The position numbers and the translations under genes were made by a program. Below, one piece after another: positions 1 through 64,000 of a stretch of 64,000 bases of DNA. Source of the DNA: Alphaproteobacteria bacterium. Lineage in GTDB: Bacteria > Pseudomonadota > Alphaproteobacteria > MPNO01 > UBA830. The notes beneath the pieces were generated by a model. The model worked only from the letters and a program-made list of their open reading frames with translations, made no database searches and had not been told where the DNA came from. Every line of letters starts with the position of its first letter. Within the stretch, counting starts at the first letter, position 1. The stretch lies in contig OZ251539.1 in the NCBI GenBank assembly GCA_965243135.1, forward strand, positions 4,384,001-4,448,000, read 5' to 3'.

Positions 1-992
1 CGACGGGCGCGACCGTGCTCATTCTCGACGAGCCCACGTCCGTGCTGTCTCCGCCGGAAACCGTGCGGCTGATGGGCATCGTCCGGCGCGTCGCGGAGGC
101 CGGCCGATGCGTCGTCCTGATAAGCCACAAGCTCAGGGAAGTGTTCGGCGTCGCGGACGACGTGATCGTAATGCGCGCCGGCCGCGTGGTTCACGAAAGC
201 GCCGTGGCGCGGACGGATCCCGAGACCCTGGCGCGGCATATCGTCGGCGACCGGAAAATGCCCGGCCGGCACCGGCCGCCGGACGCAGCCGGCGAAAGAG
301 CGTTGCAGGTGGATAATCTGTCGGTCGACGGCGACCATGGAGCGCCCGCGGTGCGCAACGTTTCGTTTTCGGTTCGAAAAGGGGAGATCGTGTCGATCGC
401 CGGCGTTACGGGCAACGGTCAGAGCGAACTGATGGAAACCTTGGGCGGCCTGCGTCCGCATCGTTCCGGCAGCATCGCCGGACCGGGCAGCGGCTACGCC
501 TATATTCCGGCCCAGCATCTCGGCACGGCCCTGGCGCCAAGCCTTTCCGTCGCGGACAACGCGCTTCTGGGCCATCACCGCGGGCCGCCCTTCGGCCGGT
601 GGATGAAGCCCCGCCGGGTGCGAGACCACGCGAGGCGGGTGATCGAGGCCTACGACGTATCCGCCGATCTCGACTCGGTCGTCCGAAGACTGTCAGGCGG
701 CAACCTGCAACGAGTCGTGCTGGGCCGCGAACTGCTGAACGATCCCGATCTGATCGTCGCCGATTATCCAACGCGCGGACTCGACATTGCCTCCGCCGCG
801 CAAATCCGGTCCGCCCTCGTGGCGCGCGCCGCCGCCGGCGCCGCGGTCCTCGTGTCGAGCGAAGAAATCGAGGAGTCGCTGGAAATCGCCAACCGCATCC
901 TGGTGTTCCACGGAGGCGGCATCGTCGCCGAACGCGACGCCGGCGAACTGAGCGCCGAAGAACTCGGCCAATTGATGACGATCGGCGCATGA
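1..992 (+). CDS. ABC transporter ATP-binding protein, simple sugar/nucleoside (CUT2) type; 5'-partial
   Basis: LILDEPT and ISHKL of the first NBD, then GVTGNGQSEL and LSGGNLQR of the second NBD; the gene begins before the window. Confidence 0.92.
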   Translation, partial: TGATVLILDEPTSVLSPPETVRLMGIVRRVAEAGRCVVLISHKLREVFGVADDVIVMRAGRVVHESAVARTDPETLARHIVGDRKMPGRHRPPDAAGERALQVDNLSVDGDHGAPAVRNVSFSVRKGEIVSIAGVTGNGQSELMETLGGLRPHRSGSIAGPGSGYAYIPAQHLGTALAPSLSVADNALLGHHRGPPFGRWMKPRRVRDHARRVIEAYDVSADLDSVVRRLSGGNLQRVVLGRELLNDPDLIVADYPTRGLDIASAAQIRSALVARAAAGAAVLVSSEEIEESLEIANRILVFHGGGIVAERDAGELSAEELGQLMTIGA

Positions 993-2065
993 AGATCCCC
1001 CGCCTGCGTCTCGAGCCCCGGTTCGACGAAATGGAGTCGCTCGAGCGGGCGCTGCGTACGGCGGTCGGCATATTGCTGGCCCTCGCCGCGGGCGCCCTGT
1101 TGCTGTGGGTTTCCGGATACGATCCGGCAGTCGCCTACCAGGCTCTGTTCCGGGGATCGTTCGGTTCGCTCCGGGCGGCGTCCGCGACCCTGAACAAGTC
1201 CGTGCCGATCGCGCTTTGCGCCTACGGCATCGCGCTGGCCTATCGCGCCAACCTGTGGAACGTGGGAGCCGAGGGGCAATTGTATTTCGGGGCGTTCGCC
1301 GCAGCGGGAGTCGGTCTGCACCTTCCGGGCGACACGCCCTCCCATATCGCCATGCCGCTCTACTTCGCAGCCGCCATGGCGGGCGGAGGCGTCTGGGCGG
1401 GAATCGCAGGCATGCTTCGCGCGCATCTCGGCATGAACGAGATCCTGTCGACGCTGATGCTGACCTACGTCGCCATTCTCTGGGTCGACTATCTCGTCAT
1501 AGGCCCCTGGGTGGATCCGCTCGCCTTCTCGTTTCCTTTCTCTCCTCCGGTCATCGAGGGCGTCCGGTTGGGAACTCTCTGGAACGCCGTGCATTACGGC
1601 CTCCTGTTCTCGTTGTCGGGCGCGGTTCTTCTCCATCTCGTCGACCGCGGTTCCCGGTGGGGCTACGAGCTGCGAGTGACCGGCAGCAGCCGCCGTGCGG
1701 CGCGGTACGGCGGCATTCGCGAAACGCGGATCACCGTCGCCGCCTTGGTCGCGGCGGGCATGGCCGCCGGCCTGGCCGGAGCCGTGGAGGTGTCCGCATC
1801 CACCTCGCGGCTGCAATCGGGCCTGTCGCCCGGCTACGGCTTCATGGCCATTCTGGTCGCCTGGCTGGCGAACGGCAGGGCGTTCGGAATTCTGATCGCC
1901 TCGGTGTTCTACGCCGGCCTTCTCAACGGCGGCTTCGCGTTGCAGGTGTCGAAGATCCCGCCGGCGATCGGCACCATCCTGCAGGCGGGCCTGCTCATCG
2001 CCGTCCTGAGCGTGGTCGGGCTGGCCAGCTACCGGCTGCGCCCCGTGCGGGAAGGCGCTCCATGA
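989..2065 (+). CDS. ABC transporter permease (nucleoside type)
   Basis: ATGA overlap with the previous gene; hydrophobic; WNVGAEGQ, NEILSTLML and GYGFMAILVAWL motifs. Confidence 0.9.
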   Translation: MKIPRLRLEPRFDEMESLERALRTAVGILLALAAGALLLWVSGYDPAVAYQALFRGSFGSLRAASATLNKSVPIALCAYGIALAYRANLWNVGAEGQLYFGAFAAAGVGLHLPGDTPSHIAMPLYFAAAMAGGGVWAGIAGMLRAHLGMNEILSTLMLTYVAILWVDYLVIGPWVDPLAFSFPFSPPVIEGVRLGTLWNAVHYGLLFSLSGAVLLHLVDRGSRWGYELRVTGSSRRAARYGGIRETRITVAALVAAGMAAGLAGAVEVSASTSRLQSGLSPGYGFMAILVAWLANGRAFGILIASVFYAGLLNGGFALQVSKIPPAIGTILQAGLLIAVLSVVGLASYRLRPVREGAP

Positions 2066-2988
2066 GCGTCGAACTGCTCCTCGCGGCGGCGCTGGTGTCG
2101 GCGACGCCCGTACTGTTCGCCGCCCTGGGCGAACTCCTGACCGAGCGGGCCGGCGTTCTCAACCTGGGACTCGAAGGAACCATGTTGGTAGGCGCGGTCT
2201 CCGGGTTCGCCGTCGCGACGGTCACGGCGTCGGCGGCGCTCGGAGCGCTCGGCGCGATGGCCGCCGGAGCTGCGTTCGGACTGCTTTTCGCCGTGCTGGC
2301 GATCACCCTGCGCCTCAATCAGGTGGTCACGGGACTTTCCCTCACGATCCTCGGAACCGGCCTGTCCGCCTTCGCAGGAAAACCTTTCATCGGAGTCCCG
2401 CCGAAGGCGACGGTGCAGAAACTGGACCTCGGCATCCTCTCCGATCTTCCCTTCGTCGGCCCCATCCTGTTCGCGCAGGATCCGCTGGTCTATCTCGCCA
2501 TCGCGTTGACGGCCGCGATCGCCGTTTTCCTGAACAGGACCCGAGCGGGACTCGTTCTCAGAACGCTCGGCGAGAGCCCCGACGTGGCGGACGCGCTGGG
2601 CCATCCCGTCGCCGCGTTGCGCTATCTCTACGTCATGGCCGGCACGGCGCTGGCGGGGCTTGGCGGCGCCTATCTGTCCCTTGCCTTTACGCCGTCATGG
2701 ATCGAGATGATGACGGCGGGGCGCGGCTGGATCGCGATCGCCCTCGTCGTCTTCGCCGTATGGCGGCCGTGGTGGGTTTTCGCGGGCGCTCTTTGCTTCG
2801 GCGCAGTGGACGCGTTGCGCTTCCGCGCCCAAGTCAGCGACGAATTGTTCCTCGACGTCCATTTCTTGAGCATGCTACCCTATCTTGCGACGATCGCGGT
2901 GCTGGCGTTCGTCAGCCGGGGAAGCGTGCGCCGCCGGCTCGGCGTGCCGTCGGCCTTGGGAATCGCGTTCGATCGCGAACGGCGCTAG
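2062..2988 (+). CDS. ABC transporter permease (second subunit)
   Basis: ATGA overlap; ERAGVLNLGLEG and GRGWIAIALV motifs. Confidence 0.9.
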   Translation: MSVELLLAAALVSATPVLFAALGELLTERAGVLNLGLEGTMLVGAVSGFAVATVTASAALGALGAMAAGAAFGLLFAVLAITLRLNQVVTGLSLTILGTGLSAFAGKPFIGVPPKATVQKLDLGILSDLPFVGPILFAQDPLVYLAIALTAAIAVFLNRTRAGLVLRTLGESPDVADALGHPVAALRYLYVMAGTALAGLGGAYLSLAFTPSWIEMMTAGRGWIAIALVVFAVWRPWWVFAGALCFGAVDALRFRAQVSDELFLDVHFLSMLPYLATIAVLAFVSRGSVRRRLGVPSALGIAFDRERR

Positions 2989-2996
2989 GAGGCGTC

Positions 2997-3764
2997 ATGC
3001 GGGCATACGTTTACGGAGAGCCCAGAGAGCTTCCCGGCGGATTCGAGGAGTTCGTCGATCCGTCGCGTTCCGTCGTCGTGTCCATCGACATGCATCAGGG
3101 GCACCTCGCTGACACCCCCGATTGCCCCTGCCCCGCGCCCCGGGCGCGGGCGATCGTTGCTCCCATCGACCGGTTTCACGCCGCCGCGCGCCAGCTGGGC
3201 GTTCCCGTAATTCATGTCAGGTCGGTGCTCCGCAAGGGAGGAGTCGACGACATCAACGGCGTGAAATCGGCATGGCGGATGGTCTTTCCGTTGTTCGTCG
3301 GAGATATCCCGAATTCCGACGAGCACGCCATCGAGGGTACGCGCTGGACGGAATTCGCGACCGAGGTGAAAGAAGACGACCTCGTCGTCCAGACCAAGAA
3401 ACGGCTTACGGCCTTCTACCCGTCGGATCTCGATTTTCTGCTGCGCAACATGGGCGCGCGCACGATCGCGATCAACGGCGGCATGACCGATTGCTGCGTG
3501 CTCAACACGGCCTTCGACGGCAGCAATCTCGGCTACCGGGTCGTGGCCCTGCGGGATCTCGTTCGCGGAACGAACGAGGAGATGGAGGAAGCGGCGCTGA
3601 AAATGCTGTCCATTCACCTGGGTCTGGTAATGGAGAGCGAGGATCTGCTGTCGGAATGGCGCGCCGGGAGAGGCGGACTTTCGGCCCGAGGAGACCGTGA
3701 ACCGTCAGCGCGAATCTCCGGCTCCGCCCGGCAACGGAAAGGCGCGATTCGCGGCGAAGCCTGA
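2997..3764 (+). CDS. Cysteine hydrolase (isochorismatase family)
   Basis: AGGAGG RBS; catalytic triad motifs IDMH, KKR and GGMTDCCV. Confidence 0.88.
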   Translation: MRAYVYGEPRELPGGFEEFVDPSRSVVVSIDMHQGHLADTPDCPCPAPRARAIVAPIDRFHAAARQLGVPVIHVRSVLRKGGVDDINGVKSAWRMVFPLFVGDIPNSDEHAIEGTRWTEFATEVKEDDLVVQTKKRLTAFYPSDLDFLLRNMGARTIAINGGMTDCCVLNTAFDGSNLGYRVVALRDLVRGTNEEMEEAALKMLSIHLGLVMESEDLLSEWRAGRGGLSARGDREPSARISGSARQRKGAIRGEA

Positions 3765-3999
3765 AACCTCGCTCGCGGTCGCAAGCGCGACCGAACTTCT
3801 TGGAGGCCGAGCGAGCTGTCCGAACGGCGATGCGTCGGCGCGATTCCCGACTAAAACCGCGGACACCCGGCAACGACATTGACGTTGCTTAGCAACGTGG
3901 TTGTCGATGCAGCGTCCTGAAGGCGAACGCGCAACCACCGCAATGTCCAAGCGCCGAGGGAACGATTTCAAGCGTCGCATCGTCAGCGGGAACGGGCAT

Positions 4000-4119
4000 G
4001 AATTCGGACGTCGCGAATCAATCGAGCGCGGAGACGACTTGCCGACTTCGTCGCTGACGCTCGACGAACTTCTCGTCAAGCCCGCGGAAGCGGGTCTATG
4101 GAGGGGAAACGCTGAATAA
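4000..4119 (+). pseudogene. Fragment of a VapC-like PIN toxin gene
   Basis: Translates IERGDDLPTSSLTLDELLVKPAEAG, resembling the PIN-internal TS.LTLGE.LVKP motif; both ends missing. Confidence 0.45.
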
Positions 4120-4131
4120 AAGGAGCTCGAT

Positions 4132-4752
4132 ATGCTTCCGGTCAACAGTCTGGATCAGGCGATCGAGAACATTTCCCGCTACCAAACCGAAATCCGGGAG
4201 TCGCCAGCACTCGCCGGACGGATGAGATTCGTGCGGGCATGGTACGCCATCGGAGACGGAACGTGGCTCTTCGCGCCGTCGAAATTCATCGGGTACACGA
4301 AGAACACCGCCGATGCCTATCTGTTGAAAGCCCGCAGCGATATGGACGGCCGGGATACCGAGCGCGTTCTTCAGGAATGGTTTGCGCCGGCCGATCGCAC
4401 AGCCGAGCTCGACGAGGCGCTGCAGAAGTTTCTCCAAAGCCGCGGACATTCCGCTCCGAACGCAAAGGCGCGAATTTGCGTTCTCAAGGAGAGCGGCAGG
4501 GAACGGCCGATCGACGCTTCCATCGACCCGGAGCTCAGGAAACGCATTCATTCGGACGCCGCGATCTGCGGCGGACGTCCGCTTATCCGGGGCACCCGGA
4601 TCCGGGTTTGCGACATTCTCGGCATGCTGGCCAATGGAGTGTCCGCGTCCGAGATGCTTGCCGACTATCCCTATCTGACCGAAGCGGATTTGAAAGCGGC
4701 TCTGGCCTTCGGCGCGGCGGCGACCGAGCGCCCCGCCGTCATCGCCTCCTGA
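4132..4752 (+). CDS. DUF433 antitoxin with an extra ~125-aa N-terminal domain
   Basis: AAGGAG RBS; C-terminal IHSDAAICGGRPLIRGTRIRV...YPYLTEADLKAALAF is typical DUF433. Confidence 0.85.
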   Translation: MLPVNSLDQAIENISRYQTEIRESPALAGRMRFVRAWYAIGDGTWLFAPSKFIGYTKNTADAYLLKARSDMDGRDTERVLQEWFAPADRTAELDEALQKFLQSRGHSAPNAKARICVLKESGRERPIDASIDPELRKRIHSDAAICGGRPLIRGTRIRVCDILGMLANGVSASEMLADYPYLTEADLKAALAFGAAATERPAVIAS

Positions 4753-4855
4753 ACGAGGCTGGGCCCATGAGACGGAGCCGGGACGGTCCGGTAGTTCTCC
4801 AATATTCCGGGGGCAAGACCATATATGGACTGCGACGACCGACTCCCGCGAGCAC

Positions 4856-4955
4856 CTGCGCTTCCTGATGGATGCGCAACTGTCGCCAAGCTTGTCCCGG
4901 TGGCTCGCCCGGAAAGGTTATCCGTCGGAGCGCGTTAACCGTCTGGGTCTCGCGC
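4856..4955 (+). pseudogene. Truncated DUF5615 PIN-like toxin (N-terminus only)
   Basis: LRFLMDAQLSPSLSRWLARKGYPSERVNRLGL directly downstream of DUF433; similarity ends where the convergent gene ends. Confidence 0.7.
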
Positions 4956-4963
4956 GGCCATCG

Positions 4964-5695
4964 TCAACGCGACAGCAACGCCGCCAGCTCCCGGTCGATC
5001 GCCGCGGCGAAAACGTACGCCTGCCTCGATTTGAGCGCGGCGGGCGAATCCGGACCGCCCGCCGCGCAGGCGTCGCAGGCGTTGAAACTGCTGAACGGCA
5101 CCGGCGCGACCTTCGTGGTCTCCTCCAGGCGCCGTTTTTCCTCTTCGGTCTCGGGTGCGATTTTTTCTCCGGAGCCGAGCAGTCGCGCGGCGGCCTCCTC
5201 GTCGCCGCCCGCCCTGCTCCGCGCCATGTCCATCCAGACGCGCTGATGCGCCGCCGCAGCGCGGTAATAGCCGCGCACGCAGCATTCGGGATAGCCGAGC
5301 AGCCGCGCCTCCTGCTCGACGCTGACGGCCCCGTTCTCGGGAATGCCCGCGACTTCCGCGGCCACGGCGCGGGCGCGGCAGACGTAGTAGGCGCGAAGCC
5401 CGGCAAGGGACTGGCGGGCGTGCGCCAGATACCAGTCGGGCAGGCCGGCGTCGGCGCCCGCGTCCCAGTACGGACCCTGCACGACGTGCAGGCCGGCTTC
5501 GCCGGCGATCCCCAGAAGGCCCTCCAGCCATTCCGCGGAGCCGTAGCCGCGGCCCAGCAGCGTGACCGGCTTGATCCCGGCCATCGTGGACAGCAGATCC
5601 AGCGCCTCCTGGGCCGCGGCGACGGGATCGGGCGCCGGTATGCGGCGCATCTTTTTCAGCGCGTTGCGTAGTTTCGCCTTGTTTGGAACGGCCAT
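4964..5695 (-). CDS. Hypothetical protein with LLGYPECC and CDAC cysteine motifs
   Basis: 243-aa ORF starting 6 bp after the MFS gene, protein-like composition. Confidence 0.75.
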   Translation of the reverse strand: MAVPNKAKLRNALKKMRRIPAPDPVAAAQEALDLLSTMAGIKPVTLLGRGYGSAEWLEGLLGIAGEAGLHVVQGPYWDAGADAGLPDWYLAHARQSLAGLRAYYVCRARAVAAEVAGIPENGAVSVEQEARLLGYPECCVRGYYRAAAAHQRVWMDMARSRAGGDEEAAARLLGSGEKIAPETEEEKRRLEETTKVAPVPFSSFNACDACAAGGPDSPAALKSRQAYVFAAAIDRELAALLSR

Positions 5696-5701
5696 GTCCG
5701 C

Positions 5702-7213
5702 CTACCCGCCGGCCCCGGCCTCGCCGTCCCGAGACAGTAGAAGCACCATCGGGACGGCGGCCAGAGCGCCGATCGTTATCAGGTGAAAATCGTTGACGAA
5801 GCCGATGGCCATCGCCTGCCGCGATATCTCGCGTTGCAGGGCGGCCAGCCCCTCGACGGTCGAAAGATCCCAGGCGCCGGGCAACCACGGCGCGAGTTCG
5901 CCGTAGGGAACCGCGCGTTCCGACAGGTGCGCCTGCACGTTGGACTGGGTGCGCGACAACACGGCGATCACGACGGAGACCCCGATCCCGCTGCCGTAGT
6001 TGCGCATCAAACTGGTCAGGGTCGATGCCTCCGTGCGGAGGCGCACGGGCAGCGTCCAGAACGAGACCGCCGTCAACGGCACGAAAATCAGGCCGATGCC
6101 GATGCCGTTGAAGAACGCCGCGAAGACGAGCGGCCATATTCCGACCTCGGTCGTGAAAGTCGAAAAGAGCCAGGCCGAATAGGCGGTCGAGCCGAAACCG
6201 AGCGCGATCTGGATGCGCGGATCGACGATGCCGGACAGGCGGCCGGCGAGAACGAGCCCGAACAGCGTGCCCACGCCTCTCGGCATCATCACGATCGCCG
6301 CGGTGAGCACCGGCATGCCTCGCAGGTTCTGGAGGAACAGGGGCATGATCACGTTGAGCGACAGAACCAGCACGCCGAGCAGAAACATGAACGCGAGGCC
6401 CACGACGTAGTTGCGGTCGGCGAGGATGCCGCGGCTGATGAACGGGTTTTCCGTGGTCGCGCTGTGCGCGACGAAGAGATAGAACGACAAGGCGGCGACG
6501 GCGGCGGTCGCGACGATCAGCCCGGAATCGAACCATCCCTCGATCTCGCCCCGATCCAGCAGAAACTGGATCGAGGCCAGCGCGAGGCCGATGGCGGCGA
6601 AGCCGAACCAGTCGAAGCGCCGCTCGAGATCGCGCGGCGCCTCGCGGATGAAGAGCATGACGCCCGCTATGGCCGCCATTGCGAACGGAGTCGAAACGTA
6701 GAACACCCAGCGCCAGCTGTACTCGTCGGTCAGCCAGCCGCCGATCACGGGGCCCATGACCGGCGCGAAGGTCACGCCGGCTCCCCAGAGCGCAAGCGCC
6801 CGGCCGTGCAGTCGGCGCGGATAGGCGTCGAGCATCACCGCCTGGCTGACGGGAACCACGGGCGCGGAGAACATGCCCTGAAGCGCGCGGTAGACGAGGA
6901 TCTCCTCGATCGAGGACGCGTTGCCCGAGAGAACCGAACACGCCGCGAAACCGAACAGCGAAATCACGAACAGGCGCTTGCGGCCGATGCGGCCGGCAAG
7001 AAATCCGGTCGCCGACATCGTCACGGCCTGCATCATGAAATACGTCGTCATCACCCAGGAAATCTGGTCCTGATTGGCGCTCAGCCCGCCTTGCATATGA
7101 GGCAGGGCGATGGTGGCGATGGTCATGTCCATGATCACGACCGTCGTCGCCACCATCACCGACACCGTGATCATCGCGCGGTTGCCGTCCCGGGTCGGCG
7201 AGAGTCCGTTCAC
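5702..7213 (-). CDS. DHA2-family (EmrB/QacA) MFS efflux permease
   Basis: DMTIATIALPHMQGGL, WRWVFY and LDRG...WFDS motifs; multi-TM pattern. Confidence 0.93.
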   Translation of the reverse strand: MNGLSPTRDGNRAMITVSVMVATTVVIMDMTIATIALPHMQGGLSANQDQISWVMTTYFMMQAVTMSATGFLAGRIGRKRLFVISLFGFAACSVLSGNASSIEEILVYRALQGMFSAPVVPVSQAVMLDAYPRRLHGRALALWGAGVTFAPVMGPVIGGWLTDEYSWRWVFYVSTPFAMAAIAGVMLFIREAPRDLERRFDWFGFAAIGLALASIQFLLDRGEIEGWFDSGLIVATAAVAALSFYLFVAHSATTENPFISRGILADRNYVVGLAFMFLLGVLVLSLNVIMPLFLQNLRGMPVLTAAIVMMPRGVGTLFGLVLAGRLSGIVDPRIQIALGFGSTAYSAWLFSTFTTEVGIWPLVFAAFFNGIGIGLIFVPLTAVSFWTLPVRLRTEASTLTSLMRNYGSGIGVSVVIAVLSRTQSNVQAHLSERAVPYGELAPWLPGAWDLSTVEGLAALQREISRQAMAIGFVNDFHLITIGALAAVPMVLLLSRDGEAGAGG

Positions 7214-7250
7214 CGGCGCTCTCCGCCGGCAAGTCTCGCGAACGCCGCGT

Positions 7251-8267
7251 TCACCAGACGAACAGGGAGCGTTCGCGACCGGTATCGATCCTGACGCTCA
7301 CCGTCATGCCGGCCCGGAGCCGCAGATCCGGGTGAAGATCCTCGAAGACCAGGCGCACGGGTACGCGCTGAACCACCTTTACCCAATTGCCGGTCGCGTT
7401 CTGGGGCGGCAGCACGGAAAGCTCGGCCCCGGTGGACGGGCTGATCGATGCGACCCGCGCCGTCCAGCGGCGATCGGGATAGGCGTCGACAACCACGCGG
7501 GCGGGCTGGCCCGGCGAGACGTGGGCGAGCTGCGTCTCCTTGAGATTCGCCTCGATCCAGACGTCGTCGGTGCGGACGATGGGGATCACCGCCCTGCCCT
7601 TCGTGACGTATTCGCCCGCCTGCAGCGAGACCTTGCCGACGATGCCGCTGGCCGGCGCCGAGATCTTCGTTCGGCGCAGATCGAGCGCGGCGCGGGCGCG
7701 GCGGGCCATGGCCCGCCGGTAAAGCGGGTGATCTTCGACCTTCGTGTCGTGGCGGCCGCCGAGGCGCGCGACCGCGCTGGACATCTTCCCCCTGAGAGCG
7801 CGGGCCGCGATCCGCGCACGAGCCAGTTCGCCGGATCTCGCCTGCGAGACGGCGTCGAGCGCGGAAAGGAGACGCCGCCGCTCGAAGGCGTCCTCGAGGC
7901 GAGCGATTTTCCGCTCGGTCTCCGTCAGTTCGGCCCGCGCCGTTTGATATTCGACGCGCAACGCGGCCAGGCGGCTGCGGACGTTCGCCAGTTCCGCGTC
8001 CGCCCTGGCGATCTCGATGCGATGCGGTTCGGGATCGAGCTCGAACAGCAGATCGCCGCGGGAAACCCTGTCGTTTTCCCCGACCGGCACGCGGACGGCG
8101 CGGCCGTCGATGTCGGCGCTGACCGCGACGTGCTGCGCCTTCACGTAAGCGTTCTCCGTGCTCACGTAGCGGGTGCCCTTGATCCAGTAATGTCCGCCGG
8201 CGAGAAGCGCGCAGGCCGGCGCCGCGACCAGCAGCGCGATACGGACGAGCGCGCGCCGCATCGTCAC
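7251..8267 (-). CDS. HlyD/EmrA-type membrane fusion protein
   Basis: STENAYV, ANLKETQL and NATGNWVKVVQRVPVR motifs; GTG start overlaps the MarR stop (alternative ATG at 8261). Confidence 0.92.
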   Translation of the reverse strand: MTMRRALVRIALLVAAPACALLAGGHYWIKGTRYVSTENAYVKAQHVAVSADIDGRAVRVPVGENDRVSRGDLLFELDPEPHRIEIARADAELANVRSRLAALRVEYQTARAELTETERKIARLEDAFERRRLLSALDAVSQARSGELARARIAARALRGKMSSAVARLGGRHDTKVEDHPLYRRAMARRARAALDLRRTKISAPASGIVGKVSLQAGEYVTKGRAVIPIVRTDDVWIEANLKETQLAHVSPGQPARVVVDAYPDRRWTARVASISPSTGAELSVLPPQNATGNWVKVVQRVPVRLVFEDLHPDLRLRAGMTVSVRIDTGRERSLFVW

Positions 8268-8719
8268 GCCTCCGCCGGCCCCGCCATCGACGCGAGGTTG
8301 CCCTTTATGCGGCTGAGCAGCGCGTGCAGGCGATCCGCGTCCTCTCCCGAGAGGCCGTCGAGCATGCCTTCCAGCACGTCGCCGGCATGACCGTACATGC
8401 GGTCGAGAATCGGCTTCGCCCGGCCGGTCAGGAACAGGCGCCGGGTTCGCGCGTCGCCGGGATCCGTCCGGCGTTCCACCCAACCCTTGGCTTCCAGCCG
8501 CTCGACGAGCTTGCCGAGGGTCGGCTTGCGGATTTCGAGTTCGGACGCGAGTTCGGTCTGGGTGCAGCCCTCGCGGCGGCTGAGCCGGATCATCACCCGC
8601 CACTGCGAACGCGTCATTCCGAGCGGCTCGACGCGCCGGTCGTAGACGACGCGGATCATCCGCGAGAGATCGCCGATCAGGTATCCCAGATTGTCGGGCG
8701 GTACGGGTCTTGTCGCCAT
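8264..8719 (-). CDS. MarR-family transcriptional regulator
   Basis: TQTELA...LVERLEAKGWVER...DARTRRLFLT; heads the emrAB-like operon. Confidence 0.92.
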   Translation of the reverse strand: MATRPVPPDNLGYLIGDLSRMIRVVYDRRVEPLGMTRSQWRVMIRLSRREGCTQTELASELEIRKPTLGKLVERLEAKGWVERRTDPGDARTRRLFLTGRAKPILDRMYGHAGDVLEGMLDGLSGEDADRLHALLSRIKGNLASMAGPAEA

Positions 8720-8814
8720 GCGCTTTCCCGGACGGATAGTAAGCCGGCTTATCGTCATCTATACCGCAGCTCCCTCCGCATGTATAATCGGAGCCCGGCT
8801 GTCAGACGGATGCC

Positions 8815-9681
8815 ATGATGGAAGTCGTACCGCTGTCCGAGGCGCTGGGCGCCGAAATCCGGGGCGTCGACCTGCGCGATCCCCTGGACGACGAAACCCG
8901 CCGGTCGCTCGTCGACGCCTGGCGCAAGCATATCGTCCTGCTTTTCCGCGGCCAGGAGCTCGACATCGGCCGCCAGACCGCGTTCGCCGCCCTTTTCGGC
9001 GAGGTCGGGCGTCATTTCCGGCCGAAGGAGATCAGGAACGAGGCGGAAGAACTCGGCCCCAACGTCATGCTGGTCTCGAACGTCCGCAAGAACGGCAAGC
9101 CGATCGGCTCGATACCCGACGGCGAAATGATGTTTCATTCCGACACGCCCTATGTCGAGCGCCCCCACAAGGCGACCGTGCTGTACGCTGTCGAGATCCC
9201 CTCGACGGGAGGGAACACGCTTGTCGCCAACAGCTACGCGGCCGCCGAAACCCTGCCCGCGGACGTCAAGCGGCGCCTCGCCGGACGCAAGGCGGTCCAT
9301 GCGTTCGAGTACGGCGCGACCCTGAAGTCCGGCAGGTTCGATCGCAGCGCTGCGCCGCACCATGCGCACCCGGTGTTCCGCAAGCATCCGGCGACCGGAC
9401 GGTCGGCGCTCTTCGTCAGCGAGTTGATGACGGAGGAAATCGTCGGCCTGCCGGAGGAGGAAAGCCGCGATCTTCTCGATCTGCTGTTCGCCCACCAGCG
9501 CCGGCCTGAATTCGTCCACGAGCACGTCTGGCGCCCCGGCGACCTGCTGATCTGGGACAACCGTTGCAGCATTCACGCCCGCACGGATTTCCCGCGCGAG
9601 GAGCGCCGCCTGCTGCGCCGCCTGACGGTGCTCGACGAGCATCCGGTCCTCATGGGCGAACCGCCCGGACTGCCGGCATGA
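8815..9681 (+). CDS. TauD/TfdA-family Fe(II)/2OG dioxygenase
   Basis: LGAEIRGVDL, FHSD, GGNT, WDNR..H.R motifs. Confidence 0.93.
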   Translation: MMEVVPLSEALGAEIRGVDLRDPLDDETRRSLVDAWRKHIVLLFRGQELDIGRQTAFAALFGEVGRHFRPKEIRNEAEELGPNVMLVSNVRKNGKPIGSIPDGEMMFHSDTPYVERPHKATVLYAVEIPSTGGNTLVANSYAAAETLPADVKRRLAGRKAVHAFEYGATLKSGRFDRSAAPHHAHPVFRKHPATGRSALFVSELMTEEIVGLPEEESRDLLDLLFAHQRRPEFVHEHVWRPGDLLIWDNRCSIHARTDFPREERRLLRRLTVLDEHPVLMGEPPGLPA

Positions 9682-10532
9682 CCTTCGAGACCGTTCCGCT
9701 CTCGGACGCGCTCGGCGCCGAGATAAAAGGGCTCGACCTGTCGCGACCGATCGACGAAGCGACCGCCGCGGCGATCGAAAACGCCTGGGCCGAGCATATC
9801 GTGCTTCTGTTCCGCGATCAGCGCCTCGACGAGGACCGCCAGCTCGCGTTCGCCGCGCGCTTCGGCGAACTCGGCGCGCGCGCCCGTCCGCCGGAGCGCC
9901 GTCCCGAAGGGGCGGACTACAACGACGCCGTCATGCTGGTCTCGAACGTCAAGAGGAACGGCGCCTACATCGGCTCGCTCCAGGACGGCGAGATGTGGTT
10001 CCACCACGACATGTGCTACGACCCCGCGCCCTACAAGGGAACCTTTCTCTACGCGATCGAGCTTCCGTCGACGGGAGGCAACACGCTGTTCGCCAACATG
10101 TACAAGGCCTACGAACGGCTCCCGGCGGCGACGCGAGAACGCATCCGCGGGCGGCGCGCCTTGCAGGTCTACGATTTCGCGATGCGCGAGCGAGTCGACA
10201 TCTCGGAAGACATCCGGAAGTACAAGCACTGCGTGCAACCGGTGTCGATCTCGCATCCGGTCACCGGGCGGCGGGCGCTATACGTCAACCCGCTGATCAC
10301 CGCGCGCATCGAGGGCCTTCCCGAGCGCGAGAGCGACGAACTGCTCGAAGAGCTCTTCGCGTTCACGCAGGACCGGGAGATCATCTACGAGCACGAATGG
10401 CGGATCGGAGACCTGACGATGTGGGACAATTGGAGTTCGTGTCACGCGCGGACGGATTTTCCCGCCGCCGAGCGGCGGATGCTGCGGCGTTGCATCATCA
10501 AGGGACAGCCGCTTTACGAGGAGGCGACATGA
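9678..10532 (+). CDS. TauD/TfdA-family dioxygenase (paralog 2)
   Basis: ATGA overlap; FHHD, GGNTLFANM, WDNW..H.R. Confidence 0.93.
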   Translation: MTFETVPLSDALGAEIKGLDLSRPIDEATAAAIENAWAEHIVLLFRDQRLDEDRQLAFAARFGELGARARPPERRPEGADYNDAVMLVSNVKRNGAYIGSLQDGEMWFHHDMCYDPAPYKGTFLYAIELPSTGGNTLFANMYKAYERLPAATRERIRGRRALQVYDFAMRERVDISEDIRKYKHCVQPVSISHPVTGRRALYVNPLITARIEGLPERESDELLEELFAFTQDREIIYEHEWRIGDLTMWDNWSSCHARTDFPAAERRMLRRCIIKGQPLYEEAT

Positions 10533-11374
10533 CGTTCGACATCGCCAAGCTGGCGCCCGCCATCGGGGCCGAGATCCGCGGCATCGACCTCAACAGGGAC
10601 CAGTCCCCGGAGACGGTCGCGGCGATCAACCGGATCTGGCTGGAGCACGTCATCCTGCTGTTCCGCGGCCAGAACCTGACGCCGGAACGTCAGGTCCACG
10701 TCACCCGCTGGTTCGGCGAGCTCGGGTATCTGGCGCGTCCCAAGGAATTCCGCACCAGCGGACACGACGAACTGCCGGACGGCGTGATGCTGATCTCCAA
10801 CATCCGCGAGAACGGCGAGCCGATCGGGGCCTTGCCCGACGGCGAGATGATGTTCCATCACGACATGATGCACGCGGAAGTCCCGCACAAGGCGACCATG
10901 CTGTATGCGGTCGAGATTCCGTCGACCGGCGGGAATACGCTGTTCGCCAACGGATACGCCGCCTACGACACGCTGCCGGACGAAATCCGCCGACCGCTGG
11001 AAGGGCGACGCGCCTTTCACCATTACAATTACGGCTCGGTGAAGAAGGGCGACGGCAAGGGAACGCCCGCGTTCGCGCAGTCCGATCATCCGGTCTTCCG
11101 CACCCATGACCAGACCGGAAAGAAGGCGATCTACGTCAACCGCCTGATGACCGAAGGCATCCTCGACATGGATCAGGAGGAAGCCGACGGGCTGCTCGCC
11201 GTGGTGTTCGATCATTCGGAAAGGCGGGAGTTCGTCTACGAGCACGAATGGCGGGTGGGAGATCTGCTGTTGTGGGACAACCGGTGCTCCATGCACGCGC
11301 GCACGGATTTCCCGGAGAACGAACGCCGGCTGCTCTGGAGAACCACGGTGTCCGGCGACGGCCCGCCGGCATAG
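10529..11374 (+). CDS. TauD/TfdA-family dioxygenase (paralog 3)
   Basis: GGAGG RBS, ATGA overlap; FHHD, GGNTLFAN, WDNRCSMHAR. Confidence 0.93.
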   Translation: MTFDIAKLAPAIGAEIRGIDLNRDQSPETVAAINRIWLEHVILLFRGQNLTPERQVHVTRWFGELGYLARPKEFRTSGHDELPDGVMLISNIRENGEPIGALPDGEMMFHHDMMHAEVPHKATMLYAVEIPSTGGNTLFANGYAAYDTLPDEIRRPLEGRRAFHHYNYGSVKKGDGKGTPAFAQSDHPVFRTHDQTGKKAIYVNRLMTEGILDMDQEEADGLLAVVFDHSERREFVYEHEWRVGDLLLWDNRCSMHARTDFPENERRLLWRTTVSGDGPPA

Positions 11375-11378
11375 GCGT

Positions 11379-12191
11379 ATGGGCAAGCTTCTCACGGACG
11401 AACAGGTTGCCGCGTACCGAGAGGACGGCTGCGTTTTTCCCTTTCGCGCCGACGGGCCGGAAGAGGCCGCGGCGAATTACCGACGTTACGCCGCGCTGGA
11501 AGCCGCGACCGGCGCGGAGCCGCAATCCCGATACAAGATCAAGGCGCATCTGCCTTTCCCGTGGATGTGGAACATCGTGCGCAACCGCAACATCCTCGAC
11601 GCGGTGGAGGATTTGATCGGTTCGGACATCCTGTGCTGGGGCTCGTCGTTCTTCACGAAGAAGGCCGGAGACCGCCGCTTCGTTTCGTGGCATCAGGACT
11701 CGACCTATTACGGACTTTCCGAGCCCGAAACCGTCACCGTCTGGTACGCCTTCACGAAGTCCGACGCGGAGGCGGGCTGCATGAGATTCATCCCGGGATC
11801 GCACCGGGACGGCATCCTCGAGCACGACGAGACCTGGGCGAAGGACAATCTCCTCATGCGCGGCCAGACCGTCCGCGGCATCGACGAGGCGGCGGCGGTC
11901 GACGTGCAGCTCGAACCGGGCGAGTTCTCGATCCATCATGAATCCGTGGTGCACGGATCGGGGCCCAACGACGCCGGTCACGAGCGCATCGGCCTTTCCA
12001 TCCATTACGTCGCGCCCCGAATTCGCCAGACCCGCCTCGGCCACGCCGCCGCGACCCTGGTGCGGGGCGCCGACACGCACGGTCACTGGCTCGAAGATCC
12101 GGAACCGGCCGGGGATTTCGACCCGGCCTGCCTCGCGGCCCTCGACGCCACCTACGGCGAGTACCGATCGGGCGTAGGCAAGCGGAACTGA
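11379..12191 (+). CDS. Phytanoyl-CoA dioxygenase (PhyH) family protein
   Basis: WHQD, GCMRFIPGSH, HGSGPN and RIGLSIHY motifs. Confidence 0.92.
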   Translation: MGKLLTDEQVAAYREDGCVFPFRADGPEEAAANYRRYAALEAATGAEPQSRYKIKAHLPFPWMWNIVRNRNILDAVEDLIGSDILCWGSSFFTKKAGDRRFVSWHQDSTYYGLSEPETVTVWYAFTKSDAEAGCMRFIPGSHRDGILEHDETWAKDNLLMRGQTVRGIDEAAAVDVQLEPGEFSIHHESVVHGSGPNDAGHERIGLSIHYVAPRIRQTRLGHAAATLVRGADTHGHWLEDPEPAGDFDPACLAALDATYGEYRSGVGKRN

Positions 12192-12329
12192 TGCCGAAGG
12201 TTCCGACCGGGGAGCAGCCGAACCGCGGCGCCGCGACGGCGGCCGGTCGGCCTGCCGTCCGCAAGCGGAGACGCCGCTGGAATCGGGGCGGGCGTCGTTC
12301 CGCGAGACCATGCGCTCGTCCGACGACGC

Positions 12330-12490
12330 TTTGCTATCCATCTCGCGCCCGCCGCGCGGACGCATTTCGAGAACGCGGCGGCGTCCGTGCGGCCAAGACC
12401 GACGCGGCCGCCGGATCGAAGAGCCGGATTGCGAAATGCCGCCGGAGAGCCTGCGCGCGGCCGACGAGCGCCTGCGCCGCTGCGAGACCG
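12330..12490 (+). pseudogene. Possible decayed 3' end of a PhyH paralog
   Basis: Broken frames FAIHLAPAARTHFENAAASVR and EEPDCEMPPESLRAADERL parallel the C-terminus of the upstream PhyH. Confidence 0.35.
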
Positions 12491-12523
12491 CGACGCCGAT
12501 ACCCAACAGCCCGGGAGCGCGAC

Positions 12524-13000
12524 ATGACAGAAACGAAAACCGCGGGCTTCGATCCGCTGCAGTTGCCCGCCACGATCCGAAATCCCTACCCGCCGCCCTA
12601 CGACGACGTCCTGTCCGGACGCCGCCGCCGGGGGATCGGCGACCCGCACGGACTCACGGCGTTTGGGGTCAATCTCACGGACCTCGATCCGGGCGGCGTT
12701 TCCGCGCTGCGCCACTGGCACACGAAGGAGGACGAGTTCGTCTACGTCGTGGAGGGAACGCCGACGCTGGTCACCGACTCCGGGGAGCAGCTTCTGGAAC
12801 CGGGCATGTGCGCCTGTTTCCCTGCGAATTCCGGCGACGGGCACCGGCTCGAAAACCGCACCGACGGCGTCGTCCGCTATCTCGAAATCGGCAACCGGTC
12901 GAACGGCGAGGAAGTTCATTACCCGGATTCGGACATGATCCTAGAGAAATCGGAAGACGGCGAGCGGCGTTTCCGGCGCATGGACGGCACTCCCTATTGA
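12524..13000 (+). CDS. Cupin domain protein
   Basis: GLTAFGVNL, SALRHWHTKEDEFVYVVEG and GHRLEN motifs. Confidence 0.9.
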   Translation: MTETKTAGFDPLQLPATIRNPYPPPYDDVLSGRRRRGIGDPHGLTAFGVNLTDLDPGGVSALRHWHTKEDEFVYVVEGTPTLVTDSGEQLLEPGMCACFPANSGDGHRLENRTDGVVRYLEIGNRSNGEEVHYPDSDMILEKSEDGERRFRRMDGTPY

Positions 13001-13917
13001 TCCGGCGCGGCCTCGAGGCGATCGCCGACAGGGCCGCGCCGCTCATGGCCGGCGCGTTGATCGCCGGCTTCGCGATACCGGCGGTCTCGGATTTTTTCCG
13101 TTCCGTCATCCTGCACGCCATCGTCGTCGTTCTCACGGTGGCGATGATCCGTCTGGACGTGAACCGCTTCCGGGCCTACGCCCGGCGGCCCGCGACGCTC
13201 GCCGCGATCGCGGCCGTCAACATGGTCGCGGCGCCGTTGTTCGTCTGGGCCGCGCTGCGCCAGTTCCAGGCGCCGTCAGCCCTCGAACAGGGGCTGATCC
13301 TGATGGCGGCGGCTCCCATGATCAGCTCGGCGATCGCGCTGGCGGCCATTCTCGAACTCGACACGGCGCTCGCCGTCGCGGTCATGGTCGCGACCTATGC
13401 CGTGGCGCCGCTGACGCTGCCGGTCCTTTCCCTGTGGCTGATCGATCTCGACATCGACGCGGGCGAAATTTTCGTTCGTCTTTTCGGGCTGGTCGCCGGT
13501 CCGGCGCTCGCGGCCTTCCTTTTGCGGCGATGGCGGCCGGCGCGGAGCGCGCGCTACGCCCGCGCGATCGACGGGATCGGCGTTCTCGCGGTGGTCGCGT
13601 TCTGCCTCGGGATCATGTCGGGCCTCCAGGAATTCGCGCTGGATAATCCCGGCTACGTCGGGCTGACGCTGGCGGCCGCCTTCGCGGCCAATATCGGCCT
13701 TCAGGCGTTCGGCACGGCGCTCTTTCTGCGCATAGGGCGGCGCGAGGCTTTGACGGTCGGGCTCGTGACCGGCAACACCAATCTCGGCTTGGTCATGGTG
13801 ACGCTGGCCGACAGGGCCTCGCCGGAACTAGTGGCTTATTTCGTGCTCGGGCAGGTGCCGATGTATTTCCTGCCGGTCTTCGCGCTTCCCGTCTACCGCC
13901 GATTGATGCGCGAATGA
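12997..13917 (+). CDS. Bile acid:sodium symporter (BASS)-like transporter
   Basis: TTG start overlapping the cupin stop; multi-TM; GNTNLGL motif; paralog of the next gene. Confidence 0.75.
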   Translation: MIRRGLEAIADRAAPLMAGALIAGFAIPAVSDFFRSVILHAIVVVLTVAMIRLDVNRFRAYARRPATLAAIAAVNMVAAPLFVWAALRQFQAPSALEQGLILMAAAPMISSAIALAAILELDTALAVAVMVATYAVAPLTLPVLSLWLIDLDIDAGEIFVRLFGLVAGPALAAFLLRRWRPARSARYARAIDGIGVLAVVAFCLGIMSGLQEFALDNPGYVGLTLAAAFAANIGLQAFGTALFLRIGRREALTVGLVTGNTNLGLVMVTLADRASPELVAYFVLGQVPMYFLPVFALPVYRRLMRE

Positions 13918-14846
13918 TCGCGCTGCGCGCGCTCGACCTGATCGGCGTTCGGGCGACCTGGATGCTGGCGGGCGGCGTTTTCCTCGGCATCGCGTGGCAA
14001 CCGCTGGCGGACGCGCTCGCGCCCTGGCTGGAGGCGATGATCGTCCTCAACCTGTCGCTGTCGATGATGCGGATCGAGCCCTCGAGGTTCGTTTCCCATC
14101 TGAAGCGCCCCGGCCCGGCCGCGGCCGCGTTCGGATTCTCGATGATCGGCGCGCCGTTGCTGGTCTGGGGCCTGGCGGAGTCGACGGGAACGGGCGGCGC
14201 GCTCGGCGCCGGCATCGTTTTTCATGCGTTGACGACGCCGATCATGTCGGCGCCGGCGCTCTGCCTTCTGTTCGGCCTCGACGCGGCGCTGGCGCTGGCG
14301 GTCACCGTTCTTTCCTACGCGCTGGTGCCGTTCACCCTTCCGCCCATGGCGCTGTGGCTGCTGGGAATCGAGCTCGACCTGACGGCGCTCGAACTGGCAT
14401 GGCGCCTCGGCCGCATCGTCGGGATCAGCTTCGCGATCGCGCTGATCGCCCGGCGCTTCGCCGCGACCCGCGGGCTGATCGAAACGCACGCTTCGCGCAT
14501 CGACGGGGTTCTGGTGATCGTCATGGTCGGCGTCGCGGTGTCGCTGATGTCGGGATTGCCGGAATACGCGGCGGCGAGGCCCGGCTACACGGCGGTCGCG
14601 ACGGCCATGGCGTTCGCGACGAACGTCGCGCTGCAGGCGGCCGGCGCGGCGGCGTTCTGGCGGCTCGGGCGCCGCGCCGCCGTCACCGTCGGACTGATCA
14701 CCGGCAACACCAATGTCGCGCTCGTTCTGGCGGCGGTCTCGGAAAGCGCGTCCTACGACCTGCTGGTTTATTTCGTGGTCGGGCAGTTTCCGATCTATAC
14801 GCTGCCGCTGGTCGCGGTGCCGATCTACCGGAAGATCGCGCGATAG
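13914..14846 (+). CDS. Bile acid:sodium symporter (BASS)-like transporter, paralog
   Basis: ATGA overlap; GNTNVAL and GQFPIYTLP motifs shared with the previous gene. Confidence 0.75.
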   Translation: MIALRALDLIGVRATWMLAGGVFLGIAWQPLADALAPWLEAMIVLNLSLSMMRIEPSRFVSHLKRPGPAAAAFGFSMIGAPLLVWGLAESTGTGGALGAGIVFHALTTPIMSAPALCLLFGLDAALALAVTVLSYALVPFTLPPMALWLLGIELDLTALELAWRLGRIVGISFAIALIARRFAATRGLIETHASRIDGVLVIVMVGVAVSLMSGLPEYAAARPGYTAVATAMAFATNVALQAAGAAAFWRLGRRAAVTVGLITGNTNVALVLAAVSESASYDLLVYFVVGQFPIYTLPLVAVPIYRKIAR

Positions 14847-15080
14847 CCGCGACCGGCGGACATCGCCGCGCCCTTGGCCGGGACGCTTCCAAGCCGCGGC
14901 CGCTCCGGGGCCGAAGCCGGCCGAAACGAACCGGGAGCGCGAATTCGTTCCGCGCCGCGATCTCTCCCTGGAGCCGTCGAACGCAGGCGACCGCATTCCC
15001 GTATTTCGCCGAGCCTTGGCAGCCCTCTTCGCCTTTGCCCATCGCCGCGTTCCGGTCGGCACGGCGCCGTCGCGAGGCGG

Positions 15081-18047
15081 TCATGGAAGCCCTTGCGAAG
15101 GGTCCGGGACGAACGAAACGCCCGCCTTTCTTTCTTCGATCAGCCGATCGACTTCGGCTGCGACGGCCATGATTTCGGCCGGCGCGCGCACGGGCTCGCC
15201 GACACGGCGGCGCAGAGCAACCAGCAGTGGCGCAAGCCTGGCGGATCCGTCCTCGTCCGCGGCGAGCGCCTCCGCCAGACCGCGCTCCGGCGCGCCGCAT
15301 GCGACTAGTTCGATCGCGAGCACGAGAAACTCCCGCAACTCTGCCGCATTGTCGGCGTCGTACATGGCCCAAGCGGCCCGGAAAGCGTCGAGCACCGACG
15401 CGTACTCTTTCCGAACGGCCAGCGCCATCATTCGCGGCCATGCCGCGCGGCGGCGCCACTGTTCGTTTTCCTTCAGCTCGTTCAGCTTGAGATCGAGTTC
15501 GTCGCACGTGCGCAAGGCGGCGTCCGCACGTCCGATCCCAGCCTCTACCCAAGCCTTCTGCCACAACGCTCCGACGACCCACGGCCGGAAGTCATGGTGG
15601 TCATTGGCGTCAAACCGCCGCACGAGCCTGTCCCAAGTCGCGATCGCGTCCTCCGATCGGCCGGCCAGTGCTTGCGCCGCCGCTTTGGCGGCCAACGCAG
15701 TAGCGATGTGCGGCTGAACACTTCCTTCGCGTTCCGCTCCGAATCGCCCGTCGATCTCTTCGGCAACCGCGATGGCTTCCGGAGCCCGCCCCAGCTGCAC
15801 CAACGCGGACGCCCTAGTCGCCAGCGCCATCGCAACGGCGTCGCGCAAAACCGGATCGTTCGAAACTCCGAATCGCCCGTCGATCTCGACGCAGAGATCA
15901 ATCGCGTCCGAGCTCCGCTCAAGCTGCACCAGCTCGCACGCCTTCGCCGCCAACGCTCGAGCAACCGCTTCGCGGAAAATCGGCTCGCTCGCGGATTCGA
16001 AACGCCTCGCGATCTCGTCGCAAGCCGAAATCGCAGCCTCATGATTCTCGCGCCACACCAGCCATTCGACCACGGACGACAGCGCCGCGCACACGATTTC
16101 CCGAAGCTCCGAACTTTCGTCGCCTCCAAATTCGTCGACCAGCGCGTCGCAGGTTGCAATGGCGGCATCAATGTCGCCGATCCCGTTCTGAAGGATGCCC
16201 TTGCTGTAAAGCGTCCGTGCAACGACCTCGCGACGCTCGGCATCTTCGTCCGCTCCGAGACAGCGGTCGACCTCGTTCCAGGCAGCAATCGCCGCTTCGG
16301 CATCGCCGATTTGGTCCAGCATAACCCCCTTGTTGTACAAGGCTTTGGCAGCCGTCAGCCGAAGCGGTGGCGCGGCATCGTCGCCGCAATATCCGATTGC
16401 CTCATCAAAGGTTGCTATCGCCGCCGCCGAATCTCCAAGCATGTGTTCCGAAGCGCCCTTGGCGAGGCAGGCCATAGCGACCTGTTCCCGCAGCGCAACG
16501 CGCCCGGCGAAACGTTCGATCGCATCGGCGCAGACGGCAATGGCGGCCGGGTGATCGTCCAGTGCCGCGTGTGCTCTTCCCTTCATCACCATCGCCCGCA
16601 CGACATCCGTCCCGGTTCCCGGGCGCTCGTCCCGGAGGACACGGTTGGCCAGTTCCACGACGCGCTCGTAATCCTCGCCTTCGAACGCGGCCGCGACCCG
16701 CGCAAAAAGATCCGCGCGTTCGTCCGTTCCGGCTCGACGGTCCGAAGCGGCGTGCGCTTCGTGAAAGATCAAACCGGCGAGTCGGGGTTCCATGGCCACG
16801 GCCAAGCGGACGCCTTCCTGAACCGCCGCGGAGGCTCCCGCCTGCGAAGCGGCGAGAATCCGCCGCAGATCCGTGTCGGCGAAACAGGCCGACATGAACA
16901 GAACGAGACTCCGCACGACGAACGCCTGTCCATGTTCTCGGCGGAGCTTGTAGTAGAAGCAATAAAGGCCCTCGGCGGCCGAATAGAGCCGCTTCCTGCG
17001 GGAGCCTTCCGTCAGAACGGCGCCCCGGTCGACAAGCCTGCCGAGCATGGTCGAAACCGTTCGGACGTCCAGCGAGGCGCGAGCCGCTATCTCCCCCGCG
17101 GTCGACGGTTGCCAGAGATCGACCAGAGCCAGAAAGACGCGGCGCTCGATCCTGGGCATTCCATCCAGGTAACTTCGGAAATACTCGGTGTGAACGTCGA
17201 TCAGGGTCGCCAGCTCTTCCATCAGGCGGTCCAGGGAAAGATGGCGGGCGAAACGGGCGACGATGACCAGCAACCTGGGGCTGCCGCCGGTGAGGATTCG
17301 GATGGGTTCGATTTCGCGCTCGGACCTCTCGTCCCCTCCGACGGCCCGCCACAGGCGCTGGCAGGATCCGGCATCGAGAGGTTTCAGACACAGCGTGCGG
17401 AAGAGTTCGAAGAAGGCGTGCCCGGCATCGTCGAGCGCCTCGAAGCGGCTCGTAGCGGTGGCGATCAGGGTTAGGCGCGGTTCGGTTTGCAACGCCTGGC
17501 GCAACCCCCACCCGAAGTCGTCGTCGACGGCATCGGAAAGGGCGTGCAGGTTTTCCACCATGAGGACGAGATGCCGATCAAGCGACTCGCCCGCGCCCAT
17601 AACGGCCGCGCGCGCCCTATCGGCGAGTTCGCGCTCGCGCCAGCGGGACTTCAGATCCGCATGCGATGCGCGGAGTTCGCGAGACAGTTCGGGTTCGACC
17701 GCGGCGAGTTCGTTCGCAAGATAGAACAGCGCTTCGAGCCAGAAATCGGCGAGGGAGAAGACCTCATGACTCTCCTCCATGAACCTCACCGGCAGGAAGC
17801 GCCGGGAGCGTTCCTCGTCGACCCGGAGTTCGGCTGCGAGACGCGCCAGCAACATGGTCTTGCCGCGGCCGCGAGGCGCGACAACCAGGACGTGCTGGCA
17901 CGATGGCGAGTCGAGGTTTTCCTGCACGATCCGGAGCACGGTCTCCAGTTCGACGTTCCGGACCGCGTACTGCGCGATCACTTCGTTGTCGGACTGAAAG
18001 AGTCCGGGGTTGAATTCGCGGACCGTCGGCGGCTGCGGTTCGTTCAT
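15081..18047 (-). CDS. P-loop ATPase-winged helix-TPR protein (988 aa), cassette copy 1
   Basis: Walker A APRGRGKT, Walker B-like LMVEN, TGGSPRL, wHTH TAGEIAARASLD...LGRLVDRG, then TPR-like repeats; start overlaps the upstream stop (TGATG). Confidence 0.88.
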   Translation of the reverse strand: MNEPQPPTVREFNPGLFQSDNEVIAQYAVRNVELETVLRIVQENLDSPSCQHVLVVAPRGRGKTMLLARLAAELRVDEERSRRFLPVRFMEESHEVFSLADFWLEALFYLANELAAVEPELSRELRASHADLKSRWRERELADRARAAVMGAGESLDRHLVLMVENLHALSDAVDDDFGWGLRQALQTEPRLTLIATATSRFEALDDAGHAFFELFRTLCLKPLDAGSCQRLWRAVGGDERSEREIEPIRILTGGSPRLLVIVARFARHLSLDRLMEELATLIDVHTEYFRSYLDGMPRIERRVFLALVDLWQPSTAGEIAARASLDVRTVSTMLGRLVDRGAVLTEGSRRKRLYSAAEGLYCFYYKLRREHGQAFVVRSLVLFMSACFADTDLRRILAASQAGASAAVQEGVRLAVAMEPRLAGLIFHEAHAASDRRAGTDERADLFARVAAAFEGEDYERVVELANRVLRDERPGTGTDVVRAMVMKGRAHAALDDHPAAIAVCADAIERFAGRVALREQVAMACLAKGASEHMLGDSAAAIATFDEAIGYCGDDAAPPLRLTAAKALYNKGVMLDQIGDAEAAIAAWNEVDRCLGADEDAERREVVARTLYSKGILQNGIGDIDAAIATCDALVDEFGGDESSELREIVCAALSSVVEWLVWRENHEAAISACDEIARRFESASEPIFREAVARALAAKACELVQLERSSDAIDLCVEIDGRFGVSNDPVLRDAVAMALATRASALVQLGRAPEAIAVAEEIDGRFGAEREGSVQPHIATALAAKAAAQALAGRSEDAIATWDRLVRRFDANDHHDFRPWVVGALWQKAWVEAGIGRADAALRTCDELDLKLNELKENEQWRRRAAWPRMMALAVRKEYASVLDAFRAAWAMYDADNAAELREFLVLAIELVACGAPERGLAEALAADEDGSARLAPLLVALRRRVGEPVRAPAEIMAVAAEVDRLIEERKAGVSFVPDPSQGLP

Positions 18048-19270
18048 CAGGAGGCTTTCCGAACGGCGTTGCGCTTCGCCAAGGGCGCATGGTGGCCGCG
18101 GAAGCGGCCCGCCCACCAATCCCGAAGCAAGCGGAAGGAGAAACGGTAGCCGCCAAGGCTCGGCTCGAGATAGCCGTCATGTTCGAGCACGCCGAGCGCC
18201 TCCCTGACGCGCTCGGGCGCGTCGTCGACGGCGTATTTCCGCTCGAGCTCGCGCTGCGCATCGGGCGAGAAAACTTTCCAAACGGCAGCTTCGGCGAGGA
18301 TCTCCATGGCGATGCAGTAGGTGTCGTCGTCGAGCGCCTCGCGCAGGCGCGTCTCGTAGTGCATGAGGTTGCCATGTCCCGGAGGACCGAGAAGTCCGGT
18401 GCGATAGGTTTCCTCGACGTCGGCCACGAATACGGCGGAGCCGTCCCGCATTCTGGAAAGGTCCCACAGGTGAGCGAAATGCCGCTGCACGAAGTGGGGG
18501 ATGCCAAGGCCGAGCGCGTCGTAGACGGCGCAGGCGACATCTTCCCCGGCTTCCAGTCCATTGCTTTCCGCAAGTCGGCGAAAGCAGGCGACGCTGGTGT
18601 CGCGATCCCACGGTTCGAGTCGAAACGGAGCCAGATGGTTGATGCGGTCGGACATGCCGAGCCGGTCGACAAGAGGAGCGAGTCCGATGCTGCCCGAAAG
18701 AATCGCCACGAGGGAACCGGCCTCAAGCGTCTGAAACGCATGGCGCATCCAGCTCAGAAATTCGTCGACCCGCCGCTCTCCTTCGGGGTCTCGCAGCAAG
18801 CGCGACAGGAAGACCGGCAGTTCGTCGACGACGAGGAAGACCGGCCGCTCGTGGCCGGCGCAGGTTGCAAACAGTCCGTCACCGACGCGGCGCCAATTGC
18901 CGGCGTTCAGTTCGGCGCGGAATTTCACGCGGAAGTCGGCGGCGGAAATTTCCTCGACGTTCCGCAGTATCGAGCTCATGCCATCGGCAAGGCGTTTCAC
19001 GATGGAACGCGCGAGATGGGCGGCCCGCGCCAGTTCGGCGATGGCGTCCTCGGGGCACGCGGCGTGCTCGACATCGGCGAACAAGGACACCCAGCCATCG
19101 GCCTCCAGTCTTCGTCCGATCTCGCGGGCGATGCTGGTCTTGCCCATGCGGCGTTGCCCGGACAGCAGGACATGATTGCCGTTGCAGATCCGATTTTCAA
19201 GGATCTTGAGTTCGGCTTCGCGTCCGTGGAAGTCATCCCCGACCACCCACCGACCGGTAGCGGATTTCAT
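18047..19270 (-). CDS. STAND-related P-loop ATPase with C-terminal wHTH (407 aa), cassette copy 1
   Basis: FHGREAEL, Walker A GQRRMGKTS, Walker B LVVDE, C-terminal LEHDGYL...LLRDWW. Confidence 0.88.
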   Translation of the reverse strand: MKSATGRWVVGDDFHGREAELKILENRICNGNHVLLSGQRRMGKTSIAREIGRRLEADGWVSLFADVEHAACPEDAIAELARAAHLARSIVKRLADGMSSILRNVEEISAADFRVKFRAELNAGNWRRVGDGLFATCAGHERPVFLVVDELPVFLSRLLRDPEGERRVDEFLSWMRHAFQTLEAGSLVAILSGSIGLAPLVDRLGMSDRINHLAPFRLEPWDRDTSVACFRRLAESNGLEAGEDVACAVYDALGLGIPHFVQRHFAHLWDLSRMRDGSAVFVADVEETYRTGLLGPPGHGNLMHYETRLREALDDDTYCIAMEILAEAAVWKVFSPDAQRELERKYAVDDAPERVREALGVLEHDGYLEPSLGGYRFSFRLLRDWWAGRFRGHHAPLAKRNAVRKAS

Positions 19271-19311
19271 GGCGCATCCTTTCTTCAACCTTTCGGATGC
19301 ATATTGGGATA

Positions 19312-19340
19312 CAACAAACAAGTTGTCAACTATTTTGTTG
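19312..19340. promoter_or_regulatory. Tandem CAAC-N6-GTTG palindromes, putative operator of ATPase cassette 1
   Basis: caacaaacaagttgtcaactattttgttg; same geometry at 63098-63126. Confidence 0.55.
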
Positions 19341-19538
19341 ACTACAATCCGGTGGATTTAATTGGAAGGCTGCCCGGTCTTCGCGTACCTGTCCCGTCCG
19401 GCCGCGGTTCGGAACGCCTCGACGCGCGGCCGGGAGCTTTCCGAGCGACGAGCGCGCAGCAGCTGTGGCCGGCGCCAGAGAAAGGAATGCAAGCAGTTCG
19501 CCTGGCAGAAACTCCGCTGCGCGCCTGCACCGCGAGCG

Positions 19539-20483
19539 TCAAGCGGCCGGCAGTTGCGTATCGAGTATCAGCCGGCCTCGCGAATTCCGCCCCGCTTCCA
19601 GAATGCGGTGAGCGTCGGCGGCCTGACCGAGCGGCAGCACCCGGCTCACGAGCGGCCTGACATGTCCAGCATTCGCCAACGCGACGACGGCTTTCAGGAT
19701 CTGCGGACTGTCCTCGATCACCGCTTGCCGCACGTCGATATCCCGCTCGGTCGCATCGTCTTCGAACGGAAGGGCGATCAGCCAGACCAGCACGCCGCCG
19801 GGACGAAGAACGGCGCGGGAACGCACGTGGACGTCGCCGCCGACGAGGTCCACGACCGCATCCTGGTCCGACACGACCTCGCCGAAGTCCGTCCTGTCGT
19901 ACGCGATTATCCGGTCCGCGCCGAGCGAACGCACGTGGTCGGCGTTGCGCGCGCTGCAGGTTCCCGTCACTTCGGCTCCCAGATGCTTGCAGATCTGGAC
20001 GGCCATGCCGCCGATGGCGCCCGCCGCCGCATGCACCAGCACCCTGTCGCCGGACTTCACGGCCGCCGTTTCGACGACCGCGATGTAGGCGCAAACTCCC
20101 GCATGCATGATCGCGGCAGCTTCAACGAAATCGAGGCCATCAGGCATATCGACGACGTCACGTTCGGGTCGGCAGGCCAGCTGGGCGTAAGAACCCTGGT
20201 CGACGTGCCGGCACGTAAAGCAGACCCGGTCGCCGGGCGAGAAATCGGCGACGTCCGCGCCGACGGCCTTGACGATTCCAGCGCCGTCGCGGCCCGGCAC
20301 TTTCGGCGGCGCAACCGGGAAGTAGCCGGTCAAAAGCCCCTGCCGAAGCTTGCAGTCGCCGGGCACCACGCTGACGGCGCGAACCTCGATCAATACCTCT
20401 CCAAGCCCCGGCGCTGGGTCGGGCAGATCGACCAACCGCAGTTCCTCCGGCCCGCCGAACTTGTCGAAGCGAACTGCCTTCAT
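19539..20483 (-). CDS. NADP-dependent quinone oxidoreductase (MDR family)
   Basis: FGGPEEL, PGRDGAG, VLVHAAAGAIG motifs. Confidence 0.92.
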   Translation of the reverse strand: MKAVRFDKFGGPEELRLVDLPDPAPGLGEVLIEVRAVSVVPGDCKLRQGLLTGYFPVAPPKVPGRDGAGIVKAVGADVADFSPGDRVCFTCRHVDQGSYAQLACRPERDVVDMPDGLDFVEAAAIMHAGVCAYIAVVETAAVKSGDRVLVHAAAGAIGGMAVQICKHLGAEVTGTCSARNADHVRSLGADRIIAYDRTDFGEVVSDQDAVVDLVGGDVHVRSRAVLRPGGVLVWLIALPFEDDATERDIDVRQAVIEDSPQILKAVVALANAGHVRPLVSRVLPLGQAADAHRILEAGRNSRGRLILDTQLPAA

Positions 20484-20780
20484 AGCATCCCCGTCCTGCC
20501 GCCGATGCGCGATTTCCCGAACCTGCAGATTGCGCCGAAGCGCGGCAGGAGGTCAACGACCCGCCGTTTCGGCTCGAGGCGTTGCGCCATTTTTTGCCAT
20601 CTGTCTGTCGGGCGCCTCGCGGTTCGTTCCGGCCCTCCGCCGGCAGGGTCGCGAGGATCTCACAGCGGTAGGCCGCAGGAAGACGGCCGTTGACGAAGCA
20701 AGCCTGCAGATTCTGCCGCCCCCGAAAAAGGAGAAGACCCCGCCAGCGGCAGAGCCTTCGTTCGTCCGGACGGAGCCCGG

Positions 20781-21041
20781 TCAGAGGACAGCGATGGCGA
20801 CAGCGACGGCGAAGAGGGCAGCAACGACCACCGCAGACACGACCAACGCCTGAAGCGCGAACGCAGCAACGATCAACAGCGGAGCGAACACGACCGCCAG
20901 CAGAACGAACACGACCGACAGCACGCCGACGCCCAGATCGCCCCACGTCGCCTCCTTCGGGTCGGGCGCGCCGCAGTGGGGGCACGCCTTCGCCGACCGG
21001 GCGACCCGGCCGGAGCACTCGCGGCAATCGACCAGCGTCAT
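20781..21041 (-). CDS. Small zinc-ribbon membrane protein (86 aa)
   Basis: MTLVDCRECSGRVARSAKACPHCGAP followed by a long hydrophobic tail. Confidence 0.75.
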   Translation of the reverse strand: MTLVDCRECSGRVARSAKACPHCGAPDPKEATWGDLGVGVLSVVFVLLAVVFAPLLIVAAFALQALVVSAVVVAALFAVAVAIAVL

Positions 21042-21235
21042 TTCCCCTTTCCCCGCCCGTCCGCGTCCAGAATCGCGAGCATGACCGAATCCGCGACAAT
21101 GCTCGCGGCCGCGGCCAAGTCGGCTGCGCACTCGTTGCGGTAGACCGGGATCTGGCGGCTGGTAACGCGGGCCGTGACCCTCCAGCCGTCCGACCCTCGC
21201 TCGGAGGTTGATCGCGTAGTCGGGCATTCCATGCT
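20950..21235 (-). repeat. Dispersed repeat, copy A (inverted relative to 33460-33740)
   Basis: Manual alignment shows colinear, high nucleotide similarity over ~280 bp. Confidence 0.85.
21038..21227 (-). pseudogene. Frameshifted small hypothetical gene
   Basis: MPDYAINLRAR then a shifted frame DGWRVTARVT...; 2-nt deletion relative to the homolog at 33467. Confidence 0.65.
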
Positions 21236-21477
21236 CCGCGATGCGTACATGCAACGTATATGTGCGCGGCATGCGCGCGGCGCAACAGAGTCGAGAAAAT
21301 TTTCTCGCCCCCACCTCGCCGATGGTCCGCGTCTCCAGGCAGCCCGGCTGCGGGTGGCCGCGGTCGCGAGGGCTCAGGCGCCCGAAGTCGGGAACGAAAG
21401 AAGAGGTTGCCGCGGCGCAGCGCCGTGCCGTCCTTCGACCGCCGGCCTTGCAAACGGAAATAACGCAGCCGCAAATG

Positions 21478-21716
21478 ATGGCGCGACTGACGGCGCGGTA
21501 TGTCAGCGACGAGGCAGCCGCGCGTTCAACCGCAGGGCGGCCGCCTACGACCGGTCCGCCGAAGCCGAGCATGGAAACATTCTCCGGACTGCGCTGGCGG
21601 AGGAGGATTTCGCAGCAAGAGCCGAAGCGTCGCGGCAGCGGAGCGGCATCTCCGGCGAGGACGCGGCGACAGCGGCGGATGCGCTGCGGCGCCGCGCCCC
21701 CTTCTCCATGCTCTAG
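21478..21716 (+). pseudogene. Frameshifted FitA-like ribbon-helix-helix antitoxin
   Basis: MARLTARYVSDE then shifted RRAAAYDRSAEAEHGNILRTAL, matching the FitA-type RS.EAE.R.IL pattern. Confidence 0.65.
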
Positions 21717-21836
21717 CTTCCCCCTGCCGCACGATGGGCGGGGTAACCGCCGGCAAAATAGCGCGGCAGTGCAGACGCCTGCTTGCAATCATCCGCATTG
21801 AGATTATATACACTCCAAATCTGGAGAGCGCCTTTC

Positions 21837-22268
21837 GTGCACGCCTATCATCCTGCGACGCGCTACGAGGTCGCGCCCCTTATCGATCTTTCCGACCGCA
21901 GGGAACGCGAGCGGCTCAGCCCGGACGCAGCGCGCACTTTCTTCAATATCATGGCTCGGTGGAAGATCCGTGACGCCGATGGCCGCCAGCTGCTCGGAGG
22001 AATTTCGAACGGCGCCTACTACGCCCTGAAGAAAGGATCCGACCGCACGCTCGACGAGGACAAGCTTCGCCGGATTTCGTATCTCGTCGGCATCTTCAAG
22101 GCCCTGAACCTGCTCTACAGCGAGGATCTGGCGGATCGCTGGATGCAGCTGCCGAATAAAAACAGGATCTTCCGCGGAACGACGCCGCGCGCCTATCTCA
22201 TGCAGGGCGGTCTGCCGGCGTTCGCCACGGTGCGAAAGCTCCTGGATGCGCGACGGGGCGGCCATTGA
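21837..22268 (+). CDS. Xre/MbcA/ParS-type antitoxin
   Basis: GGAGAG RBS with GTG start; RISYLVGIFKAL, WMQLPN and VRKLLDARRGG motifs. Confidence 0.88.
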   Translation: MHAYHPATRYEVAPLIDLSDRRERERLSPDAARTFFNIMARWKIRDADGRQLLGGISNGAYYALKKGSDRTLDEDKLRRISYLVGIFKALNLLYSEDLADRWMQLPNKNRIFRGTTPRAYLMQGGLPAFATVRKLLDARRGGH

Positions 22269-22951
22269 ACGACCCCGCCGTCGCGCGCATCCGGCGACTC
22301 GACACGCATCGGCTCATTCCCTCGAACGAAGGCGCAGACAGCGTGCTCGTCAGAATCGCCGACGACGACGAACACCTTCGCGGCATCTTCGATCTGGATC
22401 ACGCGACCAACGATCGCCTGCTTGCGGAGAACGACCTGTCGCCGGGCATCGGCACCGACGAACTCGTGTTCAACATTCCTCATTGCCGCATCGTCAATGC
22501 GGCCTTCACGCACGCCCATCCCCTCGGCGCCCGGTTCAGCGGGCCGGACCGCGGCGCCTGGTACGCCGCGTTCGAACTGGAAACCTCGCAGACCGAGGTC
22601 GCTTGGCACAAGTCCGTCGAGCTCGCCGAAATAGACTGGCCGGAGGAAAGCATCACCTATGACGACTATCTCGCGGATTTCGGCGGGGATTATCACGACC
22701 TCCGGGGAGACGCGGGTTTCCGGCCATGCCTCGCCCCCGACAGTTACGTCGAAGCGCAGTCGCTCGCGGAGAACCTTCTCGCAAAACGGTCGCCGGGAAT
22801 CGTCTACCCAAGCGTACGCCGCAACGACGGCACCTGCCTTGCGTGCTTCCAACCATCGCTTGTCGGCAACGTTCGCAAGAACGCACGCTATCGCTTTACT
22901 TGGTCGGAACCATTCAGCCCGGAAATCGAGCTTGAAGTGCTCTACGCGTGA
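22265..22951 (+). CDS. RES-domain toxin (NAD+ phosphorylase family)
   Basis: RFSGPDRGAWYAA, TEVAWH and GIVYPSVR motifs; overlaps the antitoxin stop. Confidence 0.9.
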   Translation: MNDPAVARIRRLDTHRLIPSNEGADSVLVRIADDDEHLRGIFDLDHATNDRLLAENDLSPGIGTDELVFNIPHCRIVNAAFTHAHPLGARFSGPDRGAWYAAFELETSQTEVAWHKSVELAEIDWPEESITYDDYLADFGGDYHDLRGDAGFRPCLAPDSYVEAQSLAENLLAKRSPGIVYPSVRRNDGTCLACFQPSLVGNVRKNARYRFTWSEPFSPEIELEVLYA

Positions 22952-23157
22952 GGATCCCGCAACGGTCCCGCTGGCGCGGACTTTCGCTTCGCTCAAGCTC
23001 CCCATTCTTTCGGAGGCTGCGAGGCCGCAAGCCACGCGATCAAACAGAGCCGGCGCCGCCGGCGCCATGGCCTCGAGCGACGCCTCGCCGCATCGTCTGC
23101 CTCGATCTGGGAGACGGCGCGCTCTTTGATCGAATTGCTGACGGTCGGAACGCGCAT

Positions 23158-23742
23158 TCAGTCTTCAAGTTCTACGACACGACCCATGTCGGCCCGTCGC
23201 GCCGCATAAATTTCTTCGATCATCGCATCCACTTCATGATCTTCAAGCGGACTCCAGGCGCCCTGAAGTTCGGCAAGTCTCCCGCGAGCAAGCCATCCTT
23301 CCGTCAGGGGACGGATCGCGCCGACCAGCGCCTCCATGTCCGTCACATGGCCCTCCTCATCGAGGTATTCGTCCTTGGCCAAAGGCAGAATGTCGACAGG
23401 CTTGGTCACGCCCTCGAGGCGACAGAGAAATTTCCGGAGCGCGGGCGCTTGGTCGGGATATCTGGTCCACAATAGGAGCAGGTACGGACCGGAGGGCTTT
23501 ATCTGATTCTCGATCAGATTCCCGATGACCGAAAAATCCCGGGCATGGTCGCCCGGCGGTCCATCAAGAAAGTCGGCGAAAATCAGCCTGACGCGCGGAC
23601 ATTCCGGCAAATGCGCCCGTTCTCCGGTGAAGTGAAACGTCAGGAAGGGATCCTCGAAACGTTCGAGCGCCTTGGACAAGCCGTCGAGATGGTCCCGCTC
23701 GCGGTCGATGACGATGATGGATGGAATCGATGATTGCGTCAT
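23158..23742 (-). CDS. Atypical receiver (REC)-like domain with an antitoxin-like C-terminal tail
   Basis: AAGGAGG RBS; IIVIDRE, LIFAD, LLLWT and LAK follow receiver topology. Confidence 0.65.
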   Translation of the reverse strand: MTQSSIPSIIVIDRERDHLDGLSKALERFEDPFLTFHFTGERAHLPECPRVRLIFADFLDGPPGDHARDFSVIGNLIENQIKPSGPYLLLLWTRYPDQAPALRKFLCRLEGVTKPVDILPLAKDEYLDEEGHVTDMEALVGAIRPLTEGWLARGRLAELQGAWSPLEDHEVDAMIEEIYAARRADMGRVVELED

Positions 23743-24176
23743 TGCGCCTCCTTCTCGAAATCGCGGGAGAGGCCGATGTACAGCATTCGTTCGGGCGCGT
23801 CATCCGCAGCCAGTAGACGGCATTGTCCGAAAGGTTTCCCAAAGCCCCCCGGCGCACGATCGAACGCAAACCGGCCGTCGCCGTCGTCCAACGGTCAGAC
23901 AAGTCGGATCCGTTGGAAACGCAGACGCGCGGCACCGGAGCGCGGCCATGCTTTTTCCGCGAAGCTTGAATTCCCGAAGACGCGATAGCCGGCCGACGGC
24001 ATTTCGCGAGCGTCTTGCGGCGAACGTTCGACGTTGCGTCCGGCCGGAGCTTGGACACGCGGGACCGAAGATCGCAGACTGGCGCCTGCAAGATGGCGCG
24101 CCCCGCATCGAGCGATGGTTCCGAGCCGGCAACGGGATGATGCGACGCCGCCCTCCACCGGCAACAGGAGAACGCC

Positions 24177-24962
24177 ATGGCGGAGACGGACAGCATGATT
24201 GTCACCCGCGACGACGGCATGGTTCGCTGGCTGACGTTCAACCGCCCCGAAAAGCGCAACGCGCTGTCGCTGGATATGCTCGAACGGGCGCTCGAAGAAG
24301 TCCGTCGCTTCGGCGACGACGACGCCTCGCGCGTCCTGATCTTGACCGGCGGCGGCGACCGAGCGTTCGTTTCCGGCGCCGACATTTCCGAGTTCGGTCG
24401 CGGATCCGGCTCCGAGCGGCGCTATTTGGACCTCGGCGCCCGCCTGTTCCACGAAATTCACCGCCTGCCGAAACCTACGATCGCCATGATCCGGGGATAC
24501 TGCTTCGGCGGCGGCGTCGCCCTAGCGACGGCGTGCGACCTGCGCTACGCCTCCGACGACGCCCTGTTCTCCATACCGGCCGCCAGGCTGGGAATCGCCT
24601 ACGACCTCGACCTCGCCAAAAGGCTGCTCGATCTCGCCGGTCCCGCCGCGGCGAAGGAAATGCTCTTTGCCGGACGCCGCTACGACGCGGCGCAAGCCGA
24701 GCGGATGGGTCTCGTCAACCGGATCTGCGCCGGCGACGGCCTCGCGCGGGAAACCGCCGGCCTTGCCGCGGAAATCGCGCGGAACGCTCCCCTTTCCGTC
24801 CGCAGCGCCAAGTTCGCGATAGCCCATCTTTTGGCCGAACCGTCCGGCCGCGACCGCAGCGAATGCGAGCGAATGATCGCGGCCTGCGCCGAAAGCGAGG
24901 ATTTCGCCGAGGGGCGCGCCGCCTTCGCCGAAAAGCGAAAACCCGCGTTCCGGGGTCGATGA
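24177..24962 (+). CDS. Enoyl-CoA hydratase/isomerase family protein
   Basis: NRPEKRNAL, FVSGADI, GYCFGGG and EGRAAFAEKRKP motifs. Confidence 0.94.
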   Translation: MAETDSMIVTRDDGMVRWLTFNRPEKRNALSLDMLERALEEVRRFGDDDASRVLILTGGGDRAFVSGADISEFGRGSGSERRYLDLGARLFHEIHRLPKPTIAMIRGYCFGGGVALATACDLRYASDDALFSIPAARLGIAYDLDLAKRLLDLAGPAAAKEMLFAGRRYDAAQAERMGLVNRICAGDGLARETAGLAAEIARNAPLSVRSAKFAIAHLLAEPSGRDRSECERMIAACAESEDFAEGRAAFAEKRKPAFRGR

Positions 24963-25277
24963 CCTGCGCTGTCGCCCGGCCGGGCATTCAACTCCGAAAC
25001 GCTTTCGTCGAGCGCGACCGTCTCCCGTTCGACGCCGCGGCACGATAAAGGTCGCCTACGCGGCGGCAAACATCCCTGCAGTCGACGAGCGGCCCGTGCC
25101 ATCCGCAGCGAGGAAGCCGCCCGGCAACTACGGTCGCGCGCTCGGGATTTGACTTGCTTTGGTTATCCAGAAGAGAACTTCATGAGCGAAGATGCAGAAT
25201 GCAACGAAGCCTTGGAAGCATGCTGCCCCCTCGCTTCCAGCGTACAGTTTGAGGACTTTGCGAAGCCTCCGAGACGA

Positions 25278-25558
25278 TTACGCGCCGGTCCATCCCTTCC
25301 ATGGCGCGCCGGGCAGACGAGCGATGAGCCGGGAGGAAACGGTTCGAGCCGCCCCTTCCATGTCCCACCGGTAGTTGTGCGCGAGCAACGGGCCGATATC
25401 GGCGCTAAACTGCCGGTCGTGCAGCTTGGCCGCCAAGTTTCGTTCGAAGTCGCGGCGGCGGAAACGCCGAGCGCGGATCGCATGTCCGCCGTGCTGAAGT
25501 GGTATCGGCCGTCGGCGGCAAACTCGGCGATGACATTGCTGGCTCTGAGCGTTTTCAT
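25278..25558 (-). pseudogene. Internally deleted AbiE (type IV TA) operon: AbiEi 5' end joined to AbiEii 3' end
   Basis: AADGRYHFSTADMRSALGVS joined out of frame near 25450 to FERNLAAKLHDRQFSADIGPLL...LIARLPGAPWKG. Confidence 0.7.
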
Positions 25559-25567
25559 ATGCGCAAA

Positions 25568-25584
25568 GTATCAATATTCGATAC
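25568..25584. promoter_or_regulatory. Inverted repeat upstream of the AbiEi remnant (putative operator)
   Basis: gtatcaatattcgatac is near-palindromic and lies ~10 bp upstream of the ATG. Confidence 0.45.
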
Positions 25585-26102
25585 ATTCGGAAAGAGATTT
25601 CGTGCACTGTGCGTTGTCGTCGGCCAGACTGTCCAGAACTCTCCACAACGCTTTCCGAAGAAAAGGGCGCGCTCTGAATTCCAGCCGCGATCAGCCGCCC
25701 GGCATCGGATCCGCCGGGAATTTCGGCCGTCGCAACCCGGGTCCGTTTCGGCTCCGCAGCGATTTCCGGCCTTCTCCCGTGCGGGCGGTCTCTCTCTGCC
25801 TCCGTATCGACCTCTTCGAGCGCCCGCTCGTCGCCGACGGTTCGCTTCGCTTGCGCCGCCAGGCCATCTTCGCCGAACTCGATGCAGCCCATGCAGCGGC
25901 ACGGCCCGCCAAGGATAACGGCGGCGGCGTCCTAAAATTTTCCGGAGTTCGGCGCCGAACTTCAATGTCGCGGCAATGCGCCTACAATGAGAAAATTGCG
26001 TCGGCGGCACAGAGCAAGCGTCCTGCTTGCCGTCGCCGTCAACGCGTCGCGCCGATGAATTTCCTCACGTGCAGCCGAACAAGACAAAACGCCATTGAGA
26101 TT

Positions 26103-28463
26103 ATGGACGACAGATTCCCAACGACAGCGACGATCGGCACGATCGGCGAGCCGCGATTGCGCGCGGAAGATCTGCCCTTGCTTCGAGGCGAAGCCCGGTT
26201 CGTCGAAGATATCGCATTGCCCGGCGAACTCCGGGCCGTGTTTCTGCGTTCGCCTCATGCCCATGCCCGCATCCTCGCCGTCAGGACCGGCGCCGCGGAA
26301 AGATCCTCCGCCGTCCGCCTCGTGGCGACCGGCTCCGATATCCAGGACCTCGGCGGCATTCCTTGGGAAGTGAGACCTCCGGCGGACGCCGCGGAAGACG
26401 AGCTGCCGCCTGTCGGCTCGCCCGACGTGGCCGCGCCGCAACCTCTCATGGCCGCTCCCGTCGCGCGCTTCGCAGGCGAGATCGTCGCCATGGTCGTCGC
26501 CGACGGCGAGAACGAGGCGCGCGATGCGGCCGAGTTGATCGATGCCGACTTCGAGGCTCTCGACGCGTCCGCGAACCCGCGCGAAGCCGGCGCTCAGGCG
26601 TCCTTGTGGCCGCAAGCGCCCGGCAATCTCGCATTCGCCATCCGGATGGGAGACGCGGAAGCGGTCGAGGAAGCCTTTGCCCGCGCGGCGCATGTCGTGA
26701 GCGTCGACTGCGCCAGCAACCGCGTCGCCGGCGTTCCCCTCGAAACCCGAGGCTGCATCGGCGAACCTTCCGGCGACCGCATGATCCTGCACGCTCCCAT
26801 CGGCAAGCCCCACGGCGTTCGCAGGACGATGGCGGAGCATGTATTCCGCGTTGCGCCGGAGCGGATCGCCGTGAAGGTGCCGGACATCGGCGGCGGCTTC
26901 GGCATCAAGAACGTCCTGTATCCGGAGCATTGCCTGACGCTGTGGGCGGCGCGACGGCTCGGCCGTCCCGTAAAGTGGATCGGCCGCCGCGACGAGTGCT
27001 TTCTTAGCGACGTCGGATGCCGGGAACAATCCGGTCGCGGCGAACTGGCTCTCGACCGCGACGGCAATATCCTGGCGGTCCGGGTGCGCTCGCAGGGCAA
27101 TCTCGGCGCCTATCTGGCTCCCCGCGGCGTCGTCTCGCTGCGCAACTCCGGTTACGTGGCTTCGAACGTCTATGCCGTTCCGCATATCGATTTCGAGATG
27201 CGCGCCTTCCATTCCAACACGGCTCCGACGTGCAATTTCAGGGGCGCAGGCGAGCCGGAAGGCGTCAACGTCGCCGAACGGCTGGCGGCGCGCGCCGCCC
27301 GATCCCTGAAAATCGATCCGGTTGCGTTCCGGCGGCGCAATCTGCTGGCGGCGTCGGCGTTGCCAAGGACCAATCCCGCCGGGCTCGTTCAGGATGCCGG
27401 CGACTACGAAGCGGTTCTGGACCGCACGATGGAAGCGGCGGACCGCGACGGCTTCGCGGCGCGGCGGCAACTGTCGGAAACCAACGGCAGGCTGCGCGGT
27501 TGGGGCATGGCCATGCATCTCTACATGTCCGGCTTCAATTTCACCGAAACGACGACGCTCGCAGTCCGGCCGGACGGCCGCGTCGACCTCTTCATCGGCG
27601 CGCAGTCGAGCGGTCAGGGGCACGCTACCGTTTTTGCGCAGATCGCCAGCGCGCGGCTCGGAATCGATCCCGGCGCGATCCGCGTCGTTCAGGGCGACAC
27701 CGATCTCATTCCCGCAGGATCCGGCACCGGCGCCAGCCGGTCGTTGACCATCGGCGGTTCCTCGGCGGCCCTGGCGGCGGACGCCCTCGTGGAAACCGGC
27801 CGCAGACTCGCCGCGCAGGCGCTCGAAGCCGCCCCCGAAGACATCAGCTACCGGTTCGGCCGGTTCGGCGTCGCAGGCACGGATCGCGGACTCGACCTTG
27901 GCCGCCTGGCCGAACACGCGGAACGGAACGACCCGGACGGACGATTTTCCGCCTCCGCGAGCTACCGCCCCCGGAACGGCACCTCGGCGGCCGGATGCCA
28001 GATCTGCGAGGCGGAAGTCGACCCGGAAACCGGCGCGGTCGATATCGACCGGTTCGCGATCGTTCAGGATGCGGGGCGCGCGATCAATCCCTTGATCGTG
28101 GAAGGCCAGATTCACGGCGGCGTCGCCACCGGCCTCGGTCAATCGCTGTGCGAACACGCGATCTACGAGCGCGGCACCGCGCAACTCCTCACCGGAAGCT
28201 TCATGGACTACGGCTTTCCGCGCGCCGACCAGACGCCGTCCATCGAAGTTCACCTGCAGGAAGTTCCGTCGGTCGCCAATCCGCTGGGAGCGAAGGGGAT
28301 CGGCGAAGCCGGCGGGGTCGGCGCCATGCCGGCTATCGTCGAGGCGATCCTCGACGCCCTGTCGCCCTTGGGCGTGGAGGCGATCGACACCCCCGCCACG
28401 CCGCAGCGAGTCTGGCAAGCTATCGGAAGGGCGCGGCCGGATCGGGAGAAAGCGCGTGTATGA
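26103..28463 (+). CDS. Xanthine dehydrogenase/CoxL-like molybdopterin-binding large subunit
   Basis: RSPHAHARI, DIGGGFG, FRGAGEPE, GQGHAT, EGQIHGG and GAKGIGEAG motifs. Confidence 0.92.
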   Translation: MDDRFPTTATIGTIGEPRLRAEDLPLLRGEARFVEDIALPGELRAVFLRSPHAHARILAVRTGAAERSSAVRLVATGSDIQDLGGIPWEVRPPADAAEDELPPVGSPDVAAPQPLMAAPVARFAGEIVAMVVADGENEARDAAELIDADFEALDASANPREAGAQASLWPQAPGNLAFAIRMGDAEAVEEAFARAAHVVSVDCASNRVAGVPLETRGCIGEPSGDRMILHAPIGKPHGVRRTMAEHVFRVAPERIAVKVPDIGGGFGIKNVLYPEHCLTLWAARRLGRPVKWIGRRDECFLSDVGCREQSGRGELALDRDGNILAVRVRSQGNLGAYLAPRGVVSLRNSGYVASNVYAVPHIDFEMRAFHSNTAPTCNFRGAGEPEGVNVAERLAARAARSLKIDPVAFRRRNLLAASALPRTNPAGLVQDAGDYEAVLDRTMEAADRDGFAARRQLSETNGRLRGWGMAMHLYMSGFNFTETTTLAVRPDGRVDLFIGAQSSGQGHATVFAQIASARLGIDPGAIRVVQGDTDLIPAGSGTGASRSLTIGGSSAALAADALVETGRRLAAQALEAAPEDISYRFGRFGVAGTDRGLDLGRLAEHAERNDPDGRFSASASYRPRNGTSAAGCQICEAEVDPETGAVDIDRFAIVQDAGRAINPLIVEGQIHGGVATGLGQSLCEHAIYERGTAQLLTGSFMDYGFPRADQTPSIEVHLQEVPSVANPLGAKGIGEAGGVGAMPAIVEAILDALSPLGVEAIDTPATPQRVWQAIGRARPDREKARV

Positions 28464-29628
28464 AGGCATGATTCAGGACTGGCCCAAGCGGGTCCGCTAC
28501 GGGCCGGGAAGCGTGCAACATCTTCCGGCGCTAATGTCCGAACTTGATCGAAGCCGCGCGTTCATCGTCTGCGGGCGCACCGTGGCGTCCGGCCCCATTT
28601 TGCAATCGGTGCGCAACGCCCTCGAAGACCGGATCGTCGGGGCGTTCGACCGGATCACGGCGCATGCGCCGAGCGGCGAGGTCTCGGAAGCCGCCGAACT
28701 GTTCGACGCAAGCGGCGCGGACGCGATCGTGAGCGTCGGCGGCGGCAGCGCCATCGACTGCGGGAAGGGAATCGCATTGCTGAAGGCGACGGGCGGCGCT
28801 TTCGATCCCTACGAGATCGACTTCGCCGCGAAAGGCATGCAACGAGCGGCGATGCCGCCGCCGGGCGTCGGCCATATCGCCGTCCCGACCACGGCGGGAT
28901 CCTCCAGCGACGTAATGCCGACCGCCGGACTGCGCGATCCCGTCCGTCGGAGGAAGATGTTGTTCTGGGACCGGCACATGGTTCCCGACGCGACCGTCCT
29001 GGATCCGGAGCTGGCGATACACGCGGCCCCGGAACTGACTGCGGCCACCGGCATGACCGCAATGGCGCGCTGCATCGAATCCTTTTACGCGCGAACCCGG
29101 CAGCCCGTCACGACCGGGCTCGCCCTGCACGGCGCAAGACTGCTTCGGTCGGCGCTGCCGCGCGCGGTCGCGGCGCCCGACGATCTGCAGGCCCGGGCGG
29201 ATTGCCAGATGGCCTGCTTGATGTCCGGAGTCGCCGGCATCAACACCATGGTCTGCGTCGTCCACGCGCTTGGGCACGTCTTCGGCGGGCGGTACGGCCT
29301 GAGGCACGGAATCGCCCATTCCATCCTCCTCGCTCCGGCGATGCGGCGGCTGTTGCCTGCGCTGGGCGACAGCCAGCGCTGGATCGCGGAAGCCATGGGC
29401 GTCGGCGCTCGCGGCCTCACGCCGGACGAGGCAGGGAACCGCGCGGCCGGCGCGGTCGCGCGGATGGTCGCATCGCTGCCCCTGCCCCGGCGGCTCGCGG
29501 ATACCGGTCTGACCGAGGCCAACATTCCCGCCGTCGCCGCCGAGGCAATGGGCGATTACATGATGCCCCACGCGCCGCGCCCGATAACGGTCGAGGAAAT
29601 CGAGGATCTCCTCCGCGAGGCGTTGTGA
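28456..29628 (+). CDS. Iron-containing alcohol dehydrogenase family protein
   Basis: GGGSAID, VPTTAG, HALGH and HG motifs. Confidence 0.9.
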   Translation: MYEGMIQDWPKRVRYGPGSVQHLPALMSELDRSRAFIVCGRTVASGPILQSVRNALEDRIVGAFDRITAHAPSGEVSEAAELFDASGADAIVSVGGGSAIDCGKGIALLKATGGAFDPYEIDFAAKGMQRAAMPPPGVGHIAVPTTAGSSSDVMPTAGLRDPVRRRKMLFWDRHMVPDATVLDPELAIHAAPELTAATGMTAMARCIESFYARTRQPVTTGLALHGARLLRSALPRAVAAPDDLQARADCQMACLMSGVAGINTMVCVVHALGHVFGGRYGLRHGIAHSILLAPAMRRLLPALGDSQRWIAEAMGVGARGLTPDEAGNRAAGAVARMVASLPLPRRLADTGLTEANIPAVAAEAMGDYMMPHAPRPITVEEIEDLLREAL

Positions 29629-30989
29629 CGGTCCCGGCGGCGAAACGGCTGGCGGGCTGGGCCGCCGGACTCGCCTGGGCGGACGTGCCGCAGGAACAGC
29701 GTCCTCTGACGGGCTTGCGCGTTCTCGATACGCTCGGCCTCGTTCTCGCCGGTTCGAGCACCCCTGCGGCCGACGCCGCCATGGCGATCGCGGAAAGCCA
29801 CGGCAAGACCATGGACGCCGGCGCACTGCCTGCGGGCGGAACGCCGGCGGCGTGGGCGGCGTTCGCGCACGCGGTGATGGCGCATTGCCGGGACTTCGAC
29901 GACACGTTCCCGGACTCGGTCGTGCATCCCGGATCGGTCGTAGTGCCGACGGCGATCGCGGTCGGGACGGAGACCGGAGCGGAAAACGAAGATATCGCCG
30001 CCGCCGTGACGGCCGGCTACGAAGTCGCGGCTCGGCTGGGCGGCGTCGCCGAAAGGCGGTTTCACCGGCGTGGCTTCCACGCGACGGGCATCGCCGGTCC
30101 TTTCGCCGCCGCCGCGGCGGCAGGCCGAACGATGCGGCTGAACGGCGAGGCGATGGCGAACGCCTTCGGCCTGGCGGGCAGCATGGCCGGCGGCCTGATG
30201 GCGTTCCTCGACGACGGTTCCTGGTCGAAATGGCTGCATGCCGGCTGGGCGGCGCACGGCGGCATCGTCGCGGCGCAACTGGCCGGGCGCGGGTTTCGGG
30301 GACCGGCGGGCGTACTGGACGGCCGGCACAATCTGTACGACGCGTTCCTTTCGGGCGAAACGGTCGACAGGGACGCGCTCACGGCAGGGCTGGGCCGCGC
30401 GTGGCGCGGCGCGGAGGCGCATTTCAAGTACTACCCCTGCGCCCACGTCATCCAGCCCTATCTGGAAGCGGCCATCGACATCGCGGAAACGGAGGGACTG
30501 GACGCAGGCCGGATCGCCGGAGCGGAATGCAGGATCGCTCCATGGGCGGCGCAGATCGTGGCCGTCCCGAGAGAGATCAAGATCCGGCCGGCAAGCGAAA
30601 TGGACGCCATCGCCAGCCTTCCCTATCTGCTGGCGGTCGCGCTGCGGGATCGCCGCGTCACGCTCGACGCCCTCGACCGGAAGACGCGCGAAGAGTCGAC
30701 GTTGCTCGACCTCGCGGCCCGTATCGTACATGCCGAGGATCCGGCGCTTGGAAAAGGATTCGACGGTGCGCTGCGCCTGGATCTCGACGACGGACGGCGC
30801 ATCGAGCGGTCGGTATCCTCGACGCCGCCCAACCGGGAAAGGGTGGTCGCGAAATTCCGCGACAACGCGCGCCGCGCGATCACGGAGGGGCAGGCGGAAG
30901 CTCTCGAGCGCGCAGTCCTGAACGGAAGCATTCCGGAATTCGGAGAGATTCTGAAGTTCCAGCCGCCCGCTTCGCCGCCCAAACCTTGA
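29625..30989 (+). CDS. MmgE/PrpD family protein
   Basis: DFDDT, VHPG, GFHATG and KYYPC motifs; GTGA overlap. Confidence 0.92.
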   Translation: MTVPAAKRLAGWAAGLAWADVPQEQRPLTGLRVLDTLGLVLAGSSTPAADAAMAIAESHGKTMDAGALPAGGTPAAWAAFAHAVMAHCRDFDDTFPDSVVHPGSVVVPTAIAVGTETGAENEDIAAAVTAGYEVAARLGGVAERRFHRRGFHATGIAGPFAAAAAAGRTMRLNGEAMANAFGLAGSMAGGLMAFLDDGSWSKWLHAGWAAHGGIVAAQLAGRGFRGPAGVLDGRHNLYDAFLSGETVDRDALTAGLGRAWRGAEAHFKYYPCAHVIQPYLEAAIDIAETEGLDAGRIAGAECRIAPWAAQIVAVPREIKIRPASEMDAIASLPYLLAVALRDRRVTLDALDRKTREESTLLDLAARIVHAEDPALGKGFDGALRLDLDDGRRIERSVSSTPPNRERVVAKFRDNARRAITEGQAEALERAVLNGSIPEFGEILKFQPPASPPKP

Positions 30990-31995
30990 CGTCTGCACGA
31001 CGCCCCGAAGGAAACAAGGTCAGGAACGAAACGCAGATTTTCCGTAGCCCAACCGGCATCCCGACAGTCCCGACGCCTTGACGCACAAGCTAATTCCACT
31101 ACTTCTACCAACCATATGTTACTTGATGGGAAACATGACAAAAAACGCGGCCGCGCAATTCAAAATTTTCTTGCGAATGGCATACCTTCTGGACTATCTA
31201 TCGTCGCAATCCATGGCTGGACCGGTCTAATCGCCCGTAATGCAACGCCATAAACGCTTTGCCGTCGTAATGAAGAAAAGCGCACCGGCATATGCATTCT
31301 TGACGACAAATCTGGTAGAGGCTACGAACATTCAAAAGCGGCTTACCGAATAGCGCTGAGGAACGTGATTTTTGGGAGTTAGCAGGCGTCGTTACTACAA
31401 GCGATGAAAGTCCAAATAAAGCTCATGTACTTGAAAGCACGACTAATTCAAATTGTTGACGGAACAGGGCGCGTAGTTTTGGAAAACAAAACTAAACCCT
31501 ACACGAACGAGCATTTGCCGGAAGTCGACTTGGCCAGAGGCGTCCTCCAAAACGCATCGTTGATTCTTCCCGTTGTTGTTGCATAACCTACCCCGAGCTG
31601 CCGGCCGCAAAAAACCGTTCCGCGAATAGAAGAATTTTTCGCGGCGGCGCTCGCCGTTCGAGAGTTCAGAAGTGCGGCGCCGAGGGCCGCCCGCCTGTCT
31701 TCACGACGCAACGCCCGAACTCGGAACGGTTATGTCGAAGAGCGACGCGACGCCGGGAAAACCATACCCAAAGTTACACGGGCGAGCAGGCCATGAGACT
31801 TTGATCTTACGAATCTGCATCAGCAAGAAATAGTGCACAATAGGAAGGCACCTCAGCTTATGACGTTCAACAAAAAGCGGCCGTTCACCATGCGCACCTT
31901 CGCCTCGCGATCCGCCTTTGAATGTTCGCACTCATCCTCCAGGACGGCGAGCACCCACTGCGGCCGCGGGGACCGCTCGACGGAGGCGCTGCGCA

Positions 31996-32712
31996 TCAGG
32001 CCTCCTCCCGCCGGTAGGCGCGGGCCAGGTGCGCCTCGCAGTACGGCGCCCGCGCACCGCGGACGGACGGCGCGCCGCAGAAACTCCAGTCGCCGCTCAG
32101 CGGATCGCCGTCGATCCACTGGCACGTTCTGGGCGGCGGCCCTATCGGCACGTCGCGGATCGGCAGACCCCGCAGCCGACACGGGGCGAGGTCCGGGTCG
32201 CCGCGGTCGGGTTCCGGGGCCGGAGGCGCTGCCGTTCGCGGGCAGGCCTTCGTCCGCGGCGGCAGGCCGAGCTGCGCGCGGCGCGACAGCACGGTCCCGG
32301 CCGAAATGCCCAGTCGGCGGCCGATCTCGCGCGCGGTCGCGCCCTCGTTCCACAGCCGGCGCAGCTCGTCGTCGCGCTCTTCGGACACCGAACGCTTCCC
32401 GCGGGCCGGCAGGCCCAGCGCCCGCCGCCGCTGGCCGACCCCCGTCCGCGACATGCCCAGCGCCGCCATGGCCTCGCGGGTCGACGCGCCCTCGCTCCAG
32501 AGTTTCGCCAACTTGGCGTCGAGCGCCGCGGACTCGCCGGGCGGCCGCCACGTCCCGCGCGGACGCGAGGCCAAGCCGAGCGCCTTCCGCCGCTCGATCA
32601 CGGCGTCCCGGGTGCGCCCGGTCGCGGCGGCGATCTCGTCGACCGGACGCCCCTCGGTCCACCGCCGCCGCAGGACGGCGTCCTCGGCGGCGGTCCAGCG
32701 GGAGCCCTTCAT
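31996..32712 (-). CDS. GcrA-like protein with three tandem HTH repeats
   Basis: Three L..LW.EG....EI...G.......R..LGL repeats plus C-terminal CQWIDGDP...FCG...YCEAH...AY. Confidence 0.82.
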   Translation of the reverse strand: MKGSRWTAAEDAVLRRRWTEGRPVDEIAAATGRTRDAVIERRKALGLASRPRGTWRPPGESAALDAKLAKLWSEGASTREAMAALGMSRTGVGQRRRALGLPARGKRSVSEERDDELRRLWNEGATAREIGRRLGISAGTVLSRRAQLGLPPRTKACPRTAAPPAPEPDRGDPDLAPCRLRGLPIRDVPIGPPPRTCQWIDGDPLSGDWSFCGAPSVRGARAPYCEAHLARAYRREEA

Positions 32713-32945
32713 GCGGCGTTTCGCTCGGGCGATGTCGTCGGGCGGACGATCTCGTTGGGTCACGGCAGATATTTCGGCCACTGCCTCGACAGCCAGTCGA
32801 ACGCCCTCGCGGCTCGGCGCGCGGCGAGGTCGCCGCCACCGGTGCTTGGCCGCGATACGGTCGAGACCTGCCGCTGCGTCGCTTCGGCATAGATCTCCGT
32901 CAACCGCCTGAAATCGCAAGTGATCCGTGTCTCTGTGTTATTCAT
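32709..32945 (-). pseudogene. Phage Cro-like regulator with a premature stop
   Basis: YAEATQRQVSTVSR...RRAARAFDWLSRQWPKYLP*PNEIVRP; TGA at 32760 sits where Trp is expected; the natural stop overlaps the gcrA-like ATG. Confidence 0.65.
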
Positions 32946-33025
32946 AATACAGATCGTGTCATTGAAAACACAGTGCGTCAAGCGCGAATTTGCGCCTGCG
33001 CAAAAAAAAATCTAGCGTGCCATGC

Positions 33026-33421
33026 GTGACACGAGCTCTGCAGAATCTGCGCGACGAAGTGCGCCTCCTGATAGCCGAGGAAGGCCTTCGCCCGCTTGCC
33101 GCGCGCACAGGCTTGCCGGTCGGCGTACTGCGGAGCATTAGCAGCGGCCGCGACCCGTCGGGCCGGAGTATCGAATCGGTCTGCGCCGCGCTCGATCTAA
33201 ACTTTTTTATCGGAACGAAGTTTCCCAGTACGGCGATAGTGACTCAACACGTTCCGATTCGGATTTCCGACGAAGAACTGGCCGATATGGTGGTGTGCCT
33301 GGTCAACGAGTGGAACGAGACGCGGCGACGAAACAGGTGGAAACTGAAAGTGCGTTTCGCGCAGGCCTTTCCGGAGGCGCTCAATAGACAGGCGGCGCGC
33401 AAGCCGACCTTCGACGACTGA
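33026..33421 (+). CDS. XRE/CI-like HTH repressor
   Basis: GLRPLAARTGLPVGVLRSISSGRDPS...IESVCAALDL; divergent from the cro-like gene; start uncertain. Confidence 0.7.
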   Translation: MTRALQNLRDEVRLLIAEEGLRPLAARTGLPVGVLRSISSGRDPSGRSIESVCAALDLNFFIGTKFPSTAIVTQHVPIRISDEELADMVVCLVNEWNETRRRNRWKLKVRFAQAFPEALNRQAARKPTFDD

Positions 33422-33459
33422 GCCCCTTGCGCCGCGCGCATTCGCGTAGGCAAGCGGGA

Positions 33460-33740
33460 GAAGGGAATGCTCGACTGCGCGATCAACATCCGGGCGAGGG
33501 AACCGGGCGGCTGGCGGGTCACGGCCCGCGTCACCGACCGCCGGAACCCGGTCTACCGTAACGACCGCTTGGCCGACCTGCCCGCCGCCGCGGGCGTCGT
33601 CGCGGATCCGGTGATGCCCGCGCCTCCGGAGGCGGACAGGCAGGGAGAAGGGAAACGACGCTGGTCGACTGCCGCGAGTGCCCCGGACAGGTCTCCCGGT
33701 CGGCGAAGGCGCGCTGCAGCGCGCCCGACCCGGAAAAGTC
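33460..33740 (+). repeat. Dispersed repeat, copy B (small ORF plus decayed zinc-ribbon gene)
   Basis: MLDCAINIRAREPGGWRVTARVT followed by TLVDCREC...SAKA; homologous to 20950-21235. Confidence 0.85.
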
Positions 33741-34107
33741 GGAGGCGGCGACGCGGCTCGGCTCCGGCGCTCTGTCGATCGTCGCCGCGCTCGCGTTTCC
33801 GCCGCCGGTCGCGCTCGCGGCGGCCGTCCTCGCCGCCTGACCGGGATCCGTCCAAACGAATGAACGCCCCGCCGACGGCGAGATCCCTCTTGCAACGCAA
33901 CCGGTAATGGAGATTTAAAAAAGATAGGACAAAAACTTACCTCCAATGGCAGAAAAACCTCTTCGGAAGTTGCAGGTGTGAATCTCACATGACTAAATGA
34001 ATAATCTGCTTTGAATTCAAGATTCAAGGACAGTTATTTCCGTCGCGCGCAGTACGAACTGCGACCACAATGGTCGGAGTTGCATCACAATTGGCGAACA
34101 GGCACGC

Positions 34108-35307
34108 CTAGTATTTTCCGATAGCCTTGAAATCCAGTTCCACGACCAAATCGTCGACCTCGCCGTGTTTGCCGAACTTTATGAAGTGCATTGCCGATAG
34201 CCGTTCAAGTTCCCGCGAGAAGGTCCTGGTCGTGACGTTTCTGTACGCTTCCCTGATGTACGGGGACTCCAGAAGCTCGGAAAACTTTATCCGCCGCGAC
34301 GGATTGTCGGAGAACGGATCGCCCGGCTCCGTCTGTTCGATCAAAAAACTCAACAGGTTGCGCTCCCTTGCATTGACCGTGCGCCGCCTTTTTCCCGTTC
34401 TCTTGTTGTACGCGCGAACGAGCATGTCTCTGTACACCAATCTGTTCATTTTGGCCTTTATGAAGTTGCTTATGCCCGTCAGCTCCTCGACGAAACCCTG
34501 CAACCCGAAACGGACGAACGGATCGACATCGAAAGGTTGGCAACTCCTGCATTCTTGCAACGTCGTTTTGTAGGCAATCTCGTTCCTGTAAAAATAATTG
34601 GAAAGCCCGTAGAATCCGTGAACGTTATAGCCGCCCCGGAACAGGATTCCGGCCTCGACCAGCCTTGAGACGCGGCCGTTTCCGTCCCCGAACGGATGGA
34701 TCGTCACCAGGAAGAAATGCGCCAGAAGCGCGCTTATGACCGGATGCTGTTCCCGCATGCGGCGCGAGTCGACGAAATGGACGTACTCTTCCATCAAGCG
34801 CGGCACGTCTGCGTGCGGAGCGCCTCGATAGACGCCGCCCAGTTGGGGTGAACCGACGGTAACGGCGAACGTCCTGAAGCTCCCGGGAGAGTTGTTCCGA
34901 ACGTCCGATTCTTCGGTAATCATTCGGTGCATCTTCAGGATATCCGAAACGGACAGCGGTTCGGAACCGGCGGCGAAGCGCTCTCTCGTCCATTTTTGGG
35001 TGAGGTCGGCGTTTCTGATCTGCCGCTGTTCTCTGGTCGCCGCGAGCGCGGGCGTTTCGGGATCCCGCTCGGCCACGTCCATCTGATGCGAGATTTCGGC
35101 CTCCGAAAGAGGATTTCCTTCGAGCGCCGTGGTTCCGTGGACGGCGCGTATCCGGTTGAGCCGGTCCAGGCGATCGTGCCAGTGGGGCGGCAGGATCAGG
35201 TTCAGCGCCGTCTGCTTGTGCGCATCGACCGCCACGAGATCCGGCACGAGACCGGTCGCATCGAGGTTCCAATCGAAGGCAAACGAGTCCCATTCCATGG
35301 CAGACAT
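34108..35307 (-). CDS. Fic family protein with probable C-terminal wHTH
   Basis: HPFGDGNGRVSR catalytic motif; TTALEGN helix; C-terminal TTRTFSRELERL. Confidence 0.93.
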   Translation of the reverse strand: MSAMEWDSFAFDWNLDATGLVPDLVAVDAHKQTALNLILPPHWHDRLDRLNRIRAVHGTTALEGNPLSEAEISHQMDVAERDPETPALAATREQRQIRNADLTQKWTRERFAAGSEPLSVSDILKMHRMITEESDVRNNSPGSFRTFAVTVGSPQLGGVYRGAPHADVPRLMEEYVHFVDSRRMREQHPVISALLAHFFLVTIHPFGDGNGRVSRLVEAGILFRGGYNVHGFYGLSNYFYRNEIAYKTTLQECRSCQPFDVDPFVRFGLQGFVEELTGISNFIKAKMNRLVYRDMLVRAYNKRTGKRRRTVNARERNLLSFLIEQTEPGDPFSDNPSRRIKFSELLESPYIREAYRNVTTRTFSRELERLSAMHFIKFGKHGEVDDLVVELDFKAIGKY

Positions 35308-35323
35308 CTCTCTTTGCGGTTTT

Positions 35324-35431
35324 TCGACACGTTGTCTGACACTTTATTTGACAGCGTAACCTTATACATTATATCATTTTATCGTGTTTTCAAGGAAATA
35401 TCTGACAAATTTTTCGACGTCGTACTCGACA
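35324..35431 (-). promoter_or_regulatory. Fic promoter: extended -10 (TGATATAAT) flanked by two triplets of 12-bp-spaced YYGACA boxes
   Basis: Boxes at 35324/35336/35348 and 35402/35414/35426; minus-strand TGATATAAT at 35368-35376. Confidence 0.6.
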
Positions 35432-35738
35432 ATGGAGATCGATCGCGCCGATGAATGCGGCAAGGGTCGTCTGCATGCGGCGCTTCGGACATCTGCGCCG
35501 AACGCTGCGCGCATGGCCATGCCGTAACTGCTTCCCGCTTCGGGTCGGCGATCATCCGCACGAACGGGCGGCGCGCTTTCCGTCGCCAGCGAGACCATTC
35601 CTTATGCCGACGGCCTGCAGTGGGTCGGTTTCGCGCCGCGAAAAAGCCCGACCGGCACCTTGCGGCTGGTTCCAGACATTCCCAGTCTCGCCGACGACCT
35701 CGGGCCTTCAGACAGTCGCCGGACGCCGCTCCGTCCAG

Positions 35739-37289
35739 CTATCGTTCCGCATAATCCCGTTCCCACATCTTCTTCAGAACGGATCGATCGGTCTTGCCGC
35801 GGGCGTTCTTCGGAAGTTCGTCGACCAGGATCACCCGTTTCGGCGTTTTGAAGTCGGGCAGCAGTTCCGCGCATCGGGCGGCGATCTCCTCCTCCGTCGC
35901 CTGTTCTTCCGGCCGCGGCGCGACGAAAGCCACGATCTCCTCGCCATAGACGGCATCGGGCGCTCCGATCGCCGCCGCCTCCGCCACCTCGGGCAGAGAG
36001 ACCAGCGCGTTGTCGATCTCCAGCGGAGAAATGTTGACCCCGCCCCGAATGATGACGTCCCGGGTTCGACCGGTGACGGTCAGGAATCCGTCTTCGTCGA
36101 AGCGGCCGAGGTCGCCGGTCTTAAGCCGCCTCCCCCGGATTTTCTCCATCGTTCCGCCCGCGTGAAGATATCCCCATCCCGTCTGCGCGCCGCCGATCTC
36201 TATTTCGCCCGTCTCGCCGATCGGCAACGCTTCGCCGTCGGGACCGACGATACGCAGATTCTGATAAAGGCCGGGACGCCCGACGCTGCCGATGCGCCGT
36301 TGCCCGACATGGTTGCTCGCGACGATGCCGCCCTCGCTCATCCCGTAGAGCTGGACGAGTTCCACGCCGTAGGTTTCCTCGAAGCGGCGATGCCGCTCCA
36401 GAAGAAGCGGCGCCGTGGAAGACGACATGAAGCGCAGGCTCCTCATGGCCGCGCGGTCCTCCGCTGTCGCGACGCGTTCGAGCAGCATGTTGATCACCGC
36501 CGGAACGCCGATCGCCATGGTCGGCCGCCAGGTCCGGATCCAGTCGAAAAAGCGGGATTGCGAAAACCGCTTGGCGAAAACGAGCGTGGCGCCGCAGACC
36601 AGCGCCGGCTGCAGCGACAACATGTGCGACGACGCCCAGCCGAAGGAACGGTATTCGAGCATCCGGTCGGAATCCGTCAGCCGCCACATGTCGATGGCTT
36701 GGTCGGCGATCCAGAAATAGTTGTCGAAGGTATGGAGAACTCCTTTCGGTTCGGCCGCCGTTCCGGAAGTGAAACTCACCACGCACAGGTCGTCGGGCGC
36801 ACCGTCGGCAACCGGCGGATCGTCCGCATCGTCGTAGGCCGCGAATTCCGGCAAGATTCCCGCGCCGGAGGCCGCTCCGGACGGTTCCCCGAACCGAATC
36901 CAGCCCGGCTCGCCGCCGCCGAAACTCTCATGGCACAGCACGAGGTCGGGCTCGATCCGCTGCAGCATCTCGCGAATGTGATGCGCGTTCACCTCGATGT
37001 CGATCGTGCAGAACGCCGCGCCGCAGCGCTGAATCGCATAGTAGAGCGCCAGCGTTTCGAGCCGGTTGTCCGACAGCACGGCGATGCGGCCGCCCGGACC
37101 GACGCCGCGGTCGGCGAGAAAGCGCGCGATCCGGTTCGAAAACCGCCAGAGTTCGCTGAAAGTCAGCTGGAGGCCGTCCTGATCGATCGAAATCAGAAAC
37201 GGCTTGTCCGGCCGGATACGGGCGTGGCGCCGCAGAAGGTCAGCGACCGTCCTGTAGCGTGTTCGGTCCGGCTCGGAAGGAATATTCAA
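35739..37289 (-). CDS. AMP-binding acyl-CoA synthetase/ligase
   Basis: FTSGTAAEPKG, YGMSEG, TGDLG and PKNARGK motifs; TTG start inferred. Confidence 0.92.
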   Translation of the reverse strand: MNIPSEPDRTRYRTVADLLRRHARIRPDKPFLISIDQDGLQLTFSELWRFSNRIARFLADRGVGPGGRIAVLSDNRLETLALYYAIQRCGAAFCTIDIEVNAHHIREMLQRIEPDLVLCHESFGGGEPGWIRFGEPSGAASGAGILPEFAAYDDADDPPVADGAPDDLCVVSFTSGTAAEPKGVLHTFDNYFWIADQAIDMWRLTDSDRMLEYRSFGWASSHMLSLQPALVCGATLVFAKRFSQSRFFDWIRTWRPTMAIGVPAVINMLLERVATAEDRAAMRSLRFMSSSTAPLLLERHRRFEETYGVELVQLYGMSEGGIVASNHVGQRRIGSVGRPGLYQNLRIVGPDGEALPIGETGEIEIGGAQTGWGYLHAGGTMEKIRGRRLKTGDLGRFDEDGFLTVTGRTRDVIIRGGVNISPLEIDNALVSLPEVAEAAAIGAPDAVYGEEIVAFVAPRPEEQATEEEIAARCAELLPDFKTPKRVILVDELPKNARGKTDRSVLKKMWERDYAER

Positions 37290-37922
37290 GTTCCGGATCC
37301 TCAGCGTGGATGGCAGCCGACAGTGTAGCGAAGTTCGAAATGCTTGGCCTTCGGTCTGGTTTTCGCTCTCCCGCCGCTTCCGGACCGTCTTGCGACCGGC
37401 CGCGCACCGTCGCCCGGGAGCGGACCGCCCATCGCCACGCCGCGCAAGGCATGGGATCGACTTCGGGCCGGCTCCTTCCCAAAATCCTGGCGACGTCTCC
37501 GGTAACTCGACAAACCGGTGAACGCTGGCCTGCGCTCGCCATCGCATGACGACCTTCGTTCCGTGCAAAGATCCGCACGCTACCGAAAACCAGGCGTCCG
37601 GCGTCGTCTCCCGGCGAATAGTCGGCAACAACGCCCCGGCTCCGCTCCAGCATCCCGGCACGCAGAATGATCAAGAGATAATTTGGCAGCCCTCCGGCCG
37701 GGTCCGAAAGACCGCGCCGATCGCCGACGACGGATCCAAAAAGCCGTCTATCATGCGCTCAAGGAAAAGAGTTTACCCCGCGTCGCATCGGCGACCGGAG
37801 ATCTCAAGACGCCTTACGCCGCCTCGCCTTCCATGGCGGCGCACCCGTCTTCGATTCGCAACCTTGATTCGCCATCGGACATAAAGTATGCTACTCGCGG
37901 ATTCTTTCTAAGGACGCCAATC

Positions 37923-40047
37923 ATGGAAATCGTGTTCGGTGAGAATTCACGCGATCTGGAGGTAACGACCCTCCGCGAGATCCTGAAAAACATGAATATA
38001 TCCGGAACGCTCTACTTGGGGTATCCGGTTCTGTCCACAGCCGACGCTAAGGTGTTTATCGACGCCCTTCTGATCAGCGATTCGCACGGCTTGGTCGCGT
38101 TCGATTTATCGTTTCAACAGAACATGCAAACCGTAGAAGACGAAATAATGAAACTAGAGGAGCGGCAAGATCAAATATACGCTGTCCTATACAACAAACT
38201 CAACACGCGCAAAGACCTTCGCAAGGGTCGTTCCGTCGCCATAAAAATCAATGTCGTCAGCTGTCATCCGGAACTAGCCAACATCGGTCGACGGGAAAAC
38301 GTCATCGCTTGCGCGCCTGCCGAACTCCCCGACGTCATGAACGATTTTGAAGGCGTACCTGAAGAGTTTCTTCGCCCTCTTCAGGCCGCCATTCAGAGCG
38401 TTTCTACGCTACGGCCTCCAAACCGCAGAGAAGGCGTAAAAAAGACTGGATCTCGAGGCGCCATACTGAAGATTGTCGAGAACGAAATCGCAAACCTCGA
38501 CCAATGGCAGAAGAAAGCCGCTATAGAATCCGTCAACGGACCGCAAAGAATTCGGGGGTTGGCCGGTTCCGGAAAAACCGTCGTGCTGGCGCTGAAGGCC
38601 GCGTACTTGCATGTGCGACACCCAGAATGGAAGATCGTCGTCACCTTTCAAACACGGTCTCTTTACCAGCAATTTCGGGATTTGATCAGGCGTTTCACTT
38701 TTGAGCATGAACAAAATGAACCGGATTGGAACAACCTTAGAATTATGCACGCTTGGGGAAGTCAAAGCAATTACGGCGTCTACTCCACAATCTGCGAACA
38801 TTACGGAATCAGCCCACAAAATTGGAAAACGGCAAATAACAAATATTGGGAGTTGCGCTTTTGAGGGAGTTTGTAAAGAAATTAAATCAGCAATCGACAA
38901 ACACGGCCATAAATCCATTTTCGACGTCATATTGGTAGATGAAGCTCAAGATTTTCCATCAGAATTTTTTCAACTGATATACCACGTTGTCGCACCTCCT
39001 CATCGTATAATTTGGGCCTATGACGATCTGCAAAATCTCGGCGATTACGTAATGCGCGGCGACCGCGAGCTTTTCGGATCTGACGGCAACGGACAACCTT
39101 TGGTTGCGTTGGAAAATCGCGCCGACAACCCCAGAGAGGATATCGTTCTTCCTGTATGCTACCGCAATACGCCCTGGACATTGACCATGGCCCACGCGCT
39201 GGGTTTCGGCATTTACCGCAGAGAGGGGTTGGTCCAGATGTTCGAGGAACCGTCTACCTGGACGCGAATCGGGTATGAAAGACACCGAGGAACTTTGGCG
39301 CTTGGACAAAACGTGAGCCTCCGCCGTGCGGCCCACTCATTTCCCAAATACTTCGAAGAATTGCTCGACCGGGAAGATGCGATCATTTGCAAGACGTTTT
39401 CAAGCAATTCACAACAATATGAAGCGCTCGCCGAATCGGTGAAAACGAACATGGTGCAAGACGAACTGGATCCGACCGACATCCTGATCGTGTTGCCGGA
39501 CGCTTACGCTTTCCGAAAAATTGGCGGGGCGATTCTGCAAACGCTGTTCGCGAAAGACATTAGTGCGCATCTCGTGGGCGTGACCAGCAGCACGGACGAG
39601 GTATTTCAATCAGGATCCGTTGCGATAACTCATATATTTAGAGCCAAGGGAAACGAAGCGCCAATGGTTTACATATTGCATTCGGAGTATTGTCAAACTG
39701 GTTTCGAACTTCGTCGAAAAAGAAACATGCTTTTCACGGCGATTACTAGGTCGAAATGTTGGGTACGACTATTCGGGGTTGGCGATAGCATGGACAGCCT
39801 TCGTTCGGAGATAGAGGAATTACGTCGCAAAAATTTCGAAATCGAGTTCGATTACCCGAGCGAAGATCTCATCGAGCACCTTGCAAAGGTTCATCGGGAC
39901 GTGACGGATGATGACCTCAAGTCTTGGGATCAAAAAATCCACAACGTCGATGAAGTCCTTACCGCGCTAATTGAAGGTGATCTGCCGCGGGAGGCGCTTT
40001 CTCCTAAATTGCTCAAGAAACTGACCGAACTTAACGGCCGCCAATGA
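37923..40047 (+). pseudogene. SF1 (UvrD-like) helicase with NERD-like N-terminus, split by a +1 frameshift
   Basis: GLAGSGKT in the first frame; DEAQD, YRN, AKGNEA and FTAITR in the second; removing one T at ~38847 joins KY to GSCAFEGVC. Confidence 0.85.
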
Positions 40048-40727
40048 GCGTAGGCAGGCTGTGTCGCGACATCACGAATTTCGGTTTCAATATGATCGAG
40101 GCGGAATTCGCTTGGGACGCCAACGTCCACAAGGTTGACCAGATTTCCGCAAATAAAGAAGCGCTTATATGGGTACAAAATCAAGATTTACATGCGATGA
40201 TAGAGATTCCGTCACGAGTTAATGACTATTGTTCCCTTATTGCCTCCAAAGATTATTCCTACCTTATGAACGACGGCGGAATCATACAAACCGCTTACAT
40301 GTACGATAATGATCGGATCTCCAAGCATAGGCTTCTTTACTTCCCTTGTCCTTTTCGGATCGACGATTACGAAGTCGGCGAGATCACGGGAGAATTGGTG
40401 CCTTTGCTTGATCGGATCGTCGAAACCGAAGATTTTCCGGATAATTTTCTTTTGCGGTCTCCCATCCGTTTCGATTACGCGCCCCACGATGCCTCCGAAT
40501 TCCACCCGGCGTCCCATATGATCCTAAATGATCCGGATTGTCGGATACCCGTGAAATCCCCGCTTCGCGTCCATACCTTTATCCAGTTCGTTTTCGAGAA
40601 TTTCTACTTGACCGCGTGGAAACATCCCGGCGTCCAGGAATCCTTCGCTCGACTGCGAGAGGAGGGACGGGAGGGAGAATGTCTTTCCGCCCATGACAGA
40701 GAGCTCGCGTTTCTCGACTGGAATTAA
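40044..40727 (+). CDS. DUF2290 domain protein (partner in the helicase-DUF2290 defence system)
   Basis: ATGA overlap with the helicase; KHRL.YFPCP, PIRFDY, HPASH, CRIPVKSPL and FVFENFY motifs. Confidence 0.8.
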   Translation: MSVGRLCRDITNFGFNMIEAEFAWDANVHKVDQISANKEALIWVQNQDLHAMIEIPSRVNDYCSLIASKDYSYLMNDGGIIQTAYMYDNDRISKHRLLYFPCPFRIDDYEVGEITGELVPLLDRIVETEDFPDNFLLRSPIRFDYAPHDASEFHPASHMILNDPDCRIPVKSPLRVHTFIQFVFENFYLTAWKHPGVQESFARLREEGREGECLSAHDRELAFLDWN

Positions 40728-41013
40728 GCGCCACCGGCCCGGCCGCCTTCCGAGGCGCCGCCCTCGCTTGTCCCCGACGAGCGGAGCAAAGGCGTTCTCC
40801 TGCGCGCCAGGCGCTTGCTCGCAGATGGCGCGGCGCGACCGCCCGAACGGCAACCCGGGGCAAGACTTCGGTTACCCGATCAAGTTTCCGGGACGGGGGC
40901 GACCCTCTCGGGCAGGTCGCGGCACGTCGGACGAAAATGGATATCGCGTCGGAAGTAGGCTACGCTTGCCGGCGGCGGCGCTCGATGCCGCAACGAGAAC
41001 AAGGGAGGAAACG

Positions 41014-41970
41014 ATGAAGAGAACCCTGATCGCGGCCGCGGCGTTCGTCGGCATCGCGAGCGCGGCTTCGGCCGAAACGACCATGCGCGCGATCGCCTTC
41101 ATTCCGCACAAGCATCCGGTCATGAAGTCGTCGCACGACTGGGTGGGCCGCGTGAACGCCGCCCTGAAGGGCAAGCTCGCGATCAACTACATCGGCGGCC
41201 CCGAAGTCATCGGTCGCCGCGAGCAGTGGGACGCGGCCAAGAACGGCGTCATCGACGTCATCTTCGCCGTGTTCGCAGACATCCAGGATCTCGCGCCCGC
41301 GACCGCGTCGAGCTGGCTCTCCAAATGCAGCATCCCGGACGAGCGCAAGACCGGCAATTTCGCGCATCTCGACGCGGAGATGGCGAAGCTCAACCTCAAG
41401 CTCCTGGCGCGGGTGCAGTACGGAAACTTCTATCTCTGGGTCAACCGCCATCCGAAAACCCTGGCCGACCTGAAGGGCCTGAAGATGCGGACCGGCTCGC
41501 TGTACGACAAGATGATGCGCAAGCTGGGCATGGTGCCCGTCACCATGAACTCGCCCGAAACCTATACCGCCCTCGAGCGCGGCGTCGTCGACGGCTTCGG
41601 CTGGCCGAACATCGGCCCCAGAACCCGCGGCTGGGTCAAGAAGGTCAAATGGGTGATCGACCTGCCCTTCTTCGGCAACTCGAACATGGGCGCGATCATG
41701 AATCTCGACAAGTGGAAGGGCCTGCCGGCCGACGTGCAAAAGACGATCGCCGACGTATCGGTGAAGTACGAGCCCGACATGCTGGCCTACTATCAGGGCG
41801 CCGAAGCCAAGGAATGGGAGGCGCTGCAGGGAATGGTGACCCGCGTCAAGTTCTCCGAGGCGGAGAACAAGACCTATATCGACGCGGCCTACGAAACCGA
41901 GTGGGAGCGCCTGAGCGAAAAGATCGGCGCCGCGAAGGTCGCCGAACTCAAGAAGATCAGCTGCAACTGA
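41014..41970 (+). CDS. dctP: TRAP transporter substrate-binding protein
   Basis: GGAGG RBS; signal peptide; DLKGLKMR and YTALERGVVDG. Confidence 0.93.
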   Translation: MKRTLIAAAAFVGIASAASAETTMRAIAFIPHKHPVMKSSHDWVGRVNAALKGKLAINYIGGPEVIGRREQWDAAKNGVIDVIFAVFADIQDLAPATASSWLSKCSIPDERKTGNFAHLDAEMAKLNLKLLARVQYGNFYLWVNRHPKTLADLKGLKMRTGSLYDKMMRKLGMVPVTMNSPETYTALERGVVDGFGWPNIGPRTRGWVKKVKWVIDLPFFGNSNMGAIMNLDKWKGLPADVQKTIADVSVKYEPDMLAYYQGAEAKEWEALQGMVTRVKFSEAENKTYIDAAYETEWERLSEKIGAAKVAELKKISCN

Positions 41971-42015
41971 ACCGCCGAGGCGGGGGCGCTCGCTCCCGCC
42001 TCCCGGAGCTCGCCG

Positions 42016-42528
42016 ATGCGTCGCATCTTGCGCGTCCTCGACCGCATCGAGGAACTGATGGCCGGCGGCGCGATTCTGCTGCTCGCCGGCATCACGATCG
42101 CGGTCTGCATGGAAGTCTTCATGCGCTACGCGCTCAAGGATCCGATCGTCTGGGTCGTCGAGTTGGCGGAATACGCCCTTCTTTACATCTGCTTCCTGGG
42201 AACCGCCTGGGCGCTGGCCAGGGGCCAGCACATCCGCATCGACATCTTTCTCGGCGCCTTTCCGCCGCGCTGGCGGAAACGTTTCGGGGTCGTCTCGTCG
42301 ATCCTCGGACTTTGCGTCGCGCTGATCCTGACGATCTGGGGCGGCCTGGCGACATGGGAAAAATTCGTCTCCGGCGCCTACAAGCCGACGGTCATCGAAT
42401 TCCCGTCGTGGATCGTGCTGCTCTGCATCCCCGTCGGGTCGCTTTTTCTCTGCCTGCGTTTCCTGCGCAACGCGATCGGATACGCCAAGGGAGAGATCGC
42501 CGATCGAACCGACTACCGGCTGGAATGA
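42016..42528 (+). CDS. dctQ: TRAP transporter small permease
   Basis: EVFMRY, WVVELAEY and HIRID motifs. Confidence 0.92.
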   Translation: MRRILRVLDRIEELMAGGAILLLAGITIAVCMEVFMRYALKDPIVWVVELAEYALLYICFLGTAWALARGQHIRIDIFLGAFPPRWRKRFGVVSSILGLCVALILTIWGGLATWEKFVSGAYKPTVIEFPSWIVLLCIPVGSLFLCLRFLRNAIGYAKGEIADRTDYRLE

Positions 42529-42531
42529 GAG

Positions 42532-43869
42532 ATGCCCGAATGGTGGATCGTACTGCTTCTCATCTTCGGCGCCCTTGTGGTCCTGCTGGCGATGGGCGTG
42601 CCGGTCGCCTTCGCCTTTCTCGGCATCAACGTCGTCGGCGTCTTCCTGTTCTGGAACGGCTTCGCCGGCTTCAACCAGCTGGTGCTTTCGGTCAGCACCT
42701 CCGTCGCGCATTTTTCCATTCTTCCGGTCCCTCTGTTCATCCTCATGGGAGAGGTGATGTTCAGATCCGGAATTGCCTCGAAGCAGATGGAGGTGCTCGA
42801 TTCCTGGTTCGGCCGCGTGCCCGGCCGGCTGAGCATGATGGCGGTGGGCGGCGGCACGATGTTCGCCACGCTGACCGGATCCGGCATGGCGGGCACGGCC
42901 ATGCTCGGCAAGCTCCTCGTTCCCGACATGGAGAAGCGCGGCTACGCGAAGCCGATGACGCTCGGCCCCATCCTCGGATCCGGCGGACTCGCGATCATGA
43001 TCCCGCCCTCGGCGCTGGGCGTTCTGCTGGCGGCGATCGGCGATTTCTCGGTCGGCGATTTCCTGATCGCGATCATCGTGCCCGGCTTGCTCATGGGCGT
43101 CCTGTACGCTTTGTACATATTGATTCGCTGTTCGCTCCAACCCCATCTGGCGCCGCCGTACGACATTCCGCCCCAACCGCTCCTCCCGAAAATCGGCAAC
43201 ACGCTGCTTTACGTGTTTCCGCTCGCCGCGATCGTCTTTCTGGTCATCGGCCTGATTTTTCTGGGCGTGGCGACTCCCACCGAGTCGGCGGCGCTGGGCG
43301 CGGCCGGCACCTTCGTTCTCGCGGCGTTGTACCGAGGCCTGAAATGGAAGGTCGTGACCGAATCCCTGAAGTCGACGCTCGGAACGACGGTCATGATGTT
43401 CATGATCCTGACGGGTTCCACGGCGTTCGGACAGATCCTCGCCTTCACCGGCGCGTCCCGCGGACTGGTCGAACTCGCGACGGCCGTCGAGGTCGCGCCC
43501 TTCGTGATCGTCGTGCTCATGATGCTCGTCCTCATGCTCATGGGCACGTTCATGGAACCGCTCTCGATCATGTTCCTGACCCTTCCCATCTACCTTCCGA
43601 TCATCGAGGCCCTCGCGCCGGGCCTGAACCTGACCCCGGAACAGGCGACGATCTGGTTCGGGGCCATCATGCTGCTGAACATGCAGATGGCGAGCACGTC
43701 GCCGCCGTTCGGACTTCAGTTGTTCGTGATGAAGGGCGTGGCGCCCGCAGGCACCCGCATGATGGACATCTACAAGTCGGCGCTGCCCTTCCTCGGCTGC
43801 GATTCCGTCGTCATGCTGTCGATGATCGTCTTCCCGCCGATCGTCCTGTGGCTCCCGGGCATGTCGTGA
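42532..43869 (+). CDS. dctM: TRAP transporter large permease
   Basis: PLFILMGE, MIPPS, TPTESAA and SPPFG motifs. Confidence 0.94.
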   Translation: MPEWWIVLLLIFGALVVLLAMGVPVAFAFLGINVVGVFLFWNGFAGFNQLVLSVSTSVAHFSILPVPLFILMGEVMFRSGIASKQMEVLDSWFGRVPGRLSMMAVGGGTMFATLTGSGMAGTAMLGKLLVPDMEKRGYAKPMTLGPILGSGGLAIMIPPSALGVLLAAIGDFSVGDFLIAIIVPGLLMGVLYALYILIRCSLQPHLAPPYDIPPQPLLPKIGNTLLYVFPLAAIVFLVIGLIFLGVATPTESAALGAAGTFVLAALYRGLKWKVVTESLKSTLGTTVMMFMILTGSTAFGQILAFTGASRGLVELATAVEVAPFVIVVLMMLVLMLMGTFMEPLSIMFLTLPIYLPIIEALAPGLNLTPEQATIWFGAIMLLNMQMASTSPPFGLQLFVMKGVAPAGTRMMDIYKSALPFLGCDSVVMLSMIVFPPIVLWLPGMS

Positions 43870-44301
43870 ACCGGAGAATGCCGGGATCCTTGCCGGCGCG
43901 GACGGTCGGCATGACGAACGAGACGATGATCGCGTGGGGGAAGCGGGATCGCGCGAAACGGAAGCGGGGCGGCAAGAGCCGGAACGTCGGTCGTCTTTCG
44001 GCAACGCCCGCTTTCGCTTCTTTTCGAATGAAGGAGCGCCTCGTTCGCCGACGCATTGCGGAAAACGGTGACGGCGAAGCGAAATTCCGGTTGCCGGCAA
44101 GGGTCGCCCGACGCGCGGGCTACAGCCGAAGGCAGGAACCGAGGCGGGCCGACGTCCGTCCGGAATGCTTCCCGGGGTCGCGAAGCCGTGGCCGGCCGTG
44201 GACGACAGCGGCGGTTTTTGAGACAAGCGGGCGCCGCCGCTTGCGGCAGTCCGGCGTCTCCGCGGAATCTCGACATGGCATGCGCCGATAAAATCGTCGA
44301 A

Positions 44302-46377
44302 ATGAAGGAATCGCGAGCCGGATACCGTATCGGCGTGGACGTGGGCGGCACGTTCACCGACGTGGTCGTCGCGGGAGGGCCTGGATTGAAGGCGATCAAG
44401 GTTCCGACGACGCCGGGCGACCTCGCGAACGGCGTCATGGACGGCGTTCGGTCCGCAGCCGCCGCGGCAGGCATCGGCCTCCCGGAACTCCGGGAGATCG
44501 TTCACGGTTCGACCACCGGAACCAATGCGCTGATCGAACGGTCGGGAGCCAGAGTGGGGTTCCTGACCACCGCGGGTTTTCGCGACATCCTCGAAATCGG
44601 CCGGGTGCAGCGTCCAATGGCCGGCCTTTACGACTTCACCGTCGATCGGCCGCCGCCGCTGGTTCCCCGACGCCTTTGCCTCGAAGCCGGCGAGCGCATC
44701 GACGCCGCCGGCGCCGTCGTCCGGCCGCTGGACGAAGACAGCGTTCGCGCCGCCGCCGACGAGTTCGCGCGGCGCGGCGCGGAGGCCGTCGCGATCTGTT
44801 TCCTCTTCGCCCACCTCAACCCGATCCACGAAGAGCGCGCCGCCGCCATCGTCGCCGCGCGGCTCCCGGAGGTGCCGGTCACGGTTTCCAGCCGCGCGAG
44901 CCCGGAGTACCGGGAATACGAACGGGCCTCGACGGCGGTGATAAACGCCTACCTCGCGCCGGTCGTCGACGGCTATCTCGAAAATCTGGAGCGACGGATC
45001 GGCAAGGAGGCGAAGAGCGCCATGCTGTCGATCATTCAGGCGAACGGAGGATCCGCCTCGGTCGAGCGCGCCCGGCGCGCGCCGGTCTCGACCGTGAACT
45101 CGGGACCGTGCGGAGGCGTCGTGGCCGCGGCGCTTTACGGCCGCCGGCATGGACGAAACCGCGTCGTGTCGGTCGACATGGGCGGCACCTCTTTCGACAT
45201 CGGCTTGATCGAGGACGGCCGCTCGCGGATCACGACCGAGGGGGAGTTTCAGGGCCTCCCCGTGAAGATCCCGATCGTCGACCTGCACATCATCGGCGCC
45301 GGCGGCGGCTCCATCGCGTGGATCGATCCCGGCGGCGCGCTGAACGTCGGTCCCAATTCCGCCGGCGCGGCGCCGGGACCGGCCTGCTACGGCAGGGGCG
45401 GGACGGAGCCGACCGTGACCGACGCCAACCTCGCGCTGGGACGTCTCGACCCCGGCAAATTCAACGCCGGACGGACCGCGCTCGACCCTGACGCGGCGAG
45501 ACGCGCCGTCGGCGCGCTCGCCGCGAAAATGAATGCCGGCCTCGAAGAGGCGGCGATGGGCATCGTCAAGGTCGTCAACGCCAACATGACCCGCGGCATC
45601 GCGACCGTGACGATCCAGCGCGGAATCGATCCGAGGGATTTCTCTCTCCTCTCGTTCGGAGGTGCCGGCGGCGCGCACGCCTTCGACCTGGCGCGCGACC
45701 TGTCGATGGCCGAAGCGATCGTTCCGCCGTTCCCGGGGACTTTCTCCGCCGTCGGCCTGCTCGCCACCGAAATGCGCCGCGACTACGTCGCGGCGACCGG
45801 CGGCGTCGCGGCCGGGGAGGCGGATCCCGCGGCGTTCGAATCCCTTTTCCGGTCCATGGAGGAAGAAGGCCGCGAGGAACTATCGGCCCGGGGGTTCGAA
45901 GCTTCGGAAATCCGCCTGACGAGGTTCGCGGATCTCAAGGTCGCCGGCCAGACTTACGAACTGTTGTTGCCCCTGCCCGACCAGGGTCCGGTCTCGCGGC
46001 AGGGCATCGACGCGCTTGTCGAAGCCTTCGGCAACCTTTATCGCGAGCGGTACGCGTTCTTCTACGAGGGGGAGTCGGTGGCGCTCGTCAATCTCCGGGT
46101 GAGCGCGGAAGGCCTGAACCCGCGCATCGCCTTCCCGGAAAGCCGGCGCGGCGGGCCGCAACCCGACGCGGCGCGCGACGGTCGCAGGCAAGTTTATTTC
46201 GAAGGCGGGGGATGGACGGACACCCCGATTTATTCCCGCGATCGCCTCGTTCACGGCATGATCGTCGACGGACCGGCGGTGATCGAGGAAGAAACTTCCG
46301 CCACGCTGGCGCCGCCCGGCGCGCGGGTCGAGGTCATGCCGGATCTGGGGCTGACCCTTCGCGGAACGACGAGCTGA
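44302..46377 (+). CDS. Hydantoinase/oxoprolinase subunit A
   Basis: DVGGTFTD, DMGGTSFD, GAGGGSIA, PGPACYG and TVTDAN motifs. Confidence 0.94.
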   Translation: MKESRAGYRIGVDVGGTFTDVVVAGGPGLKAIKVPTTPGDLANGVMDGVRSAAAAAGIGLPELREIVHGSTTGTNALIERSGARVGFLTTAGFRDILEIGRVQRPMAGLYDFTVDRPPPLVPRRLCLEAGERIDAAGAVVRPLDEDSVRAAADEFARRGAEAVAICFLFAHLNPIHEERAAAIVAARLPEVPVTVSSRASPEYREYERASTAVINAYLAPVVDGYLENLERRIGKEAKSAMLSIIQANGGSASVERARRAPVSTVNSGPCGGVVAAALYGRRHGRNRVVSVDMGGTSFDIGLIEDGRSRITTEGEFQGLPVKIPIVDLHIIGAGGGSIAWIDPGGALNVGPNSAGAAPGPACYGRGGTEPTVTDANLALGRLDPGKFNAGRTALDPDAARRAVGALAAKMNAGLEEAAMGIVKVVNANMTRGIATVTIQRGIDPRDFSLLSFGGAGGAHAFDLARDLSMAEAIVPPFPGTFSAVGLLATEMRRDYVAATGGVAAGEADPAAFESLFRSMEEEGREELSARGFEASEIRLTRFADLKVAGQTYELLLPLPDQGPVSRQGIDALVEAFGNLYRERYAFFYEGESVALVNLRVSAEGLNPRIAFPESRRGGPQPDAARDGRRQVYFEGGGWTDTPIYSRDRLVHGMIVDGPAVIEEETSATLAPPGARVEVMPDLGLTLRGTTS

Positions 46378-46381
46378 CGGC

Positions 46382-48127
46382 ATGAACGATCTCGTCACGA
46401 TGCAGGTGATCCGCTACGCGTCCGAACAGATAGCCGACGAGATGGGCTATACGCTGGTGCGCACCGGCCGCTCGACGATCATCACGGAGATCAAGGACAT
46501 TTCCTGCGTCGTCACGGACGCGAAGGGGCAGACGGTGGCCCAGGCGCATCATACGCCCAGCTTGCTGGCCGGCTTCGAGATCACGATGCGGGAGCTGGTC
46601 GGGGAATTCCGTCCGGAGGATCTCGCGCCGGGAGACGTGATCGTCACCAACGATCCTTACCGGGGCGGCCAGCACATCATGGACCTCTACGCTATCGCGC
46701 CGGCCTTCCATCGCGGCGAACTGATCGGCTTCGTCGGCAACATCGCCCATCATTCCGATCTCGGCGGCGTCGCCGCCGGCGGAGTGGCGGGCGGCATCCG
46801 GGAAATCTACCTCGAAGGGCTGCGCCTGCCGATGGTGAAGATCATGAAGGCCGGCATCGAAGACCGGGAAATCGTCGGCATCATCGCCAACCAGATCCGG
46901 GTGCCCGACAAGACCCTCGGCGACATCCGCGCCCAAATCAGCTCGCTGATGGTCGGCACCGACCGCCTGGCCCGCCTGTTCGACCGGTACGGCAAACCGG
47001 CGGTGAAACGGGCGTGGGCGGATCTGCTGGACTATTCGGAGCGGCGCATGCGCCAGGGGCTGGCCGCTCTTCCCGACGGCATCTACGAGGCGGAAGACCA
47101 TATCGACGACGACGGCGTGAACGACGAACCGATCCGCGTAACCGTCCAGGTCGCGATCAAAGGAGACCGGGCCGTCGTCGATCTCCGGGGTTGCGATCCG
47201 CAAGCCGAGGGCAACACCAATTCGACCATCGCCAATACCCACGCCGCGATCTACTACGCGATGATCGCGGTGGTCGATCCGCATGCGCCCCCCAATTCCG
47301 GTTGCTATCGCCCGATCAAGGTGGTGACGAAGAAAGGAACGATCGCCGACCCGTTGCCGCCGGGCGCCGTCGCCGCGCGAACCAACGCGTCCCAGAAGAT
47401 CGCCGAAAGCATGTTCTTCGCGCTGTCGAAGGCCGCGCCCGACAGGGTCACCGCGGGCAGCCACGGGCAGATCACGACATGCGGCTTCGGGGGCAAGGAT
47501 CCGAAGACGGGCGAGCCGTTCATCTTCACCGACATCCAGGGGGGAGGCAACGGAGGACGTCCACGGCAAGACGGCGCCGACGGGCAGGACAGTCATCTGC
47601 CACGCTTCATGAACACCCCGGTCGAGGCGGTCGAACAGAGTTTCCCGGTGCGGATCGAGCGTTACGAATTTTTGCCGGACAGCGGCGGCGCCGGAAAATA
47701 CCGGGGCAGTCTCGCGCTGCGGCGCGACATCCGCCTGCTGACGGGACCGGTCAGCTTCGCCCGCTACGCCGACCGTCACAAGTTCCGGCCGCGAGGTCTT
47801 TTCGGCGGCAAGCCCGGCGACGCGGGCGCCATCGTTCGCAATCCCGATACGCCGAGCGAAGAACGCATGCGGTCCAAGGCGCTGGACGTTCTCGCGGAGG
47901 GAGACGTCGTAAGCCTTCGGCTGCCGGGCGCGGGCGGATACGGCGATCCTCGCGAACGCGGCCTCGAAGCCATCGACCGCGACCTGCAGGACGGCAAGGT
48001 GACGCCGGACGGCGCCGAGCGAGACTACGACGTGGTCGTCGACCGCGACGCGCTCGCGGTCGACGCCGATGCGACCGCCCGGCTCCGCAAGGGCGAAAAA
48101 TCCGGAAACCGGGAGAACGACCGGTGA
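46382..48127 (+). CDS. Hydantoinase/oxoprolinase subunit B
   Basis: [27 protein letters not shown] and GAGGYGDP motifs. Confidence 0.94.
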
Positions 48128-49254
48128 TCGAACCGCCGGAAGACCTCCGCGCTATCCGAGAAACCTTCTCGCGCTTTTCCGACGAACGGATCGCGCCGCA
48201 GGCCGAAGAGCTCGACGAAGCGCATGCCTTCCCCCGCGCCTTGTTTCGCGAGATCGGAGATCTCGGTTTCTTTCGCATGCGCTATCCGGAGAGGATCGGC
48301 GGCCTGGAGCTCGGCATGCTTCCCTTCTGCATCGCTTGCGAGGAACTGTCGCGCGGTTCGATGGCGGTCGCGGCCTGCTGCTCGATGCAAGCGCTGATGG
48401 GAACGCATTTTCTCAACGAGCTGGGCGACGAGGATATCGTCGAACGCCTGCTGGTTCCCGCTCTCGACGGCGAGAAGGTGGGCAGCATCTGCATGACCGA
48501 GCCCGACGCCGGGTCGGACCTGAGGGGCATGACGACGCGCGCCAGGAAGGTCGAGGGCGGCTGGCTGCTCAACGGCCGAAAGACCTGGGTGACCTCCGCT
48601 CCCGTCGCCGACTTCTTCACGGTCTTCGCCAAGGCCGGCGAAGAGGACGGGATCACCATATTCCTTGCGGAGCGCGGCTTCGAGGGGCTGCGGGTCGGCC
48701 GCGCGATCGAAAAGCTCGGCGTCCGCGCCATGCCGACCTCGGAACTGGCGTTCGACGACTGCTTCGTCCCCGACAGCCACCGGCTCTGCGCCGTCGGCGA
48801 GGGAGAACGGCATTTACGCGCGATCCTCGACCGCATCCGCATCATGACCGGCGCGCTAGGAGTCGGCATCGCAAGAGCCGCCGTCGACTCGGCCGTGGCC
48901 TACGCTGGCGAGCGAAAACAGTTCGGCAAGGCGATCGACCGGTTTCAGGCGATCCAGATGCGGATCGCCGACATGGGCACGGAGCTGGAAGCCGCGCGGC
49001 ATCTCGTCGTTCGCGCAGCCGAGCTCTGCGACGCCGGCGGGCCGCACCGCAAGGAGGCGGCGATGGCCAAGCTGTTCGCGTCCGAGGCGGCGGCCCGGAT
49101 CTGCGAGCACGCGTCGCGCATTTACGCCTCCTACGGGTTCGCCATGGAATACCCTGCCCAACGCTATTTGCGCGATGTCCGTTTCCTGTTGATCGGCGGC
49201 GGAACGAGCGAAATTCTCAAGCTGGTCATCGCGAAGGAAGTCGCGGCGGGCTGA
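48124..49254 (+). CDS. Acyl-CoA dehydrogenase
   Basis: [21 protein letters not shown] and IGGGTSEI motifs; GTGA overlap. Confidence 0.94.
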
Positions 49255-49451
49255 GCCGCGAGCGGAGGCGCGAGGCATGGCCGACGGACCGACGGAGACA
49301 GCGATTCCCAACCCAGCATTCGACGGTCGCGACGGCGGCGCGAAGACCGCGCGCCTCGCCGGACCGACGCGGCGACCGGCGAAATGACCCAAGCGCCGGT
49401 CGAAATCCGCGAACGTTGCCGGAAACCGAACACGACGCCGGGAGAAACGCC

Positions 49452-50654
49452 TTGAAACCACGCACCGTGATTTCCATGGAGCAGGCGCTCGCCCTGCCGT
49501 ACGCCACGATGCGCTTCGCGCATCTGGGATGGCGGGTAATCCGCGTCGAAGCGGCCGACGGCCGCGATCACCCGGGCGACGCCAACCGCTATATCGGCGG
49601 CGAAGTGCCCGGGATCGAGCCCCGTTCGTATTTCCTCGCCCAGAACGTCGGCAAGGAAGCGGTCGCCCTCAATCTCAAGACGGAAGCCGGGCGCGAAGCG
49701 CTGCACCGAATGATCCGGGAGCTGAACGCCGAGGTTTTCTGTTGCAACACCATACCGAGCCGTTACCGGTCGCTCGGCATCGACTACGAAACGTTGAGCG
49801 GCGTCAGGCCGGAGCTGATCTGGGCGGGCATTTCGGCGATGGGACCGCACTACCCGACCGTCGCCGGCTACGATCCGGTGATACAGGCCATGTCCGGGTA
49901 TATGGAGGTGACCGGTTTCGCGGACGGGCCGCCGACGTTGATCGGGGTGCCTCTGGTCGATCTCAAGGCCGGCGACGAAGTCTATTCCAACGTGCTGCTG
50001 GCGCTTGCGGAACAGGCCGAGGGCAGCGGCGGCAGACGGATCGACGTTTCCATGCTTCAGGCCGCCGCGTCCTGGCTGATCACGCTGCTGCCGCTCATCG
50101 ATCTCGATTGCGGTCCGGAGGAAATCGCGCGCTGGGGAAACGCCCACCGAAAGTTCATCCCGACGAACGTGTATCCGACGCGCGACGGCTACATCTACAT
50201 TGCGATCGGCAGCAACGCGCAGTGGCGACGCCTGATCGCGATCGAACGCTTCGCCGCTGTCGGCAAGGACGGCGCGAGAGATACGCCGGAAGCGAGATAC
50301 GACGACCGGGAAGCGATCTATCGGGAAATCGGCGATTTGACCGGCGGCGCCACGATCGCGGAGGTATCGAAGGAACTGTCGCAGGCGCAAATTCCCAATA
50401 CGCCGATCAACGACGTCCGGCAGGTTCACGAAATGGAAGCGGTTCGGTCGAGGATGACCCGGACGACCCTGCCGACGGGCCGAGAGCTCAGGCTGCAACC
50501 GATGGCCGTCGACTTGCCCGGCCAGCCAGCCGAGTTTTCCGTTCCGCCGGCCTACGGTCAGGACACTCGCACGGTTCTCCAAGAGATCGGCTATCCGGAC
50601 CCGGAAATCGACGCGCTCGCGGCAGCGGGGCATATATCCCTCGGCGCAAGCTGA
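49452..50654 (+). CDS. CoA transferase, family III (CaiB/BaiF)
   Basis: [23 protein letters not shown] and [11 protein letters not shown] motifs; TTG start inferred. Confidence 0.9.
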
Positions 50655-50762
50655 ACCCCCTCGTCACCGGAGTCGGCAAAGCGCTGCAAACCGATTACAG
50701 AAGGCGTCTGAGCTTCGCTTCACGGTTTAGAACGGAGCGTGAAATCAGAAACTCCCGCACCA

Positions 50763-51782
50763 TCAAGGTAACAATTCATCTAATCGTTCGCTTGAACCGA
50801 TATAGCCTATGGCGTATTTCGTTATCATTTTTTGCAAGTCCTCCGCGAATATAAACTCTATGTTGTTGTCTTTTCCTTTCTGCCTAATTTTTTCATTATC
50901 CTCCTTATTTGATCTAGTAACTACGATGACTTTTGAAATCAATTTCAAGTCTTTTTCTATTGGATCTGCGTTCCAGTATTCCGCTTTTTCTATCTGTTCA
51001 ATCGCGTGATCGTCGACTTGTCCCTCATAATCCTTAACTTGAACGGCTATCACATACTGCTTCCCTGGAGAAATCCCGGGAATTTTAATTCGTATATCCG
51101 TGCCATGCTTTATCTCTTCACGCCCACCAACCTTCTCAATAACAGCATCTGGATAATGCATCTGCAAGATTTTCGCAACGATCCCTTCCCACTCCTTTCC
51201 ATTAATTTCTCTATTGAGCGTTTCGAAAACTTCATTTCCAAAATCTTTCACTTTACCAAAGGCGCTTCCAGTAATTATATTTTTCAGTCTATCGAATTCG
51301 GTTATCCCGCCGCGAAGTTTCTCCGAATCCGCATCAATTATTTTCTCAATATCATCACAATAATGATCAATGTTCCAAAATCGACTTTGGTTTTTCAACG
51401 TCGCGCGGATATTGCCTGTCACCGGCTCGCCATCTCTGCGGAATTGCTTGAGGTGTCGCGCCGGAAAAATATGTCCATGGTCTTCGTCCAAGATAGAGAA
51501 ATCGTAGCCTCTATTCCAATCGTCTGTCGCCTCGACGACAGAGACCTCGGTCCAATCCGGCAGTCTGGGCACGAGGAGGATATGTCCCTTTTTGACTTCT
51601 TTGAACATCCTCATGTTTCTGGAAGCGCCCTCGTCGACCGTCAAACGTCGAAGATCTTGTCCCTCGTCCCATCCCCATCCTTGGCGCAAGCGCCCCTCCT
51701 GCAACTCTTTCCACAGGAGGCCAATGTTGCTGGTATCGATCCGGCAACCCCAGTATCGGCGTTCCTCGATCATGGTTGACAT
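50763..51782 (-). CDS. Mrr-like restriction endonuclease with an N-terminal putative DNA-recognition domain
   Basis: AAGGAG RBS; C-terminal GTDI...AVQVK (D...QxK); N-terminal LRQGWG domain. Confidence 0.75.
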   Translation of the reverse strand: MSTMIEERRYWGCRIDTSNIGLLWKELQEGRLRQGWGWDEGQDLRRLTVDEGASRNMRMFKEVKKGHILLVPRLPDWTEVSVVEATDDWNRGYDFSILDEDHGHIFPARHLKQFRRDGEPVTGNIRATLKNQSRFWNIDHYCDDIEKIIDADSEKLRGGITEFDRLKNIITGSAFGKVKDFGNEVFETLNREINGKEWEGIVAKILQMHYPDAVIEKVGGREEIKHGTDIRIKIPGISPGKQYVIAVQVKDYEGQVDDHAIEQIEKAEYWNADPIEKDLKLISKVIVVTRSNKEDNEKIRQKGKDNNIEFIFAEDLQKMITKYAIGYIGSSERLDELLP

Positions 51783-51979
51783 TCTCCTTGTACGCCTCGC
51801 GCAAAAAAACCTTCGGCATCAAGCTTATCTGGCGAGTTCCTTCATAGGAATACCCCCCCCTGTCAACTCCGAAGTGCAACGCCGGCGGGCGCAGTTGATA
51901 GAAGGCTTCGGACCTCATGAATGAGGCTCTCGGACCGGCACTGGAACGTTCTCCCGGTGCCGGACAGCGGCTCCCGGCC

Positions 51980-53524
51980 TCAAACGGTCTCGAACTCGAA
52001 CCCGACGATGTTGCGCTCCTCCCGGCCGAACTCCACCCCGATCAGGTGGACCTGCACGCCCGGACGCCGGTACTTGTCCGCGTAGCCGCGTTCCCGAATC
52101 TGCGCCAGAGCCCGGCCTTGCGGCTTCCCGTCCGCGACCTTGAACTCGAACAGGTAGACGCCGCCGCCATACAGGACCGTCAGGTCCGAACGGCCGCGCG
52201 CCGTGCTCTCCTCCGCGCGGACGTCCATCCCCGCCGCCACGAAGTGCGAGTAGAACACGCTCGCGTAGTGCGCCTCGTAGCCCGCCATGCCCGTGTTCGC
52301 GTACCACTCGTTCGGAATGCTCGCCAGGAACGCCCGGAACCGCCGCTCGAGGCCCGCGAAGTCGTTCGTCCGCATCAGGCGGCGCAACTCCCGGCTCTCC
52401 GCCGCGACCGCGACGTCCGGCGCCATCGCCTTCAGCAGGAGCGCGTTCAGGCTGCGCTTCACCTCCTGGTTCGGGTAGTCCAGCCGGTAGAAACGAACGC
52501 CCTCGTCCTGCTCTTCGCCGACGATGGTCAGGTAGCCGGTCTGGAACAGCAGCGCCTCGACGGGAATGCGGTCGATATCGATGGCCGACAGCAGATCGTC
52601 GTCCGCAACCAGGTCCTCCAGGGCCGGCGGCGCGAACCGGCGCCGCGACAGAAGGTCGGCGAGGAAGGTCGGCGTGCCGGTCCGGAACCAGTGCGCCTCG
52701 AACTCGCGCGTTTCGAAGAGAAGGAGAATGTCGAACGGGTTGTAGACCTTGTCCGCGCCGCGCCAGTTGTAGCCGTTGTACCAGCGCTGGACTTCCTTCC
52801 GGTCCAGGCCCTCGAGTTCCGGGGCGAAGACCGCGTCCAGTTCCGCGTCCGTGTAGCCGCAGATGGCGCCGAAACGCGGATCGAGGGTGATGTCGCGCAG
52901 GTTGTTCAGGCCCGAGAACAGGCCCGCCTGCGAGAACTTGCTCACCCCCGTCAGGAAAACGAAACGGAGCTGCTCGTCGCACTCCTTGATCATCGCATAG
53001 AAGCCGCGCAGGAAGTCGCGGTTTGCCGCCGCCAGTTCCCGGTCGCCGAGCGCGTCCAGAATCGGCTTGTCGTATTCGTCCACCAGAACGACCGCCCGCC
53101 GCCCGGTGCGCTCGTGCAGCGTCCTTATCAGGCGCCGGAAACGGATCGACGCCTCGGCAGGTTCCGGTTCGAGGCCGGCCAGCCGCTCCGTCTCCTCCAA
53201 CTGGTCTTCCACGTCTTTCCGAACGAAGTTCGAGGTGTCGAAATTGCCCCCGCCGAAGCTGATCCGCACGACCGGATGGCGCGCCGACCAGTCCCACTTG
53301 CCGTGCACGGCGAGGCCCCGAAACAACTCCTCGCTTCCCTCGAACAGCTTCTGCAGCGTGTCCACCAGCAAGGTCTTGCCGAACCGGCGCGGACGCGACA
53401 GGAAATAGTACCTGCCTCTCTCGACGAGGCGGCGTACATGGTCCGTCTTGTCGACGTAGTAGCAGTCCAGTTCCCGAATCGTCCGGAGGGAGGACATGCC
53501 AGTCGGCAGCATGCGTCTCGTCAT
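51980..53524 (-). CDS. AAA-ATPase-like protein with C-terminal PD-(D/E)XK nuclease
   Basis: YVDKT, SRPRRFGKT, DEYDKP, FLTGVSKF, YNPF, GRSD...FEFK and ALAQI motifs. Confidence 0.93.
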   Translation of the reverse strand: MTRRMLPTGMSSLRTIRELDCYYVDKTDHVRRLVERGRYYFLSRPRRFGKTLLVDTLQKLFEGSEELFRGLAVHGKWDWSARHPVVRISFGGGNFDTSNFVRKDVEDQLEETERLAGLEPEPAEASIRFRRLIRTLHERTGRRAVVLVDEYDKPILDALGDRELAAANRDFLRGFYAMIKECDEQLRFVFLTGVSKFSQAGLFSGLNNLRDITLDPRFGAICGYTDAELDAVFAPELEGLDRKEVQRWYNGYNWRGADKVYNPFDILLLFETREFEAHWFRTGTPTFLADLLSRRRFAPPALEDLVADDDLLSAIDIDRIPVEALLFQTGYLTIVGEEQDEGVRFYRLDYPNQEVKRSLNALLLKAMAPDVAVAAESRELRRLMRTNDFAGLERRFRAFLASIPNEWYANTGMAGYEAHYASVFYSHFVAAGMDVRAEESTARGRSDLTVLYGGGVYLFEFKVADGKPQGRALAQIRERGYADKYRRPGVQVHLIGVEFGREERNIVGFEFETV

Positions 53525-53880
53525 CTGGAGAGAGTAGGCCGCCGAACCGGAGCCGTCAAGGAGGAGGCGTTTGCACCGTTCCGTTTTTGTCGGCTGCCGT
53601 CCGCTCGGTGCCCGCGGATTGCCGGTCGCCCGTCAGCAGACCCGCAAGGGTCGCGCAGGCGGGCGAATTCGGAGCAAAAACGAAATATCCGGTCGCTCGG
53701 TGCCGTCCGTCAAGCTCGGGACGGGCCGCGAAGCGGGCGGATGCGAAGCGGCTTGGGGCGGAATCCGCGAAAACGGCGTTTTCGGCGTGGAAAATTCGCA
53801 GTTTTCCATACCCGAATCCGGATAATCGGCCCCCTTGAAACCTGCCTGCATTTCAAGATGTTGGGAACAACGCAAGAATC

Positions 53881-54020
53881 TCAAAGAGCGACCTCCGTGT
53901 CCTGTTCGGTCGCCACCCGGACCGGTTCTGCAGACATGATTATTTGGCGAGTTCTCTCATGGCAATACTGTCCCTCGACATGGTCCTGTCAGCTATTTCC
54001 ATGGATCTCTCGAACTCTTC
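53881..54020 (-). pseudogene. Remnant of an AbrB-type antitoxin C-terminus and possible Doc toxin start
   Basis: EEFERSMEIADRTMSRDSIAMRELAK* (53940-54020) followed 2 bp later by MSAEPVRV. Confidence 0.55.
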
Positions 54021-54662
54021 CTAATCAAGGTTTTCGATAAAGTTTTCGACTTTTTTCCATGCATCGCCTGTTATGTCCGGACTGACCGGACCTGGATCTT
54101 TCGTCACGCCTGGAACTTGCCACGCCGTCTGCGGCAAATGCCAGAAGCGATATCGTTTGGCGACGACAAGTCGCTTCCCGGATTTTGCGAGCGGGAGCAT
54201 GCATTCCAGCAACCAGTCTCTTGTAAACTTCACGGATCGAAGACGTTTCAGAGTTTTCTGGTTATCGGCCTCCTGGCTGATCCTCGGACTTCTATAGGCG
54301 CAGGCGTTTACCAGAGCGGCACGACCGTCGAACAGGTATCTCCCGTAATTCACCTTATGATAATATGGAGACACCGAGTTCCAGTCCGCAGTCGATGGCG
54401 ATACGATCCGTTCCAGATAGTCGGATATGGCCGTTTCGCCTGCGAACTCCTGCGGCGTCATTGCCGGATTATATCCTCCGTTCGCAGCGAGAATAATGAC
54501 CGGAGCGCGAAGAATGTCGCCGACGAACGCGCCAGCGGGAAAATCGAGATTGAAGGAATGCGGCGAATTGAGCAGTACGTCGGCATCTTCCGGGTGAACC
54601 CATTTGCCCTTTATGGGTTTCGTCTGCTTTTTCCAGAAATCGATGATCGCCTCGATTTTCAT
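54021..54662 (-). CDS. Hypothetical protein, possible uracil-DNA-glycosylase-like fold
   Basis: GGAG RBS; PAGAFVGDILRAPVIILAANGG resembles UDG-superfamily motif A. Confidence 0.6.
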   Translation of the reverse strand: MKIEAIIDFWKKQTKPIKGKWVHPEDADVLLNSPHSFNLDFPAGAFVGDILRAPVIILAANGGYNPAMTPQEFAGETAISDYLERIVSPSTADWNSVSPYYHKVNYGRYLFDGRAALVNACAYRSPRISQEADNQKTLKRLRSVKFTRDWLLECMLPLAKSGKRLVVAKRYRFWHLPQTAWQVPGVTKDPGPVSPDITGDAWKKVENFIENLD

Positions 54663-54692
54663 TGCTCGTCTCCACCGTTCTGACAAGGACTT

Positions 54693-54788
54693 TCCGGAGA
54701 GGCCGCCCGAAAAGGCGGCTCTCTCGGATATTCTTCCGCCGCCGACGCGTTAGCGGGAGGCAGGACGGCGCGGGTTCCGCCGTCCTGC
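54693..54788. terminator. Two GC-rich hairpins downstream of the Rieske gene (terminator or REP-like)
   Basis: gagaggccgcc-cgaaaa-ggcggctctctc and a perfect 11-bp stem gcaggacggcg-N7-cgccgtcctgc (54760-54788). Confidence 0.5.
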
Positions 54789-54796
54789 GTGAGAGG

Positions 54797-55861
54797 CTAC
54801 TCGGCGGCGATCGCCAGCCCCGGCTCCGCCGCGACCTTCCGGTCGATCATCGCGCGAGCGGCGATCGAACCCGCGTCCTGGATCGTGTCCACTGTCGGAC
54901 GCTCGTCCCAGTTCTCCTGCTGCTTGTTGAACACCTCCCAATCCTGGTGAAACGCCGTGAAGATCTGCTGGTATTGCAACTCCGTCATCTCCGGCGTCAC
55001 CGCCTTCCCCGGAATGTTGTAGGCGTTCGACCAGAAATAATGCGTCGTCGTCGCCGTCTCCGGCGTCACGAAGTTCAGGTTGTGGAAGCCGAAACCTCCC
55101 TCCGGAACGTCCCGCTCGATGTCCGTGAAGCCGAACTCCCGGCCTTCCGCAGCCCCCGGAGCCGCCCCCGTGAACAGGCGCACCGCCCCCGGCATCCGGA
55201 ACTCGATGATCTGCCAGCGGTCCACGATCGCGTCCGCGCTCCAGCCGCCCATCTTCTGATACGTCGGAGCCGGATTCTGCCCCACCGTCCAACGCGCGAC
55301 CGTCACCGAATCCTCGTCCTTCAGCGTCCGCACCCGCGCCGCCTCCGCGACCGCCGCGTTGCCGATCGTCGAACGGTGCACGAAACCAAGATGCGACAAG
55401 TCCAGAAGATTGTCGACGATCAGACGGTAGTCGCACTTCACGTAGAAATACGTCCCCTTGTCGCCCCAATCCGACGACGTCTTCCACGGATACGGTACGA
55501 TCCTCCCCTCGTCCGCGAGCGCCGGATCCCCCATCCAGATCCACACCCAGTTGTACTTCTCCACGACCGGAAACGTCCGCACCCGCGCTCCCGGCGGTAT
55601 CGTCGCCTGGCCCGGAACATGGACGCACGCCCCGTCGCCGTCGAACTGCAGACCGTGATAGTAGCACTCCATCCGGTCGCCGATCAGCTTCCCCTTCGAC
55701 AACGGCATCCGGCGATGGCAGCAACGGTCCTCGAACGCCACCGGCGTCCCGTCCTCGCGACGCCAGAAAACGACCTTCTCGTCGCAGATCGTCCGCGACA
55801 TCGGCGTCCGACCGACCTCCCCCGGCTCGGCGCAGACGTACCACGTGTTTTTCAGAAACAT
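54797..55861 (-). CDS. Rieske non-heme iron oxygenase alpha subunit (VanA-like demethylase group)
   Basis: CCHR...CYYHG Rieske motif; DNLLDLSHLGFVH mononuclear iron motif. Confidence 0.93.
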   Translation of the reverse strand: MFLKNTWYVCAEPGEVGRTPMSRTICDEKVVFWRREDGTPVAFEDRCCHRRMPLSKGKLIGDRMECYYHGLQFDGDGACVHVPGQATIPPGARVRTFPVVEKYNWVWIWMGDPALADEGRIVPYPWKTSSDWGDKGTYFYVKCDYRLIVDNLLDLSHLGFVHRSTIGNAAVAEAARVRTLKDEDSVTVARWTVGQNPAPTYQKMGGWSADAIVDRWQIIEFRMPGAVRLFTGAAPGAAEGREFGFTDIERDVPEGGFGFHNLNFVTPETATTTHYFWSNAYNIPGKAVTPEMTELQYQQIFTAFHQDWEVFNKQQENWDERPTVDTIQDAGSIAARAMIDRKVAAEPGLAIAAE

Positions 55862-56202
55862 GCCTCGACCCTCCTCTTTCTCCCCCGCAGTCTAATCACC
55901 GATCAACGCGCCTTCAAATCGAAGCGGCCGCGGATTGCCCGCGAAGAAGCTCCGACCGCAAACGAGCCGAAACGGCTCCGTGACGGCCTTCAGAAGCGAT
56001 CCGGCTCGCGGCGCGCCAACATCGTTGGGTCGGCCCGGAAATTGTCGCTCCGAGATCCTTGGCCTCAGAACGCGGAGCGAATTGCGCCGTCGAGGGCGCG
56101 CCCGCCCTTCTTGCCCGGCGTGTCCCGCTTGCGGCGCCGCTCCCGTCTTTCTATAGAAGGGGTCGGATGATTGTCCGAGATGACCCGCTTCAGGAGGCAC
56201 CG

Positions 56203-56598
56203 ATGGAAAACCGTGCGTTCTATCCCGAAATCATGCAGCCGCCGCTCGGCAAATACGCTCACGGGGTGGAAGTCCCCGAGAACGCCAAGCTGACCTTCGT
56301 CGCGGGCCAGGTAGGAATCGATTTCGAAGGCGATCTGCCCGAGGATTTCGCCGCCCAGGCGCACAACGCCTGGAAGAACTGCCTCGCCGTGCTCGAGCAT
56401 AACCGGCTCAGGATCAGCGACGTCGTCAAGATCACCCACTTCATCACCGATCCCGCGAACCTGCCCGCGTACAACGAAGTCCGCGCCGCCTATCTCGGCG
56501 AAAGCCGGCCGACCTCGACCCTTCTTGTCGTCGCCGGTCTCGCCGACCCGAAATTCCTCGTCGAAGTAGAAATGATCGCCGCTACGACCAGGAGATAG
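56203..56598 (+). CDS. RidA/YjgF family protein
   Basis: AGGAGG RBS; YAHG, VAGQVG, PTSTLL and LVEVEMIA motifs. Confidence 0.9.
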   Translation: MENRAFYPEIMQPPLGKYAHGVEVPENAKLTFVAGQVGIDFEGDLPEDFAAQAHNAWKNCLAVLEHNRLRISDVVKITHFITDPANLPAYNEVRAAYLGESRPTSTLLVVAGLADPKFLVEVEMIAATTRR

Positions 56599-56680
56599 AG
56601 AGCGCAAACGACGACGCCCGAACGCCATGCGACCGGCGCGGCAGTCGTCCGCAAGCTGAAACAAGGACGCCATCGCAACC

Positions 56681-56839
56681 ATGTCCCGCCTCTGGATCGT
56701 CGCCGCCGCGATCCTCTTTCTCCTTGTCTGGTTCTTCTTCATCAGGATCGTGACGGTGCTGGTGATCGTGCTGGCGGTAGGGGGCGGCGCATGGATCTGG
56801 TGGGAAATCCGCCAGCTCAGGAAGGCCGTGGGACGGTAG
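56681..56839 (+). CDS. Small membrane protein (52 aa, not in the ORF track)
   Basis: MSRLWIVAAAILFLLVWFFFIRIVTVLVIVLAVGGGAWIWWEIRQLRKAVGR*. Confidence 0.6.
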   Translation: MSRLWIVAAAILFLLVWFFFIRIVTVLVIVLAVGGGAWIWWEIRQLRKAVGR

Positions 56840-57914
56840 CGGCCCTTTCGGCGATCTGCCGCACGCGTTCAGGCGACGCGCCGATACCTTCCTTGATCAG
56901 AATATAGAGCGCCACAGCGCTCACCCTCTCCGTGCCGAGCGGGTTGCAAACGATTTCGCCGTCCGGTGCGTCGGCATAGGCGATAGGAGTGCCTACGCCT
57001 TCCCGGATCAGTTCCGCGGCGAGTTCGCCCCAAAGCGTCGCTTGGATTTCGATCTCGTAACGCACGCACTCGTCGCCATGCGCGGTAAACAGGTTTTCGA
57101 TGATGAATTCCGAACCCGGCGCAACCATGGCGCGAACCACCATTTCCGGATATCCGCGCATTGGCCGCATGACCGCGGAAGCGCCGGCTTCGCGCAGCCG
57201 CGCGCGATTCCGGTCATCGACGCACTCGGCAAGAATCGATCCGGGCGCCCCGCGCAGCCGGTGAACGATATCGAAAGTCACGCTGTCGGTAGCGGGAGTC
57301 CGGTCTCCGGCGAGCACGACGACCGCCGCCGCCCGCGCCGCGTCCGCCGCCTCGATCCCGTCTTCGGTCTCGCCCTTGCCGTGAACGTGCGCCACGCCCA
57401 GTTCCCTGAGACTCGCGGGCAATCCTTCGGGCCACGCCTCGGTCAGAATCAGCACAGGCCGGTCCCGGCCCCATTCCGTCTCGCGGAACTGCCGGATCAG
57501 CGTCGCGAAATACTGTTCGGCGCCTGACTGCGGCGCATTGATCAAGAGCGCATGATTTTTCAAGTTCCACCTCCACTGGCCCTTGGCCATCCGTTGCCGC
57601 CGCGCCGTACGGTAATCGAAATAGTCCCCAGCGCCCTTTGCCAGCAAGAAGATCCCGCCCGCATAGACCAAAGCGACAGTGGCGACGCGCCCGGCCGCGC
57701 TGGAAGCGGACAGGTCGCCGTAACCGACCGTGGTGATCGTCGTCGCGGTCAGCCAGGCCGCATCGCCGGGCGACAGTCCCTCGAAAAGCATCATCGCAGC
57801 CGCGTGCAGGAAAAATATGCCCGCGAGGTAGAGCGACAACAGCAAGACAGCGCGCCCCGGATTCACCTCTCCGGGCACCGTGAGCCGACGGCGGCGGCGC
57901 CAATACATCAACAT
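56817..57914 (-). CDS. Potassium channel protein with RCK (TrkA-N-like) domain
   Basis: TTVGYGD selectivity filter between two TMs; C-terminal RCK-like region. Confidence 0.9.
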   Translation of the reverse strand: MLMYWRRRRRLTVPGEVNPGRAVLLLSLYLAGIFFLHAAAMMLFEGLSPGDAAWLTATTITTVGYGDLSASSAAGRVATVALVYAGGIFLLAKGAGDYFDYRTARRQRMAKGQWRWNLKNHALLINAPQSGAEQYFATLIRQFRETEWGRDRPVLILTEAWPEGLPASLRELGVAHVHGKGETEDGIEAADAARAAAVVVLAGDRTPATDSVTFDIVHRLRGAPGSILAECVDDRNRARLREAGASAVMRPMRGYPEMVVRAMVAPGSEFIIENLFTAHGDECVRYEIEIQATLWGELAAELIREGVGTPIAYADAPDGEIVCNPLGTERVSAVALYILIKEGIGASPERVRQIAERAATVPRPS

Positions 57915-58761
57915 TGCCGTGCAGCCTTCTGCCGTTCAGGCGTCCTCGACATTCGCCGACCGGACAAGAAAAATCCGCGCAATCTTCGCAGAGCCGCCCG
58001 CGAGCCGCCGACCAGCGGACTGCACGAACGCAAGGACGAGCGCGGCATGGATCTACGCTTCACTCGACAATACCCGTCCTCGGTAGCGCACCCCTGGAAG
58101 CGCGTCTGTCCATGAAGCCGGACATCCCGACCCAAGATTCCCGATCCTTTCGTTCCGGCGCGGCGAACATCGGTTGCGACACTCCAGATCCAGCGTTCCT
58201 GAAACGACGCCCCGCGGCGCATCCTGCAACCGACCTGCGTAGCGATCGAGCATTCCGTTCTCGGCCGCCCACGCGACCCTGGTTTTGCGCCGACGGGCCC
58301 GGCAAGGCTTCGCGTTCGTCGGTGGTCGGCGCAAGTCCTGATACCGATGTTCGACAGCGAGGCCCTCGTTCTGCAGGAATGCCTGCACGAACTCGGGTCG
58401 TTCGGCTTGACGATGACGCGACCGACCGACCCGCCTGCACAGTATATCCACTGACGGCTTGCGCGAAACCCGCAACTCGAAGGCAGCACATTACGGAACC
58501 GCACGCCGCGTCCCTCGCGGCCGGTACCCGGCGGAAGACGGGCGCAGCGCACGCGGAGTTGGCGCTTGCCGGAAAAGGTGCCTGACATGCGCTTCGAGAT
58601 CGCTCGCGAAACAGGCCGGAACCCGGCTTCCACTATGGCGCCTCCAAACGAGACGGGAAATTTCCCGCAAACGCTTGCGAGATCCCCGGCCGCAGCCAAG
58701 GCACCATCGTGCGGGACGAATGACGGCGCGCCGCCAGAAAAAATAGTAGGCGTTCGCAGCC

Positions 58762-61700
58762 CTACGATCCCGCAGCGTTTGCCTGCGACAGTTTCCGCCT
58801 CAATTCCGAAAGTTCGCGCTGGATGTCTTGGGCGACTTCCGCAACCTCTCGGGCCACGCGAGGTTCCTGTCCGAGTTCGCGTCGCAAAGCAGTGATGAAG
58901 GGCAACAGAAGCCTCGCGGACGGAGACGCCTCGGCGAGGTCGATTACCGTCGCCGTATCGCCGCGCAGGCTCAGATATCCCAACACGCCGATACAGTCCA
59001 TCGGCAGCGGGACGATTGTCGGCAGAAGCGCCAGCATGTCCGCCACATCGCTCGTCCACGAGGCCCGATCGCCGATTTCGCGACGGGCAATGGCCCGAAT
59101 GCCGTATCCCTTGATCCGGACAGAGGAATTCGCGTTTTCCAACGCCCCCGTCGCCAAGCTGGCAGCTGCCTCGTAGCGTCTGTTCTTCATCTGAAATTCG
59201 GCGCCTTCGAGAATCAGAGACGGAATCCGTTCGCGCATTACTCGCAAAAAATGGTACTGCGAATGCGTTTCTTCGCACTCGTCGATTATTTGTACAGCCT
59301 GTCGAAAAGCGTTTTGCGCCTCTTTCGATCGATACAGCCCGATCAGCGTGGAGCCCTTCGTCACCAGCGCCCACGCGATCAGTAGCCCCGCATCGGGGAT
59401 TTCCCGCGTCTTGAGCGAGGCAACGGTTTCGTCAAGAATTGTCAGTGCGTCTTCCGGCCGGCCGGCCATTGTCAGCGCATAACTCTTCGCGACGGACACA
59501 AATGCCAAGGTTTCGAACGATTCTTCGGCAGTCTTCGCCCGGTCAAGGGTGCTCAGCCCTTCTTCCGTTCGGTCCGCCGCCGCCTGCGCAAACCCTTTCG
59601 CCGCAAGCGCCAACGCAAGGAGGAAAGCGTTCTCGGATTCGCCGCTCAACCGGTCGACGGCCTCTTCCGAAGTCTTGAGCGCCTCTTCCGTCCGTTCCAT
59701 GGTCATCAACGCAAACGACTTCATCGTCAATGCCTCGACGGCAATCGGCTCACGTATATTTCCCGCCCGCCTAATGGCCTCGTCGAAGTCCTTCAGAGCC
59801 TCTTCCCGCCGGTTCATCGTAAAATGCACGAAGCCCCTCGTCGTGAACGCTTGCGCCACAGCGAGAGCAACCGGAGGGTCATCGTTCGTCCTGAATTGTT
59901 TTACGATATCGTCCAGCATTGCCAATGCGGTTTCCGGCTTCATGGTTATCGCAGCCAAACTTTTCATTGTCAGCGCCTGTGCGATGGCCGGAGCGACCCT
60001 CGGCTCCTTGCTGGCACCGAACATCCGTATGGTTTCGTTAAAAGCGTTCAACGCTTCTTCCGGTCGATTCAGATCATCGAGCGCGACGCCCCGGCTTGCC
60101 AGAGCCTGCGCTACCGCCTGAACGGCGAACGGGTTTTCGATTCCGTCGAACCGCTCTACGGTTTCGTCAAGAACGCTCAGCGCTTCCTCGGGACGACCCG
60201 CCGCAATCAGCGCGGCACCCTTGTTCATAAAGGCGATTGCGACCGCCGGGTAATCGGTTTGCCCAAATCTCCTTATTGTTTCGTCAAGAACGTTCAGCGC
60301 TTCCTCGGGGCGATCCATCACAGTCAGCGCGAACCCCTTGTTCACAAGAGCCCGCGCAATCTGTGGCGCGATTTCCGGTGCGTCAGTCTCGCCGAATTCT
60401 TCAATTAGGCCATCATATATCTTCATCGCGTCTGGAATTTCTCCTGATTCCAAGAAAGCATTTCCCTTGTCTATGGAGTCGGAAATCCGGGATGCAACAA
60501 CGGCCATGTTTTCGCCGTCTCCTGATAAAATTCCGCCCGCCATTTCGTCAACTTTGTTGAGGAATCTGCCGTGAAATCCAATCATCATTGGCGCTACATG
60601 CTTTTGCGCAGCGCCGTGAAGCAAGCTTCCGCCGGCTCCTTCCTCCGCAATTCGCGCCACTATGTCCCTTAGTTGGGGCGACGAATAGAAGGACGCCATG
60701 AAACGGATGAGCGATTCGACCATGCTGTCCAAACCTCCGCGCCCTCTCCGGAGAAGATAATAGATGTTGTACAGTCGTTCGGTGACACAATACTGTTTGC
60801 GACGCGCCGAACCTCCAGCGGTCTGCACAACGCCCCTCTCGGAAAGACGTTGAAGCTGGGCGCTGCATTTGCTTGTGTCGAGCCGCGCCCTATCGGCGAT
60901 TTCCCTTGCGGTCGCAGGCTTCCAGAGTTCTGCAAGAGCAAGGTAAACTCGCCGTTCCTGAGCCGGGAGCGCGTCGAGATGGCCCTTGAAGTACTCCGTG
61001 TGATCGTCGATCAAACTCAGCAGATTGTCCATGAGTTCGCCTAACGACGGCTTCGCGCTAAAACGCGCCACGATCATGACCAACCTGGGATTGCCGCCGG
61101 TCAGTATCTCGATTGATCGGGCGGCTTCCGGAGCGGGAGGTTGGCCGGATACCGTCTCCCAGAGAGCCGCGCACTCGCCCGTGCGAAGGGGGTGCAACGC
61201 AACGACCCGAAAAAAACCGTAGAACGCTTCGCTCGGCTCGTCGATCTGCATGAACCGGCCGGTAGCGCTGGCGAGCAAGACGATGCGAGGTTCCGTTTGG
61301 AAAATCTGACGAAGCCGCCATGCATCGTGGGACTCGGCCATGCTAGCCAAAATCATGTTCATGTTCTCGACGAGAATCACCAGCCGCTTGCCTTCGCGAT
61401 CCGCGAAATCGAGCAGCGCACTCAGGCAAAGCGCGGAAAGCGCATAATCGTCCCGCTCGTTTCTCAGATCGTCCCGACTTAGGAGCAGATCGGGATCGCC
61501 ATCCCGCCGCGGCGCCTGTTCGGCCAGATGAGACAGGCATTCCAGCCAGAATTCCCCGCAGGTGCCTATCTCGTAACTTTCCTCGGGAAAAACGACGGGA
61601 AACAAGCGGGACGAAAGCTCGCTATCGCGCCGGATTTCGATCGCGGCCCGCAGAAGCAGGGTCGTCTTGCCGCTTCCGCGCGGACCGATCACCATCATGT

Positions 61701-61836
61701 GCGGATTGGAAGCACCTGTGCATTCGCGCAGGGTTTCGACGACCGATTCGAATTCCCTCCTGCGTACGCAGAACGACTCCGCGAGCTGATCGTCGGTCAG
61801 GAATCCCGGGTTGTATTTCACGGCGGCGACGGACAT
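58762..61836 (-). CDS. P-loop ATPase-winged helix-TPR protein (1024 aa), cassette copy 2
   Basis: KYNPGFL, GPRGSGKTT, ILVEN, TGGNPRL, wHTH TAREIADRARLD, then TPR-like repeats. Confidence 0.88.
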   Translation of the reverse strand: MSVAAVKYNPGFLTDDQLAESFCVRRREFESVVETLRECTGASNPHMMVIGPRGSGKTTLLLRAAIEIRRDSELSSRLFPVVFPEESYEIGTCGEFWLECLSHLAEQAPRRDGDPDLLLSRDDLRNERDDYALSALCLSALLDFADREGKRLVILVENMNMILASMAESHDAWRLRQIFQTEPRIVLLASATGRFMQIDEPSEAFYGFFRVVALHPLRTGECAALWETVSGQPPAPEAARSIEILTGGNPRLVMIVARFSAKPSLGELMDNLLSLIDDHTEYFKGHLDALPAQERRVYLALAELWKPATAREIADRARLDTSKCSAQLQRLSERGVVQTAGGSARRKQYCVTERLYNIYYLLRRGRGGLDSMVESLIRFMASFYSSPQLRDIVARIAEEGAGGSLLHGAAQKHVAPMMIGFHGRFLNKVDEMAGGILSGDGENMAVVASRISDSIDKGNAFLESGEIPDAMKIYDGLIEEFGETDAPEIAPQIARALVNKGFALTVMDRPEEALNVLDETIRRFGQTDYPAVAIAFMNKGAALIAAGRPEEALSVLDETVERFDGIENPFAVQAVAQALASRGVALDDLNRPEEALNAFNETIRMFGASKEPRVAPAIAQALTMKSLAAITMKPETALAMLDDIVKQFRTNDDPPVALAVAQAFTTRGFVHFTMNRREEALKDFDEAIRRAGNIREPIAVEALTMKSFALMTMERTEEALKTSEEAVDRLSGESENAFLLALALAAKGFAQAAADRTEEGLSTLDRAKTAEESFETLAFVSVAKSYALTMAGRPEDALTILDETVASLKTREIPDAGLLIAWALVTKGSTLIGLYRSKEAQNAFRQAVQIIDECEETHSQYHFLRVMRERIPSLILEGAEFQMKNRRYEAAASLATGALENANSSVRIKGYGIRAIARREIGDRASWTSDVADMLALLPTIVPLPMDCIGVLGYLSLRGDTATVIDLAEASPSARLLLPFITALRRELGQEPRVAREVAEVAQDIQRELSELRRKLSQANAAGS

Positions 61837-61852
61837 CGGCCTTTTCCCTAAC

Positions 61853-63085
61853 TCAACGCTTATACGCCGGAACGAAATTGCCGCCATGCCGTGCCCGCCA
61901 CCAATCCTCCAGCAAACCGGACACAAATCGATAGTTACCGTCTGATTCTTTGGCAAGGTAGCCGTCGTGCACAAGAACATCCAAGACATCGGAAGTCGGA
62001 GTCGAACTCCCGTTCGGTAACGACGAAAAATAGTCGCGATGGCCCTGTATAGCTTCGTCAGAAATCATGCCACCGCTCATCGCAGCATCGGTCAGCAATT
62101 CAAGAGCCATACGATAACTGTTATCACCAAGAGTCTCCCTCAGTCGCTGTTCGTAGTGATCCAAGTCGATCTGGCCAACGCTCCCGAGCATATCGTGGAG
62201 ATAAACATGCTCAACGTCGTCTAGCGTGGCCTCGCTCCGTTTGTGTCGACCGAGATATTCATGAAGCGCGTCGAAAAACTGTTGCACATGATGAGGGACA
62301 CAGCAGCGTAAACGGCAGCATATTTCACGGGCCACGTCTTCCGCAAGATCGATCTCGTAGTTCTCCGCTAACGCCATAAGACAGGCCGCAGCTGTTTCTT
62401 CCAACCATGGTTTCAGTTCATAGGAGGAAAAAATATTTGCATGAGCGCTCAATCCTGCCTGCCGCAGGATCGGTTGAAGCCCCATACTTCCAGAGACGAT
62501 TATGCAAACATTCCCCCTATGGGCTTGTCCGTTCTTGCGCAGAAAACTCAAAAAAAGGTCCGCAGCCTCCTTGCGTTCGATCGTGATCCTGTAATCGTCT
62601 CCCTTGAGCAGCCGGTTGACGAGTATAGGCAGTTCGTCGACCGCCAGCACCACGGGCCGGCCGCAATCGGCAAATGCCTTGAATATCCGATCACCCTCGT
62701 GTTGCCAGTTCCCAGGGTCAATACTAGCACGCATCTTGACCCGAAACGAACCGATTCTTGCTTCGTCGAGATGTTCCACAATGGTCCGCCAACCAGCCGC
62801 CAACCGTCCCCGCTTGCCATTCGTTGACCGGAGGGCGGTATCAAGTTCAGCGATGGCCTCCGCAGCGTTTCGGGTGCCCTCCAAATCTACAAAAACGGTC
62901 TCAAAACGCCCTGTCTCTGCAAGTCGACGCAGCAATTCGCGAACCAGGCTTGTCTTCCCCATCCGCCGCTGTGCTGTCAGCAACGTGTGGGTTCCGTTTT
63001 CGACGCGCTCCGTAAGAGCCGAGAGCTCAACCTCCCGGTTGAAAAAGCGCTCGCCAGACACCCAGTTTCCACCAGCTTTCTTCAT
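61853..63085 (-). CDS. STAND-related P-loop ATPase with C-terminal wHTH (410 aa), cassette copy 2
   Basis: FFNREVEL, AQRRMGKTS, LAVDE, LVHDGYL...LLEDWW. Confidence 0.88.
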   Translation of the reverse strand: MKKAGGNWVSGERFFNREVELSALTERVENGTHTLLTAQRRMGKTSLVRELLRRLAETGRFETVFVDLEGTRNAAEAIAELDTALRSTNGKRGRLAAGWRTIVEHLDEARIGSFRVKMRASIDPGNWQHEGDRIFKAFADCGRPVVLAVDELPILVNRLLKGDDYRITIERKEAADLFLSFLRKNGQAHRGNVCIIVSGSMGLQPILRQAGLSAHANIFSSYELKPWLEETAAACLMALAENYEIDLAEDVAREICCRLRCCVPHHVQQFFDALHEYLGRHKRSEATLDDVEHVYLHDMLGSVGQIDLDHYEQRLRETLGDNSYRMALELLTDAAMSGGMISDEAIQGHRDYFSSLPNGSSTPTSDVLDVLVHDGYLAKESDGNYRFVSGLLEDWWRARHGGNFVPAYKR

Positions 63086-63091
63086 CGCCCT

Positions 63092-63132
63092 ATTTCCCAA
63101 CGAATTTGATTGCAACAATGTCGTTGGGAAAT
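63092..63132. promoter_or_regulatory. Perfect 12-bp inverted repeat containing the tandem CAAC-N6-GTTG element, upstream of cassette 2
   Basis: atttcccaacga (63092-63103) and tcgttgggaaat (63121-63132). Confidence 0.6.
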
Positions 63133-63205
63133 GGGAAGAGGTCAAGTGGGAAAATGCCGATATCCAGAAAAAATCCCAAACCCGAGTTGGTGTAGAACGT
63201 CATGC

Positions 63206-64000
63206 CTATTGTTCCAATTCCTGCCCGAATTGGCGGAGCCGTTCCCGAAGTCTCTGGAAACGCTGGTCATCGATCAGTTCGGCGTCCACCACCTGAATCT
63301 GCTCCAGACACTCCCTCACTCCCCACGCCGATTTATAGTCAACTATCAACTCCAGAAAATCGAGCGCATACTCGGGAAACTTTTCGCAAAGCTTGGACTC
63401 CTTTAGTCGATACATCAGTCGGCCCGGATGTTGCGGCGGCAGTAACCAATGCCGAAGCTCGTCTAGCGCTTCTGGAAATGCGTCCCGTGCGGCGATACAC
63501 ACTTTAGCGAGGCTTTCCGAAACTGCGGGAGTCCTCAGATCAAGCGACCTCGGCCAGATCGACCGCAAATACGGCAGAGCACGGTTGCGCCAATATTCTG
63601 CTCGTTGCTCTCCTGAACTATCCAGTGCGCGAGACAGCGCGTTGGCAGCGATCTGTAATCCTTTCGGCGGCAATGCCTTGATGGCGGTCCGGAGTTCTTT
63701 CATGGTGAAAGTGTCGCCTCGGTCGAGCGCGGCAGAAGTCAGCAGAGCAGGATAGTGTTCTCGGTGCGGACCGAGCTTCTCGTAATGTTGCGCAGTATCA
63801 AGGAAGGGCCTCTTGATGCATTCCATCAAGGGATAGTAGAGACGACTCGACCAAAGAAGGCCTTCCCAAGCGGCGCACGCTTCGGCTTCGCAACTCCAGT
63901 CAAACAACGGTAACAGATGCCGCTCAGTCCATTCACGGTCCACGTTAAACAACGAAACGGCATGCGTGACGAGCAAAATGCGGCTATGACGGAATTTACC
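63206..64000 (-). CDS. C-terminal part of a probable defence-associated sirtuin DSR1-like protein; 5'-partial
   Basis: LLPLFDW...AWEGLLWSSRLY...FLDTAQHY...GEQRAEYWRNR...IWPRS matches my recollection of DSR1 C-termini; the SIR2 domain would lie outside the window. Confidence 0.68.
   Translation of the reverse strand, partial: GKFRHSRILLVTHAVSLFNVDREWTERHLLPLFDWSCEAEACAAWEGLLWSSRLYYPLMECIKRPFLDTAQHYEKLGPHREHYPALLTSAALDRGDTFTMKELRTAIKALPPKGLQIAANALSRALDSSGEQRAEYWRNRALPYLRSIWPRSLDLRTPAVSESLAKVCIAARDAFPEALDELRHWLLPPQHPGRLMYRLKESKLCEKFPEYALDFLELIVDYKSAWGVRECLEQIQVVDAELIDDQRFQRLRERLRQFGQELEQ

What the first reader, a model, noticed from the sequence alone, without database searches (positions are those of the whole stretch)
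15081..19270. Paired-ATPase/TPR cassette present twice: candidate undescribed sensor or defence system
Seen: the same two-gene unit occurs here and at 58762-63085. A ~410-aa ATPase-wHTH (QRRMGKTS, DE) precedes a ~1000-aa ATPase-wHTH-TPR protein (PRGxGKT, unusual VEN Walker B), with a TGATG overlap here and a 16-bp gap in copy 2. The ATPase/wHTH regions and the extreme C-terminal cap (LxPxxxALRRxxG...RxxxExxxVAxx) are conserved between copies, while the TPR arrays have diverged strongly. No nuclease, TIR or SIR2 effector is visible. Known: STAND NTPases with TPR sensors (Avs, bacterial NLR-like proteins) recognise phage proteins, but are usually single polypeptides with an N-terminal effector. 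Inference: a sensor/helper NTPase pair with variable ligand specificity. I cannot match it to a named system.
Basis: partly seen in the sequence, partly recalled or inferred. Interest (0 to 1): 0.82.

Follow-up and report, generated by a model that had tools for sequence, protein, structure and literature searches.

The report
Self-regulated paired ATPase and TPR-sensor cassette
Two diverged copies of a widespread, horizontally spread two-gene unit, a small working ATPase plus a large ATPase-like protein with a fast-evolving TPR array behind its own conserved operator, look like an undescribed immune-type sensor switch with no visible killing part.

Summary
The window has two paralogous two-gene units: 15081-19270 and 58762-63085, both on the minus strand. 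The large proteins are 30% identical and the small ones 39%. The pair is a strict unit elsewhere: in 80 of 80 public loci, plus 5 of 5 more fetched from genomes of the same class, the large gene directly follows the small one. No third gene is conserved.

Both proteins fold like ORC/Cdc6 and archaeal PF01637 ATPases, with STAND proteins as more distant matches. The small protein has canonical Walker motifs. The large one has an invariant E-N in place of the Walker B D-E. It also has a TrmB-type winged helix, a TPR array variable in length and sequence, and a conserved C-terminal cap.

77 of 80 upstream regions carry a conserved double palindrome around a TTGACA -35 box, so the cassette probably represses itself.

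The cassette is patchy among relatives and shared across many phyla at about 60% identity. It often lies beside defence, toxin-antitoxin or mobile genes, and copy 2 sits directly beside Dsr1. PADLOC has no model for it and I found no paper describing it.

A defence or conflict role is inferred, not shown. This scan noted what looks like the same kind of cassette earlier in another genome (e1-5219450).

The parts
19312..19340 (-). Copy 1 operator: double palindrome CAAC-N6-GTTGACAAC-N6-GTTG with a TTGACA -35 box at its centre, 42-70 nt upstream of the small gene's ATG
18047..19270 (-). Copy 1 small ATPase, 407 aa: Walker A GQRRMGKTS, Walker B VVDELP, helical lid with a GIPH motif, C-terminal winged helix with an HDGYL motif
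15081..18047 (-). Copy 1 large protein, 988 aa: ATPase-like module (PRGRGKT, Walker B position reads VEN), TrmB-type winged helix, TPR array, conserved C-terminal cap. Its ATG overlaps the small gene's TGA by one base
15084..15443 (-). Copy 1 C-terminal cap (last 120 aa of the large protein; core ...LAPLLVALRRRVGEPVRAPAEIMAVAAEV...)
63097..63127 (-). Copy 2 operator, subfamily-B form: CCAAC-N6-GTTGCAATC-N6-GTTGG, ending 11 nt before the ATG
61853..63085 (-). Copy 2 small ATPase, 410 aa, 39% identical to copy 1
58762..61836 (-). Copy 2 large ATPase-wHTH-TPR-cap protein, 1024 aa, 30% identical to copy 1; 16-nt gap after the small gene

Best explanation
Each copy is a self-contained, horizontally mobile, self-repressed two-gene sensor switch of the ORC/Cdc6-STAND ATPase class. 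It most likely belongs to the conflict or anti-phage repertoire.

Shown:
- A near-consensus sigma-70 promoter lies inside a conserved double palindrome.
- It precedes a roughly 407-aa ATPase with complete catalytic motifs.
- A large paralogue follows, and the gene spacing suggests translational coupling.
- In the large protein the Walker B D-E is invariably E-N.
- The large protein also carries a TrmB/MarR-type winged helix, a TPR or HEAT array that varies in length and evolves fast, and a conserved C-terminal cap.

Inferred mechanism:
1. The large protein, probably through its winged helix, sits on the palindromes and keeps the operon low.
2. Its TPR array binds a foreign, probably phage, or stress-related protein.
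3. Ligand binding frees the ATP-bound but hydrolysis-poor large subunit to assemble with the small, hydrolysis-competent subunit into a hetero-oligomer. This resembles Orc4-Orc1 or sensor-helper NLR pairs.
4. The operon is derepressed at the same time.
5. No enzymatic effector is present, so the output is probably exerted by the assembled ATPases themselves, through DNA binding or ATP consumption, or through a host factor.

The two copies in this genome would be two specificities.
For: - Unit and coupling. 80 of 80 loci have the large N-module directly downstream of the small gene. In 71 of 79 the estimated distance is -28 to +45 nt, and 28 overlap. 5 of 5 further loci show the same order.
- No third gene. 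No flanking family is shared by more than 8 of 82 loci.
- Fold. The small protein's model (pLDDT 85) matches best to 2qen and 2fna, then archaeal Orc1/Cdc6, then CED-4, a plant NLR and Avs3. The large N-module (pLDDT 79.5) gives the same set of matches.
- Paralogy and Walker B change. A profile-profile match at E 1.5e-4 aligns LVLMVENL with VLLVIDEL. E165-N166 is invariant in 21 of 21 sequences.
- Winged helix. TrmB is above the Pfam cut-off in both large proteins. There is a MarR match in the PDB at E 7.6e-5.
- Operator. 77 of 80 upstream regions hold GTTGAC[AG][ATC]C, against a background of 0.0048 per equal window. TAnnnT lies 16-18 nt after TTGACA in 49 of 70, against 14, 14 and 1 at control spacings. 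In the whole genome the motif occurs only before copy 1 and at one orphan site.
- Fast-evolving sensor.
- Accessory and transferred. Found in 7 of 61 related genomes and 5 of 401 genomes of the class. About 60% identity in records labelled with roughly ten phyla.
- Neighbourhood. Dsr1 and a PD-T4-5/Abi-like gene lie next to copy 2. 15 of 68 loci have a PADLOC-type defence gene within two genes, and 23 of 68 when toxin-antitoxin and Abi toxins are included. Integrases or transposases flank 4 of 5 alphaproteobacterial loci.
- One small gene with two large genes in 4 of 80 loci.
Against: - No effector domain was found in either protein, nor in the Pfam lists of the 120 best large homologues.
- No PADLOC model matches.
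- No relatives were found in phage records or IMG/VR contigs. Only 2 distant plasmid hits were found.
- The neighbourhood counts have no matched control set. Most immediate neighbours are metabolic or housekeeping genes, or have no hit.
- A winged helix plus an operator is also what a plain signal-responsive transcription factor would show.
- Loss of hydrolysis from the E-N change, binding between the two proteins, and which protein binds the operator are all inferred. The complex prediction never ran.
- No expression data are available.
Confidence: 0.5

Rival explanations
1. It is an autoregulated, ligand-sensing transcription regulator of the MalT/AfsR kind (ATPase, TPR, DNA-binding domain). 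It serves ordinary physiology, with the small ATPase as a co-regulator.
For: - TrmB-type winged helix.
- Conserved palindromic operator over its own promoter.
- TPR sensor and no effector.
- Some loci sit inside housekeeping contexts, for example between T2SSF and T2SSE, or between ComEC and a DsbH-like gene.
Against: - The operator occurs nowhere else in the 6.1-Mb genome except at one orphan site, so no regulon is visible.
- No conserved neighbouring target gene exists.
- Distribution is patchy and cross-phylum, and several genomes hold multiple diverged paralogues.
- Mobile-element and defence neighbours are frequent.
- No LuxR/GerE-type output domain is present.
Confidence: 0.2
2. It is a selfish or addiction-type module, or a maintenance function of integrative mobile elements. 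In that case the tightly repressed ATPase pair is harmful when derepressed and mainly ensures its own retention.
For: - Self-repression architecture.
- Mobility without any fixed partner gene.
- Location among IS elements and integrases.
- Toxin-antitoxin cassettes inserted within or beside it.
- 8 of 79 loci have a truncated or frameshifted small gene.
Against: - A fast-evolving TPR array of up to about 1200 aa is hard to explain without a variable ligand.
- It is rare on plasmids and was not found on phages.
- The ATPase modules stay about 60% identical across phyla, which argues for a selected cellular function.
Confidence: 0.12
3. It is an ORC/Cdc6-like replication initiator pair bound to iteron-like repeats of a cryptic element.
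For: - ORC/Cdc6 proteins are among the best fold matches, including an Orc1/Cdc6 heterodimer on origin DNA.
- There are repeated palindromes next to the genes.
Against: - The repeats span only about 30-70 bp and coincide with a sigma-70 promoter.
- No replication, partition or element-boundary genes are conserved nearby.
- The TPR array and the degenerate Walker B are not initiator features.
- The cassette sits in many different chromosomal places.
Confidence: 0.04

Closest known systems
nSTAND2 two-gene operon predicted by Kaur, Iyer, Burroughs and Aravind (eLife 2021, PMC8195603; section on GT4 domains read)
   Same: It is a mobile two-gene operon in which both products are STAND-type NTPases. 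One has damaged NTP motifs, and the pair is predicted to form a hetero-multimer. It was described by prediction only.
   Different: In nSTAND2 the inactive partner has eroded NTP-binding motifs and is fused to an effector (GT4 or HEPN). Here the altered partner keeps Walker A and carries a TPR sensor and a cap, and no effector exists. Sequence relationship to nSTAND2 could not be tested because I had no model or sequences of it. That paper's source-data files were not opened.
Avs and bacterial NLR-like STAND defence proteins (Lee et al., Nature 2026, PMC13581612; abstract, phylogeny section and passages read)
   Same: They combine an NBD-helical-winged-helix ATPase module with a large, variable, mostly TPR-like C-terminal sensor. 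They show horizontal transfer and defence-island neighbours. Avs3 appears among the fold matches.
   Different: Avs proteins are single polypeptides with an N-terminal effector. PADLOC AVAST models do not match the proteins here. Here there is a separate second ATPase, no effector, a DNA-binding-type winged helix and an operator. That paper's supplementary clade tables were not opened, so the large protein may lie in one of its 589 clades.
Archaeal PF01637 (ATPase_2) AAA+ proteins PAB2304 (PDB 2qen) and SSO1545 (PDB 2fna)
   Same: These are the best structural matches of the small protein (E 4.9e-10 and 1.3e-9, TM 0.71 and 0.64 on the target) and among the top three for the large N-module. They share the same ATPase-lid-winged-helix layout. 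There is a weak sequence match at E 1.9e-5.
   Different: They are single proteins whose PDB titles name no function. The titles show no paired partner, TPR array or operator. The window's own small proteins stay under the Pfam cut-off for PF01637 (29.0 against 33.2 bits, or no hit).
ORC/Cdc6 initiators, especially the Orc1-Orc4 arrangement, and plant or animal sensor-helper NLR pairs (comparison from general knowledge)
   Same: These pair one hydrolysing subunit with one that binds ATP but hydrolyses poorly. They have winged helices that contact DNA. Orc4 is the best sequence-level PDB match of the large module's ATPase region (E 1.6e-4).
   Different: There is no evidence here of origin function. 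The helper carries no executioner domain, unlike helper NLRs.

Membership tests
STAND NTPases (class of Leipe et al. 2004; defining features recalled) | NBD, helical domain and winged-helix module of the ORC/Cdc6-derived type | tested here: met
   The models of both proteins match CED-4, a plant TIR-NLR and Avs3. ORC/Cdc6 and PF01637 proteins rank higher.
STAND NTPases | Match to a curated STAND model at its threshold | tested here: inconclusive
   nSTAND_NTPase5 (PF25199) scores 34.2 bits against a cut-off of 34 for the copy 2 large protein, and 18.1 bits for copy 1. nSTAND1 gives only weak matches. Some precomputed Pfam lists of homologues include PF20703 or PF25199.
STAND NTPases | GxP motif in the helical domain and a His-Asp motif in the winged helix (motif definitions recalled) | tested here: inconclusive
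   TGGxPRL is invariant in the large protein. P258-H259 (GIPH) and H364-D365 (HDGYL) are invariant in the small protein. Their structural positions were not checked on coordinates.
Avs / AVAST defence systems | Single polypeptide with N-terminal effector domain; match to PADLOC AVAST models | tested here: not met
   No effector domain was found. None of the four proteins gave an AVAST hit.
nSTAND2 two-gene system (Kaur et al. 2021) | Two adjacent STAND NTPase genes in one mobile operon | tested here: met
nSTAND2 two-gene system (Kaur et al. 2021) | Inactive partner fused to a variable effector (GT4 or HEPN) | tested here: not met
   The altered partner carries TPR or HEAT repeats and a cap only.
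nSTAND2 two-gene system (Kaur et al. 2021) | Sequence membership in the nSTAND2 clade | not tested
   I had no nSTAND2 model or sequences. No Pfam match named nSTAND2 appeared at E<=0.01.
PF01637 ATPase_2 (archaeal-type AAA+) | Pfam gathering score | tested here: not met
   P0004 scores 29.0 bits and P0003 24.2 bits against a cut-off of 33.2; P0002 has no hit. Many homologues carry PF01637 in their precomputed lists, and the fold match is the best one.
MalT/LuxR-type STAND transcription regulators | C-terminal LuxR/GerE DNA-binding domain | tested here: not met
   There is no such Pfam match. The C-terminal cap matches no family.
Any system in PADLOC-DB 2.0.0 | Full-length match to a system protein model | tested here: not met
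   The best match is mad8 at E 7.4e-7, covering the P-loop region only. PDC-S01 scores E 0.002.

The most novel reading that the evidence does not exclude
This would be a bacterial sensor-helper NLR-type pair that needs no enzymatic effector. Ligand capture by the TPR array would trigger ATP-dependent, ORC-like co-assembly of the two winged-helix ATPases on DNA, coupled to self-amplifying derepression of their own operon. The assembled ATPases themselves would then block replication or transcription of the invader or of the cell.
Probability: 0.22. Interest if true: 0.85.

Novelty: new variant of a known kind. Interest (0 to 1): 0.62.

Why it matters
If the cassette is a defence system, it would be a large family. 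Counts, each a lower bound:
- at least 3648 clusters at 90% identity for the large protein;
- at least 531 loci among species-representative genomes.

Current defence catalogues miss it because it has no recognisable effector. It would also be a prokaryotic counterpart of paired sensor-helper NLRs and of the Orc1-Orc4 division of labour.

The conserved operator gives a direct experimental handle through reporter fusions and footprinting. The TPR diversity, including one-helper-two-sensor loci, offers a natural set of specificities for trigger screens.

If it turns out to be only a self-regulating transcription factor, it is still an unusually mobile and conserved one.

Tried and rejected
**Complex prediction.** One search gave no usable answer. 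It never ran, so there is no result.

**RNA runs.** No RNA holder was listed, and no reads were laid.

**Fused forms of the small ATPase.** None among longer proteins at E<=1e-10. The tool itself calls this weak evidence.

**The C-terminal cap as an effector-associated adaptor with a second copy elsewhere.**
- In the window's own genome the cap profile finds only the two large proteins; the third hit has E 0.47.
- Among 1.84 billion representatives it finds 923 proteins at E<=0.001.
- In all 150 best hits the cap is C-terminal.
- Of the 146 new hit sequences read, 53 show N-module motifs. Those of the shorter ones whose starts I printed begin inside large-protein sequence, so I take them to be fragments.
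- The cap has no profile similarity to the small protein.
- I therefore rejected this idea for now.

**The cap as a LuxR-type HTH.** Considered on the look of the sequence. No Pfam match was found.

**Promoter and terminator consensus scans across both copies.** Nothing above the shuffled controls. The scan did not pick up the operator promoter.

**ESM Atlas.** It returned only 'ATP-binding protein' clusters.

**tRNA genes as island borders.** There are none in the window.

**Literature.** Searches found no description of this pair. The nSTAND5 search returned unrelated papers.

**Formal defence-island enrichment.** Not done.


Full report
**1. Observation**

The window (63.5% G+C) holds two minus-strand gene pairs.
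- Copy 1: small gene at 18047-19270 (407 aa) and large gene at 15081-18047 (988 aa).
- Copy 2: small gene at 61853-63085 (410 aa) and large gene at 58762-61836 (1024 aa).

The large proteins align end to end at 30% identity (E 9e-101). The small ones align at 39% (E 2e-86).

The junctions are as described. Copy 1 has a TGATG overlap, and copy 2 has TGA, 16 nt, then ATG.

Pfam finds AAA_16 and AAA_22-type P-loop domains, a TrmB-type winged helix and TPR families. The genome of 6.1 Mb has only these two copies, 44 kb apart.

**2. The pair is an obligate, self-contained unit**

The small protein has at least 1485 relatives at 90% clustering (E<=1e-5, 7998 candidates scored). They are nearly all 405-415 aa, and the only name seen is 'ATP-binding protein'.

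Of these, 531 were confirmed relatives. The best 80 loci are all metagenome-assembled genomes. Their titles name Acidobacteriota, Latescibacterota, Alpha- and Gammaproteobacteria, Binatia, Nitrospirales, Caldilineaceae, Gemmatimonadota, Thermodesulfobacteriota and Spirochaetia. Identities to copy 1 are 56-68%.

- In 80 of 80 loci the large protein's N-module lies directly downstream on the same strand.
- In 71 of 79 loci with both frames readable, the estimated distance is -28 to +45 nt, and 28 overlap.
- In the other 8, the small frame is truncated or shifted.
- Five further loci fetched from four genomes of the same class show the same order, 5 of 5.

I clustered all open frames of at least 90 aa from 82 loci. 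Only the pair, and frames overlapping it that I take to be shadow frames, are widely shared. No flanking family occurs in more than 8 loci.

Pairwise identities of the small protein and the large N-module correlate at Pearson 0.88 over 68 loci, against a maximum of 0.37 in 500 label permutations. This shows co-inheritance. It does not by itself show contact.

Four loci (L016, L027, L038, L064) have one small gene followed by two complete large genes.

**3. What the proteins are**

The small protein's model (pLDDT 85.3) is closest to the archaeal PF01637 ATPases 2qen and 2fna. Next come archaeal Orc1/Cdc6, RuvB-type proteins, CED-4, a plant NLR and Avs3. The large N-module (pLDDT 79.5) gives the same set, with ORC subunits first. 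Sequence profiles reach 2qen for the small protein (E 1.9e-5), and Orc4 (E 1.6e-4) and a MarR regulator (E 7.6e-5) for the large one.

BLASTP sees no similarity between the small and large proteins. A profile-profile comparison does (E 1.5e-4, 149 columns). It aligns the P-loops, aligns VLLVIDEL with LVLMVENL, and aligns a shared W-LR..LQ motif. The two are therefore old paralogues.

In the large protein the Walker B Asp-Glu has become Glu-Asn, invariant in 21 of 21 sequences. From general knowledge of AAA+ enzymes, I infer ATP binding without efficient hydrolysis. The small protein keeps all motifs. The large protein has an invariant SRF after strand 4. This could be a trans-acting arginine, as in clamp loaders and Orc4, but that is inference.

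**4. Variable middle, conserved ends**

Across 74 large proteins:
- the N-module is 69% identical on average;
- the middle repeat region is about 36% identical and 0-1216 aa long;
- an 85-aa window over the C-terminal cap is 46% identical, with a much better conserved core, PL(I/V)VALRxRxGExVRAPxEVLEVAxDI.

Whole proteins range from 508 to 1741 aa if one 235-aa broken frame is left aside, with a median of 869 over all 79.

In six close relatives of copy 1, the N-module is 91-94% identical, the repeat region 68-77% and the cap 82-86%.

The Pfam lists of the 120 best large homologues hold only P-loop, winged-helix, nSTAND5, TPR and HEAT families plus a few stray entries. No nuclease, TIR, SIR2, protease or other effector appears.

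The cap occurs only at the C-terminus of this family. It resembles nothing in the small protein.

**5.

A word search of earlier findings returned e1-5219450. It describes what looks like the same kind of cassette on another genome, 'behind their own conserved repeat operator'. I tested this.

- In the 160 nt upstream of the small gene, 77 of 80 regions (78 loci plus both window copies) contain GTTGAC[AG][ATC]C.
- 67 of 80 contain at least one CAAC-N5-7-GTTG palindrome.
- 50 of 80 contain a strict double palindrome.
- In the remaining 2.61 Mb of locus sequence, both strands, the three patterns occur 77, 174 and 4 times.

The consensus of 70 sites is TCAACAAAattGTTGACAACAaatTTGTTGa, followed by TAtatT. 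A TAnnnT hexamer lies 16-18 nt after the TTGACA in 49 of 70 sites, against 14, 14 and 1 at control spacings. A near-consensus sigma-70 promoter therefore has its -35 box in the centre of the operator and the second palindrome in its spacer. This is the classical layout for autorepression.

Copy 1 carries the site at 19312-19340. Copy 2 and three of four other subfamily-B loci carry a variant, CCAAC-N6-GTTG(G/C)CAA(C/T)-N6-GTTGG, just before the ribosome-binding site.

In the whole genome the copy-1-type motif, with up to 2 mismatches, occurs only before copy 1 and at one orphan site 5 kb beyond copy 2. The reversed control pattern gives 0. There is thus no sign of a regulon.

The TrmB/MarR-type winged helix of the large protein is the likeliest binder. 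This is inference.

**6. Distribution and neighbourhood**

The small-protein profile finds matches in 7 of 61 related genomes including the window's own. That is 1 of 4 in the same genus, and 1 of 25 and 5 of 14 in two families. Several of these genomes hold two or three copies. In an even sample of the class it is found in 5 of 401 genomes.

I found no relatives in phage records or IMG/VR contigs, and two distant plasmid hits.

Copy 2 lies in a lower-G+C block of 54-61%. Directly downstream of it on the genome strand... more precisely, directly upstream of copy 2 sit a complete Dsr1 gene (PADLOC 1546 bits) and a PD-T4-5/Abi_2-like gene.

For the public loci through L074 (68 loci), I scanned the nearest gene on each side (130 proteins).
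- 10 loci have specific PADLOC hits: restriction-modification parts, AbiEi, HNH, and PDC-M24B, PDC-M03B, PDC-S32 and PDC-S01.
- About 22 neighbours are toxin-antitoxin, Abi, restriction-modification or mobile-element genes by Pfam.

I then scanned the second-nearest genes: 113 of 147 proteins, leaving out long ones and loci after L074. This adds 5 more loci, with type IIG and type IV restriction, PDC-S06, a DRT reverse transcriptase and others.

In sum, 15 of 68 loci have a PADLOC-type defence gene within two genes. The figure is 23 of 68 when toxin-antitoxin and Abi toxins are included. No control set was scanned, so this is descriptive. Most neighbours are metabolic or housekeeping genes or have no hit.

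Four of the five alphaproteobacterial loci lie among transposases or integrases, and one of them also lies beside PDC-S01. MazEF or Doc cassettes sit between the tandem large genes of L016, L027 and L064.

**7. Interpretation**

The shown facts define a mobile, self-repressed cassette encoding two paralogous ORC/STAND-like ATPases. One is catalytically complete. The other has an altered Walker B and carries a DNA-binding-type winged helix, a rapidly diversifying repeat sensor and a private cap.

The most economical reading is an immune-type sensor switch, as set out under best explanation, with a confidence of about 0.5.

The main rival is a plain ligand-responsive transcription factor. The absence of any other operator site or conserved target, and the accessory, transferred, multi-paralogue distribution, weaken that rival. 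The missing effector is the main weakness of the defence reading.

**8. Comparison with what is known**

PADLOC-DB 2.0.0 has no model for either protein. NCBIfam has no family for them.

The closest printed precedent I found is the predicted nSTAND2 two-gene operon of Kaur et al. 2021 (section read). It has two STAND NTPases, one of them inactive. There, however, the inactive partner bears GT4 or HEPN effectors.

Lee et al. 2026 catalogue 589 STAND clades (abstract, one section and passages read). Their main text does not mention a helper ATPase pair, and I did not open their supplementary tables.

Seven literature searches gave no description of this cassette.

Within this scan, e1-5219450 appears to describe the same kind of cassette in another genome. 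A look-up by the small protein's sequence found no look-alike windows, so the identity of the two families is not verified.

I rate the finding a new variant of a known kind: STAND/ORC-type sensor NTPases, in paired form. It is real and widespread, and its function is untested.

Noticed in passing
window 63206-64000, continuing to L087:206-3988 (G000:C1:4447206-4450988), minus strand; and L087:4015-4815: A complete Dsr1 (SIR2-type defence protein, 1260 aa, PADLOC PDLC02183 at 1546 bits) lies directly upstream of copy 2. A 266-aa PD-T4-5/Abi_2-like gene lies upstream of that. Together with copy 2 they form a lower-G+C block of 54-61%.
   Followed up: partly
L087:5264-5292 (G000:C1:4452264-4452292): This is an orphan operator-like double palindrome, CAACAAGGTTGTTGGCAACAATATCGTTG, of the subfamily-B type. 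It is the only such site in the genome outside copy 1. It lies between the Abi-like gene and a stretch of broken frames, one of which has a weak DruA-like hit. The frame that follows it is not ATPase-like. It may be a relic of a lost cassette.
   Followed up: partly
window 37683-40727: A low-G+C (about 50%) island holds the PADLOC candidate pair Helicase (PDLC03002) plus DUF2290. The helicase is split into two overlapping frames, 37683-38864 and 38701-40047, matching model positions 2-307 and 306-703. This suggests a frameshift.
   Followed up: no
window 34108-35307 and 21783-22951: There is a SoFic-like Fic protein (PADLOC E 2e-44). There is also a Xre-type antitoxin plus RES-domain toxin pair about 2.5 kb from copy 1.
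   Followed up: no
window 50763-53524: An AAA-ATPase_like plus PDDEXK_9 protein lies at 51980-53524. It sits next to a low-G+C 339-aa frame with a weak Mrr-type nuclease match.
   Followed up: no
L016:11960-13161, L027:11699-12693, L064:11855-13330: In loci with one small and two large genes, the space between the two large genes holds a MazF/MazE pair (L016, L027) or a Fic/Doc gene (L064).
   Followed up: yes
L007, L012, L030, L032: The cassette sits between T2SSF and T2SSE genes in two Acidobacteriota records. It sits between ComEC and a DsbH-like gene in two Nitrospirales records. These look like insertions into otherwise ordinary gene rows.
   Followed up: no
protein P0306 (282 aa, from the representative library): It begins like the small ATPase (MRAATGRWV...) and ends with the large protein's C-terminal cap. 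It may be a deletion chimera between the two genes, or an assembly artefact.
   Followed up: no
L022 and L096: PDC-S01 (AAA_14 plus DUF4143) lies next to the cassette in two unrelated loci, at 275 and 558 bits.
   Followed up: no
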